Assembly: GCF_900083515.1 (NCBI RefSeq)
Contig: NZ_LT671858.1
Coordinates: forward strand, 1,530,001-1,562,000
Source: Cuniculiplasma divulgatum
GTDB lineage: Archaea; Thermoplasmatota; Thermoplasmata; Thermoplasmatales; Thermoplasmataceae
DNA: 32,000 nt
Reading direction: 5' to 3'
Shown here: positions 1 through 32,000 of the stretch, one piece after another
Position numbering within the stretch: the stretch's first letter is position 1
How the letters are laid out: each line of letters opens with the position of its first letter
The notes under the pieces: generated by a model
Database searches by the model: none
Seen by the model: only the letters and a program-made list of their open reading frames with translations
What the model was told of the DNA's origin: nothing
Made by a program: the position numbers and the translations under genes

Positions 1-744
1 TATGGAGTTATTTCCATTGTGGTGGTCATTATTGTTGTGGTATCAGGTATTGCAATTTATTCAAATTTAACAAAAAATACTGCTCCTGTTCCGCTATCGA
101 AGTATGTAAAAATTTCAAACAATGACCTACTAAGTAATGGACAGAATCACATATATTTCATATCATGGTATGGGTGTCCCATAGGAGCTGATAATTCTTG
201 GGTTCTCTACAGTTTCCTTAATTCAACGAGAGATGTGGCACCGGATGTTGTCCTGCATAAATCAATATCTGGAACACCAGCCCTTTTATTCCTTAATGGA
301 ACACATAAGCTTGGTGAAAATATAAGCTTCAACTACGCAGGAGTGCCTTTTGGATTCACTTCGCTGTACATGTATAATGAAACCATGACTGGAGGTGTAT
401 ATAATAACGCGATATCCAGCAGTTCAAGGGTGAGTTATGCACTTAGCGTTCTTAAAGGAAATCTCCCGGAGAGCGTATATCAGGTTGCAGATAAATATGA
501 AACACAGGTCAGGATTCAGAATCAAACCGGATCATGGTCTTCATCGACAGGCCACCTTGTTACAATACTAATAGTGACTGGACCTGACGGCACATTCGTT
601 CACTTCTGGTTCATGTATCCATCATTTTCCAGTAAAGTATCACCACAAACAGTATTCAAAAATCTATCCACATACCCACAGATAAGCAACGCTGAGGGAC
701 AGTTCCTGAATGCACTTGGAGGATCCAATGTTGCATGTGCCTGA
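1..744 (+). CDS. membrane-anchored hypothetical protein, probably 5'-truncated by the window edge
   Basis: Frame 1 is open from nt 1. It shows an N-terminal hydrophobic helix (VVIIVVVSGIAIY), then a ~220-aa soluble domain, with the stop at 742-744. A DUF929/thioredoxin-fold-like guess (WYGCPIG) is from memory only. Confidence 0.5.
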   Translation, partial: YGVISIVVVIIVVVSGIAIYSNLTKNTAPVPLSKYVKISNNDLLSNGQNHIYFISWYGCPIGADNSWVLYSFLNSTRDVAPDVVLHKSISGTPALLFLNGTHKLGENISFNYAGVPFGFTSLYMYNETMTGGVYNNAISSSSRVSYALSVLKGNLPESVYQVADKYETQVRIQNQTGSWSSSTGHLVTILIVTGPDGTFVHFWFMYPSFSSKVSPQTVFKNLSTYPQISNAEGQFLNALGGSNVACA

Positions 745-833
745 ACTCCTCTAACTAATTTTTTCTAAGAAAAGTCCATTTCCTATTAGTCAGAAATTTT
801 TTTACAATGTTATGATTAAAATTGGTGTGGAAA

Positions 834-1772
834 TTATGGAATAATCTTCTTTTCCTTAACCTTCGCTTCATCTGATATCTTCAGTGATTTTGCCTCGACA
901 TAATCAATATTACACCCTGCTTCAATAATTATGTCATCGCCCTTAACATATTTCGAATTTGTTGATTCAAGAAAAGCCCTGTTACAGATTATTTCATCTA
1001 TTTTTGCCTCTCCGGAAAGGAATCTTTTCTTCTGCAATCTTATTTCAACGATGTCAGATTGAAGCTTTACAACATGGCTTGTAGAATTGTATATCTTCAT
1101 TTCAAATCGCCTTGAACTAATGGAATCCGCATTTATCCTTCCGGAGATGTATATCTCATCCCCGGTTACAGTTCGAACTTCAACTAATCCGGAAGATTTT
1201 AACATAGTGCATTCGATTGATTCTGCCTTTGTCTTTCCGGAATTTTCAATATTCTTTGCCCTTAGCAATTTAGAAATCTTTGCTGAACCAGAACTTTCAA
1301 ACTCATCACATATGACTGATTCTGCACTGATTGAACCTGAAGACTCAAGTTCACATGCTTCCATATTACCTGCAATTTGAAGAGATCCAGAGGATTCAAT
1401 TTTATTTCCCCTTACGTTTCCTCCTATATGCATAGAACCAGAGGAATGAATTGTATCTGATGAAATAACATCCTTTTCCACCCTGCAGCTTCCTGAAACA
1501 TGAAAGAAGATCGAATCAATGCTACCATCAACGGTAAGAGAACCTGAAACTGAGGTCTCTTCTGCATACACCGATTGTATCATACCTGAACCAGATATCC
1601 TGATCTTTTTTGATCTCTCTGTCTTTGATTCTTCCTGTGCTTTTTCATCACGTCTTTCCTCCTTTTCAGATCCATTTTCCTCCCATCTTGACATGATCTC
1701 ATTAAACATGTCTTCACTCATCTTTCCGCCTGCAACCATTTCCCGAAGTTTTTTCTTTCTGTCTTCGTCCAT
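834..1772 (-). CDS. beta-helix repeat protein (bactofilin / polymer-forming cytoskeletal or DUF4097-like) with a charged N-terminal SHOCT-like segment
   Basis: 312-aa ORF with about ten degenerate repeats of the type xESSGSxxI(x)G. The N-terminus is Lys/Glu-rich and contains GGKMSEDMFNEIM. The antisense ORFs 1087-1380 and 1519-1845 are shadows of the repeat. Confidence 0.5.
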   Translation of the reverse strand: MDEDRKKKLREMVAGGKMSEDMFNEIMSRWEENGSEKEERRDEKAQEESKTERSKKIRISGSGMIQSVYAEETSVSGSLTVDGSIDSIFFHVSGSCRVEKDVISSDTIHSSGSMHIGGNVRGNKIESSGSLQIAGNMEACELESSGSISAESVICDEFESSGSAKISKLLRAKNIENSGKTKAESIECTMLKSSGLVEVRTVTGDEIYISGRINADSISSRRFEMKIYNSTSHVVKLQSDIVEIRLQKKRFLSGEAKIDEIICNRAFLESTNSKYVKGDDIIIEAGCNIDYVEAKSLKISDEAKVKEKKIIP

Positions 1773-1918
1773 ATACCATCAACATCACATTAAGTGGCAA
1801 TATATTAATATATTTAGAACTAATAATTTAAATCACTTAATTTAATTATTAAATACTTTAACTTTTGAATTGATATTAGCAACCTAAAAGTTTATGAATA
1901 CTTGCAACATGATCTTTC

Positions 1919-2329
1919 ATGATCTCTGATATAAACATTCTTACCTCAGGTTCTAAGGTTTCTATAATAGAAATGCTGAGAACACCAAAAACTCCTGATG
2001 ATATTGCAGGAATACTGAATATAACAAGACAGGGAGTTGACAAGCAGTTGAAGGAACTGATGAGATATGGAATTGTCGATAGAAAGTGGTTCATTGGATA
2101 CAGCAGACCAAAAATAGAATATTTTCTAACGGAACTTGGTTCTGAATTCTATTCCAGCCTCAGAGAGATTGAAAAAAAGTTTAAGGAGTCTGGAAAAGCC
2201 ATGCTGAATGAAAAGCTGAAAAATCTTGATATTGATCTCATGGATGGGAAATTGTCTGTGGAGAAATACACAGAGGAGAAGATGATCCTGGAAGATTCCA
2301 TGGAATGGTTTTTTAGCACCGAGGAATGA
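1919..2329 (+). CDS. ArsR/TrmB-type winged-helix transcriptional regulator with a coiled C-terminal extension
   Basis: HTH signature IIEMLRTPKTPDDIAGILNITRQGVDKQLKELMRYGIVDRK. It is divergent from the beta-helix repeat gene. Confidence 0.6.
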   Translation: MISDINILTSGSKVSIIEMLRTPKTPDDIAGILNITRQGVDKQLKELMRYGIVDRKWFIGYSRPKIEYFLTELGSEFYSSLREIEKKFKESGKAMLNEKLKNLDIDLMDGKLSVEKYTEEKMILEDSMEWFFSTEE

Positions 2330-2373
2330 ATCTGTTTATTAGATCAAACTTTATGAGTAAATTAGAACATATT

Positions 2374-2943
2374 TCACAACTGATCGTACCTGAAACAATC
2401 AATCAGGTGATCATTGATCATACCAGTTCCCTGCATAAAAGCGTAACATATTGTTGATCCAACAAACCTAAAGCCCCTCTTTTTTAAATCCCTGCTCATA
2501 CTGTCTGATTCGGTGCTTGTTGCAGGTATCTCCTTATCTTTTTTCCATCCATTTTTTATGGTCTTTCCATCCACAAATGACCAGATATAATGATCAAATG
2601 ACCCATATTCCTCAACCACTTTCAGAAAAGAAGAGGCATTGGTAATGGCAGAATTTATTTTAAGCCGGTTTCTGATAATACCACTGTTATTCATAAGTTC
2701 ATCAATTTTTTCCTGATCGTATGTGGCAATCTTTTCCGCAGAAAAATTATCAAATGCCTTCCTGTAGTTTTCCCTCTTCTTCAGGACAGTGATCCAGCTG
2801 AGGCCTGCCTGAAATCCATCAAGGGTCAGTGCCTCAAAAAGTGTCCTATCATCGTGCACTGGGACACCCCACTCCCTATCATGATACTGCTGATATACCG
2901 GATCCTCAATGCCCTTCCAGTGGCATCTTTTTAATTCGTCCAT
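2374..2943 (-). CDS. tag: DNA-3-methyladenine glycosylase I
   Basis: RCHW...YHDREWGVPVHDDRTLFEALTLDGFQAGLSWITVLKKRENYRKAF is the Tag family signature. The 189-aa length is typical. Confidence 0.9.
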   Translation of the reverse strand: MDELKRCHWKGIEDPVYQQYHDREWGVPVHDDRTLFEALTLDGFQAGLSWITVLKKRENYRKAFDNFSAEKIATYDQEKIDELMNNSGIIRNRLKINSAITNASSFLKVVEEYGSFDHYIWSFVDGKTIKNGWKKDKEIPATSTESDSMSRDLKKRGFRFVGSTICYAFMQGTGMINDHLIDCFRYDQL

Positions 2944-2997
2944 TTAGAAAAGATCGTAATACGGTTATTTATTCTATCCATTCATGTGCTGTGAATG

Positions 2998-3402
2998 TTA
3001 AAGACTAGTTGTTTTACTGAGATCATCAATAATCTTCTGAATCTTTGAGTCAAAGGATTTTCCATTTTCTGATAACTCCTCCATGTTATGCGTTTTCAGT
3101 ATTGATTCAAGTCTTCTGTAAAGAACATGAGTACCGTCTTTCTCATAAACAAGTATTCTAGCAGGTAAATCAATGGCAAGCTCTGGGTTTGACATTATCA
3201 TACCGGTTCCACCCTTTGGATTTCCAAAGATGATTACCCTTGCTGGAAAAAGTTCAAGATCGACTTCCTTTGCAGCAATGCTGTGATCAATTTCACTGAA
3301 TATTTTAAAACCAGAATTTTCCAGTCCATTCTTCAGTACCTTAACGGATTCGTTGAAGTTCAATTTTAAAATTTTCCTTATAAAAGATTCTTCGCTTAAC
3401 AT
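2998..3402 (-). CDS. DUF302 domain protein
   Basis: 134 aa, with a FGNPKGGTGMIMSNPELAIDLPARILVYE pattern typical of DUF302. Confidence 0.65.
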   Translation of the reverse strand: MLSEESFIRKILKLNFNESVKVLKNGLENSGFKIFSEIDHSIAAKEVDLELFPARVIIFGNPKGGTGMIMSNPELAIDLPARILVYEKDGTHVLYRRLESILKTHNMEELSENGKSFDSKIQKIIDDLSKTTSL

Positions 3403-3482
3403 ATTTTATAATTCCTTCATGGTATATATATGTGATCTCATTGGAATGATAATTTATTTACACAATCACCCTATTTGTGTGT

Positions 3483-5864
3483 ATGAGAATAGAGCATTAT
3501 GATATTGATCTGGACTATGATGAGAAAACGAAGGAATATACAGGCAAGGAAAGGATTATGCTCAGTGGAAATGAGAAAGATTTTGTTATAAATACGCTGA
3601 ATCATGAAATAAAGGAGATAAAGCTGAACGGTGTTAATGTTGAACTGGAAAATGGAAAAAAGGATGAGGAAAAGATCATAAAGGGAGAATTGAGGAATAA
3701 CAGTGAACTGTTCATTGAATTTAAAGCAAAGGTGCCCGAGGCACTAACTGGTCTTTACCTTGCAAAAACACCCGATGGCTCTGAAATGGTATCAACCCAG
3801 TTTGAGGCTATTGGTGCACGAAGAGCATTTCCCTGCTTTGATGAGCCACTGCTGAAGGCAACCTTTTCAATAAAACTTACCATTGCCAGTCATCTTGACG
3901 CAATTAGCAATATGCCAGTTGCTTCAACTACGGAAAAGAATGGAAGAAAAACGGTAGAATTCCAAAGGACGCCAAGAATGCCAACCTATCTTCTCTATCT
4001 AGGCATAGGGGAATTCAAAACCATGCACAGGAAGCATGGAAATGTTGATCTTTACCTTACGGGATTGAAAGGGCACATGGAAACAACAAAATATCCACTT
4101 GATGTTGCAGAACACTGTATAGATTTTTTCAATGAGTACACAGGTATCCCATACATGCTTCCAAAAATGCACCTCATATCTGTACCAGAATTTGCAGCGG
4201 GAGCAATGGAAAACTGGGGTGCAATCACATTCAGAGAATCAGCCTTACTGCATAATGAAAGCTCTGGAAATGCTTCGAAAAAGAGGATTGCATCTGTCAT
4301 TGCCCATGAGATCGCACACCAGTGGTTCGGTGATCTTGTGACCATGAAATACTGGAACGATCTATGGCTTAATGAGAGCTTTGCAACATTTATGGCAAAT
4401 AAGGCCATAGATGCCATATATCCTGAATGGAACATAACAGGTGATATGCTTGTTTCAGACGGGAGGGGAGCATTCCTTGTAGATTCACTGGAAAGCAGCA
4501 ATCCTGTTTCACCTAAGGAAAGGGATATGGACAAAATGGGTGAAAGATCAACGGAAATAACCTATGGAAAGGGTGGAATGATCCTGAGGATGATTGAAAG
4601 CTATGTGGGTGAGGATGCATTTAAAAATGGCCTTCATAACTATCTTGTAAAATATTCATATTCCAACGCTGAGGCTGCAGATCTATGGAAGAGCATATCT
4701 GAGAATTCCGAAAAGGATGTTAGTGGAATAATGGATGCCTGGATCACAAGAGATGGCTATCCACTTATAACCGTAAATAATGGAAATAAAGTGGAGATAA
4801 CGCAGGAAAGATTCCTTCTCAACGGTAAAACAGACGATAGAATATGGCCTGTCCCTCTGACTGTGAAGAGAAAGGATGGGATTGAAAGCATGCTCTTCGG
4901 CAGCAAGGAAAAGGAGATCAGTGTTGGTCAGTTCCTGAAGCTGAACGCAGATGAAACGGGCTTTTACAGGGTAAAATATTCAGATGATTTCTACAGCAAA
5001 TTTGATCCGGCATCAGATGATTTTACTGAATTTGACCTGATCGGCATTATAAGTGATCTTTATGCACTTGTAATATCCGGAAGGATGGATCTGAAAAGAT
5101 ATACTGATATTATAGGAAAATTCAAACAGAATGGCAAATACAACCTTTACATCCAGATATCCAATGAACTTGCAGAACTTTATCACATTTTGTACAGGAA
5201 TGAAGATGTTAAGAAAACATTCATGGATTTTCATGAGAAACAGAAAAAATTGCTTGAGAAGGACAGAAATGATGATATAAACAGGTCAATTTTACATGGT
5301 CTTGTTTTGAGAAGACTGGCAGAGGTTGATGAGGATGTATGTGGTGAACTTGCGGCAAAGTACAATCATATGGAAAAGGAAGATCCGGACATGAGAAGTG
5401 CAATTGCATATGCGTTTGTTAAGAAGCATGATGATCCTGAAGCTACCATTAAAAAATACGAATCGCTAAAAAATGACAATGATCGTGTTGCGGTGCTCGT
5501 TTCCATGGGAAATTTGAAAGGAAAAGAAGCAATGGAAATGATCTTCAATCTTGCAAAGGATGGCAGGATAAAAAAACAGGATGAATCAAGGTATTACACA
5601 TCCTTTGGACTTTCCATTGACAATAAGGATCTGGCATTTGAAAACATTGAGAGAATTGTTGCAAGGCTCAATGAAATATCCTCAGGCGGGAGAAATGTTT
5701 CAAATCTTATGTCTTCTGTACTCCCGTTCCTGGGAGAAGGAAGGACTGATGAAACAAAGAAACTCATGGATAAAATCAGAAACGACAAGAACAAACTTGG
5801 AATTGCAAAGGGACTGGAGAAACTTGAAATTTTTGAGAAACTGAGAGAGAAGTATAATAATTAA
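3483..5864 (+). CDS. M1-family zinc aminopeptidase (tricorn protease-interacting factor F2/F3-like)
   Basis: GAMENWG exopeptidase motif and HEIAHQWFGDLVT(x18)WLNESFA zinc site. About 790 aa. The ATG at 3483 is preferred over the GTG at 3477. Confidence 0.9.
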   Translation: MRIEHYDIDLDYDEKTKEYTGKERIMLSGNEKDFVINTLNHEIKEIKLNGVNVELENGKKDEEKIIKGELRNNSELFIEFKAKVPEALTGLYLAKTPDGSEMVSTQFEAIGARRAFPCFDEPLLKATFSIKLTIASHLDAISNMPVASTTEKNGRKTVEFQRTPRMPTYLLYLGIGEFKTMHRKHGNVDLYLTGLKGHMETTKYPLDVAEHCIDFFNEYTGIPYMLPKMHLISVPEFAAGAMENWGAITFRESALLHNESSGNASKKRIASVIAHEIAHQWFGDLVTMKYWNDLWLNESFATFMANKAIDAIYPEWNITGDMLVSDGRGAFLVDSLESSNPVSPKERDMDKMGERSTEITYGKGGMILRMIESYVGEDAFKNGLHNYLVKYSYSNAEAADLWKSISENSEKDVSGIMDAWITRDGYPLITVNNGNKVEITQERFLLNGKTDDRIWPVPLTVKRKDGIESMLFGSKEKEISVGQFLKLNADETGFYRVKYSDDFYSKFDPASDDFTEFDLIGIISDLYALVISGRMDLKRYTDIIGKFKQNGKYNLYIQISNELAELYHILYRNEDVKKTFMDFHEKQKKLLEKDRNDDINRSILHGLVLRRLAEVDEDVCGELAAKYNHMEKEDPDMRSAIAYAFVKKHDDPEATIKKYESLKNDNDRVAVLVSMGNLKGKEAMEMIFNLAKDGRIKKQDESRYYTSFGLSIDNKDLAFENIERIVARLNEISSGGRNVSNLMSSVLPFLGEGRTDETKKLMDKIRNDKNKLGIAKGLEKLEIFEKLREKYNN

Positions 5865-5968
5865 ATTAAATTTTTTTCCAGAACCATAATTTAATTTTTT
5901 AATCACAGGATCAAAACTGTTCTACCTGCGAAGCATAAGAATTTATTGCAGTTATTAATCGTAGTTCA

Positions 5969-7969
5969 ATGTCAGAAATGCAGTTTTCTGTTAGGAAGGG
6001 CGAGCAGATGGGTAAACCATTTGCCGGAAAGAGGGATATTATTGCAGTCAGGGTAGGTGAAAATCTTCATGATTTAATGGAAATTGCAGAAACTGACACT
6101 GATGTTTTACCAGTTACGCTGAATGATGAATACGGCCTGCATATACTGAGACATTCCGCCGCACACCTGCTTGCCCAGGCTGTAATGGAAATGTATCCAG
6201 ATGCCAAACTAAATGCAGGACCTGTTGTGGAAAATGGTTTTTACTACGACATAAAAATGGACCCACCTGATCAGGATAACCTTGATATGATAGAAAAGAA
6301 GATGAGGGAACTTGCATCTAAAAAGATACCCATTGTTCGTGAGGTACATAGGAAAAAGGATCTTAGGGAAATGTTCAGGGATAACAGGTTCAAGCTTGAT
6401 AAGATAAACGATTATGTTGGAGAAGAATCAACCGTATACAGACAGGGTGAATTTGTTGATTTCTGTACAGGCCCTCATGTGCCTGACACATCCTATATCA
6501 GGCATTTCAAGCTTCTCAATGTTGCATCTTCCAATTACAAGGGAGATATCAAGGAGGAGAGGCTCACAAGAATTTATGGAACAGCGTTCCCTGATGAGAA
6601 GTCACTGAAACAGTACCTGAAGAACAGGGAAGAGGCTGCACAGAGGGATCACAGGAAGATTGGATCTGAAATGGATCTGTTTGTTTTCAACTCTGAAAGG
6701 GCACCTGGTCTACCAATGTATACAGCAAAGGGTTCCGTCATAAGGAATGAACTCATAAATTTTATGAGGGAACTGAATGGCAAATTTGGATGGGAAGAGG
6801 TTACAACACCCCACTTGTTCAAGGATAACATGTGGAAGACATCTGGCCACTATTACAAGTACAAGGACGACATGTTTCTTTTCACACTGCCAGATGGTGA
6901 TTCATATGCGTTGAAACCCATGAATTGCCCAGGACATATAACCATATATGAAAACACAAGCCATAGCTACAGAGACATGCCAGTAAAGTTCAGTGAATTC
7001 GGAACAGTTTACAGATATGAGAAATCTGGAGAGGTGGGTGGATTAACAAGACCAAGAACATTCACTGTAGACGATGGACATGAATTCATGAGACCAGATC
7101 AGATTGAAGATGAAATAAAAAGTGTTCTTGATATGATGAAAATCACATTTAAAACATATTTTGATGAGATTGAGGTAAGATATGATCTTTCAGTTGCAGA
7201 TAAATCCAAGCCTGAGAATTATCTGATCAATTATAAATGCAGGAAATGTGGTCACCTGAATGAACCAAGAAGAATGTCCGCGGAGACAAATGAACAGAAA
7301 TGTGAAGAGTGTGGTTCTAAAGATCTCGAACCAGATTTCTCCCTCTGGGATAATGCCACAGAGCAGTTAAGAAATGCACTCGTATCATCTGGAATTGAAT
7401 TTAAGGAGTATCCAGGAGAGGCTGCTTTCTATGGTCCAAAGATAGATGTGCATATAAAGGATGCGCTTGGCAGATCCTGGCAGCTTACAACAATTCAGAT
7501 AGATTTCTTCATGCCCATAGCCTTTGGCCTTTACTTCATGAACCAGGAGAGCAAAAAAGAAACACCGGTTATGCTTCACAGGGCCATATACGGTTCAATA
7601 GAGAGATTTCTGGTGATCCTGCTTGAAAACTCCTATGGTAAATTGCCCACATGGCTTTCACCTATCCAGTGCTATATCATACCCCTCAGTGATCAGCAGA
7701 AAGAATATGCAGTTCAAGTAAATAAAAAACTGAAGGAATCTGGAATAAGAACATATCTTGATGAATCTTCTGAAAGCGTGTCAAAGAAGATCAAACTTGG
7801 AAGAAGATTCAGGCCATCCTATTTTCTAATACTGGGAGAGAGGGAAAAGGAAAACAGTGAAGTTTCGGTGAGGAACAGGAATGACAGGATTCAGAACCTG
7901 AAGATGGAAGAGTTCACGAAAAAGATCACTGAGGAGATCAGGGATAGATTCAGGGATCAAACGCTCTGA
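5969..7969 (+). CDS. thrS: threonine--tRNA ligase (bacterial-type editing domain) with a zinc-ribbon insertion
   Basis: Editing-domain HSAAHLLAQAV. Catalytic zinc ligand contexts PMNCPGH, VDDGHEF and MLHRAIYGSIERF. Class II motif 3 region GEAAFYGPKID. C-terminal anticodon-binding domain. Confidence 0.93.
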   Translation: MSEMQFSVRKGEQMGKPFAGKRDIIAVRVGENLHDLMEIAETDTDVLPVTLNDEYGLHILRHSAAHLLAQAVMEMYPDAKLNAGPVVENGFYYDIKMDPPDQDNLDMIEKKMRELASKKIPIVREVHRKKDLREMFRDNRFKLDKINDYVGEESTVYRQGEFVDFCTGPHVPDTSYIRHFKLLNVASSNYKGDIKEERLTRIYGTAFPDEKSLKQYLKNREEAAQRDHRKIGSEMDLFVFNSERAPGLPMYTAKGSVIRNELINFMRELNGKFGWEEVTTPHLFKDNMWKTSGHYYKYKDDMFLFTLPDGDSYALKPMNCPGHITIYENTSHSYRDMPVKFSEFGTVYRYEKSGEVGGLTRPRTFTVDDGHEFMRPDQIEDEIKSVLDMMKITFKTYFDEIEVRYDLSVADKSKPENYLINYKCRKCGHLNEPRRMSAETNEQKCEECGSKDLEPDFSLWDNATEQLRNALVSSGIEFKEYPGEAAFYGPKIDVHIKDALGRSWQLTTIQIDFFMPIAFGLYFMNQESKKETPVMLHRAIYGSIERFLVILLENSYGKLPTWLSPIQCYIIPLSDQQKEYAVQVNKKLKESGIRTYLDESSESVSKKIKLGRRFRPSYFLILGEREKENSEVSVRNRNDRIQNLKMEEFTKKITEEIRDRFRDQTL

Positions 7970-8022
7970 TCTCATTTTGTTCCTAACCCTGTAGAAAAGT
8001 TCAAAGAAGTAAGTTTTAGTGC

Positions 8023-8238
8023 TTAAATGCACCTGACTTCTATTAGTTTATTTCTTCTTGTTGCTCCCCTCAATATGCTGACACAGTTGACTTCCACATG
8101 ATAATATTCTGAGATCTGCTTCATTATGTCATAGTTTGCCATGTTGTTTTTCATTGGCTTTTCTGTAAATACAACCACGTTTTCACCATTAACTTGTATT
8201 TTGCCATTGCCTGTGTGAACTTTGACCTTAAGGATCAT
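8023..8238 (-). CDS. DUF167 (YggU-like) family protein
   Basis: 71 aa. The KPMKNNMANYDIMKQISEYY...VSILRGATRRNKLIEV pattern matches the ApP-x-GkAN...G-x-SR-x-K layout of UPF0235/DUF167. Confidence 0.6.
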   Translation of the reverse strand: MILKVKVHTGNGKIQVNGENVVVFTEKPMKNNMANYDIMKQISEYYHVEVNCVSILRGATRRNKLIEVRCI

Positions 8239-8456
8239 GAATTAGTATGAAAATTGAGGATTAAAAACAATTAGTATTTTCATGAATATAATAAGCTCAG
8301 TTTCCAATCCTCTTTAATCTCTATTTGAAATAGTATTTAAACAGCTGACTTTCTATTAATTTAATTGCTTTTAAGTTTGAATTGTAGAATTTTTTACACC
8401 TACCGAATTAAAACATGTTATTCAATTCTAAGAAATAAGGAAATCATAAATGAAAA

Positions 8457-10118
8457 TTATTTCCTCCTCCATATTACTACTGCAGCCACTGCAACTATGA
8501 CTGCTGCTGAGGCTGCACCTATGATTATGTATAGATCTGTGTTTGAAGTTACCTTTGAGAATGTTATGTTTTCTGTTACATTCTTTCCATTTACTGACAT
8601 TGTTCCTGTAGAGTTTGATGTTTCGTATCCTGATGTGTTTCCGATTGTGTATGAATATGATCCGTTTGTTATCGTAAAGGAGTAGGATGATCCTGTGATC
8701 GGCCCAGATTTTACCCCATTAGATAAATTAACATACCACATTGATCCAGATTGTAATCCTGATTCCTTGAATGTTACTGAGTATGTTTGTAATTTGAATG
8801 AAAAGTCTATCTGTTTAGCTGATCCTTTTACTGATACATATCCAGATATGTTCATGTAATCTGTTGATGTTGCATGATAGAAATATGTGCCATTGAACTC
8901 ATGGAATGTGTATGATGTGTTTGTTAATGTATATTTTACATTATTGAATGTTAATATCCATCTTGATCCCAATGGAAGATTTGATTCCGTAAATGTTACA
9001 GGATATTCTACTATTTTTTTTGTTGTTATTATACTAACAGTTCCAGATAAAGCATTTGTTACATATACATATCCATTGCTGGAATCAAAAGTTACTCCAA
9101 GTGGCGTTTCCCCAACGTCTATGGTACTTATTACCTCATTGTTTGAAACATCTATCACTGAAATGCTGTTAGATAAAGAATTTGTTACGTATACATACCC
9201 ATTAATTGAATCAAATGAGGCCCAGTATGGTTCCATTCCCACTAGTATTGTATCTATCACCGTATTGGTTGCACCATTGATTACCGATATAGTGTTAGAG
9301 GCTTCATTTGTAACATATAAATATCCATTTCCAGAATCGAAGGCTACTCCAATTGGTGATGTGCCAACTGTTATACTACAGATCACCTTATTGGTTGAAC
9401 CATCTATTACTGATACGCTGTTAGAACAATCGTTTACAACGTACAAATTACCGTTATCAGGGTCGAACGAGATCCCATAGGGAGATGATCCTACTGATAT
9501 ATTATCAACCACCCTATTGGTTGCACTGTTGATTACAGCTACATTATTAGAACCCTTATCTGTAATATACACCTGATCATTGGCGGAGTCGAAGGTGACC
9601 CCGTATGGTTGAAATTGTACAGATATTGTGCTTGTAACGGAATCTGTTTTACCATCAATTACTGATACGCTGTCCGAAAATTGATTTGTTACATACAAAT
9701 TTCCATTACTGTTATCGAAAGCTACTCCAACTGGATTTAAGCCAACCTGTATTGAGCATTTTACTTTGTCATTGGTAGCATTGATTACTGATACAGTGCT
9801 AATATTATAATCAGCTACATACAGATTTCCATTACTTGAGTCGAAGCTTGTTCCAACTGGAATAAGGTTGCTTTTGGCATTGATAAAATTACCATTCACA
9901 ATTTTGTTGCTTGATAATAGTAATGTATACTGCACACAGCCTGCAATGGAAAGACTCCCATTATCAGAGGCAAAGGGGTTTATATGGGATTCATATGGAA
10001 TATTTACACGCGCACCATTATCAGCACTCATCACAAAGGTTGCAAGAAATGCACAGATTAACGTAATGGTTAATATTTCAAGAATAAGCCTTTTTCTTAA
10101 ACTTGATAATTTTGCCAT
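8457..10118 (-). CDS. cell-surface YVTN-family beta-propeller repeat protein with a C-terminal TM anchor
   Basis: N-terminal signal/TM segment. About eight repeats of NGNLYVTN..SNSVSVID..TN.V. Two YxVTFxESGLxxGSxW modules. C-terminal helix IIIGAASAAVIVAVAAVVIW followed by RRK. Confidence 0.8.
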   Translation of the reverse strand: MAKLSSLRKRLILEILTITLICAFLATFVMSADNGARVNIPYESHINPFASDNGSLSIAGCVQYTLLLSSNKIVNGNFINAKSNLIPVGTSFDSSNGNLYVADYNISTVSVINATNDKVKCSIQVGLNPVGVAFDNSNGNLYVTNQFSDSVSVIDGKTDSVTSTISVQFQPYGVTFDSANDQVYITDKGSNNVAVINSATNRVVDNISVGSSPYGISFDPDNGNLYVVNDCSNSVSVIDGSTNKVICSITVGTSPIGVAFDSGNGYLYVTNEASNTISVINGATNTVIDTILVGMEPYWASFDSINGYVYVTNSLSNSISVIDVSNNEVISTIDVGETPLGVTFDSSNGYVYVTNALSGTVSIITTKKIVEYPVTFTESNLPLGSRWILTFNNVKYTLTNTSYTFHEFNGTYFYHATSTDYMNISGYVSVKGSAKQIDFSFKLQTYSVTFKESGLQSGSMWYVNLSNGVKSGPITGSSYSFTITNGSYSYTIGNTSGYETSNSTGTMSVNGKNVTENITFSKVTSNTDLYIIIGAASAAVIVAVAAVVIWRRK

Positions 10119-10203
10119 TCATTGTAATTTATAATACTGTATAAAAGTCTTTCTATGTGATTTTTAAATAATAATAGTAGACAATAAATCTTGTCAATAA
10201 AAT

Positions 10204-10557
10204 TTAATGAGTTTGAATTCTATCAATGCCCATTCCCCTCTTCAATGCCCGCCCAGAGATGTTCCAAGCCTGTTTCCATAATGATTTCATGATGTCAGTG
10301 AAATTGTATGTTTCAATATACTGAATCAAGCCAATGGATCTAGTTTCAAATCTCAATGTAAGTCTGGAACTCTTCTCTGTACATGGCATCACTGCCTCTA
10401 TGATGCCATGTTCATTGCATGACACCTTGATGGAGAGATGCATGAATAAATGTAATGAACTCAACGCTATCAAAACCATCCATACTCTCTCCCTTAAGTG
10501 ATCATAAACCGTGCATTGTTTCCTGCATATTGGGCAAAGAAGCTTTGAAACCTTCAC
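10204..10557 (-). pseudogene. N-terminal fragment of an ISL3-family transposase
   Basis: LCPICRKQCTVYDHLRERVW...SIKVSCNEHGIIEAVMPCTEKSSRLTLRFE...SLWKQAWNISGRALKRG matches the ISL3 zinc-finger/N-terminal layout (CPxCG..hD...R.W..L...pRv.C..HGv..v.vPWa....rfT..FE). The DDE domain that should follow is absent. Confidence 0.55.
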
Positions 10558-10704
10558 ATCTGTTTGTATGTCTAAACGGTCTTTTTTACAAAATTGCGGG
10601 AAACCTTCTCAACCTTCCAGTGTGAATTAAGTTATAGCAACGTTAAACAGAGCTGGAATTAGTCTATTGAAAAATATATCAAGACATTAGATAGAATTAC
10701 CTGT

Positions 10705-11946
10705 ATGAAAATGAGGGAGAACCATAAATTATTTCTAGGATATGTTACTAGAAGTAATGTGAATGAGAAACTCAGAATAGCCAGTATTTTGATTACATTT
10801 CTATTAGCTGCATATTCAATGTATGCCATAACGTTTGTATTAATACCCTTGCATTTATCATTTAATGTTTCACTGGCATTTATAACTGTAGCTGTAACAC
10901 TTTCATGGATTGGAGGTGGTATAGGTGGTTTTATCTTCGGTTACATTTCTGATATTTTTGGAAAAAAGAATACTGTGCTTATCACAATACTAATGTATTC
11001 TATATCAACAATTTTAATATTTTTTATCAATAATATTTACCAGCTGTATGTCTTAATGTTTTTTGTGGGTGCAGGTGTCAATGGCGAAAATGGGATAAGT
11101 TATGTTTTAATCTCATTCCTGCAGAAAACAAGATTAAGGGGGACAATTGGGGGTTTTATGCAGGGATTATATGCACTTGGTGCATTACTTGGAGCCATAA
11201 CTGCCTCAACAATTCTACCACGTTATGGAACAATGGCATGGAGATATGTTTTTTTAATAACTGGGATAGTATCTCTATTTTCATTAATTTCCTGGTTATT
11301 TATACCTGATTTCAGTAATGATAATTTTGGAAAGCATAGAAAGTTAAATGTAACAGAAATATTCAATAGAAATGTTATAAAATTAACATTGTTTGGTTCC
11401 ATATTTGCATTTGCATCCTTTATGTTTTTAATACCGTTGTTCAGCCTGGCACCCACATATTTGCAGGATTATGGTATGGGTAGTTATTACATAATATATG
11501 TTGGTTTAGTTCTAGCCTCATTGGTGTATGGGCTATCCGGCTACATATCAGACAAGATAGGGAGGAAGAGGACCGTTATCTACTTCTCCCTTATGGCAAT
11601 TATATTTTCAGCTCTATTCTTATATGTTAATTATGAATTTTTAGGATATTTTATTCCAGTATCACTGGTACTAATATACATGAGTTCATCTTTCTTCGCA
11701 TTTTATGGTGTGTGGATTAGTGAATTATACCCTCCAAAGATGCGGGGCGCGGGTTCAAATTTTACCCTTTTGGTGGCTCGCATTCTTGGTGGTGGTTTTG
11801 GCCCATTAATTGTTGTGTTGATTCCATTAAAACTTGGTGTATCCTTAGGAACAATATTATTTATAATGGCGGTAGTGGCCTTAATATCATCCATATTCAT
11901 TAAAAAACCATCGAACCAGACTTCCAACGTTGGAGTCAAAATATAA
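10705..11946 (+). CDS. major facilitator superfamily transporter
   Basis: 413 aa, about 12 predicted TM helices. MFS loop 2-3 type motifs (GYISDIFGKKN and a second GYISDKIGRKRT). Confidence 0.8.
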   Translation: MKMRENHKLFLGYVTRSNVNEKLRIASILITFLLAAYSMYAITFVLIPLHLSFNVSLAFITVAVTLSWIGGGIGGFIFGYISDIFGKKNTVLITILMYSISTILIFFINNIYQLYVLMFFVGAGVNGENGISYVLISFLQKTRLRGTIGGFMQGLYALGALLGAITASTILPRYGTMAWRYVFLITGIVSLFSLISWLFIPDFSNDNFGKHRKLNVTEIFNRNVIKLTLFGSIFAFASFMFLIPLFSLAPTYLQDYGMGSYYIIYVGLVLASLVYGLSGYISDKIGRKRTVIYFSLMAIIFSALFLYVNYEFLGYFIPVSLVLIYMSSSFFAFYGVWISELYPPKMRGAGSNFTLLVARILGGGFGPLIVVLIPLKLGVSLGTILFIMAVVALISSIFIKKPSNQTSNVGVKI

Positions 11947-12159
11947 GTAGAATAATTTTGTTGATCAAAATATACCTTTTTTACCATGAAATTTTCATCA
12001 CCTAATTTATATTGTCTGCAGAACAACTTGGTATTAACTGTATTGAATATCCTTTAGGATAGTTTAAATCTACACCTAAAATTTATTCAAGCAGATCACC
12101 TCAAAGTAAACTTTTGTTTACTTACGTACTTAAATATTTTTTTTATTTTTACTACAGCT

Positions 12160-12723
12160 ATGGAGATAACTGGAAATAGGATTAACCTTCCCCTATCAAT
12201 GAAGGCAATCCATGAAACAATGCAAATAAAAAAGTACCTGATTCTATTTATTACAATAGCAGCACTTCTTACTGCCCTATATTTTATTTTGCTCCCAATG
12301 CTACCCTTTGGAGCATTTTTTCTGCCAGCAGTAAGATTCATAACTCCTATTCAGATCTTTTTCGCATTTGCGATGGGTATTCTCTTTTCGCTTCTAATCG
12401 TAACCGCTCTTCGTTCACATTCATACGGTCTAAAAATTAATAAGGGAATGGGTGCAACATCAATACTTACCAGCATTGTTAACGTATTCTGTTGTACACC
12501 AATTATTCCAACACTTATTGGAATTCTTGGTGCCTCTTCACCTTTTGTTTTCCAGTATTCTCCACCAATTCAGCATTTCTTTGCCGTGGATTACCCAATA
12601 TTCTACATAATTTCCATCCTGATGTTAACATATTCCATATTGAAAACAGCTTCGAGCCTGGGATGCTGTAATTTGGATGTTGTAAGGAGAGAAAACGTGA
12701 TATCACGAAAACAGGAGGCCTGA
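12160..12723 (+). CDS. polytopic membrane protein with an intramembrane CCxP motif and a C-terminal CC pair
   Basis: 187 aa, 4-5 hydrophobic helices. NVFCCTPIIPTLIGILG lies within a helix and SSLGCCNLD lies in the hydrophilic tail. A 6-nt gap separates it from the next gene. Confidence 0.6.
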   Translation: MEITGNRINLPLSMKAIHETMQIKKYLILFITIAALLTALYFILLPMLPFGAFFLPAVRFITPIQIFFAFAMGILFSLLIVTALRSHSYGLKINKGMGATSILTSIVNVFCCTPIIPTLIGILGASSPFVFQYSPPIQHFFAVDYPIFYIISILMLTYSILKTASSLGCCNLDVVRRENVISRKQEA

Positions 12724-12729
12724 TGTCTA

Positions 12730-13329
12730 ATGTCCAATTTAAAGAAGAAAAAAATGGAACAGTTAAGGAAAAAGAAGCTGGAAATGAGAAAGAGGATTGA
12801 GAAAGTTGCATTCTTATCAATAACGGTTGCCATTCTGGTTGTGGTGGGTATACACTATTCTGGTTCATTATCTGGAGGAAATCATAATGTAACGAAACCA
12901 AAACAGTCACTTACTGATTTTAATGTTTATTTGATAACAGATACTACCATATCAACAAAGTCTTTGGAAGGAAGTCCGTTGGTCGTGTGGTTCATGACAA
13001 CATGGTGTTCTTCATGTGCTGAGGGAAGTGAACTTCTTGCCTCACAGTATTACAACACATTCAGAACAGATGGCATACACCTGTTGCAGATCGAAAATTA
13101 CAATGACCTAAATGAGCAGGGAATGAGCCTACAGCAGTTTGTAACGCAATATGGAGGTGCGAACGAACCCGGTTGGTACATAGGAACATCTACTCTGTCA
13201 GTAACTCAGCAATATAACCCAACCAGTGCTCTTGATGTGTATTATTTGGTGAATTCACAGGGATACATTGTTGGCAGTGGACAGGGGCTTGGTGCTAACC
13301 TAAACAGCGTAATAGAGACGTTGGGGTGA
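12730..13329 (+). CDS. membrane-anchored thioredoxin-fold (TlpA/ResA-like) thiol-disulfide oxidoreductase
   Basis: Lys-rich N-terminus followed by one TM helix. PLVVWFMTTWCSSCAEG is a thioredoxin-like WCxxC active site. Confidence 0.7.
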   Translation: MSNLKKKKMEQLRKKKLEMRKRIEKVAFLSITVAILVVVGIHYSGSLSGGNHNVTKPKQSLTDFNVYLITDTTISTKSLEGSPLVVWFMTTWCSSCAEGSELLASQYYNTFRTDGIHLLQIENYNDLNEQGMSLQQFVTQYGGANEPGWYIGTSTLSVTQQYNPTSALDVYYLVNSQGYIVGSGQGLGANLNSVIETLG

Positions 13330-13674
13330 AGTTATGAATTTTGAGAAGAATCGAGAAGGAATCAAATGAGAAATCAATTTCCTTTGATTTCATAAGTTTA
13401 GGCTAGTTCTAGCTCCTTTTATTACAATCCGGCACAAGGTTCTCCATGCAGTGCAACCATGTGATTTTAGATAGAATTACAATTTCATTGGTGGATCAAG
13501 ATTCCAGGTCAAACGGACTACGATGAGTGACTGCATTTGACTTACTAATGAAAGATTTTCAGTCGTGCTTTATGGATACATACGTTATATAATAGGATAA
13601 ATTTAATATTAATTCTTCTAAGAATAAACCCTATCAATCTAAATTCATTGATTACTGTCTAAATTATTTAGACT

Positions 13675-14268
13675 TCATAGGCTTTGAGAAGAAAGGTTAT
13701 TTCTGACTGACATGTTTCTGAAATGTAACCATATTAGAATTGCACCATTAATCACGTCTATAAGGTATGAAACTTCCTCAAGATATATATCGAAAGCGAG
13801 GGATGCTGATGCTGACACAAATATTGCAATTGCAAAGTATATAATGGGAAAGGTGCAACATGCCCCCGTTGTTATTGTTGAGGCAAAAACTGAGAATGAT
13901 AGTTTCATCACATGCTTCCTTTTACTGCTCAGTGCCAACTGTTTAAACACATCCATTAGGGTAAGAAAAATGGCATAGCTCAAAAAAATTGTAAGTATTA
14001 CCGGAAATATAGGAAGCGAAATTTCGAAATGATATGTTGGGTACCAGTAAAATCCGCTGAACCCTAATAACATATGGATGTTATTGGACCAAACCAAAAA
14101 CATGATTCTATGGTTAATTCCATTGCTGATTGCCCCATACAAACTGCCCCTGTAATAGTCAAAAAAACCAGCTGAAAAGGCATCCATAACCCAGAGGCCT
14201 ATTGATATCAGCAGTGCCAGAAGCGATGGTATCCGGAAAGATTTAGTTGAATGGTTGCTGGAATGCAT
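13675..14268 (-). CDS. polytopic membrane protein with an intramembrane vicinal Cys pair, last gene of the merA operon
   Basis: 197 aa, 5-6 hydrophobic helices, TTGACCTFPIIYFAIAIF. It starts 26 nt after the merA stop on the same strand. Confidence 0.6.
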   Translation of the reverse strand: MHSSNHSTKSFRIPSLLALLISIGLWVMDAFSAGFFDYYRGSLYGAISNGINHRIMFLVWSNNIHMLLGFSGFYWYPTYHFEISLPIFPVILTIFLSYAIFLTLMDVFKQLALSSKRKHVMKLSFSVFASTITTGACCTFPIIYFAIAIFVSASASLAFDIYLEEVSYLIDVINGAILIWLHFRNMSVRNNLSSQSL

Positions 14269-14294
14269 TTATATTATCCCAAATGATGTGCTGT

Positions 14295-15740
14295 CTATTC
14301 AACACAGCACGCCATCTTTGAAAGATCCCTTATGAAGGATTGGGCAGCAAGTTTTATTCCCTCTGAAAATGAAGGGAATATATGGCTCGTTGCAATTATA
14401 TCATCGATGGTATAACCGTTCCTGACAGCGTAAGCACCCTCGGTTATGATATCTGTTGCGTTTGGGGCCATTATGTGCATACCTACAATTCTGTTGTCAT
14501 TTGGATCCACTGTAATCTTTATGACACCTTCAGTTTCGCCCATTATGCTTGCCTTCGTCAGGTTTTCAAGTGAAAATACCCTGCATGAACATGATCCGTT
14601 CTTCTTTGAGAACTCGTTTTCTGTCATTCCAACCCCTGCAATCTGCGGGCTTGTAAATACTGCCCATGTGGAGGAGTCATAATCAATCGTAAGATCTTCA
14701 CCAAACATGTTGTTCACTGCTATAACGCCCTCCCTTGCTGCCAGAGTTTCAAGAAACATCTTTTTGGAAACGCAGTCCCCTGCCGCATATATACCAGGCG
14801 TGGATGTCTTCATTTTTTCAGAAGTCACTATTTGCCCCCTTGAATCGACCTCAACGCCCGCGGACTTGAGATTCAGATATTGTGTGTTTGCATGCCTTCC
14901 AGTTGCAACTATGATCTCCTGGACTTCTATTTTTTCCTTTCCATTATGCGTTATAATATCAATTGATTTTCCATTCCCGGATCTGTTCACTGAACCGATT
15001 CTTGCCCCCAGGTGGAACTTCATTCCTTCCTTTTCCAGGAACCTCTTCATTGCCGAACTTATCTCTGGTTCTGTTTGTGGTAGAAGTGAATCCATTGCCT
15101 CAATCACTGTTATCTTTGAGCCGAAATGCATGAGAGCCTGACCTATTTCCAGTCCTATGGCTCCTCCGCCTATGATGGCAACTGACTCAGGCATTTCATT
15201 GAGTTCCCATATGGTGTCGCTGGTTAAGAATCCTGTTTCCTTCAATCCTTCAATATTCGGTACACTAGGGGATGAACCTGTTGCAATGAGAATGTTAGAT
15301 CCTGTGACCATAGAAATTTCATTCCCGTCAGAATCCGATACCAAGATGGTCTTCCTGTCGACGAATCTCCCAAGACCGTTGAAAAGTTTTACATTGCTGT
15401 AGTTTTCAATCACCTGAGCATATTTTGTGTCTCTTGCATGTGTAACGTATGATCTCAGGCCTTCCATCACCTCTGAGAAGTTATGTTTCACCTGAGTGGG
15501 GTATATGCCGGACATTCTGGGATGATTAGGTCTGAAAACTGAATGGGATGCCTCAAGCAGATATTTTGATGGGACACATCCCACGTTGACGCATGTACCT
15601 CCCAATGATCCCGTGCCTATCATGGCAATTGTCATCTCGCCATTGCTAAGTTCCGAGGCTTTGATTGCAGCTGAAAAAGAAGCTGCACCCCTTCCAAGTA
15701 TTACAAGATCAAATTTCTGTATCTCGCTCTTCAAGTTCAT
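14295..15740 (-). CDS. merA: mercuric reductase (core MerA without a fused NmerA domain)
   Basis: Redox-active GGTCVNVGCVPSK. FAD and NAD(P) GxGxxG motifs. C-terminal FSEGIKLAAQSFIRDLSKMACCVE carries the MerA-specific vicinal Cys pair. Confidence 0.9.
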   Translation of the reverse strand: MNLKSEIQKFDLVILGRGAASFSAAIKASELSNGEMTIAMIGTGSLGGTCVNVGCVPSKYLLEASHSVFRPNHPRMSGIYPTQVKHNFSEVMEGLRSYVTHARDTKYAQVIENYSNVKLFNGLGRFVDRKTILVSDSDGNEISMVTGSNILIATGSSPSVPNIEGLKETGFLTSDTIWELNEMPESVAIIGGGAIGLEIGQALMHFGSKITVIEAMDSLLPQTEPEISSAMKRFLEKEGMKFHLGARIGSVNRSGNGKSIDIITHNGKEKIEVQEIIVATGRHANTQYLNLKSAGVEVDSRGQIVTSEKMKTSTPGIYAAGDCVSKKMFLETLAAREGVIAVNNMFGEDLTIDYDSSTWAVFTSPQIAGVGMTENEFSKKNGSCSCRVFSLENLTKASIMGETEGVIKITVDPNDNRIVGMHIMAPNATDIITEGAYAVRNGYTIDDIIATSHIFPSFSEGIKLAAQSFIRDLSKMACCVE

Positions 15741-15747
15741 TCGCCTT

Positions 15748-15996
15748 TTACTGTTCCATGAGCGTTGCCTTGTAGTGTGATGGCTTTTCGAATACCTTGT
15801 TTTTAAGAAGTCCTTCTGGGCTTACCTTTGTGGGATCGAACTCAACCTCTCCAATGCCATCTTTCAGGGATACCTTCACATCTCTGACGCCTTCCTGATT
15901 CTTTAGGCCACGGCTAACTGTTCTTACGCAGTCATCACAGGTCATTCCATATATCCTCAGTTTTACTTTTCTTTCTTCCATAATTATACATAACAT
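15748..15996 (-). CDS. heavy-metal-associated (HMA) domain metallochaperone (MerP/CopZ-like)
   Basis: GMTCDDC metal-binding loop. About 75-82 aa, and the true start is possibly MEERK at 15981. A 7-nt gap separates it from merA. Confidence 0.85.
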   Translation of the reverse strand: MLCIIMEERKVKLRIYGMTCDDCVRTVSRGLKNQEGVRDVKVSLKDGIGEVEFDPTKVSPEGLLKNKVFEKPSHYKATLMEQ

Positions 15997-16214
15997 TCGT
16001 GTATTAAAGTTGGAAAGTAAATTATTGTTTACCTATCGAAATGAAGATGACTCACTATGCGAAATAATTTTTATACTGAATATGATTCTTCTCCATAATA
16101 TTGAAATATTTCAATCCTTGTTGATTCTACAAGAATTGAAAGCCATAATTCCTTATTTTTCATACATATTAACATGTAAATTTCAGAAGCATTTATGATC
16201 AGTTATGTGAAAAA

Positions 16215-16306
16215 ATGCAATTATAATGCAATTTTGATGCAAATAAAATGAAACATTAATGCAATGGTAAAAAAAGAAATGCAACATTGATGCAATTAAA
16301 ATGCAG
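16215..16306. repeat. 11-bp phased tandem array of ATGCAA
   Basis: ATGCAA/ATGCAG at 16215, 16226, 16237, 16259, 16279, 16290 and 16301, with degenerate ATGAAA at 16248. Spacings are 11/11/(11)/11/20/11/11. Confidence 0.8.
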
Positions 16307-16446
16307 ACAATTATAACGTAATATTACCAAAGTTAAAGTGTAAAATGCTCAAGATTGAATAAGCATCCATGATTTGCTTGTGACATTATTTGGTTATTAG
16401 ATTCATTTTTGATAATCTGCTCCACCAGAATTTGGAACACTTTTCA

Positions 16447-17322
16447 TCAATTCTCATCTAGTGTCACCTCAACTTCTTTCTTTTCGAATCTGTTCCTGAA
16501 TGAAGGATCATTCAGGAACTTCCTCCTGAACTCCCTTGGGGGAAGATAATCGATGGATGAATGCAGGCCGCATTCATTGTAATCTGTGAATGCCTTTTCT
16601 ATCTTTATGGAAGCTTTATGAAAGTCTCTCAATTCATTAGGCCAGATATAGTCAGTCTTGATTGAGTTATGGAATGATTCAATATCTCCATTATCTTCCG
16701 GAGTGTGTTTCTGTATATACTCAAGATTGATCCCAAGTAGTTTCATGGCACTCCTGAACTCCCTGGATATATACTGGGGGCCATTGTCTGTTCTCAGTAC
16801 CAGGCCTTCTGATACTGATCCATTGAATGCCAGTAGAACAGCATTCTCCACAGAACGTATGGCATCCCTTGCCATACATGACCTGGAATAATGATATCCC
16901 TGCCATTCCTTGGTGAAAGTGTCCTTGATGCACATCAGATAGGTCATTCCCGATTCGGTGGGAATGTAAGTGATGTCAGTTTCCCAGAGCTGATCCGGAC
17001 CATGGGGATGGAAGAGATTCCTTTTCTTCGTTTTCACTCTGTGTTTCGATGCAGGAAGGTTCAGGTTGTTATCCTTAAGAATCTTCCTGACTGTCTTCTG
17101 GTTCACTTCTGTACCAGAATTACGAAGAACTGCCCACACTCTCCTGTATCCGTATGTTGTCCTCTCTGATGCAATGTCCTTGATCCTTTCCTTGATTGAT
17201 GGATCAAGCCTCTGAATATTCCTCTCTGTAGATTTATAATAATATCCGGATAGTGATATTCCGGATGTCCTTGAGATATTCCTCAAGGACATCTCCTGTT
17301 TTAGATCTTCCACAACCATCAT
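16447..17322 (-). CDS. IS3-family transposase OrfB (rve integrase core, DDE)
   Basis: WETDITYIPT (D), LRTDNGPQYIS (D) and PEDNGDIESFHNSIK (E), followed by a C-terminal LPPREF motif. Confidence 0.85.
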   Translation of the reverse strand: MMVVEDLKQEMSLRNISRTSGISLSGYYYKSTERNIQRLDPSIKERIKDIASERTTYGYRRVWAVLRNSGTEVNQKTVRKILKDNNLNLPASKHRVKTKKRNLFHPHGPDQLWETDITYIPTESGMTYLMCIKDTFTKEWQGYHYSRSCMARDAIRSVENAVLLAFNGSVSEGLVLRTDNGPQYISREFRSAMKLLGINLEYIQKHTPEDNGDIESFHNSIKTDYIWPNELRDFHKASIKIEKAFTDYNECGLHSSIDYLPPREFRRKFLNDPSFRNRFEKKEVEVTLDEN

Positions 17323-17323
17323 T

Positions 17324-17593
17324 TTATCCTCTTGATCGTTTTTTAAAAGCGTCTATGACCAGTGACTGATCTCCTATGATCTTCTTCAGATCCTCGATCT
17401 CCTCATCCCTCGAATCAGAATTCCTTCTCTGAGACAGTGCTGACTTCCCTCCAAGTATGAACTGTTCCTTCCACTTGCTTAACTGAACAGGATATATGCC
17501 ATGCCTGCGGCATATTTCAGCCTGTGTCACATTCTCGGAAAAGGATTCCATTACGATCTGGAACTTCTCTTCAGCCGAATATTTTGATTTCAT
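17324..17593 (-). CDS. IS3-family transposase OrfA (HTH_Tnp_1)
   Basis: YSAEEKFQIVMES...VTQAEICRRHGIYPVQLSKWKEQF is the IS3/IS911 OrfA signature. It ends 1 nt before the orfB ATG. Confidence 0.85.
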   Translation of the reverse strand: MKSKYSAEEKFQIVMESFSENVTQAEICRRHGIYPVQLSKWKEQFILGGKSALSQRRNSDSRDEEIEDLKKIIGDQSLVIDAFKKRSRG

Positions 17594-17701
17594 GAAAAAA
17601 CCTTTATGATTTGATAAACTGCTATTTGCATGCTCTCCATGTATCTGTTCTTCTCTATAATATTATTATCATAGTGTTCCAGTTCTATGATGGTGCAGGT
17701 C

Positions 17702-17840
17702 ATGAGCTATCAATCTTTTAAGAAAGATAGAAGAAAAAAAGAATAATTCTGGAAGTAATCGGTGAAATTGTTCTATTTTCTTTTGAAGAAGACAAGTTTT
17801 AACATTTGTGCGGAAAATAGAGAGGAAATTAGAAAACCTC
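17702..17840 (+). repeat. copy A of a ~140-150 bp IS5-tail repeat
   Basis: Aligns by eye at roughly 85-90% identity with 21702-21852. Long shared blocks include ATAATTCTGGAAGTAA and TTGAAGAAGACAAGTTTTAACATTTGTG. It begins immediately at the IS3 right end. Confidence 0.8.
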
Positions 17841-17945
17841 TAAACTTATCCAAACACACTATTTAATATATTACACCCTAACTACAACGAACCGTTTTAT
17901 ATTGGAAATTAATTGCTAATGCATAGATAAAAGTTTTGGGGGGTT

Positions 17946-18329
17946 GTGGAAATGAAAGAAGCTCACGCGGCTGATGAGAGAGGGTATGTCATAATGCCTG
18001 AAAACCAGAGCATTAACGTAGAAAGATCTGAAGATATTCTGAATTTACTCGGCAAGAAATATTCACTGCTCATTATTGGTATTTTGGGAATTGATACTAC
18101 GATGAAATTTAATGATATAAAAAAAATCCTTGGATGCCCATCGTCGAATATTCTGACAGCACGACTTAGGGAGATGAATAGTGCAGAAATTATTGATAGA
18201 AATGTTGTACAATCCTCCCCGATTTCAGTTATGTACTCGCTAACTAAGAAAGGTATAGAACTGAGAAAGAATCTAATTCCACTTTTCAGCTGGATTGAAT
18301 ATAATTGCCCTAGAACGAAGTTAAAATAA
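17946..18329 (+). CDS. HxlR-family winged-helix transcriptional regulator
   Basis: LLGKKYSLLIIGIL...MKFNDIKKILGCPSSNILTARLREMNSAEIIDRN...VMYSLTKKGIELRKNLIPLFSW matches the HxlR (DUF24) pattern. The start is GTG 17946 or ATG 17952. Confidence 0.7.
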   Translation: MEMKEAHAADERGYVIMPENQSINVERSEDILNLLGKKYSLLIIGILGIDTTMKFNDIKKILGCPSSNILTARLREMNSAEIIDRNVVQSSPISVMYSLTKKGIELRKNLIPLFSWIEYNCPRTKLK

Positions 18330-18331
18330 AT

Positions 18332-18367
18332 AAACTAGGTATACTTTATAAACTAGGTATACTTTAC
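18332..18367 (+). promoter_or_regulatory. tandem 18-bp direct repeat (candidate operator) upstream of a TATA-like box for the second mer operon
   Basis: AAACTAGGTATACTTTAT followed by AAACTAGGTATACTTTAC, each with a GTATAC palindrome core. The CTATATATTA box at 18377-18386 lies ~25-30 nt before the ATG at 18409, which suggests a leaderless or short-leader mRNA. Confidence 0.5.
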
Positions 18368-18408
18368 TTAACAATTCTATATATTAGGTTGATTCACATC
18401 TATGAAAT

Positions 18409-18642
18409 ATGACACAAAAAAAGGTTGAGCTAAAGATATTCGGAATGACGAGCAACGAATGTGAAGGGCTTGTCTCTAAGGGACTCAAAACGAGAGATGG
18501 TGTAAAAGATGCGGTTATCGATTTTAAGCTTGGACTTGGCACGGTGGAGATAGATGACACAAAAGTTTCTCCAGAAGACTTGATTCGGCTTCCGGTGTTC
18601 ACCCAGTCGCATTACCGGGCACAGATAAGGAAGGTGGAGTGA
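18409..18642 (+). CDS. HMA-fold protein with a degenerate metal-binding loop (GMTSNEC)
   Basis: It is alignable along its whole length to the 15748-15996 product, but the first Cys of CxxC is Ser (AGC). Confidence 0.8.
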   Translation: MTQKKVELKIFGMTSNECEGLVSKGLKTRDGVKDAVIDFKLGLGTVEIDDTKVSPEDLIRLPVFTQSHYRAQIRKVE

Positions 18643-18648
18643 TTTTAA

Positions 18649-20082
18649 ATGTCTAAAGAATTTGATTTAATTATATTCGGTAACGGAGTCGCTGCATTCT
18701 CTGCGGCAGTAAAGGCTTCTGAGGTAACTTCCCAAGGGGCCAGCATTGCGATGATAGGCACAGGGCCACTTGGAGGAACTTGCATGAATGTGGGATGTGC
18801 CCCCTCAAAATACCTTCTGGAAGCCTCTCACCAGATATACCTTCCCGGGCATCCAAAGATGAGAGGACTTCCGTCTACAAAGATTGAACACGATTTCTCT
18901 TCTATCATGGAAGGTCTTAGATCATACGTGGACCATACACGTAAGACAAAATTTGTCGACATGTTGCAGAATTACCCAAATGTAACTGTGTACGATGGAC
19001 TGGCCAGGTTCGTGGATAGTAGAACTGTTCAGATAACAGATCAGGACGGAAAAGTTAAAGATGAGATCACCGCGCCGAATGTACTGATTGCAACAGGCTC
19101 ACACCCAACCGTTCCGAATATTGAGGGTCTCATGGAAACTGGTTTCCTTACAAGTGACAGTATCTGGAACATTGGCAGCTTGCCGGAAAGCATAGCGATA
19201 ATAGGTGGGGGGGCTATAGGACTTGAGATTGGACAGGCTTTGTTGCACTTTGGTTCCAAGGTAACCATAATAGAGGCTTTGGATATAATTCTTCCACAGA
19301 GTGAACCTGAGATAGGTCAGGCGCTTATGCTCAGACTTCAGCAGGAAGGTATGAATTTCTATCTCGGAGCCAGAGTCAGTTCTGTGGGGAAAGAGTCAAA
19401 CGGACATAAATATATTGAGTTCATAACACACAAGGGAAATGAGAAAATAGAAGTCTCTGAGATAATAGTAGCCACCGGCCGTCAACCAAACACTTCAAAC
19501 CTGAATCTGGAAGCCGCAGGGGTAAAAACTGATGGTAGAGGTCTCATTGTAACCGATGCGAGGATGAAGACAACATCGAGTGGAATTTATGCCGCTGGAG
19601 ATTGTGTTTCAAAGACGATGTTCCTGGAGACCCTTGCAGTAAGGGAAAGCATCGTTGCAGTAGGCAACATGTTCGGCGAGAGTGCTGAGATCAATTACAT
19701 GTTCGCGGCATGGGCCGTATTCACGTACCCACAGGTAGCAGGTGTCGGGATGACCGAGAAGGAATTCTCCAAACTAAAAGGATCATGCTCGTGCAGGACA
19801 TCTTCATTGGCGAACACAATCTATGCCAGCATAACTGGAGAAACCGATGGAATCATAAAAATCACAATAGATCCGGAAACAAATAAGATTGTTGGAATGC
19901 ACATTTTTGCACCCAATGCAACAGATCTCATAATTGAGGGTGCATACTCCGTGAGGTTGGGACTCACATATGATGATATAGTTGCATCAGGACGTATATT
20001 TCCGTCATATTCTGAAGGAGTAAAGCTAGGGGCTCAATTGTTCATCAGGGATGTTTCTAAAGCTTCGTGCTATGTTGAATAA
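18649..20082 (+). CDS. MerA-like pyridine nucleotide-disulfide oxidoreductase paralog lacking one C-terminal cysteine
   Basis: GGTCMNVGCAPSK is intact and identity to the merA product is roughly two-thirds by eye. The C-terminus is SKASCYVE instead of SKMACCVE (TAT vs TGT). Confidence 0.85.
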   Translation: MSKEFDLIIFGNGVAAFSAAVKASEVTSQGASIAMIGTGPLGGTCMNVGCAPSKYLLEASHQIYLPGHPKMRGLPSTKIEHDFSSIMEGLRSYVDHTRKTKFVDMLQNYPNVTVYDGLARFVDSRTVQITDQDGKVKDEITAPNVLIATGSHPTVPNIEGLMETGFLTSDSIWNIGSLPESIAIIGGGAIGLEIGQALLHFGSKVTIIEALDIILPQSEPEIGQALMLRLQQEGMNFYLGARVSSVGKESNGHKYIEFITHKGNEKIEVSEIIVATGRQPNTSNLNLEAAGVKTDGRGLIVTDARMKTTSSGIYAAGDCVSKTMFLETLAVRESIVAVGNMFGESAEINYMFAAWAVFTYPQVAGVGMTEKEFSKLKGSCSCRTSSLANTIYASITGETDGIIKITIDPETNKIVGMHIFAPNATDLIIEGAYSVRLGLTYDDIVASGRIFPSYSEGVKLGAQLFIRDVSKASCYVE

Positions 20083-20321
20083 ACAGATACGATTTCCCCT
20101 TTTGTTGCTTCCAGAAATTGCCTAAAACCGCTTCCTTTGGCTATCCATATCTCATTTTGATCCTTTCCATTCTCTTTTTCTCAATCTCAATAAGCGACAG
20201 AATAAACAACAATCCAGAAATCTAATTTTTAACATACGTATGTTCAGCAGATAAATATTCAATAACAACTGTAAAAGGATAAATAGGGATTCTATTATTT
20301 AATTAAGTGGGGACATTCGTC

Positions 20322-21053
20322 TTATCTGCAATATAACTTACTCGTCTCAAATTTCCAATCAATATCAAGAATTTCTTTGAGCTTTTTATCTTCTTGAATG
20401 GCATTTTTTTCTATTTCTACTCTCTTTGCAATACAGTTTTTAAAGCCATCATATGTAACGAAAGGAATTCCGTTAAACTGCCTATTCATTAGACCCAAAG
20501 CATCTACAACGATAATATAAACAACACTTGAGCCGTGTATTTTGTCTAAACCTATTATTTCTTCTTGAAGTATAGAGCTTTTCATCGCCTCTACAGCAAC
20601 AACCGGATGTTCAAATTTACAGTAAGACTGTTCAATCCAACCGGCAACATCAACCTTTATTTTTTGACCATAATCCCACTTTTAATACCCGAAACTAACA
20701 TTCCCGTAGCCTAAAATCCCGTCCCCATCTAGTTTGTTTCTAAGCTCCTGCCTTTGCCAATTATAGAAATCATTTTGTTCGTTTTCATAATAGACAACCT
20801 CGGGATAAGTGTCAATACCTATTCCCTTAAGATTTTGAACAATCTCATTTTTAATCTGGATATGCCCCAGTGATTCTGGCAATTTGGGTTGATTGTTTGG
20901 ATAAATCCCGATTTTTTTATTCACCTTATTGATACTTCTATCAACGAGGCTATGAAGATTACTGTCCATTAAATCATTTTTATCCTCAATTTTAACATCA
21001 GCAAGATTGTCAAAACTAATGAGGATTTCTAATAACCTCCCAACAAACACCAT
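20322..21053 (-). pseudogene. hypothetical protein gene interrupted by one in-frame TAA
   Basis: ORFs 20682-21053 and 20322-20585 are in the same frame. The 96 nt between them are open (KWDYGQKIKVDVAGWIEQSYCKFEHPVVAVEA) and the only stop is TAA at 20682-20684. Confidence 0.6.
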
Positions 21054-21064
21054 AACATTTATTC

Positions 21065-21711
21065 ATGAAACACGCATGTTACTGTATGGGTGATTTACTT
21101 GATCATGCAATAAAAGAAAAATACAATTCAATGAAGATAAATGATCCATTAATATTCGTAAAGAATGCCATAGACTGGGATGCATTCACACTGATATGCT
21201 CTCTCTATCATTTGGACACTTATAAGAGTGATGATATACTGTTAATGGTATATAAGGATGGCAGATCGGTTCATTCACAAAAAAGAACAGTAAAACGTCT
21301 TTTGGATACAAGGGTCATACAATAGTTGATAATAATATTCCTGTTCCAGTAATAAGATCCTATGCTGTGTCAACAGCAAAGGATCATGACACAACCATTG
21401 ATCTTTCCAAAAGAGGAATCATCGTGTACAGAGACAGAGGATACTTCGGACATGATCCAAGGGGAATAGATGGAACAATGGATCGATCTGTGAGAAATCA
21501 TAAACTGTCCATTGAATCCATAAGAAGAAATTTAAGGATCTCAAGAAAGAGATCACTTGTTGAATATCCATATTCTGTCATTAAAAGGGTATTTCATTTT
21601 GCACATGTAATGATAACAACTGTGAAAAGAGTGAGAGTGAAATTCATGTTTGCATGTTTTGCATACAATGTACAAGCATTGAAGATCATAAATGGATGGC
21701 GTGAGCTATGA
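21065..21711 (+). pseudogene. decayed IS5-family (DDE_Tnp_1) transposase gene
   Basis: The C-terminal part (GYKGHTIVD...STAKDHD...YRDRGY...ISRKRSLVEYPYSVIKRVF...FACFAYN) is IS5-like. A frameshift lies near 21295, and the N-terminal part is far too short, which implies an internal deletion. Confidence 0.65.
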
Positions 21712-21852
21712 ATTTTTAAAGAAAATTTAAGGAGAAATAGAAGAAAAAGAGTATAATTCTGGAAGTAAATGGTTGAAATTGTTATATTTTCTCTTGAAGA
21801 AGACAAGTTTTAACATTTGTGTGGAAAATAATGTGGAAATTAGAAAACCTCT
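21702..21852 (+). repeat. copy B of the IS5-tail repeat
   Basis: It starts in the last codons of the IS5-like transposase remnant and runs to 55 nt upstream of the next operon. It is the partner of 17702-17840. Confidence 0.8.
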
Positions 21853-21906
21853 TAAGTAAATTTTTCTTTACTTATATGTATTAATTGTGGGTTGCAATTG
21901 TATATT

Positions 21907-22302
21907 ATGGCAGACGAAAAATTTATGAGGACTATGGTAAAGACAATGGCTACTATGCCAGATGAACAAAGAAGAACGATGCTGAATGACAGACTCAGAA
22001 GCTTCATCGAACTATCGGACCAGGAAAGGGAAAACGCAATGAAGTCAATGCTAGTCGCGGCCCTTTCCCTGAACGAAGATGAATATCTCAAAATAGCGGA
22101 AACTAGAACTCACGTGGTAATGTCCCTGGAACAGAGTGACAGGATGAAGCTCATGAAAACACAACTGGTCGTCGTATCATCTCTTGAACCCTCACTGAAG
22201 CAGAAGGAGATGGAAACTATGAGGAAAGTCCTTCAAAGGCTTCCTGAGCAGCAGTCTCAGATGATGAGGAAGATGCTCGCGGAGAATGGGCTGGAACTAT
22301 AG
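21907..22302 (+). CDS. Met-rich helical-repeat protein of unknown function
   Basis: About six tandem ~19-aa units of the form L-[PSNE]-[DE]-[EQ]-x-R-x-x-M-x-x-M/L. The ATG at 21907 is preferred over TTG 21892, with a TATA-like TTATATGTATTAA ~25 nt upstream. Confidence 0.65.
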   Translation: MADEKFMRTMVKTMATMPDEQRRTMLNDRLRSFIELSDQERENAMKSMLVAALSLNEDEYLKIAETRTHVVMSLEQSDRMKLMKTQLVVVSSLEPSLKQKEMETMRKVLQRLPEQQSQMMRKMLAENGLEL

Positions 22303-22308
22303 CGATAG

Positions 22309-23601
22309 GTGTTTATATTGACTGCAAGTGGATTTTTCGGTCCTTTTTCCCCTGGGACCGGAATAGGTTTTTACATTTTACCCCCTGTTCTGATTCTTCT
22401 TGCCATAACTCTTTCCATGACCCTTCCCATAACAAAAAGGGTGAAGTGGTCAACTTACAGAAGACCATTATATGTTACTGCAGTCCTGTTTGAGAATTGG
22501 ATCAGTGTTGTAGGATTAGTACTAATTCTTGTAGCACCGCCTGGAGTAGGGACCGAATCTAAGGCAATTTATTTTCTACTTACTATAATTATTTTCTGGG
22601 CTGCAACAATAGTACTGGCAAGCAAAAGGATACAGAGCAGGTTCATACCCGAGATGGGTCTTTTCAGGCCGGATCTGTTATATCCAACCGGTGCTAACCT
22701 GGCAAGGGGTGAAATATTCGCCGGACTTGGCCTTAAACTCATGCTTACCATCACCCCGGTTTCAATACATAACTTTGCATGGCTCCCCGTATGGAACTGG
22801 TGGGGTCTTTTATGGGCAGAACTATCCATGGTATTTTTGGTAGCTGTACGGGGCATGACAAAGTTGAAAGTAGTACTGATGGGGCGTATGATAAAACAGA
22901 AAATGCTTGGTTGGAGAGGAACCCTGCTCGAAGAAGGTTTCCTTTATCTTGGATTTACGGGACTTTCGTACGGTTTTCTAAATGTTTTCATGGGTTATAT
23001 CCCTTTTACAGTAGTCTATCCTAGATTTTGGCCCGGAGCACTGATTATGGTTATCGCGGCAATAATACTTATTCCGGTAAGGGGTTACCTGAAGCATAAG
23101 GTTGACAGGATAACCATGTCCTACAGGCGCACACTTGGGCTAATGGCCTTGCTATACCTTGGTGTAATGGTTCTCATGTACGGAATGATTGTAATGCTCA
23201 TGGGAAGATTCCTGGTAGTTACAACAACTCTGGGACTTGTTCTGGGGCTATTTTTACAGATACTTGGTATTAGTGTAATAGTATTTGGCAGGGCAAGATC
23301 GATAATGAATGACAGGAAAGGTATGCTGCCTCAGATGCTCTGGGTTTTATCCCATGCAGATGAACAGGACAGACAGAGAGTCATGAAAACGAGATTGGAA
23401 ATCTTTGCATCAATGAATGAAAAGGAGAGGTATGTAAACATGAAGAATATGTATGATGCCCTTATGCAGCTACCAGATGAAAATCAGTCCAAAATGCTTG
23501 GAACACAGATGATGGCACTTTCTTATCTAGAATCAGAAAAAAGGGGCAGGTGCATGCGAACAATGGATAGAATAACTTCAATGGGGGTGTCACAAGAATG
23601 A
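22309..23601 (+). CDS. polytopic membrane protein with a C-terminal cytoplasmic domain of the same Met-rich repeats
   Basis: 430 aa with ~9-10 hydrophobic helices. The last ~90 aa (ADEQDRQRVMKTRL..MNEKERYVNMKNM..LPDENQSKMLGTQMM..LESEKRGRCMRTM) repeat the motif of the upstream gene. The GTG start lies 6 nt after the previous stop. Confidence 0.65.
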   Translation: MFILTASGFFGPFSPGTGIGFYILPPVLILLAITLSMTLPITKRVKWSTYRRPLYVTAVLFENWISVVGLVLILVAPPGVGTESKAIYFLLTIIIFWAATIVLASKRIQSRFIPEMGLFRPDLLYPTGANLARGEIFAGLGLKLMLTITPVSIHNFAWLPVWNWWGLLWAELSMVFLVAVRGMTKLKVVLMGRMIKQKMLGWRGTLLEEGFLYLGFTGLSYGFLNVFMGYIPFTVVYPRFWPGALIMVIAAIILIPVRGYLKHKVDRITMSYRRTLGLMALLYLGVMVLMYGMIVMLMGRFLVVTTTLGLVLGLFLQILGISVIVFGRARSIMNDRKGMLPQMLWVLSHADEQDRQRVMKTRLEIFASMNEKERYVNMKNMYDALMQLPDENQSKMLGTQMMALSYLESEKRGRCMRTMDRITSMGVSQE

Positions 23602-23783
23602 GTGATGTGTTTGACAGGTTGCCTAAGGCCCCAAAGCTGCTATCAAGAATGGCTTGGTTGGAATATTCTACAGTAATTGCTGTTATTGTTTACTCACTAA
23701 TTATTTTCAACGAAGCTATTCTCGCTATAGGGTTAGTAGGGATATTAATCGTCTATTCCCTTCAGAGACTTGGCGCCGCCTGA
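23598..23783 (+). CDS. small membrane protein (61 aa)
   Basis: The ATGA overlap with the preceding gene implies translational coupling. Two hydrophobic segments. Confidence 0.45.
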   Translation: MSDVFDRLPKAPKLLSRMAWLEYSTVIAVIVYSLIIFNEAILAIGLVGILIVYSLQRLGAA

Positions 23784-24048
23784 AGAAATTAATATCTAAG
23801 TGTCTCTTCAACTCTTTGAGGGTAAGTTATAAACTCATATTCATTTAAATTTTTTTGAAATCTGAAGAACTTTTTAAGATTGTCGATATATTAGATTTAG
23901 AAAGTGATTATAGACCATGTTAAAAGATCTAACACTCATAATGATGACATGAGGAAGCATTTCTGACCCATAAAATACGAATTGGCTCTAATTTCTATGA
24001 TAGATGAATAGCAGGAAAAAATTAATATGCTATTAGGAATCTTCAATT

Positions 24049-24720
24049 ATGAAGAATAAAATTCTGGTAATATCTGCAATAGTTGTCGCAATCATCTTAG
24101 TGGCAGGAGGTTTGTTCTACTTTACTAACAACTATAAAGTTCAGATAAAACCAAAGACATATACAGTAACCATTGGCCAAGCTGGTTAGCCCTCAGATAT
24201 GAACTGGACAGTCTCCGAGCCAAATCAACCCTTTAAGTTTGTGAGTTCAAGTAGTTTTATTACTCTTCAACTTGGGAATGGAAAGTATAGTTTTTTACCT
24301 TTAGCGTCCCATTCCACTTACTATTCAAGTAGTATTAACATAACCGTATCTGGTTCAAATGTAACGTGTTTAGTAAGTTTTAATGCAATTCCACAATCCA
24401 TTATTGCAGTCAACGTTGACTTTAACTACTTAGGCACAACAAGTGGTTATTTCGGTCCCTCCACTCAAACATTTGCGGGTTCTAATTATGATGCGGGTTT
24501 TACATTGATAGAAGACCTTGAGCTAAAATCAAGTGCCAGTTTATTTGATCATAACATTTCAAGCATTAGAACAAACACTCCCGGTTTTTCCGTAATTAGT
24601 ATATCACCTGCTCTCCCGGTAAGTGTTTCTCCAGGTGGAACGGTAACTATTGTTGTAACTGTTCAGACCGCGCCAAGCAGATATTCGGGAGCTTTAGATT
24701 TGATTATAAATACTTACTAA
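24049..24720 (+). pseudogene. N-terminally anchored secreted protein gene interrupted by one in-frame TAG
   Basis: ATG 24049 encodes MKNKILVISAIVVAIILVAGGLF...YTVTIGQAG. A TAG at 24187-24189 follows, and the same frame continues as PSDMNWTV... (ORF 24199-24720). Confidence 0.6.
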
Positions 24721-25096
24721 AATTTCCACAGTTCCACTCTTTCACTCCCATTAGAAATTTTGACAATCAGGCTCAAACGCATGTTTTCTCTTTTTGAATT
24801 CAATCTTTACGTAAATTTTATTATATTATTAATCAATGGCTCTTCCGGATTTCAGAAAAACTAGTTAGTATGGAAATCAAAATAATATTATATTTACAAA
24901 CTAATATTTTTAATACATTTACTTGGTTTTAGCACCTGCAACGATTAATACTATAATCTATTGCTCAATTTCATAGAAAAATATCTTAAAAAATTAAAAG
25001 TAATAAATCATTGAATATTACCTAAAAAAAATAAGTAAATCTAATATTTGAATTACCAACATCCAAGATCGATTTCCTGACATTCGTAGTGCAAAA

Positions 25097-26338
25097 CTAA
25101 TCCTTTCTCATAAGAATGATGTATTCCTTAGTCATAGTATCATCAAGTTTTCCCACCTTGTTAGAAGGGCTGTTCTTTGAGGGCATTCTCTTATTTGGTA
25201 TGCCTCTTGTAAAAGTCTCAATATTTTTAAACCCATTCTTTTCAAAAAAGCATACGATGGATTTGTCAGTTGGAAGCAACACACCTGCAACCTTCCTGTT
25301 GGCTACAACATAACATGCATATCCACCACTCTTTATGGTCTTTGACACATTATTGATTGAACTCCTAAGATCTGAATAAAAGGAATACACTTCCAAAGAT
25401 CTAACATGGTTTATTCCTTCTACTTCCCTAAGACTTCTATCCAGATCCTCACATCCAAAACTAACGGGCTTTGATTTCTTTCCGCCCATTGATGCTGTAT
25501 CAACGTTACTCTTCAGGATCCCAAGCCATTCTGAAGAGAGTTTTGAATATTGACCATAGGCAACAGTGGTATGCGAATCTCCATAGGGCGGTGAAGTGAT
25601 TACGATATCTATTGAATTTTCCCTTATTTTGCTCTTTGGGATTTGATTTACAGTATTGGCAAGATATATCTTTGAGATAGGCTGATAATTGAGTTCAGCC
25701 ATCTTCCTGTGGAATGATTCATATCCTTTGAAATTCCTGACTAATTTTTCCTTCATGATGGCAAACGGATCTGGATTATAGTCTTTCAGCTTCTCTTTGT
25801 TATATCTATATAGCTTGAATTCACCTTTCCTGGTATTGGAGCTTTCCCTTATGGCCTCACTGGCAGTTGCTTCAAAGAATTTCCTGATCCTTTTGTCCTT
25901 GATCCTGCTGATATATCTTAATATCAGGCCTATGCCCTTTACTGCATTGGGCTTAAACCAGAATTCAAGGTTTTCTTTATCTATAATCTTTGGCGTTCCC
26001 TTTGGAAACATTGTAAATTCAACAAAACGGTCTATTTCGTTGCTTAAATCAATGGGTTCCATATGATATTCTGTCTTTGCCTCTGATATTAGTTTAGCAA
26101 GCGGGTTAATGTCGGTTCCAATTACGTTTAATCCTGCCAATAATCCTTCTACCAAGGAGCTGCCAGAACCACAGTAAGGATCAAATAATAAATTCCTCTC
26201 TTTCTCTTCCAGCATTCTTATTATGTTTCTTGGAATTTGTGGGATCATCCTTGCTGGGTAATCGTGGTATATATGGGTGTATTCCCTAGTATTCTCATTA
26301 AGAAATGTCCAGTCCCTTTCCTTGATCTCTTCTATCAT
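25097..26338 (-). CDS. DNA methyltransferase (N4-cytosine/N6-adenine class, SPPY motif)
   Basis: Motif I is FDPYCGSGSSLVEG near the N-terminus. Motif IV, IVITSPPYGD, lies ~180 aa later. It overlaps the upstream endonuclease gene by 4 nt. Confidence 0.85.
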   Translation of the reverse strand: MIEEIKERDWTFLNENTREYTHIYHDYPARMIPQIPRNIIRMLEEKERNLLFDPYCGSGSSLVEGLLAGLNVIGTDINPLAKLISEAKTEYHMEPIDLSNEIDRFVEFTMFPKGTPKIIDKENLEFWFKPNAVKGIGLILRYISRIKDKRIRKFFEATASEAIRESSNTRKGEFKLYRYNKEKLKDYNPDPFAIMKEKLVRNFKGYESFHRKMAELNYQPISKIYLANTVNQIPKSKIRENSIDIVITSPPYGDSHTTVAYGQYSKLSSEWLGILKSNVDTASMGGKKSKPVSFGCEDLDRSLREVEGINHVRSLEVYSFYSDLRSSINNVSKTIKSGGYACYVVANRKVAGVLLPTDKSIVCFFEKNGFKNIETFTRGIPNKRMPSKNSPSNKVGKLDDTMTKEYIILMRKD

Positions 26339-27072
26339 AGCTTCCCCATTTTTGGTATTATCCTATCTCTATATGCAAAGCAGTCTTGAATGTTTCCCTC
26401 AAGCACTCTAAATGCTGTGCCATGATCATGAGGTTTTCCTTCATTTTTGCTTCCCTTTGGGTAGATTCCAAGCCTTAGCTCAACCTTTACAATGCCATTG
26501 CTGATAAGGGTTATAAATCTTTCAAATGAAAAGCCCATCAAAACCCATGCCTCATTGTAGTTGAATTCCTCATTCATCTTACTTCCCCTTTTATCAGCCT
26601 TCACAAGCAAAACTCTATACATTTTTAATTCAAAGGATTTCTTAAGTGTTTCATAATCCCATCCGCCATAGATCTTTCCATGAATATTCACAATGTCAAT
26701 TCTGTCAGGAGTAACAGCAAGCTTTAATGAAGGAATGCCTTTGATCTCAGTTGTTCTATTTCCATAAAGATCCACATGGAGATTCTTCTTTGTCGGATCA
26801 TTAACACTCTGGTAGCCGTAATCATCCAGCAGATTTTTTATGGACTCGCCAGGTTTAGGGCTCTTTGTAAAGAGGGTTATCATTGATGATGAATCTTTCC
26901 GTATGGATTTTAATTCCACCTTCTCTCCATTTGGCCCTGGAAAGTTGTTTTCTTGTATTCCCAATAGATCTTCAAGTGTTTTGCCTATGCCAGTATCATG
27001 GGTTCGATTTGAATGGATCCATTGGTTGCTGATTTCATTTAGTCGATCAACCAATTCGTTAAAGCCTTTCAT
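26335..27072 (-). CDS. type II restriction endonuclease, MvaI/BcnI family
   Basis: 245 aa. TGIGKTLEDLLG, ELKSIRK..SSMITLFTKSP and KPHDHGTAFRV match remembered conserved blocks of MvaI and BcnI (~240 aa enzymes). Confidence 0.7.
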   Translation of the reverse strand: MKGFNELVDRLNEISNQWIHSNRTHDTGIGKTLEDLLGIQENNFPGPNGEKVELKSIRKDSSSMITLFTKSPKPGESIKNLLDDYGYQSVNDPTKKNLHVDLYGNRTTEIKGIPSLKLAVTPDRIDIVNIHGKIYGGWDYETLKKSFELKMYRVLLVKADKRGSKMNEEFNYNEAWVLMGFSFERFITLISNGIVKVELRLGIYPKGSKNEGKPHDHGTAFRVLEGNIQDCFAYRDRIIPKMGKL

Positions 27073-27193
27073 TTGGTTGTGTAATGGATAAATGTATAAT
27101 ATAATTACTAGAGGTTAGATATTAGCATAGATGCTCATATGCTTTAATACCCCAAATCTTATAGGTTATAATAGCAAAAGAAAATAGTGTGAA

Positions 27194-27646
27194 GTGAGTA
27201 AAATCGGTTTTTCCAATAGGCAGATTACTGGCAACATTGGGCTGTATTACATTTGTTACAAGCTCTCGAGAATGGGATGGAACGTTCTTCCAACATCTAG
27301 AAATGCAAAGGGCATAGATATTATAGCTTATGGAAAGCAAGGCGAAAAGATGCTTATGATTCAAACAAAAGGATATACTAAGAAAGCCGCCGTGGGACCA
27401 TTTAAAGATGTCAGCGAAATTATTGCTGATTTTTATATTGTATCTTGGAATGTTTACACATCGCCCGTTACTTATATATTGACGAAGGAAGAACTGAAAT
27501 CGGTCTTGTCCAAACACAAAGGGGTGTATTGGGCAGAATCTAAGGATTATGCCAAGGACGACTTTCTCCAAAGATGGGATAAAATTGGATATGGATTTGT
27601 AAAAAATGAGGAAATTGAGTATATTACCAAACTTGATCAGGACTAA
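27194..27646 (+). CDS. PD-(D/E)xK-fold nuclease-like protein (Hjc/PDDEXK_5-like)
   Basis: GNIGLYYICYKLSRMGWNVLP..AKGIDIIAY...MLMIQTKG fits the G-x-x-G...D...(E/Q)xK layout. It is divergent from the R-M operon. Confidence 0.5.
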   Translation: MSKIGFSNRQITGNIGLYYICYKLSRMGWNVLPTSRNAKGIDIIAYGKQGEKMLMIQTKGYTKKAAVGPFKDVSEIIADFYIVSWNVYTSPVTYILTKEELKSVLSKHKGVYWAESKDYAKDDFLQRWDKIGYGFVKNEEIEYITKLDQD

Positions 27647-28282
27647 TCAAGTAAATGTTTGATTTTACGATCATTTTTACAATGAAATATCACTTTTTAA
27701 AACAACAATCGCCGTCATATCCCAAAGCAGAAACAGAAAAACCTAGCTGCTTGATAGAAAAACCAGAGATATCAGTCTGGGTTCACTCACCACCTCTAAT
27801 GAATTCTTCATTTTAATCTCTCTATAAATTCCGAGGTAGTCATTCCTATTATTTGCAAATAGATAAATATGGTAAACACCGAGGGATGAATTATGCGAAG
27901 TTACATTATTTAAAAATATACACAGTCTGTTGCGCATTTGCCTTTAAAGATAAGCGTGAACTCTTAGCAGGATTTGCATTTTGTGGTTCAGGCTCCAATA
28001 TACTCTTTTAAGAACTATATTTCCAACGTCAAATGTCTGGAAGTCAGGATAGTCGCTATTCACGTTTGTGCCAAGCATATCTATTTCCTTCTAACTCTTT
28101 TATATTGATTCCTATAACTTCCTGATGCCATTGCCTGTATGAACACCAGCTTCAATCTGGCATTAGTTGAAATTGCCAGATAATGTGCTTACAAATTGCA
28201 CTGAATATATTTTCAAACTCCCATAACAATTCTTAAATTATTTTTTTTATCCAAATCTTCATGTCATGGAAATGATGATCCT

Positions 28283-28820
28283 TGTCACTGTAACCCTGTC
28301 CACTTTTTCAATATTGATTTTTTCATTCATAATTTTTCATCTTAGTTAATTCTACCATGTTATTGATATGAGTATAGGGTTGTCACACCTGTCACACCCA
28401 TAATTTTTTTTCTTAATTTTCTAATCTTCAACTTTTTGATCTTAGTTAATTCTACTAAGACGTATGACTATTTTAGGGGGGTGTCACCCCTATAATGCTT
28501 GTCATATATAGTCGCTTTTTAGGTGTGACAGTGTGACAGGTGTGACAGTGTGACAGCACTGCCCAAATCTTACGTGATTTACTGACTATTTAAGCTGTCA
28601 CACCCATGACAAGGGGCTGTCACATGTGACAGGGGTGTGACAGCCTTTTAGACAAAAAAGATGTTCTGACCTGTCACATGTGACAGGGGGTGTGACAGGT
28701 AGTGTTCTAAAAAGGTATATTTTACAGCATTTACAAGCTGTCACACTGTGACAGGTAGTGTGACAGGGGGTGTGACAAGGTTATAGGTTGAAGCATGTCT
28801 GACATTCAAATGGCATGACA
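28283..28820. repeat. iteron field of >20 TGTGACAG / CTGTCACA copies with three palindrome+G-run modules
   Basis: See the first finding. Four tandem copies lie at 28524-28556. Palindromes lie at 28617-28632, 28671-28686 and 28738-28754. A 100-bp duplication is marked by ATCTTAGTTAATTCTAC at 28339 and 28439. Confidence 0.85.
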
Positions 28821-29353
28821 GTAGTGAAATATTTCATCCACTAATTAACAGTCTTCTTTCACATTTTATGATATGAGCAAGTCTTTATTGTGCACAGTGT
28901 CTATATTCAAGGTATATGTGTCTTAATAGCATATGCTATTTCCTATTCAGTGATGCATTTATAATTTCATGTATGGAGTACCATTTTGTTACGATTTCCG
29001 TGTTTGCAAAAATAATACCATGGAAATCCTTTTCATGATCTCATGGATACAAAATCCATGATCATTTACCACACTGTGATAAATGATTTCACAGTAAGCT
29101 TGTTCCCTATTTGTTAACAAACAGAAATTTCAGACAGGATTAATTGTGAAATAGATCAATCCAGTATTTTCTGATGCTTACATGGAAGGCAAATTCAGTG
29201 TAAATATTGAGATATTTTAAAGATTTTCTATCACTTATTTGTGTCATTATGAAATCTTTCTGATCAAAATCTCACCTTCAACTTCATAAAATCCAATATG
29301 TTCTGATTCTGAAATATTTATTCCAAATTCCAGTTCCTTAAATAAGTTTATAT

Positions 29354-29863
29354 TTAGCGATGGAGAGTTGAATATTTAACAAGCACATCTTCAGTAAGAG
29401 GGTTTGCTCCATCACAGTTTCGTGCGAGTTCCCCATTATTATCTTTATTTGCAGACCAAAGATATACCATGGTTCCCTGATCTTGGACATATTTGACTAC
29501 TGGAATGAAATCAGTATCTCCAGATACAAGAATGATATTTTGTATATTTGATTTTGAGAGTGTGATCATGTCCACTGCAAGCTGGATATCTACCTGTTTC
29601 TGTACAAAATGAAATCCTACCTTTTATTTCTCTCCACGCCCAACTTTAAAATTAGCCAGTTTTTCTAACCTGTCAAGGAGGACTTCATTTGATTTGAACT
29701 CACAATCATACACATAAGTTCTAAACAAAGAAGAATTATGTTTCTGGCATAATAAATCACAAAATGATTTATAATCAAGTTTGAAGGTGCCTTCCATGTG
29801 ATTCAGCACTTCCTTTTTCAAATAATAGTTGTCAATAAGTATTGCTGCCCTTTCTTCACTCAT
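29354..29863 (-). pseudogene. NYN-domain (LabA/DUF88-like, PIN-related) protein gene interrupted by one in-frame TAA
   Basis: AAILIDNYYL...(N-terminal part) and VDIQLAVDMI...ILVSGDTDFIPVVKYVQDQG (C-terminal part) are in the same frame. They are separated only by TAA at 29624-29626. Confidence 0.65.
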
Positions 29864-29958
29864 TTTTTCTCCGCCTGTTTTCCTGAGATATTAATAATAT
29901 GAGGTCTTCCAAAAACATTCACAAAAAACCATTTTCATGGTTATGTTTGCACAAATAA

Positions 29959-32000
29959 ATTTCAATAGAGCCATGATTATTCAATCATGGAAACTAGTGG
30001 GCACTCTCGATATATGAAAGGATGGATTGCATGCTTCAATAGAGCCATGATTATTCAATCATGGAAACCAAGAAGTGGAGGGACATGTCGCCGCAGCAAA
30101 GAAAGGCTTCAATAGAGCCATGATTATTCAATCATGGAAACTCTTTAACTTTTCAGGCTTCAAGTACGGGATACAACGGCTTCAATAGAGCCATGATTAT
30201 TCAATCATGGAAACCACCAGTAGCATTCTTTGTTACTGTTGAAGGGAAATCGCTTCAATAGAGCCATGATTATTCAATCATGGAAACCTTCACTCAGGGA
30301 GGGGACATTAAGGTCTCTGTCCTGCTTCAATAGAGCCATGATTATTCAATCATGGAAACACCCCAGACCTCTTCGCTTTCTTTCTGTGAGAGATTGCTTC
30401 AATAGAGCCATGATTATTCAATCATGGAAACGGCGTCAGATTCATCCAATGCCATCACCAGATCTGTGGCTTCAATAGAGCCATGATTATTCAATCATGG
30501 AAACTTTCTCCACCAACCTGCAACCAGAAGGAGGAATTTGTGCTTCAATAGAGCCATGATTATTCAATCATGGAAACAAGTCATTGTTATTGTTCCTATC
30601 CCAGAAACTCCTCCGCTTCAATAGAGCCATGATTATTCAATCATGGAAACGTTGTTTTACCGGCTTTTGAGAAAAATCCAGACATGGGGCTTCAATAGAG
30701 CCATGATTATTCAATCATGGAAACTATAGTTTTTTTTCAAAATATTTTAGTAGTAGTAGTGCTTCAATAGAGCCATGATTATTCAATCATGGAAACTCAT
30801 ATCACTGATGACAAAATATGTCAATCGAATGACGCTTCAATAGAGCCATGATTATTCAATCATGGAAACAATGGAAATTTGATGGTGATTTTTGTTGTAA
30901 ACAGTTTGCTTCAATAGAGCCATGATTATTCAATCATGGAAACAAAGAGGACTATGCCAAATACTATTATCCAGTTTGCAGCGCTTCAATAGAGCCATGA
31001 TTATTCAATCATGGAAACATAAAGGAATTCTTCCTTGAAGATGGTTGGATTGTTAAGCTTCAATAGAGCCATGATTATTCAATCATGGAAACGTGAATTT
31101 TCTTTTATTTCAGGATATCGATGTATTGCTTCAATAGAGCCATGATTATTCAATCATGGAAACGGTTGCTGCACATTGAGGTATGTATGAAGACCTTGTG
31201 CTTCAATAGAGCCATGATTATTCAATCATGGAAACTCTTATCATGTGAGCATCAGCCATACTGTAAGATTGAGCTTCAATAGAGCCATGATTATTCAATC
31301 ATGGAAACATAGTTGATATTTACCAAATGTAAGGGGATTGAAAACTGCTTCAATAGAGCCATGATTATTCAATCATGGAAACTTTGTAATGAAGTCATGC
31401 CATCGTATCAGGTAAGGGCTTCAATAGAGCCATGATTATTCAATCATGGAAACAACATAGGGAAAACAAGCGATTCTATTGATTTATATAGCTTCAATAG
31501 AGCCATGATTATTCAATCATGGAAACTTGGGCTCTATGGAAACACTGGCACAATGCATATAATGCTTCAATAGAGCCATGATTATTCAATCATGGAAACC
31601 CGGACTAAGTACCACATACAAAGACCCAATAACCGTGCTTCAATAGAGCCATGATTATTCAATCATGGAAACTAAGGAATTATCTTGAGTATTTTATCCA
31701 GATTTTCTTCGCTTCAATAGAGCCATGATTATTCAATCATGGAAACCACCTCCAAGGTTTTCTGGGTTGGCTCCCTTTTACTGGCTTCAATAGAGCCATG
31801 ATTATTCAATCATGGAAACATCGTGAATGATTACATACACTGAATCTGTACCAGATGCTTCAATAGAGCCATGATTATTCAATCATGGAAACCCTGTATC
31901 GGCAGGATTTACTGAGGATGATACTGAAGCTTCAATAGAGCCATGATTATTCAATCATGGAAACAGTTACTGGTAAGAATGTCAATGCAATCGTCAATTC
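29959..32000 (-). CRISPR. CRISPR array, 28 repeats of 36 bp in the window, continuing past the window end
   Basis: Plus-strand repeat is GCTTCAATAGAGCCATGATTATTCAATCATGGAAAC. There are 27 complete spacers of 35-39 bp, all different. The first repeat (29959) is degenerate (AT for GC). The minus strand reads GTTTCCATG...CTATTGAAGC, the canonical transcribed orientation. Confidence 0.95.

Follow-up and report, generated by a model that had tools for sequence, protein, structure and literature searches.

Reviews of mer evolution describe archaeal mer loci as being without transport functions and often as consisting of merA alone (PMC3466566), and Boyd and Barkay (2012) reported no canonical mer transporters in Archaea (PMC3466566). 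The only mer genes reported from the archaea studied here are merA and 'merP' (PMC3466566, PMC3750248), the latter being the literature name for an archaeal HMA gene of the kind described below. The Sulfolobus mer locus comprises an ArsR-type regulator, a TRASH-domain protein and merA, has no MerT, MerP or MerC, and is reported without any Cys-pair membrane protein (PMC3466566). MerC and mycobacterial MerH are accessory transporters with patchy distributions (PMC3466566). The route by which archaeal MerA receives Hg(II), if there is a dedicated one, is the question addressed here with a 32,000-nt stretch of the Cuniculiplasma divulgatum genome (the window), in which an HMA-merA operon ends in a gene for an orphan membrane protein, mem197. 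What it shares with the Sulfolobus locus is a merA accompanied by a small metal-binding protein and by accessory genes specific to the lineage, and the absence of MerT, MerP and MerC; it differs in that its partner is an HMA rather than a TRASH protein and in that the regulator encoded beside such cassettes is HxlR-type rather than ArsR-type. MerT (PF02411) scored over the cut-off in none of the 164 genomes of the order, and the sequence-only reading of this DNA, which held canonical transporters to be generally missing from archaeal mer loci, agrees with this count and with the published survey (PMC3466566).

The three genes of the operon lie head to tail on the minus strand in the order HMA chaperone, MerA and mem197. 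ORF coordinates together with matches to PF00403 and TIGR02053 confirmed this order and the gaps given for it earlier, which are 7 nt between HMA and merA (15741-15747) and 26 nt between merA and mem197 (14269-14294), the latter without promoter-like spacing. The first gene (15748..15996, minus strand) encodes an 82-aa HMA metallochaperone with the motif IYGMTCDDCV (PF00403, E 1e-11), which also matches CopZ- and MerP-type NCBIfam models, all under their cut-offs. No signal peptide was found in its sequence, from which the chaperone is judged to be cytoplasmic. Since its homologues begin with ME(E/M)xKVKLRIYG, translation probably starts at Met6 (15981). The second gene (14295..15740, minus strand) encodes a 481-aa mercuric reductase with the redox motif CVNVGC and the C-terminus MACCVE. 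It scored 526.2 bits against the TIGR02053 equivalog (cut-off 454.45) and matched Pyr_redox_2 and Pyr_redox_dim in Pfam, and it thus has the equivalog score, the redox CxxxxC and the C-terminal vicinal CC (ACCVE) of a MerA. Directly 3' of the stop codon of mem197 (13675..14268, minus strand), the sequence reads as an A+T-rich inverted repeat, GTCTAAA-TAA-TTTAGAC (13657..13673, minus strand), a weak candidate for the end of the transcript. The island around the operon is a mosaic with IS elements.

The 197-aa mem197 protein contains TTGACCTFPIIY, and C137 and C138 are its only cysteines. The codons of C137-C138-T-F-P141 (CCxxP; 13846..13860, minus strand) fall in the middle of the third transmembrane (TM) helix, where the Cys pair occupies residues 15-16 of 28. 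In the AF2 model (pLDDT 77.6), helices span residues 12-33, 87-112, 118-150 and 153-196, the third of these being kinked with a break at 140-141; the model is weakest around TM3 (pLDDT ~62). A topology of four TM helices is predicted, in which both termini face inwards and TM1 and TM2 are joined by a beta-rich outer loop. Positive-inside charge counts (N-terminus +40/-15, loop 2 +62/-3, C-terminus +51/-14, outer loop +24/-28) suggest that TM3 runs from inside to outside. When the genome (~1850 ORFs) was scanned for a Cys-Cys in a hydrophobic stretch with Pro within 2-3 residues, only two ORFs were recovered, namely mem197 and a 187-aa ORF (mem187) 1 kb away, both within the mer island. The rarity of such ORFs genome-wide argues that the intramembrane motif is not due to chance.

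The mem197 family is small, with eight representatives among 1.84 billion proteins, all in Thermoplasmata, and it occurs in 8 of the 164 genomes of the order. Fifteen Cys-bearing members were compared, which share 17-65% identity with mem197 of the window. G135, C137, C138 and P141 are their only invariant columns, and the Cys pair provides the sole cysteines of most family members. A deep-branching clade (G020-type) contributes six further clusters and has another vicinal CC, which lies in the C-terminal tail on the cytoplasmic side. Locus retrieval with a 7-sequence family alignment yielded six genome loci and two metagenome loci, one of the latter being a strain variant of the window locus. 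Searches with mem197 gave no match in Pfam, NCBIfam, PDB sequence profiles or folds, and wide VIA-align and ESM Atlas searches returned nothing useful. The best Foldseek-PDB rows, four-helix TARP/claudin proteins with an outer beta sheet, were rejected (TM-score 0.23-0.30, probability <=0.18), as were VIA-align matches to generic helical bundles (Z 7-9.5) and a DUF2070 match at the level of noise (E 0.38). A 65-aa ORF with a CC motif in one homologue locus (L016) matched neither MerF nor MerE.

Among described systems, MerT and MerF resemble mem197 in their vicinal cysteines with Pro at +3 (CCxxP), placed half-way along a helix of inside-to-outside orientation that precedes a further helix, and in their genetic coupling to MerA and an Hg-binding partner of HMA fold. 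The G020-type clade, with its second CC in the tail, is further similar to MerF, whereas mem197 of the window has no second Cys pair. In contrast, MerT and MerF have two or three TM helices with the pair in TM1, while mem197 has four, a beta-rich outer loop and the pair in TM3. Moreover, the mem197-type gene follows merA or diverges from it rather than preceding it, and its HMA partner is apparently cytoplasmic, not periplasmic. At Pfam and NCBIfam thresholds, mem197 did not match PF02411 (MerT/MerF). The best score among 19 members was that of a fragment (P0011; E 0.0034, 17.8 bits against a cut-off of 32.9), and the G482 gene reached 16.3 bits. An hhalign comparison of the family with a MerT/MerF profile of only 4-6 sequences aligned 20-36 columns of the Cys-pair helix at a probability of 12-18%, and with C, C and P masked this match disappeared, the best remaining one lying elsewhere (E 0.73). 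We therefore read mem197 as a probable analogue, not a homologue, of MerT/MerF, and the likeness drawn in the sequence-only reading stands at the level of the motif. Its statement that MerT, MerC and MerF share CCxxP holds for the four MerT and one MerF compared; in the MerC compared, the first helix carries CAMCFP, a CxxC pair. Like mem197, MerC and, by description, MerH have four predicted TM helices with a Cys pair in a helix, although no Pfam MerC match was found among the 19 family members at E values up to 10.

Other genomes also place mem197 homologues next to HMA or HMA-merA. Of nine contexts, a set that leaves out the closest homologues (P0002-P0004), four adjoin HMA or HMA-merA; in the family tree they fall into three clades, and they show two arrangements. 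The family gene is downstream of and co-directional with HMA-merA in the window, downstream of HMA or HMA-merA in G020 and G080, and divergent from them in G355 and G442. Across the class, merA scored over the cut-off in 71 of 399 genomes, only ~5 of which have a Cys-bearing mem197 member, and no Cys-pair membrane ORF was seen within 1.5 kb of 30 other merA loci of the class. Most archaeal merA loci are thus without a mem197-type gene. The 30 loci indicate that mem197 is dispensable for MerA function, and since the family is rare in the order, mem197 would, if it does carry Hg(II), provide an accessory route and not the general answer.

Further support came from a promoter palindrome, GTAAA-N6-TTTAC, of which three exact copies occur in the window, where 0.01 would be expected. 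Eight sites occur in the 1.94-Mb genome. Four of these fall in the promoter regions of mer-island operons, where the distance to the listed start codon is 20-54 nt. The genome-wide count is no higher than that of a reversed control, and only the positions are informative. The first site, GTAAATTATTGTTTAC (16017..16032), adjoins a TATA-like box (TTTAATA) and precedes the likely HMA start by 36 nt; it is the sole palindrome near the operon and stands before its leading gene. The second, GTAAACTTTTGTTTAC (12106..12121), is located 38 nt upstream of the mem187 start, in front of an operon of mem187 and a thioredoxin-like gene (12160..13329, plus strand) that converges on mem197, and one homologue locus (L059) has a palindrome with one mismatch at the same place. 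The third, GTAAATTTTTCTTTAC (21856..21871), precedes a Met-rich module (21892-23601) by 20-36 nt. In this genome and in three cassettes of others (G235, G428 and G442), the palindrome is found in HMA-merA/HxlR intergenic regions. It also stands upstream of mem197-family genes that are not beside merA (G235, G343, G428 and G482), and in homologue loci it occurs upstream of the gene or a small leading ORF (L013, L015, L056, L058 and L071) or ~150 nt upstream (L014); L016 and the loci of Cys-less paralogues of mem197 have none. A G343:C4 site within the HMA coding region (reading V-K-N-G-L) was counted as chance, and the same probably applies to two G442 sites whose spacers are G+C-rich. The occurrence of the palindrome at HMA-merA/HxlR promoters, and also before family genes away from merA and before the mem187-thioredoxin operon, is new here. 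HxlR-family regulators, whose genes adjoin HMA-merA, probably bind the palindrome; a CM(I/V)-x8-C(I/V)xPS motif is conserved in some of them. Regulators of this family commonly sense thiol-reactive compounds in general, and the regulon may therefore not be specific for Hg.

Taken together, these features make mem197 a credible first candidate for an archaeal mercury uptake or hand-over protein. In the best reading, to which we give a probability of about 0.5, mem197 is co-transcribed as the third gene of the HMA-merA operon, belongs to a mercury-responsive Thermoplasmata regulon marked by GTAAA-N6-TTTAC, and acts there as a thiol relay from which Hg(II) passes to the HMA chaperone in the cytoplasm and to MerA. 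In the proposed scheme, the single vicinal Cys pair at the Pro-induced kink in the middle of TM3 would take up Hg(II) from outside or from the membrane phase as a bis-thiolate on C137 and C138, and ligand exchange would move the ion to the CxxC of the HMA chaperone, from there to the CC at the C-terminus of MerA and lastly into the active site, where it would be reduced to Hg(0). This would be MerT/MerF logic on an unrelated scaffold. An uptake or hand-over role had been put forward in the sequence-only reading, and it gains from the conservation of the Cys pair (invariant in 15/15 Cys-bearing members), from the recurrent merA linkage and from the shared palindrome. Conservation of the cysteines and co-occurrence with merA were the two in-silico checks proposed in that reading, and the candidate withstood both. 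The 30 merA loci without such a gene and the family contexts away from merA count against it, as do the motif-level likeness to MerT/MerF, the different architecture, the lack of a second, cytoplasmic Cys pair in mem197 and the existence of Cys-less paralogues. A broader possibility, to which we tentatively give somewhat less than even chances, is that Thermoplasmata own a mercury-uptake and hand-over machinery independent of bacterial MerT/P/C/F, with mem197 as the first archaeal Hg(II) importer and its CCxxP helix convergent with MerT/MerF. Such a regulon, under an HxlR-type regulator acting on GTAAAC-N4-GTTTAC, would include HMA-merA, at least two unrelated membrane proteins with a buried CC(x)xP (mem197 and mem187), extracytoplasmic thioredoxin-like/DUF929 proteins and the Met-rich module. 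If the mem197 candidate is confirmed, it would mean that the CCxxP thiol relay was invented convergently in a different fold, and new markers for mercury resistance in acid-mine and geothermal metagenomes would be at hand. The gene is a concrete and cheaply testable candidate with one obvious mutational target (C137, C138 and P141).

About half of the family contexts lie away from merA, and some of these have thioredoxin-like or DUF929 neighbours, so that a role of mem197 in thiol redox chemistry has to be weighed. mem197 could be a membrane thiol-disulfide (electron) relay to extracytoplasmic thioredoxin-like/DUF929 proteins in the manner of CcdA/DsbD, belonging to the regulon without carrying Hg(II) and serving surface-thiol repair during mercury or other thiol stress. 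Like mem197, CcdA/DsbD proteins have Cys beside Pro in TM helices, a single Cys pair suffices for CcdA-type relays, and membrane-anchored thioredoxin-like or DUF929 genes adjoin the family gene in three contexts of three lineages, being convergent in the window, present as DUF929 on both sides in G235 and arranged as mem187-Trx-DUF929-mem197-like, all co-directional, in G492. The palindrome also precedes a DUF929 gene, in addition to the mem187-thioredoxin operon. However, CcdA is a six-helix protein with two separated cysteines in different helices, whereas the pair of mem197 is vicinal and stands in a mer operon, and a vicinal disulfide is strained and unusual as a redox relay. The family has no Pfam match to the CcdA/DsbD families and mem197 lacks separated PCxxP-type TM cysteines, the DUF929 neighbours contain a single Cys, in a CPIG motif, and no CxxC, and the thioredoxin-like gene of the window is coupled to mem187 (6-nt gap), not to mem197. 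Such a relay would also leave the place of mem197 behind merA and the divergent HMA-merA pairing unexplained, and we regard it as unlikely.

That mem197 handles another soft metal, such as Cu(I), Ag(I) or Cd(II), or is a passive membrane sink for Hg(II) without directed hand-over to MerA, appears improbable. The under-cut-off scores of its HMA partner are CopZ-like as well as MerP-like, and in one locus (L058) the family gene is followed by one for a 271-aa protein with a Cys-rich N-terminal and an HMA-like C-terminal part. Cys-less paralogues of mem197 adjoin terminal-oxidase genes (cytochrome oxidase subunit II and haem O synthase), and one such locus contains a ferredoxin-like membrane protein together with another membrane protein bearing a Cys pair. 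Nevertheless, it is MerA, over its equivalog cut-off, that recurs in linkage with the family, HMA-merA promoters carry the shared operator, and no copper ATPase/CopA lies beside the inspected Cys-bearing members. Still more doubtful is that mem197 is a structural or unrelated membrane protein, for example of oxidase-associated descent, that travels with the mosaic metal-resistance island and whose Cys pair has no metal or redox function; the Cys-less paralogues, near-universal in one family (a match in 9 of 10 genomes, mostly of the Cys-less form) and unlinked to mer, would suit this, but only the motif residues and G135 are invariant in the Cys-bearing subfamily, merA linkage recurs in three clades and two arrangements, and the palindrome accompanies the gene even away from the island.

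The palindrome regulon ties further uncharacterized Cys- and Met-rich membrane and surface proteins to the mercuric reductase, and the mem187-thioredoxin operon probably belongs to the same regulon as the mem197 operon, as their promoter sites suggest. mem187 has FCCTPIIP in a helix and GCC in its C-terminal tail. Its partner is a membrane-anchored thioredoxin-like protein with WCSSC, which matches AhpC-TSA/Redoxin weakly in Pfam and is ResA-like in NCBIfam (E 4.5e-9). BLASTP detected no paralogy between mem197 and mem187 (E 0.005, for a segment without the motif), and a relationship of mem187 to MerT/MerF was rejected as well (profile comparison probability 0.9%). The operon is represented by a family of 14 clusters, assigned to Thermoplasmatota wherever the source names the organism, and in L059 the mem187-Trx pair lies upstream of the mem197 homologue. 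In L058, a homologue of the Met-rich module adjoins the mem197 homologue.

The mer locus consists of three open reading frames closely packed on the minus strand, with spacers of 7 and 26 nt: an 82-aa HMA protein (15748-15996; GMTCDDC; PF00403, E 1e-11), a 481-aa MerA (14295-15740; redox motif CVNVGC; C-terminal ACCVE) whose TIGR02053 score of 526 bits exceeds the cut-off (454), and a 197-aa hydrophobic ORF, mem197 (13675-14268), whose sequence includes TTGACCTFPIIY. Because a correctly placed TATA box would not fit into the 26-nt spacer, the simplest view is that mem197 forms the third cistron of the HMA-merA operon. Thus, ORFs and family matches bear out the gene order and spacing proposed in the sequence-only reading, and also its Cys-Cys-Pro motif in the hydrophobic part of mem197. 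A crude collection of some 1850 ORFs, covering the whole 1.94-Mb genome, contains just nine Cys-Cys dipeptides in hydrophobic stretches; Pro occurs within the next 2-3 residues in only two of them, those of mem197 and of a 187-aa ORF (mem187) 1 kb away. The intramembrane Cys-Cys and Pro of mem197 are no chance feature. In addition, a run of TGCAT/TTGCAT-containing repeats (16215-16306) separates the mer promoter from an IS3-type element.

No match to mem197 was found in Pfam or NCBIfam. A word-seeded search of 5.8 billion clusters returned four relatives, an exhaustive phmmer search of 1.84 billion representatives eight, and a profile search six more clusters, all of the deep-branching clade of the family; all matches bearing a name or origin are hypothetical proteins of Thermoplasmata or Thermoplasmatota. 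Members are present in 8 of 164 whole genomes of the order, and 10 of 399 genomes of the class match (about five with the Cys-bearing form, three with only Cys-less paralogues, two with weak partial matches). Among 15 aligned Cys-bearing members (17-65% identity to the window mem197), only G135, C137, C138 and P141 are invariant, the pair being conserved in 15/15, and in most family members the vicinal pair provides the sole cysteines. In the Cys-less sister group SP or AP replaces the cysteines; this group is from one taxonomic family, with matches, mostly Cys-less, in 9 of its 10 genomes. Its genes adjoin those for cytochrome oxidase subunit II and haem O synthase (L017:9655-12883, L018, L019, L020), neighbours that hint at a link of the scaffold to assembly of the oxidase metal centre. 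Two further membrane proteins are encoded next to the L017 paralogues, one of 260 aa that contains GGATCCISLP and one bearing ferredoxin-type CxxCxxC motifs.

According to Boyd and Barkay (PMC3466566), Archaea have no mer transporters except for a merP homologue in a single Ferroplasma, and only merA and merP were reported in Thermoplasmata-type loci (Yelton et al., PMC3750248), likewise in a geothermal metagenome study (bioRxiv 10.1101/2020.02.03.933291). The earlier statement that recognisable merT/C/F homologues are generally missing from archaeal mer loci agrees with these reports and with PF02411, which was above cut-off in 0/164 genomes of the order. On PF02411, whose cut-off is 32.9 bits, a 98-aa fragment of the mem197 family reached 17.8 bits (E 0.0034) and the mem197-like gene of G482 16.3 bits. 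When hhalign compared the family with a shallow alignment of six sequences (four MerT, a MerF and a MerC), 20-36 columns around the helix with the Cys pair matched at a probability of 12-18%. Replacing C, C and P by Ala in the query alignment abolished this match, leaving E 0.73 in another region, and the Cys-less paralogues gave no match to the same alignment. The likeness is one of motif, not of detectable ancestry; on this ground and by its different architecture, mem197 stands outside MerT/MerF, although it may work like them.

The AlphaFold2 model of mem197 (19 input sequences; mean pLDDT 77.6, pTM 0.69) comprises a helix (12-33), a beta-rich loop (36-86) carrying a conserved YWFPTxH, a second helix (87-112), a third (118-139) broken at F140-P141 and resumed at 142-150, and a fourth (153-196); region 111-150 has a pLDDT of just ~62, so certainty is lowest exactly at the Cys motif. 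Across the family, Lys and Arg sum to +40 at the N-terminus, +62 in the TM2-TM3 loop and +51 at the C-terminus, and the beta loop is even (+24/-28), a distribution indicating an N-in and C-in topology. TM3 runs from inside to outside with the Cys pair at positions 15-16 of 28, the geometry of the CCxxP helix in the compared plasmid MerT and MerF. The MerT/MerF-like Cys pair originally proposed is borne out as a CCxxP motif in a predicted helix, TM3; the likeness is limited to that motif, and no PF02411 match passes the cut-off. Neither Foldseek nor VIA-align found a convincing structural relative of the model, and mem197 is a new, unrelated scaffold, probably serving a type of function already known. 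The two-pair layout of MerF is paralleled in the G020-type clade, which has a conserved additional CC in the cytoplasmic C-terminal tail, and in mem187, with FCCTPIIP in a helix and a similar pair (GCC) in the tail. mem187 opens a plus-strand operon (12160-13329), followed after 6 nt by a gene for a membrane-anchored WCSSC thioredoxin-like protein; the orphan mem187 family numbers 14 clusters, from Thermoplasmatota wherever the source gives the organism. A 65-aa two-helix ORF of G020 (L016:10623-10820, minus; LFGCCAIPLIL), 89 nt 3' of merA and 5' of a 227-aa family member, matches neither MerF nor MerE in Pfam and is a third kind of small buried-CCxxP membrane protein at a Thermoplasmata mer locus.

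Gene contexts of the mem197 family were readable in nine cases. The window's gene, 3' of HMA-merA within the operon, converges with the mem187-thioredoxin operon. In G020, and with the same layout in G080, an HxlR gene is divergent from HMA, merA, the 65-aa ORF (GCCAIP) and the 227-aa member. The G355 gene is divergent from HMA-merA and that of G442 from an HMA fragment at a contig end, with an IS605-type gene inserted in between; in G442 the product of the next gene is HMA-like in its C-terminal part, and nearby lies a module homologous to the Met-rich one of the window. Association with HMA or HMA-merA thus extends beyond the window to G020, G080, G355 and G442. Elsewhere, the gene is flanked on both sides by DUF929 (G235), follows mem187, thioredoxin and DUF929 genes co-directionally (G492, whose mem187-thioredoxin pair is kept at 72-74% identity), or occurs with an MFS transporter and an aldo-keto reductase (G428), a transposase fragment (G343) or an ArsA-like ATPase (G482). 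The G482 gene (L071:12600-13170, minus) has a frameshift separating the first helix from the remainder; unless the assembly is wrong here, it is a pseudogene. The members linked to merA occupy three distinct clades of a maximum-likelihood tree, one of them the deepest. merA is above cut-off in 71/399 genomes of the class; no Cys-pair membrane ORF was found within 1.5 kb at 30 other merA loci, and only one of four HMA-merA cassettes in the window's genome has a mem197 gene. By this distribution, mem197 is an accessory, not a core, component of mer.

Comparison of the G355 and G442 intergenic regions with the window promoter revealed a palindrome, GTAAA-N6-TTTAC (usually GTAAAC-WWWW-GTTTAC); our literature search found no paper on it or on the mem197 family. 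The window holds three copies against 0.01 expected, lying 36 nt 5' of the likely HMA start (16017-16032), 38 nt 5' of mem187 (12106-12121), so that the mer and mem187-thioredoxin operons share this promoter element, and 20-36 nt 5' of the Met-rich module (21856-21871). Eight exact sites occur in the whole genome. In both cassettes outside the window (G000:C1:66882-69029 and 568042-570156), the palindrome lies between HMA and a divergent HxlR-type gene, exact in one (the fourth site) and with one mismatch at the equivalent position of the other. Other genomes have the palindrome between HMA and HxlR, at a distance of 35 nt from the start of HMA in four complete cassettes (G235, G428 and two of three in G442). 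It also precedes family genes away from merA in G235, G343, G428 (merA being on a different contig in these three) and G482, where it is intact about 45 nt 5' of the ATG. In G442, 5/7 palindromes lie at HMA, HxlR or mem197-like promoters, and none was found at the Cys-less paralogue loci. Genome-wide the palindrome is not commoner than a reversed control, so the evidence lies in the positions of the sites. Its occurrence at both Cys-bearing genes and HMA-merA points to one common regulon, which would place the Cys-bearing subfamily with HMA-merA and would also take in mem187-thioredoxin, a DUF929 gene and the Met-rich module. The position of the sites suggests that HxlR-type proteins bind them. 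Between palindrome and mem197-like gene, a 35-45 aa ORF occurs in G355 (L013:1017-1121), G442 (L058:1863-1973) and G428 (L056, about 7750-7870), all on the plus strand; its sequence combines a pattern like that of C2H2 zinc fingers (CxC-G-x-SF-x-EEL-x-H-x4-H) with a tail rich in Cys (DDC, KCCE, DCSC). The ORF is divergent from the mem197-like gene in G343 (L015, about 1077-1200, minus), degenerate in G492 and absent from the window.

The most economical reading, to which we assign a probability of about 0.5, is that mem197 is an Hg(II) thiol relay. Hg(II) would be captured at the outer face or out of the lipid phase, bound by C137/C138 as a bis-thiolate at the Pro kink, exchanged to the CxxC of the cytoplasmic HMA protein, and passed to the C-terminal CC of MerA for reduction. 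Like MerP, the products of the neighbouring thioredoxin-like and DUF929 genes could serve as partners at the outer face. The same neighbours may instead mark a CcdA-like role, in which surface thiol proteins would be provided with reducing power during mercury stress; this alternative is less likely than the relay. It is rather doubtful that mem197 handles a different soft metal or is just a passive sink. An unrelated role is less likely still.

The HxlR regulators adjacent to HMA-merA have a common N-terminal motif with two cysteines, CM(I/V)-x8-C(I/V)xPS (G000:C1:66882-67262 and 568042-568449; L016:12853-13242; L075:149-571; L076:2043-2426; L077:2289-2687; L058:6866-7243), which might serve to sense metals or thiols. 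The window's HxlR copy (17946-18329) lacks it. The other three MerAs of the window's genome are 83%, 64% and 44% identical to the window's first MerA. In the second HxlR-HMA-MerA cluster of the window (17946-20082), a tandem 18-bp repeat takes the place of GTAAA-N6-TTTAC in the promoter, and each Hg-binding pair is one Cys short (HMA GMTSNEC, MerA end SCYVE); its MerA, at 469 bits, is still above the TIGR02053 cut-off.

Follow-up and report, generated by a model that had tools for sequence, protein, structure and literature searches.

The window analysed here (32,000 nt of the Cuniculiplasma divulgatum genome) carries three open reading frames on its forward strand, g1, g2 and g3, which lie where the original prediction had placed a three-gene operon. 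The ORF coordinates confirm the layout: the genes follow one another in the order g1, g2, g3, and the ATG of g3 overlaps the stop codon of g2 in an ATGA (23598-23601). The ORF of g1 opens with a TTG at 21892; since all orthologues begin at the ATG at 21907, we set the start there, which gives a protein of 131 aa. The true start of g2 is probably the TTG at 22318 rather than 22309; this TTG is preceded by a GGTG (22308-22311) at a distance of 6 nt, and the corresponding length of 427 aa matches that of the homologues and of a database entry. As predicted, g3 is a translationally coupled 61-aa membrane peptide with two hydrophobic helices. Orthologues of g3 were found in seven further distinct loci, and two relatives (P0015 and P0016) are g2-g3 fusion proteins, to whose C-terminus g3 aligns. 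An IS5 transposase fragment and MerA-type genes are located upstream of g1, in line with the claim that the operon sits at the edge of a mercury island behind an IS-derived repeat (Table 1). We found no published description of the three proteins or of the operator reported below.

Table 1 Features of the g1-g3 operon and of associated genes in the 32-kb window
Feature	Position	Strand	Remarks
Operator copy 3	12105..12122	.	38 nt upstream of gene 12160
Cys-Cys motif membrane protein	12160-12723	+	First gene of pair 12160..13329; regulon member by operator
AhpC/TSA-like protein	12730-13329	+	Paired with gene 12160-12723; regulon member by operator
Cys-Cys motif membrane protein	13675-14268	-	In HMA/MerA operon; regulon member by operator
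MerA	14295-15740	-	C-terminal ...MACCVE; genuine (TIGR02053 526 bits, cut-off 454); regulon member by operator
HMA protein	15748-15996	-	GMTCDDC motif; operon span 13675..15996; regulon member by operator
Operator copy 2	16016..16033	.	20 nt upstream of HMA(-)/MerA(-)/Cys-Cys membrane protein operon
HxlR-family regulator	17946..18329	+	Pfam HxlR E 5e-17; candidate operator binder
IS5 transposase fragment	21367..21711	+	Between mer genes and g1
Putative palindromic operator, AGTAAATTTTTCTTTACT	21855..21872	.	Abuts TATA-like TTATAT (21872-21877); 35 nt upstream of g1 ATG
g1	21907..22302	+	131-aa cytoplasmic Met-rich alpha-solenoid, six 19-aa units, divergent DUF3106-like domain
g2 membrane domain (residues 1-328)	22309..23292	+	9 TM helices, N-out; TM5-6/TM7-8 tandem duplication
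g2 cytoplasmic tail (residues 329-430)	23293..23601	+	Four 19-aa units homologous to g1 units 0-4
g3	23598..23783	+	61-aa 2-TM peptide ending ...LGAA, ATGA-coupled to g2
Candidate archaeal terminator, T7 run	23850..23856	+	67 nt past g3 stop; putative, from sequence reading

Methionine accounts for 16 of the 131 residues of g1 (12.2%), against a value of 2.96% for ten further long ORFs within the window. The protein holds eight Met pairs at i+3 or i+4, against 3.6 ± 1.7 in shuffled sequences (P=0.013), and six 19-aa units, which start at residues 17, 36, 55, 74, 93 and 112. These figures agree with the original counts of about 16 Met, at least seven M-x(2-3)-M pairs and six units. The units align in register in profile-profile comparisons (units 1 and 3, E 4.6e-9; units 3 and 4, E 3.3e-9; 38-aa blocks, E 7.5e-7), and the AF2 model is an all-alpha solenoid of seven helices (pLDDT 92.5). 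The g1 sequence contains no Cys and no hydrophobic N-terminal stretch of the signal type.

The Met positions are conserved in homologues. Across 185 domains, the Met columns of the alignment reach 96%, 83%, 77%, 69%, 67%, 62% and 60% Met. Moreover, the orthologues of g1 consist of 9-18% Met, while the related DUF3106-type members P0136, P0092 and P0103 keep the fold signature at 1.6-4% Met. Judged from these alignments, Met in g1-type domains is under selection and not merely tolerated. Pairs of the MxxM type recur at columns 6/9, 44/47, 82/85 and 120/123 of the domain alignment, a 38-aa period that would put them on alternate helices of the modelled solenoid. By a rough estimate from ideal helical wheels, the conserved Met lie 70-115 degrees off the aliphatic helix face, flanking the core instead of filling it. 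The bacterial homologues bear extra tails rich in Met, Gly, Pro and His (MPMPAMGG, QHMGHGH) as well as an M-x-x-H-M motif.

None of the three proteins reached a curated Pfam or NCBIfam threshold, consistent with the earlier statement that they belong to no known family. With Pfam DUF3106 (PF11304), the scores of g1 (15.6 bits, E 0.023) and of the g2 tail (13.3 bits) stayed below the gathering cut-off of 24.3, while the relatives P0084, P0069, P0077, P0074 and P0136 passed it with 25-32 bits. A DUF3106 match at E<=0.01 was obtained for 21 of the 35 members of the g1 family. Because their own scores fall below the cut-off that their relatives pass, we regard g1 and the g2 tail as a divergent DUF3106 branch on profile evidence, that is, as remote relatives and not formal members. 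The g1 family has in common with DUF3106 a helical repeat of about 19 aa ('L-P-E-E-x-R ... hydrophobic'); the g1 branch differs in being Met-rich and in having no signal peptide. No function has been described for DUF3106, and the papers mentioning it concern unrelated matters; the operon would give this type of repeat its first functional context.

Other searches returned little. No match was found when g1 was the lone query of a word-indexed homologue search, nor when 72,556 plasmids were searched by tblastn with a g1 homologue from bacteria. The g1 family alignment retrieved 45 matches, and every named one is a 'hypothetical protein'. In profile searches of PDB sequences, g2 had no match at all and g1 had none with an E below 0.06. 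Foldseek likewise produced no usable PDB match for either model: the g1 model retrieved only generic solenoids at E >0.3 (best PDB match E 0.35), and the best match of the g2 model had an E of 0.36 and a TM below 0.3.

AF2 helices and the positive-inside rule, applied to 18 homologues, assign nine TM helices to g2, not the approximately ten counted originally. In these homologues, odd-numbered loops carry 3.9-5.3 K+R and even-numbered ones 0-0.8, which indicates an N-out, C-in topology; this agrees with the N-in orientation of g3 in the g2-g3 fusion proteins. TM5-6 and TM7-8 form a tandem duplication (hhalign 97.6%, E 2.7e-12), to which neither g3 nor TM1-4 was found to be related. The membrane domain of g2 has no relative in Pfam, in PDB sequences or by Foldseek and is, by these three measures, a fold without structural relative. 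For the label 'transporter-like', the multiple TM helices are the sole basis. The homologue alignment of the membrane domain shows no conserved acidic or other polar residue inside the TM helices, and the 47 homologues of g2 display no conserved Cys or His, with no column reaching 40% Cys. Invariant residues of g2 include M37, M228 and M298, and the protein also has an FRPD loop and a W-rich outer loop.

The C-terminal tail of g2 contains 14 Met in 102 aa and folds in the AF2 model into helices at 352-367, 371-386, 390-405 and 409-425 (pLDDT 85-92), with M343, R355, M381, R412, M416 and M419 as conserved residues. Its homology to g1 is clear (BLASTP E 3e-9; g1-family profile E 4e-15 over g2 340-421), and the four 19-aa units present in it support the earlier view that g1 is a soluble paralogue of a tail with four copies of the same unit. 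For Met pairs, the tail shows no enrichment over composition.

The palindrome AGTAAA-N6-TTTACT, allowing at most one mismatch, occurs exactly three times in the 32-kb window, against 0.11 expected; none of 100 shuffles reached three. The distance from each copy to the start codon downstream of it is 20-38 nt; the genes concerned are g1, HMA-merA and the pair formed by a Cys-Cys membrane protein and an AhpC-like protein. The palindrome is also found upstream of g1 in five related loci (L015, L006, L007, L016 and L010), and in related loci it precedes HMA, MerB, a zf_CopZ-HMA/Cys-Cys membrane operon and radical SAM genes. In L007, g1 is divergent from HMA-merA, with one operator in the 88 bp between them. 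By sequence, then, g1-g3 and the mercury-resistance genes next to them share a putative control site. That HMA-merA has this site too speaks for functional co-regulation rather than co-transfer alone. The HxlR-family regulator of the window may bind this site; HxlR genes recur beside g1-g3 in L015, L016/L017, L003 and L020.

The pair of Cys-Cys membrane protein and AhpC-like protein also adjoins MerA in L003 and L005. AhpC/Redoxin-type genes belong to the window regulon and recur in L003, L005 and L019, with a CMD-family gene instead in L020. This raises the alternative that g1 and the g2 tail buffer oxidants or electrophiles, their thioethers being sacrificed (Met to Met-sulfoxide) to shield membrane and cytoplasm when metal or oxidative stress depletes thiols, a role that the high Met content and predicted semi-exposed positions would suit. 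We consider such a role improbable. The MsrA/MsrB signature motif is absent from all 29 fetched loci, which weakens a simple Met-sulfoxide cycle; position-specific Met (96% at one column) and Arg conservation would be unexpected in a bulk scavenger, and a dedicated 9-TM partner and g3 would be left unexplained. Equally improbable is the partnership that it would entail with the co-regulated AhpC/TSA-like protein and pyridine-nucleotide disulfide oxidoreductases.

The mercury link extends beyond adjacency and a shared operator. In 10 of the 19 distinct loci with fetched flanks, MerA is encoded within 10 kb of the g2 homologue, counting as MerA only proteins with a Cys pair at the C-terminus or an HMA domain at the N-terminus (NmerA). 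These loci (the window, L015, L007, L012/L023, L003, L005, L020, L014, L019 and L027) derive from Thermoplasmata, 'Thaumarchaeota', Bipolaricaulia and other bacteria, thus at least four phylum-level groups, with g2 identities of 26-92%. In L007, L014 and L027, g2 is the only membrane protein identified beside MerA (and HMA where present). zf_CopZ occurs in two further loci, in L016 with a Cys-Cys membrane protein and in L011 with a weak MerT-like gene. Every g2 locus larger than a gene fragment encodes a protein with a g1-type domain, soluble except in L005. Archaea have the genes in the order g1-g2-g3; in bacteria, the arrangement is g2-g1 or g1-g3'-g2. A metagenome scan with the g2 alignment detected seven loci.

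Approximately half of the g2 loci have no MerA in their flanks, and some of them have MFS, C39-type peptidase and B12-radical SAM genes instead. B12-binding radical SAM pairs are divergent from g1 in L015, L006 and L012, with a common operator region in L015 and L006; MFS and C39-type peptidase genes follow g3 in L002/L012 and L011 and are found nearby in L018; and IS elements flank many loci. The mer link could accordingly stem from shared mobile islands, with g1-g3 serving an unrelated membrane function, possibly the export or modification of the product of these neighbouring genes. Alternatively, the Met-lined domains could bind hydrophobic clients, for which SRP54 (through its M-domain) and Get3 offer a precedent, as both bind hydrophobic helices in Met-rich grooves. 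To each of these proposals, the export or modification role included, we give little credence. The operator common with HMA-merA argues for co-regulation, the MerA neighbourhood persists across phyla despite different gene orders, and neither the window nor the bacterial loci contain the radical SAM, MFS or C39 genes. Foldseek found no similarity to SRP54 or Get3.

We favour a role in metal handling. The three genes probably take part in the handling of mercury or soft metals, as a component not described before. More specifically, we propose that g1, g2 and g3 form one operon of a mercury or soft-metal stress regulon and constitute a thioether-based soft-metal relay at the cytoplasmic membrane, a reading to which we assign a probability of roughly 0.4. 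It is supported by the regulon, the MerA neighbourhood, the co-occurrence of g1 and g2, the g2-g3 fusions, the selection for Met, the MxxM periodicity, the bacterial tails and the placement of the Met residues. The metal handled would most likely be Hg(II), and perhaps Cu(I) or Ag(I) as well. What we infer about metal binding, docking and transfer direction is as follows. g2 and g3 would assemble into a membrane complex with a new fold, and the cytoplasmic tail of g2 is a four-unit version of the Met-lined alpha-solenoid that forms g1. g1 may dock on this tail, or exchange with it, in the way soluble metallochaperones do with the homologous domain of a transporter (CopZ/CopA, MerP-MerT-NmerA). 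It would then act as a buffer for the metal or move it on, out of weak thioether sites and into the thiolate sites that MerA and the co-regulated HMA protein provide.

The relay invites comparison with several known systems. As in CopZ-CopA, Atx1-Ccc2 and MerP-MerT-NmerA, a small soluble protein (g1) is homologous to a cytosolic domain of a membrane protein (g2) encoded next to it, and both belong to a metal-resistance regulon. In contrast to these pairs, g1 is an all-alpha solenoid without CxxC or any Cys, not a ferredoxin-like HMA fold. Like mer accessory genes, g1-g3 have a regulatory site in common with merA and are linked to it across lineages. As with the importers MerT, MerC, MerF and MerE and the archaeal MerH, g2 is found beside HMA/MerA and is apparently co-regulated with them. 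However, the known importers possess 2-4 TM helices and an essential Cys pair, whereas g2 has nine TM helices and no conserved Cys, and no MerT or MerC Pfam match was obtained for g2 at E<=1. The two Cys-Cys motif membrane proteins of the island are better candidates for Hg(II) importers than g2.

The original prediction had proposed a soft-metal system by analogy with the Cu(I)/Ag(I) 'Mets' ligands of Ctr1, CusF and PcoC. This proposal finds partial support: the tie to the mercury island is strengthened by the operator and the MerA neighbourhood, and the clustered MxxM/MxxxM pairs are confirmed in g1, where they lie on helices as in 'Mets' proteins; some g1 homologues further resemble these in their M-x-x-H-M motifs and Met/Gly/His-rich tails. 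The Ctr1 ectodomain, CusF, PcoC/CopC and SilE/PcoE are extracytoplasmic and have His or Trp co-ligands. The analogy fails on location, since each of the two Met-rich domains lies in the cytoplasm: the N-terminus of g1 is not hydrophobic, and the positive-inside rule places the g2 tail inside in the 18 homologues. Both also differ from 'Mets' proteins in lacking conserved His or Cys and any similarity in sequence or fold. Nor do the g2 loci resemble 'Mets' systems in gene content: no P-type or copper ATPase motif and no Cus genes are present near g2 in any fetched locus. A role in copper export was rejected, since the P-type ATPase motif is missing from these loci.

Several observations speak against the relay. 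Known soft-metal sites in the cytoplasm are Cys-based, and Met-only sites, given the affinities for Cu(I) and Hg(II), would compete poorly with cellular thiols; the Met-rich domains of g1 and g2 are located precisely there. The conserved Met columns of the 185 domains accept Leu, Ile or Val in place of Met but neither His nor Cys. The 47 g2 homologues have no conserved Cys or His either, and next to the Met stripe lie invariant Arg columns (95%, 91%, 88% and 87%). In addition, the Met pairs of the tail are at composition level, g2 has neither a conserved polar TM residue nor similarity to transporters, and the loci without MerA in their flanks have to be reckoned with.

Several of these features would suit a signalling or docking module that binds no metal, in which g2 and g3 act as membrane sensor or anchor and the tail and g1 as interaction scaffolds for partner switching or competition. 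The weak structural neighbours of the confident g1 alpha-solenoid (designed solenoids, armadillo and VHS-type repeats) are typical binding scaffolds, and the invariant Arg suggest a polar recognition surface next to Met that aliphatics can replace. Regulators (HxlR, AsnC, ECF sigma factor and ArsR) are frequent neighbours, and g1-type domains are also fused to SPW and DUF6789-like membrane domains, like a portable cytoplasmic adaptor. Nevertheless, such a module leaves unexplained both the 9-18% Met of a fold that tolerates 2-4% and the Met/Gly/Pro/His tails of bacteria, and no DNA-binding or kinase-type output domain appeared in any family member scanned. We hold it to be unlikely, although still worth weighing, and judge likewise the control or recruitment of mer and thiol-stress components, e.g. 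the HxlR or AsnC regulator, HMA or MerA, that it would imply.

The relay reading bears on a gap in mercury resistance: we know of no established route by which Hg(II) reaches cytoplasmic MerA in archaea and in the many bacteria without MerT, MerC and MerP. A conserved three-gene module, with its operator and co-regulated genes, is a concrete candidate for this missing delivery step. In its strongest form, g2 and g3 would have a new fold and Met-only ligands and would serve as membrane conduit or receptor, be it for Hg(II) or for a different soft metal; they would pass the metal through the tail to g1 and so provide a Cys-free alternative to MerT, MerP and NmerA in supplying MerA in acidophilic archaea and scattered bacteria; this part of the proposal seems to us doubtful. 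The g1-type domain is a fold in which Met, not Cys, is the selected residue within the cytoplasm. Should its function be signalling or protection instead, the module nonetheless counts as a widespread part of mercury islands that has not been described before, and its membrane fold lacks any structural relative. The operator also predicts a regulon that comprises HMA-merA, merB, Cys-Cys membrane proteins, the AhpC-like gene and the B12-radical SAM pair.

The operon of g1 (a Met-rich soluble repeat protein), g2 (a membrane protein with a g1-like tail), and g3 (a small membrane peptide) is co-regulated and co-located with genes for mercuric reductase (MerA) and its HMA partner. Comparing the g1 upstream regions of six Thermoplasmata loci revealed a conserved palindrome, AGTAAA-N6-TTTACT. 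With at most one mismatch, this operator occurs three times in the window against 0.11 expected, and 0 of 100 dinucleotide shuffles reached three copies. Among relatives, it precedes g1 in loci L015 and L006 (twice each), L007, L016, and L010, as well as genes for HMA and a MerB-like protein (both L015), a zf_CopZ-HMA/Cys-Cys membrane protein operon (L016), and a radical SAM gene (L010). In L007, g1 and HMA-merA are divergent, with one operator inside the 88 bp between them. A neighbouring HxlR-family gene is a candidate for the operator binder.

Independently, 10 of 19 distinct loci encode, in the flanks of g2, a MerA that has either the C-terminal Cys pair or an HMA domain at its N-terminus; these counts are what the scans returned from contigs many of which are short. 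These loci span 26-92% g2 identity and differ in gene order. About half of the loci have no MerA there; B12-radical SAM, MFS, or C39-type genes take its place in some of them. In two further loci zf_CopZ occurs, in L016 along with a Cys-Cys membrane protein and in L011 along with a weak MerT-like gene. No P-type ATPase motif was found in any fetched locus. The common operator and the recurrent MerA neighbourhood therefore identify the operon as a member of a mercury-centred regulon rather than a mere neighbour left there by an IS event.

A B12-binding radical SAM pair (~550 aa each) is divergent from g1 in some relatives; in L015 and L006, two tandem operators occupy the intergenic region common to both. 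The window lacks this pair and has IS5 remnants at that position. L015 also encodes the MerB-like alkylmercury lyase (91-522, minus strand; Pfam 30.3 bits, cut-off 27), with a near-copy of the operator (two mismatches) upstream at 696-713.

The three genes of the original prediction are present as consecutive plus-strand ORFs. The g1 ORF opens at TTG 21892, and ATG 21907, the start in all orthologues, yields 131 aa. Met amounts to 16 residues (12.2%, vs a mean of 2.96% in ten other long ORFs of the window), forming eight i+3/i+4 pairs vs 3.6 +/- 1.7 in shuffles (P=0.013). The six predicted repeat units are exactly 19 residues each, starting at 17, 36, 55, 74, 93, and 112. They are in register in profile-profile comparisons (e.g., u1-u3, E 4.6e-9; u3-u4, E 3.3e-9), and blocks of two units (38 aa) align from end to end (E 7.5e-7). 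The AF2 model is confident (pLDDT 92.5, pTM 0.84) and displays seven ~16-residue helices joined by 2-3-residue turns, indicating that g1 is a predicted alpha-solenoid.

From GTG 22309, g2 would span 430 aa; TTG 22318, 6 nt past a GGTG, is the likelier start, shared with homologues and the 427-aa database version. Its tail (residues 329-430, 102 aa) comprises four 19-aa units and includes 14 Met. The proposed kinship of this tail with g1 was borne out by BLASTP (E 3e-9), and a profile of 35 g1-type proteins matched residues 340-421 (E 4e-15); judged by sequence, the tail is equivalent to g1 units 0-4. Relative to its composition, the tail showed no enrichment of Met pairs. The AF2 model (pLDDT 75, pTM 0.77) displays nine TM helices, correcting an earlier estimate of about ten, and after them four helices in the tail (pLDDT 85-92). 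Across 18 homologues, odd loops average 3.9-5.3 Lys+Arg and even loops 0-0.8, a bias that places the N-terminus outside and the tail in the cytoplasm. A 2-TM hairpin is duplicated in tandem, as TM5-6 and TM7-8 (hhalign 97.6%, E 2.7e-12), with the common pattern W-x-G...R-G-x-x-K...Y-G-x5-M-G, whose last element closes each copy at the outer face. As predicted, g3 is a coupled membrane peptide, with two hydrophobic helices and an ATGA overlap with the g2 stop. The C-terminal extension of g2 homologues P0015 and P0016 aligns to g3 through the terminal G-A-A, marking both as natural g2-g3 fusions.

Judging from 185 aligned domains, Met and Arg are under position-specific selection. Met columns reach 96% (g1 M10), 83% (M48), 77% (M83), 69%, 67%, 62%, and 60%, and Arg columns 95%, 91%, 88%, and 87%. 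The MxxM pairs have a 38-residue period, putting them on every second helix. The repeat signature is retained in Met-poor relatives (1.6-4% Met), which indicates that the g1-type fold does not need its Met load. Among 47 full-length members of the g2 family, neither Cys nor His is conserved in any column. Conserved elements are M37 (100%), a cytoplasmic F-R-P-D loop (98-100%), an outer loop with the motif P-x-W-x-W-W, Arg/Lys on the cytoplasmic side, one Met each at the outer ends of TM6 (M228) and TM8 (M298), and M343, R355, M381, R412, M416, and M419 in the tail. In many bacterial g1-type proteins, a Met/Gly/Pro-rich extension is followed by a basic stretch and, at the terminus, W-W-x-F-W, which could be a membrane or partner anchor; this type of extension is absent from archaeal g1 proteins.

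One operon encodes a cytoplasmic Met-rich solenoid, a membrane protein carrying a paralogue of it, and a small subunit physically linked to the latter in the fusions. This design resembles chaperone/transporter-domain pairs (CopZ-CopA), from which we propose that a soft metal may be exchanged between the g2 tail and g1 via Met-lined surfaces, and would then pass to thiolate sites of HMA and MerA. We assign this reading a probability of about 40%. In its favour, the fold can do without the Met load, bacterial homologues have Met/Gly/Pro/His-rich tails and M-x-x-H-M motifs, conserved Met lie beside rather than inside the aliphatic core (a rough estimate from helical wheels), and g2 is the only membrane protein identified next to merA in several loci. 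However, thiols out-compete thioethers in the cytoplasm, where the Met domains reside, g2 displays no transporter hallmark, and the Cys-Cys motif proteins of the island are better candidates for Hg import. Further points against it are that no Cys or His is conserved, that conserved Arg adjoin Met, that Met columns swap with Leu/Ile/Val, and that MerA is missing from half of the loci. A docking or signalling module that binds no metal is a less likely alternative, and a hydrophobic-client or island-hitchhiker function appears improbable. We consider a thioether oxidant sink just as improbable, with no Msr motif nearby.

The likeness to a metallochaperone/transporter-domain pair concerns how the module may work, whereas that to a mer accessory operon lies in its regulation. 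Membership of the HMA, MerT/MerC, and Mets-motif families was rejected, since every defining feature tested failed apart from the motif count, the one point on which the predicted Mets-motif analogy holds. We regard the module as a mer accessory module whose folds are uncharacterised, and no description of it was found in the literature searched.

The mer island of the window holds a genuine MerA, with an HMA gene (GMTCDDC) ahead of it and the gene of a Cys-Cys motif membrane protein behind it. The MerA nearest g1 ends in ...SCYVE, not ...CCVE, losing the C-terminal Cys pair, and its HMA partner has GMTSNEC instead of GMTCxxC, losing the first Cys; this pair (18409-20082) looks degenerate. Its promoter (about 18331-18366) contains a tandem direct repeat, TAAACTAGGTATACTTTA x2, not the regulon palindrome. 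Two membrane proteins have vicinal Cys-Cys in predicted TM helices (…VFCCTPI…, …GACCTFPI…), match no Pfam or NCBIfam family, and are also found next to MerA in L003, L005, and L009/L016; we regard them as candidates for hitherto undescribed Hg(II) importers in Thermoplasmata. The island is interrupted by an IS element with an rve integrase and, separately listed, by IS5 transposase fragments; the closest relatives, L015 and L006, lack those sequences and have the arrangement intact. Downstream of the operon lies a restriction-modification pair (MvaI/BcnI-family endonuclease and N4/N6 DNA methyltransferase), not conserved beside g1-g3 elsewhere.

Table. Features of the window and of homologous loci (L) and proteins (P)
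Feature	Source	Position	Strand	Detail
Operator	window	12105-12122		38 nt before Cys-Cys membrane protein/AhpC-like pair
Operator	window	16016-16033		20 nt before HMA-merA
Operator	window	21855-21872		35 nt before g1, abuts TATA-like element
Cys-Cys motif membrane protein	window	12160-12723	+
Cys-Cys motif membrane protein	window	13675-14268	-
Genuine MerA	window	14295-15740	-	TIGR02053, 526 bits; C-terminal ...MACCVE
MerA nearest g1	window	18649-20082		TIGR02053, 469 bits vs 526
Island-breaking IS sequence	window	16447-17322	-
Island-breaking IS sequence	window	21065-21711	+
g2 hairpin duplication	window	22780-23230		residues about 158-306; hhalign
Restriction-modification pair	window	25097-27072	-
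B12-radical SAM pair	L015	1663-5025	-
B12-radical SAM pair	L006	411-3851	-
B12-radical SAM pair	L012	2459-5842	-
g2 locus	L014 (Bipolaricaulia)			MerA ... HMA-g2-g1
g2 locus	L019 (bacterial)			NmerA-MerA, ArsR, ... g1-65 aa-g2
g2 locus	L027			g2, g1, MerA
Extended bacterial g1 homologues	P0115, P0126, P0130, P0147
Extended bacterial g1 homologue	L014	7864-8340
Second-class membrane protein	L005	8152-9261	-	same locus as g2
Second-class membrane protein	L011	5975-7156		same locus as g2
Second-class membrane protein	L014	10559-11815		same locus as g2
Second-class membrane protein	L020	11174-12244		same locus as g2

As originally predicted, no curated family was reached. The sole matches of g1 and the g2 tail were to DUF3106, at 15.6 and 13.3 bits (cut-off 24.3). 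This sub-threshold kinship is remote but real: E<=0.01 is reached by 21 of the 35 g1-type proteins, and the cut-off is exceeded by some relatives. To our knowledge, DUF3106 has no known function, and the literature mentioning it is unrelated to g1/g2-type proteins. The g2 membrane domain had no Pfam or PDB sequence match and g2 no Foldseek neighbour (best E 0.36); structural neighbours of g1 were generic solenoids only, all with E above 0.3. A word-based search returned 18 g2 homologues and an exhaustive profile search 188 proteins (32 at E<=1e-30), many of them short matches to the tail part only, that is, g1-type proteins with 9-19% Met. The genome loci derive from Thermoplasmata, 'Thaumarchaeota' MAGs, one actinomycete, and one Bipolaricaulia MAG, and Asgard MAGs also hold g1-type proteins. 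In L011 (2017-3685), from a 'Thaumarchaeota' MAG, the gene of a g1-type protein (222 aa) directly precedes that of a 327-aa membrane protein whose MerT match is weak and below the cut-off (E 5e-4); an AsnC-type regulator and the zf_CopZ gene are close by. Fusions of the g1-type domain to SPW and DUF6789-like membrane domains also occur. In a second class of membrane proteins (~360-420 aa), one such domain sits between an N-terminal region of ~110 aa and TM helices at the C-terminal end, and the L014 gene of this class adjoins a TAT-signal cupredoxin.

What the first reader, a model, noticed from the sequence alone, without database searches (positions are those of the whole stretch)
28283..28820. 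Dense TGTGACAG/CTGTCACA iteron field with ORB-like palindrome+G-run modules in a 1.7-kb ORF-free gap
**ORF-free gap.** Region 27647-29353 has no ORF of 60 aa or more apart from one dubious 64-aa frame.

**Motif density.** The octamer TGTGACAG or its complement occurs more than 20 times in about 500 bp.
- Two CTGTCACA-oriented copies lie at 28380-28397.
- Four head-to-tail GTGTGACAG copies lie at 28524-28556.
- Three modules each consist of a perfect dyad, a G3-5 run and a further TGTGACAG. The dyads are CTGTCACATGTGACAG at 28617 and 28671, and CTGTCACACTGTGACAG at 28738.

**Flanking organisation.**
- Copies of opposite orientation flank a very AT-rich tract at about 28399-28470.
- A 100-bp unit marked by ATCTTAGTTAATTCTAC is duplicated at 28339 and 28439.

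**Interpretation.** Dyad plus G-string elements in inverted orientation around an AT-rich unwinding region is the layout of archaeal origin recognition boxes. It is also the layout of plasmid or virus iteron origins and centromere-like sites. No orc1/cdc6, rep or par gene is visible in the window. This could therefore be an orphan or novel origin, the relic of an integrated element next to the defence locus, or a high-capacity binding array for an unknown DNA-binding protein.
Basis: partly seen in the sequence, partly recalled or inferred. Interest (0 to 1): 0.8.

Follow-up and report, generated by a model that had tools for sequence, protein, structure and literature searches.

The report
Orphan iteron-type replication origin relic
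A 500-bp stretch in the chromosome of the acid-loving archaeon Cuniculiplasma divulgatum is packed with copies of one 8-base word, laid out like the replication start sites of plasmids and viruses, but the gene for the protein that should bind it is missing, so it is most likely a leftover or hijackable origin sitting in a defence-gene island.

Summary
The repeat field is real. TGTGACAG or its complement occurs 15 times exactly, not more than 20, all within 28389-28766 (0.8 expected in 32 kb). About seven degenerate copies add to this.

The window comes from Cuniculiplasma divulgatum PM4 (Thermoplasmatales). The field lies in a decaying defence island between an MvaI/BcnI restriction-modification cassette and the trailer end of a CRISPR array.

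The same octamer forms opposed tandem sets around AT-rich tracts in 34 viral contigs and in many bacterial genomes. In 15 of those 34 it starts within 100 bp of the 3' end of a primase-helicase or helicase gene. That is the SaPI/PICI/P4 origin layout. In haloarchaeal-type integrative elements the iteron word co-varies with the upstream protein.

No initiator, orc1/cdc6 or par gene, and no remnant of one, is present in the window or in any of the relatives' loci. There is no ORB consensus, and the G-runs are variable linkers.

Close strains carry 0, 10, 15, 16 or 20 exact copies. Cores are 95-98% conserved, while spacers are at shuffle level.

Best reading: an orphan iteron-type origin or initiator-binding array of mobile-element descent. 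It is a new member of a known kind and of moderate interest.

The parts
27647..28282 (.). Left non-coding flank of the field. It always travels with the field in Cuniculiplasma strains.
   Evidence: There is no ORF of 65 aa or more and no Pfam hit. Divergence from L257 is 2.9% (26 mismatches in 899 non-core positions) and from L258 1.3% (12 in 901). The segment 27787-28187 occurs inverted in contigs L260 and L263. The flank is absent after the homologous 154-aa gene in the distant relative L281.
28283..28305 (-). Degenerate outermost copies (CTTGTCAC, CCTGTCCAC).
   Evidence: Read. TGTCAC hit at 28283.
28298..28375 (.). AT-rich tract 1 with a 23-nt box TTTTTCATCTTAGTTAATTCTAC (28333-28355).
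   Evidence: The tract is 76.9% AT. The box is repeated at 28433, 22/23 identical.
28380..28397 (-). Left iteron pair: TTGTCACA plus CTGTCACA at 9-bp spacing.
   Evidence: It forms a perfect 17-nt inverted repeat with 28531-28547 (I1).
28399..28475 (.). AT-rich tract 2 with the second copy of the 23-nt box (28433-28455). This is the candidate unwinding region.
   Evidence: The tract is 79.2% AT against 62.6% for the window. It is flanked by iterons of opposite orientation.
28476..28490 (.). Near-palindromic degenerate site GGGGGGTGTCACCCC.
   Evidence: D5.
28524..28556 (+). Four contiguous exact TGTGACAG copies, with start-to-start spacing of 8, 9 and 8 bp.
   Evidence: L258 has three copies here. 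In L257 and L258 the first copy reads TGCGACAG.
28595..28643 (.). Supermodule A: a minus-strand copy, a degenerate copy, the 16-bp dyad CTGTCACATGTGACAG, GGG, then a plus-strand copy.
   Evidence: (D10, I5).
28671..28698 (.). Supermodule B: the dyad CTGTCACATGTGACAG, GGGG, then a plus-strand copy.
   Evidence: (D10).
28738..28778 (.). Supermodule C: the dyad CTGTCACA-C-TGTGACAG, GTAG, a plus-strand copy, GGGG, then TGTGACAA.
   Evidence: L257 carries extra modules of this type, giving 20 exact copies.
28779..29353 (.). Right non-coding flank. It contains a terminator-like hairpin (29061-29087, minus strand) and, at about 29250-29360 on the minus strand, the C-terminal remnant of an AbrB/MazE-type gene.
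   Evidence: Divergence is 6-11% between strains. Stop codons occur in all frames in four genomes. The AbrB gene is intact in L257 (12291-12452) and in L261.

Best explanation
**What it is.** The field is a cluster of binding sites (iterons, core (G)G-TGTGACAG) for a sequence-specific replication initiator of a plasmid- or virus-like element. In other words, it is an iteron-type origin. The left half (28283-28556) has opposed iteron sets around two 77-79% AT tracts and is the likely melting region. The right half (28595-28778) is a tandem array of dyad-plus-direct-copy supermodules. This array resembles the extra iteron arrays that such replicons use as replication enhancers or copy-control sites.

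**Proposed mechanism (inferred).**
- Monomers of an initiator bind each octamer at 8-12-bp spacing through a winged-helix-type DNA-binding domain.
- They oligomerise on either side of the AT-rich tract and melt it.
- They then load themselves or a partner helicase.

**Current state.** The initiator gene is not in cis. The array sits as an orphan in a decaying defence island of Cuniculiplasma divulgatum, between a restriction-modification cassette and a CRISPR trailer. It is probably left over from an integrated replicon. The sites are still intact enough to be bound in trans if a cognate initiator enters the cell.

**Shown.**
- The array exists and is far denser than chance allows.
- The cores are constrained relative to the spacers.
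- The array is conserved across strains, with varying copy number.
- Elsewhere, the same word and layout are associated with helicase/primase genes.
- Iteron and protein co-vary in archaeal elements.

**Inferred.** Protein binding, melting and origin activity at this locus.
For: **The array itself.**
- There are 15 exact copies in 378 bp against 0.8 expected in the whole window.
- Within the module region the cores are 98% (window) and 95% (L257) identical to the consensus. The spacers between paralogous modules are 42-56% and 31-72% identical, which is the level of shuffled sequence. The words are therefore maintained rather than merely copied recently.

**The same word elsewhere.**
- A scan for three tandem TGTGACAG returned 85 viral loci. 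In 34 of them (GC 31-70%) there are at least 4 copies in both orientations within 600 bp, typically flanking an AT-rich tract.
- In 15 of these 34 the cluster begins within 100 bp of the 3' end of a replication gene. These genes are VapE-like/Prim-Pol, D5_N/DUF5906/Pox_D5 primase-helicases, or a phrog_62 helicase.
- The same adjacency occurs in bacterial genomes L179 and L191.

**Controls.**
- A composition- and symmetry-matched octamer, TGAGTCAG, gave 1 such cluster in 23 loci.
- The octamer TGTGAACG, which resembles my recollection of the P4 iteron, gave 10 clusters in 17 loci. Nine of them lie 4-85 bp 3' of D5_N-type genes.

**Archaeal covariation.** In integrative elements ordered Dam, a 417-aa protein, a ~300-bp gap, a UvrD helicase and an integrase, the gap keeps one layout. 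The 9-mer changes with the protein: CCTGTCACA, CCTGTCCCA (56% protein identity) and CCCGTTACA (47% identity).

**Literature.**
- SaPI origins have 6-12 iterons immediately downstream of rep, split around an AT-rich centre and pointing in opposite directions (PMC9371898).
- PICI origins always have two iteron sets flanking an AT-rich region (PMC6092414).
- The pRN1 origin lies 3' of its primase-helicase gene (PMC4234260).

**Population data.** At least five Cuniculiplasma lineages carry the field, with 10, 15, 16 or 20 exact copies.
Against: **No initiator gene.**
- No initiator gene or remnant is in the window: Pfam scans of 29 ORFs, tblastn and HMM searches.
- None is within 10 kb in relatives L257, L258, L261, L263 or L275.
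- The defining '3' of rep' feature is therefore not met.

**Polarity.** The main AT-rich tract is flanked as CTGTCACA...TGTGACAG. This is the reverse of the polarity seen in most viral loci, although L049 shows both.

**Decay and instability.**
- The surrounding island is decaying: a split NYN gene, a truncated AbrB gene, and a restriction endonuclease and 150-aa gene that are often truncated in metagenomes.
- One strain has a collapsed field without exact copies (L261).
- The array may therefore be functionless now.

**Weak comparative power.**
- Comparison of orthologous sequences has no power: 1 of 46 core positions changed against 26 of 899 flank positions.
- No related Thermoplasmatales plasmid or virus carrying this word was found.
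- There are no replication data.
Confidence: 0.55

Rival explanations
1. The field is a centromere-like partition site or an operator array. The tandem supermodules, each with a 16-bp dyad, would be bound by a dimeric ribbon-helix-helix, AbrB or wHTH protein, as in F sopC, R1 parC or the omega-heptad arrays. The function would be segregation or repression, not initiation.
For: - The right half is a tandem array of supermodules recurring at 54-67-bp intervals (dyad starts 28617, 28671, 28738), each containing a perfect dyad.
- Contiguous 8-9-bp repeats resemble ribbon-helix-helix heptad arrays (my own knowledge).
- In relatives L257 and L261 an intact AbrB/MazE-type DNA-binding gene lies about 450 bp from the field.
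- In L261 a Csa3-like CARF-HTH gene ends about 180 bp from the collapsed field.
Against: - No parA, parM or tubZ gene is in the window or in the relatives.
- The AbrB gene is truncated in the window and in L258, yet the field persists there.
- The field lies downstream of the AbrB gene's 3' end, not in its promoter.
- In other genomes the same word sits 3' of helicase/primase genes around AT-rich tracts, not beside par genes.
Confidence: 0.15
2. The field is an Orc1/Cdc6-dependent origin with ORB-like dyad-plus-G-string boxes. It would be either a secondary chromosomal origin or the origin of an integrated pTA1/pPO1-type Thermoplasmatales plasmid.
For: - The layout is dyad plus G-run with inverted copies around AT-rich DNA.
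- The two characterised Thermoplasmatales plasmids, pTA1 and pPO1, encode Orc1/Cdc6-like initiators beside AT-rich, repeat-rich intergenic regions. pPO1 also carries a restriction-modification system (PMC3177234).
Against: - No orc1/cdc6 gene is in the window or in the relatives.
- No mini-ORB consensus lies in the gap: 4 window hits with 2 mismatches, none in 27647-29353, against 2.8 expected.
- The G-run is not conserved: GGGG, GTAG and GTGG interchange.
- About 17 sites at 8-12-bp spacing are incompatible with Orc1 footprints of about 30 bp (my own knowledge of the Orc1-ORB structures).
- The identical octamer arrays occur in bacteria and phages.
- None of the pPO1 repeats contains the word (Table 2).
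Confidence: 0.08
3. The field is a functionless minisatellite. The repeat array arose and expands or contracts by slippage and unequal crossing-over at a recombination hot spot between defence modules, with no protein partner.
For: - Exact copy number is 0, 10, 15, 16 or 20 among strains that differ by 1-11% in the flanks.
- Different evolutionary distances on the two sides (2.9% against 9.6%) mark a recombination junction.
- The neighbouring genes are decaying.
Against: - Cores are 95-98% conserved, while the spacers between paralogous modules are at shuffle level. Plain duplication of modules does not predict this.
- Both orientations, perfect dyads and flanking AT-rich tracts reproduce an architecture found next to replication genes in unrelated genomes with the very same word.
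Confidence: 0.12

Closest known systems
SaPI/PICI replication origins (self-loading Rep or Pri-Rep helicases)
   Same: Both have short iterons (5-8 bp) in two sets of opposite orientation around an AT-rich centre and many copies (6-12 in SaPIs) (PMC9371898, PMC6092414). Viral loci carrying the identical octamer show exactly this layout immediately 3' of primase-helicase genes.
   Different: Here no rep or pri-rep gene lies upstream or anywhere in the window. The host is an archaeon. An additional tandem array of dyad-containing supermodules is present. The polarity around the main AT tract is reversed.
Satellite phage P4 ori/crr with the alpha primase-helicase
   Same: Both use an octamer iteron. 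From memory, P4 uses TGTTCACC, bound by the C-terminal winged helix of alpha, with a second iteron-bearing tandem repeat (crr) required in cis. The winged-helix domain is documented in PMC2777425 and ori/alpha in PMC6092414. The window likewise has an origin-like half and a tandem-module half built from one octamer. My control octamer TGTGAACG turned up next to D5_N/P4-type genes.
   Different: The word is different, no alpha-like gene is present, and the two halves are contiguous rather than kilobases apart.
pRN1-family archaeal plasmids (ORF904 prim-pol/SF3 helicase/winged helix)
   Same: This is an archaeal precedent for an origin lying just 3' of the replication gene and recognised by the protein's own winged-helix domain (PMC4234260, PMC2777425).
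   Different: The pRN1 origin is a 100-nt stem-loop without iterons. No ORF904-like gene is present here.
Archaeal origin recognition boxes (ORB / mini-ORB, Orc1/Cdc6)
   Same: Both have dyad elements in inverted orientation around an AT-rich unwinding element.
   Different: No ORB consensus, no adjacent orc1/cdc6, a variable 'G-string', far more and far denser sites, and the same word is used in bacteria.
Iteron copy-control and incompatibility arrays, and plasmid centromeres (P1 incA, F sopC, R1 parC; from my own knowledge)
   Same: These are arrays of initiator or partition-protein sites without a melting function. They act by titration, handcuffing or segregation. They are tandem units, each with a dyad.
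   Different: No cognate rep or par genes are present, and the location is chromosomal, in a defence island.
Haloarchaeal-type integrative elements with a 417-aa protein of unknown fold
   Same: In L115 and L269 the identical word CCTGTCACA occurs in opposed or tandem sets in the gap 3' of the gene. The iteron co-varies with the protein.
   Different: These loci are about 65% GC and have a fixed 7-8-site layout next to UvrD helicase, DnaG-like and integrase genes. No homologue of the protein is in the window or in Cuniculiplasma loci.

Membership tests
Iteron-type origin of a self-loading helicase/primase-helicase replicon (SaPI/PICI/P4 type) | Multiple short iterons present in both orientations | tested here: met
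   There are 15 exact and about 7 degenerate copies: 10 plus-strand and 5 minus-strand exact.
Iteron-type origin of a self-loading helicase/primase-helicase replicon (SaPI/PICI/P4 type) | AT-rich melting region between opposed iteron sets | tested here: met
   28399-28475 is 79.2% AT and lies between the minus-strand pair (28380-28397) and the plus-strand quartet (28524-28556). The polarity is opposite to most viral examples.
Iteron-type origin of a self-loading helicase/primase-helicase replicon (SaPI/PICI/P4 type) | Origin lies immediately 3' of the rep / pri-rep gene | tested here: not met
   The nearest genes are a 150-aa PD-(D/E)xK-like protein and a split NYN gene. No VapE, D5_N, DUF5906 or Prim-Pol signal was found by Pfam, tblastn or HMM in the window, and none is in the gene lists of the relatives' loci.
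Iteron-type origin of a self-loading helicase/primase-helicase replicon (SaPI/PICI/P4 type) | Initiator binds the iterons and the fragment supports replication | not testable with these tools
   This needs EMSA, pull-down, or replication and incompatibility assays.
Archaeal ORB origin (Orc1/Cdc6) | ORB / mini-ORB consensus sequence | tested here: not met
   TCCAGTGGAAAC with up to 2 mismatches gave 4 hits, none in 27647-29353, against 2.8 expected.
Archaeal ORB origin (Orc1/Cdc6) | Adjacent orc1/cdc6 gene | tested here: not met
   No AAA+/Cdc6 domain is in any of the 29 scanned ORFs or in the gene lists of the relatives' loci.
Archaeal ORB origin (Orc1/Cdc6) | Conserved G-string next to the dyad | tested here: not met
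   The linker is GGG or GGGG in some modules and GTAG or GTGG in paralogous and orthologous modules.
Plasmid centromere (parS/parC/sopC-like) | Tandem units each containing a dyad | tested here: met
   Three supermodules in the window and five to six in L257.
Plasmid centromere (parS/parC/sopC-like) | Adjacent partition ATPase and adaptor genes | tested here: not met
   No ParA, ParM, TubZ or ParB domains were found.
TGTGACAG iteron class (operational group defined here) | At least 4 exact TGTGACAG/CTGTCACA copies in both orientations within 600 bp, with tandem sets at 8-12-bp spacing | tested here: met
   The window has 15 copies in 378 bp. The same criterion is met by 34 of 85 viral loci and by about 30 genome loci.

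The most novel reading that the evidence does not exclude
**Claim.** The initiator-less iteron array has been domesticated as part of the defence island.

**Two possible modes.**
- Decoy: the array titrates or 'handcuffs' the replication initiator of an invading plasmid or virus that uses TGTGACAG iterons. This would be chromosomal incompatibility acting as immunity.
- Helper-fired origin: the array is fired in trans by the invader's initiator, which amplifies the adjacent CRISPR array and restriction-modification genes during infection.

**Consistent observations.**
- The cores are kept while the spacers drift.
- Copy number varies from 10 to 20 between near-identical strains.
- The array is retained in at least five lineages while neighbouring genes decay.

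None of this demonstrates the idea.
Probability: 0.1. Interest if true: 0.8.

Novelty: new member of a known kind. Interest (0 to 1): 0.45.

Why it matters
- **A testable origin for an under-studied group.** Replication origins and mobile-element replicons of Thermoplasmatales are almost unknown; only pTA1 and pPO1 have been described. A well-delimited, strain-variable iteron array in a cultured species (C. divulgatum PM4) gives a concrete DNA bait. It could be used to fish out the cognate initiator and, through it, the still unseen plasmids or viruses of these acid-mine archaea.
- **A recurrent iteron word.** TGTGACAG recurs as an iteron next to at least four unrelated replication-protein families in bacteria, phages and archaea. 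In one archaeal family the word co-varies with a protein of unknown fold. That gives a handle on how origin specificity evolves.
- **Possible defence role.** If the array proves to act in trans from within a defence island, it would add 'origin decoys' to the defence repertoire.

Tried and rejected
**Similarity and family searches.**
- blastn of the 1.7-kb gap against PLSDB plasmids and INPHARED phages gave no match.
- Rfam and a tRNA scan of the window found nothing.
- A search for a decayed initiator found nothing. I used tblastn of all proteins neighbouring viral arrays, HMMs of the VapE-type and D5-type families, and an HMM of the 417-aa archaeal family against six-frame translations.
- Small ORFs in the gap gave no credible Pfam hit.
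- The right flank is not a decayed toxin gene: stops occur in all frames in four genomes.

**Pattern scans.**
- The dyad-plus-linker-plus-copy module pattern returned only 2 viral and 4 metagenome hits, all unrelated and 51-56% GC.
- The 18-mer dyad+GG gave no viral hit.
- The 17-nt box ATCTTAGTTAATTCTAC gave 5 chance hits with no further similarity.
It did not return the source genome.

**Tested hypotheses.**
- The 150-aa gene is not the cis-encoded binder. It is the third gene of the MvaI/BcnI cassette in a distant relative that has no gap and no repeats. It is truncated in strains that keep the field.
- A selection test on orthologous alignments lacked power. I replaced it with a core-versus-spacer comparison of paralogous modules.
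- No att-like direct repeats were found around the island.

**Other dead ends.**
- CRISPR spacers against phages and plasmids gave nothing useful.
- A literature search for the bare octamer returned only noise.
- The AlphaFold model of the 417-aa family (pLDDT 73) had no PDB fold match with E below 0.01.
Full report
**Observation**

- The field is real and statistically extreme.
  - Exact TGTGACAG/CTGTCACA occurs 15 times, all between 28389 and 28766. The shuffle expectation is 0.79 for the whole 32-kb window.
  - With one mismatch allowed, two more true copies appear (28380, 28771). About five weaker copies can be read in the sequence.
  - the tandem quartet at 28524-28556;
  - the 16-17-bp dyads at 28617, 28671 and 28738;
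  - the left pair at 28380-28397.
- Two tracts are strongly AT-rich: 28298-28375 is 76.9% AT and 28399-28475 is 79.2% AT. The window average is 62.6%.
- The '100-bp unit' is an old duplication.
  - Its solid part is a 23-nt box.
  - Overall identity is 70/105, against 58 +/- 3 for shuffles.
- The gap 27647-29353 has no credible ORF, no Rfam family and no tRNA.

**Source organism and setting**

- Exact protein matches place the window in Cuniculiplasma divulgatum strain PM4 (Thermoplasmatales), which has a 1,938,699-bp chromosome.
  - This agrees with a full-length match of the M1 peptidase to Thermoplasma tricorn-interacting factor F3.
- The region is a mosaic defence and mobile-element island. 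Reading left to right it contains:
  - MerA-like oxidoreductases, an IS3 transposase and DDE fragments;
  - one orphan CRISPR repeat at 24849-24877;
  - an MvaI/BcnI restriction-modification pair with a 150-aa PD-(D/E)xK-like third gene;
  - the 1.7-kb gap that holds the field;
  - a truncated AbrB/MazE-type gene;
  - a split NYN gene;
  - a CRISPR array of at least 28 repeats.
- Synteny with L258 shows that the trailer end of this array faces the field, because cas2 and cas4-cas1 lie beyond the far end.
- No orc1/cdc6, rep, primase-helicase or par gene is in the window.

**What the same word does elsewhere**

- I scanned IMG/VR for three tandem TGTGACAG copies and recovered 85 loci.
  - In 34 of them, spanning 31-70% GC, at least 4 copies occur in both orientations within 600 bp. 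Typically these form tandem sets of 2-6 copies facing each other across an AT-rich tract.
  - All-against-all comparison of neighbouring ORFs found two large families whose 3' ends abut the clusters.
  - Pfam identifies them as VapE-like, with or without Prim-Pol/PriCT, and as D5_N/DUF5906/Pox_D5 primase-helicases.
  - A third type is a phrog_62 helicase.
  - In 15 of the 34 loci the distance from gene end to cluster is 100 bp or less.
- Bacterial genomes show the same arrangement, for example L179 and L191.
- This is the architecture described for three known systems:
  - SaPI origins have 6-12 iterons immediately downstream of rep, split around an AT-rich centre and oppositely oriented (PMC9371898);
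  - PICI origins have two iteron sets around an AT-rich region (PMC6092414);
  - the archaeal plasmid pRN1 has its origin 3' of the gene for its primase-helicase, which carries a C-terminal winged helix (PMC4234260, PMC2777425).

**Controls**

- A composition- and symmetry-matched octamer (TGAGTCAG) gave 23 loci, only one of which had an opposed cluster.
- A second control (TGTGAACG) turned out to resemble the P4 iteron core.
  - It gave 10 opposed clusters in 17 loci.
  - Nine of these lie 4-85 bp 3' of D5_N/P4-type genes.
- Two conclusions follow:
  - opposed octamer clusters are a specific signature of this replicon type;
  - the word varies within a protein family, as expected for initiator-iteron pairs.

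**An archaeal analogue with covariation**

- One archaeal hit is L115, a 67% GC MAG labelled Methanobacteriota. It has the word in the gap 3' of a protein without any Pfam or PHROG match.
- Homologues of this protein (24 clusters, about 420 aa) sit in integrative elements with a fixed gene order: Dam, the 417-aa protein, a ~300-bp gap, a UvrD helicase, a 430-aa DnaG_N-like protein and an integrase.
- The gap keeps one layout: a single inverted copy, three tandem 9-mers, a second single inverted copy, then two tandem 9-mers.
- The 9-mer changes with the protein:

| Loci | 9-mer | Identity to the L115 protein |
|---|---|---|
| L115, L269 | CCTGTCACA | 93-98% |
| L271, L272 | CCTGTCCCA | 56% |
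| L273, L274 | CCCGTTACA | 47% |

- This is the pattern expected if the upstream protein reads the repeats.
- The AlphaFold model of the protein (pLDDT 73) has no PDB fold match with E below 0.01.
- No homologue is present in the window or in Cuniculiplasma loci.

**Population comparison**

| Locus | Source | Exact copies | Notes |
|---|---|---|---|
| L001 | contig identical to the window | 15 | |
| L003 | MAG | 16 | |
| L258 | GCA_021797075.1 | 10 | same context as the window |
| L275 | contig from SRR30914513 | at least 7 | contig ends inside the field |
| L257 | CP133596.1 | 20 | extra supermodules; type III-A cas genes and a full CRISPR array on the left; an intact AbrB gene and an EcoRII restriction-modification system on the right |
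| L261 | ERZ27237492 | 0 | collapsed version with only degenerate remains, joined to the same right flank next to Csa3-like and CBASS genes |

- The two flanks have diverged from L257 to different degrees: 2.9% on the left and 9.6% on the right. This marks a recombination junction.
- A more distant relative (L281) has the same restriction-modification cassette with its 154-aa third gene. The next gene follows after 24 bp, with no gap and no repeats.
  - The 1.7-kb segment is therefore an insertion specific to the Cuniculiplasma lineage.
  - The 150-aa protein belongs to the restriction-modification cassette and is not the binder.
- Comparison of orthologous sequences lacks the power to test selection. 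Comparison of paralogous modules does not:
  - cores are 98% (window) and 95% (L257) identical to the consensus;
  - the spacers between modules are 42-56% and 31-72% identical, no better than shuffled sequence.
- The octamers have therefore been maintained while the rest drifted.

**Interpretation**

- The best-supported reading is an iteron-type origin, or initiator-binding array, of mobile-element descent that has lost its initiator gene in cis.
  - The left half looks like the melting module.
  - The right half looks like an accessory array of initiator sites.
- The ORB analogy fails on four counts:
  - the sequence does not match;
  - the 'G-string' is variable;
  - the site density is too high;
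  - the same word occurs in bacteria and phages.
- A partition or operator array and a functionless minisatellite remain possible. They fit the cross-genome association and the core-versus-spacer contrast less well.
- Three caveats remain:
  - the defining '3' of rep' feature is not met;
  - the polarity around the main AT tract is atypical;
  - nothing here demonstrates protein binding or firing.
- The most novel reading not excluded is that the orphan array works in trans from within the defence island, either as an initiator decoy or as a helper-fired amplifier.

**Verdict**

This is a real and well-delimited feature and a new member of a known kind. It is of moderate interest, mainly as bait for the unknown replicons of Thermoplasmatales and as an entry point to a recurrent iteron word.

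Noticed in passing
window 24849-24877: A single orphan CRISPR repeat (GATTTCAGAAAAACTAGTTAGTATGGAAATC). The same repeat forms a 17-unit array beside type III-A csm genes at the equivalent place in relative CP133596.1 (L257 7832-8990). The restriction-modification / iteron block is therefore bracketed by CRISPR material on both sides.
   Followed up: partly
window 29959-32000: A CRISPR array of at least 28 repeats of 36 nt (GCTTCAATAGAGCCATGATTATTCAATCATGGAAAC) that runs off the window. The first repeat is degenerate. In L258 the array is followed by cas2 and cas4-cas1 on the minus strand, so the leader is at the far end and the trailer faces the iteron field.
   Followed up: partly
window 29354-29863 (-): An NYN-domain gene split into two ORFs (29354-29575 and 29624-29863). 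It is also split in L258 and is probably a pseudogene.
   Followed up: no
window ~29250-29360 (-); L257 12291-12452; L261 ~3480-3650: The C-terminal remnant (...ISESEHIGFYEVEGEILIRKIS*) of a 53-aa AbrB/MazE-type antitoxin-like gene. The gene is intact in two related strains. No partner toxin ORF is present in any of them.
   Followed up: partly
window 27787-28187; L260, L263: Part of the left flank occurs in inverted orientation in two metagenome contigs. This is either a real inversion or fold-back polymorphism, or an assembly artefact.
   Followed up: no
window 25097-27646; L277-L281: The MvaI/BcnI endonuclease, its N4/N6 methylase and the 150-aa PD-(D/E)xK-like gene form a mobile cassette found in several different defence contexts (DndB/HATPase, Druantia, Kiwa-like KwaA). 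The endonuclease and the 150-aa gene occur as many truncated variants (63-137 aa) in metagenomes.
   Followed up: partly
L131, L138, L152, L159, L209 (Bacteroidales / Segatella copri genomes): A very regular 3x TGTGACAG, AT-rich tract (about 100-130 bp), 3x CTGTCACA. The elements lie in chromosomes and, where checked, have no adjacent helicase gene; in L209 the neighbour is a DUF6377 protein. They could be origins of small integrated elements or something else.
   Followed up: no
L242-L256 (viral contigs): The control octamer TGTGAACG forms opposed clusters 4-85 bp 3' of D5_N/P4-alpha-like primase-helicase genes in 9 of 10 cases. This is a second iteron word for the same protein family.
   Followed up: partly
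L115, L269-L274; proteins P0046-P0068: An uncharacterised ~420-aa protein family in GC-rich archaeal integrative elements. It has no Pfam or PHROG match and no PDB fold match. The 9-mer iterons in the gap 3' of the gene co-vary with the protein (CCTGTCACA / CCTGTCCCA / CCCGTTACA). It is a candidate new origin-binding initiator working with a UvrD-type helicase.
   Followed up: partly
window 29061-29087 (-): A 12-bp-stem hairpin followed by a T-run. It is conserved in L257, L258 and L261 and is probably the terminator of the AbrB-type gene. Its arms (CTGTGA...TCACAG) loosely resemble the iteron.
   Followed up: no
window 13675-20082: Two paralogous pyridine-nucleotide disulphide oxidoreductases (MerA-like), one with an HMA-domain partner and one with an HxlR regulator. 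They are separated by an IS3-family transposase (orfA/orfB, 16447-17593).
   Followed up: no
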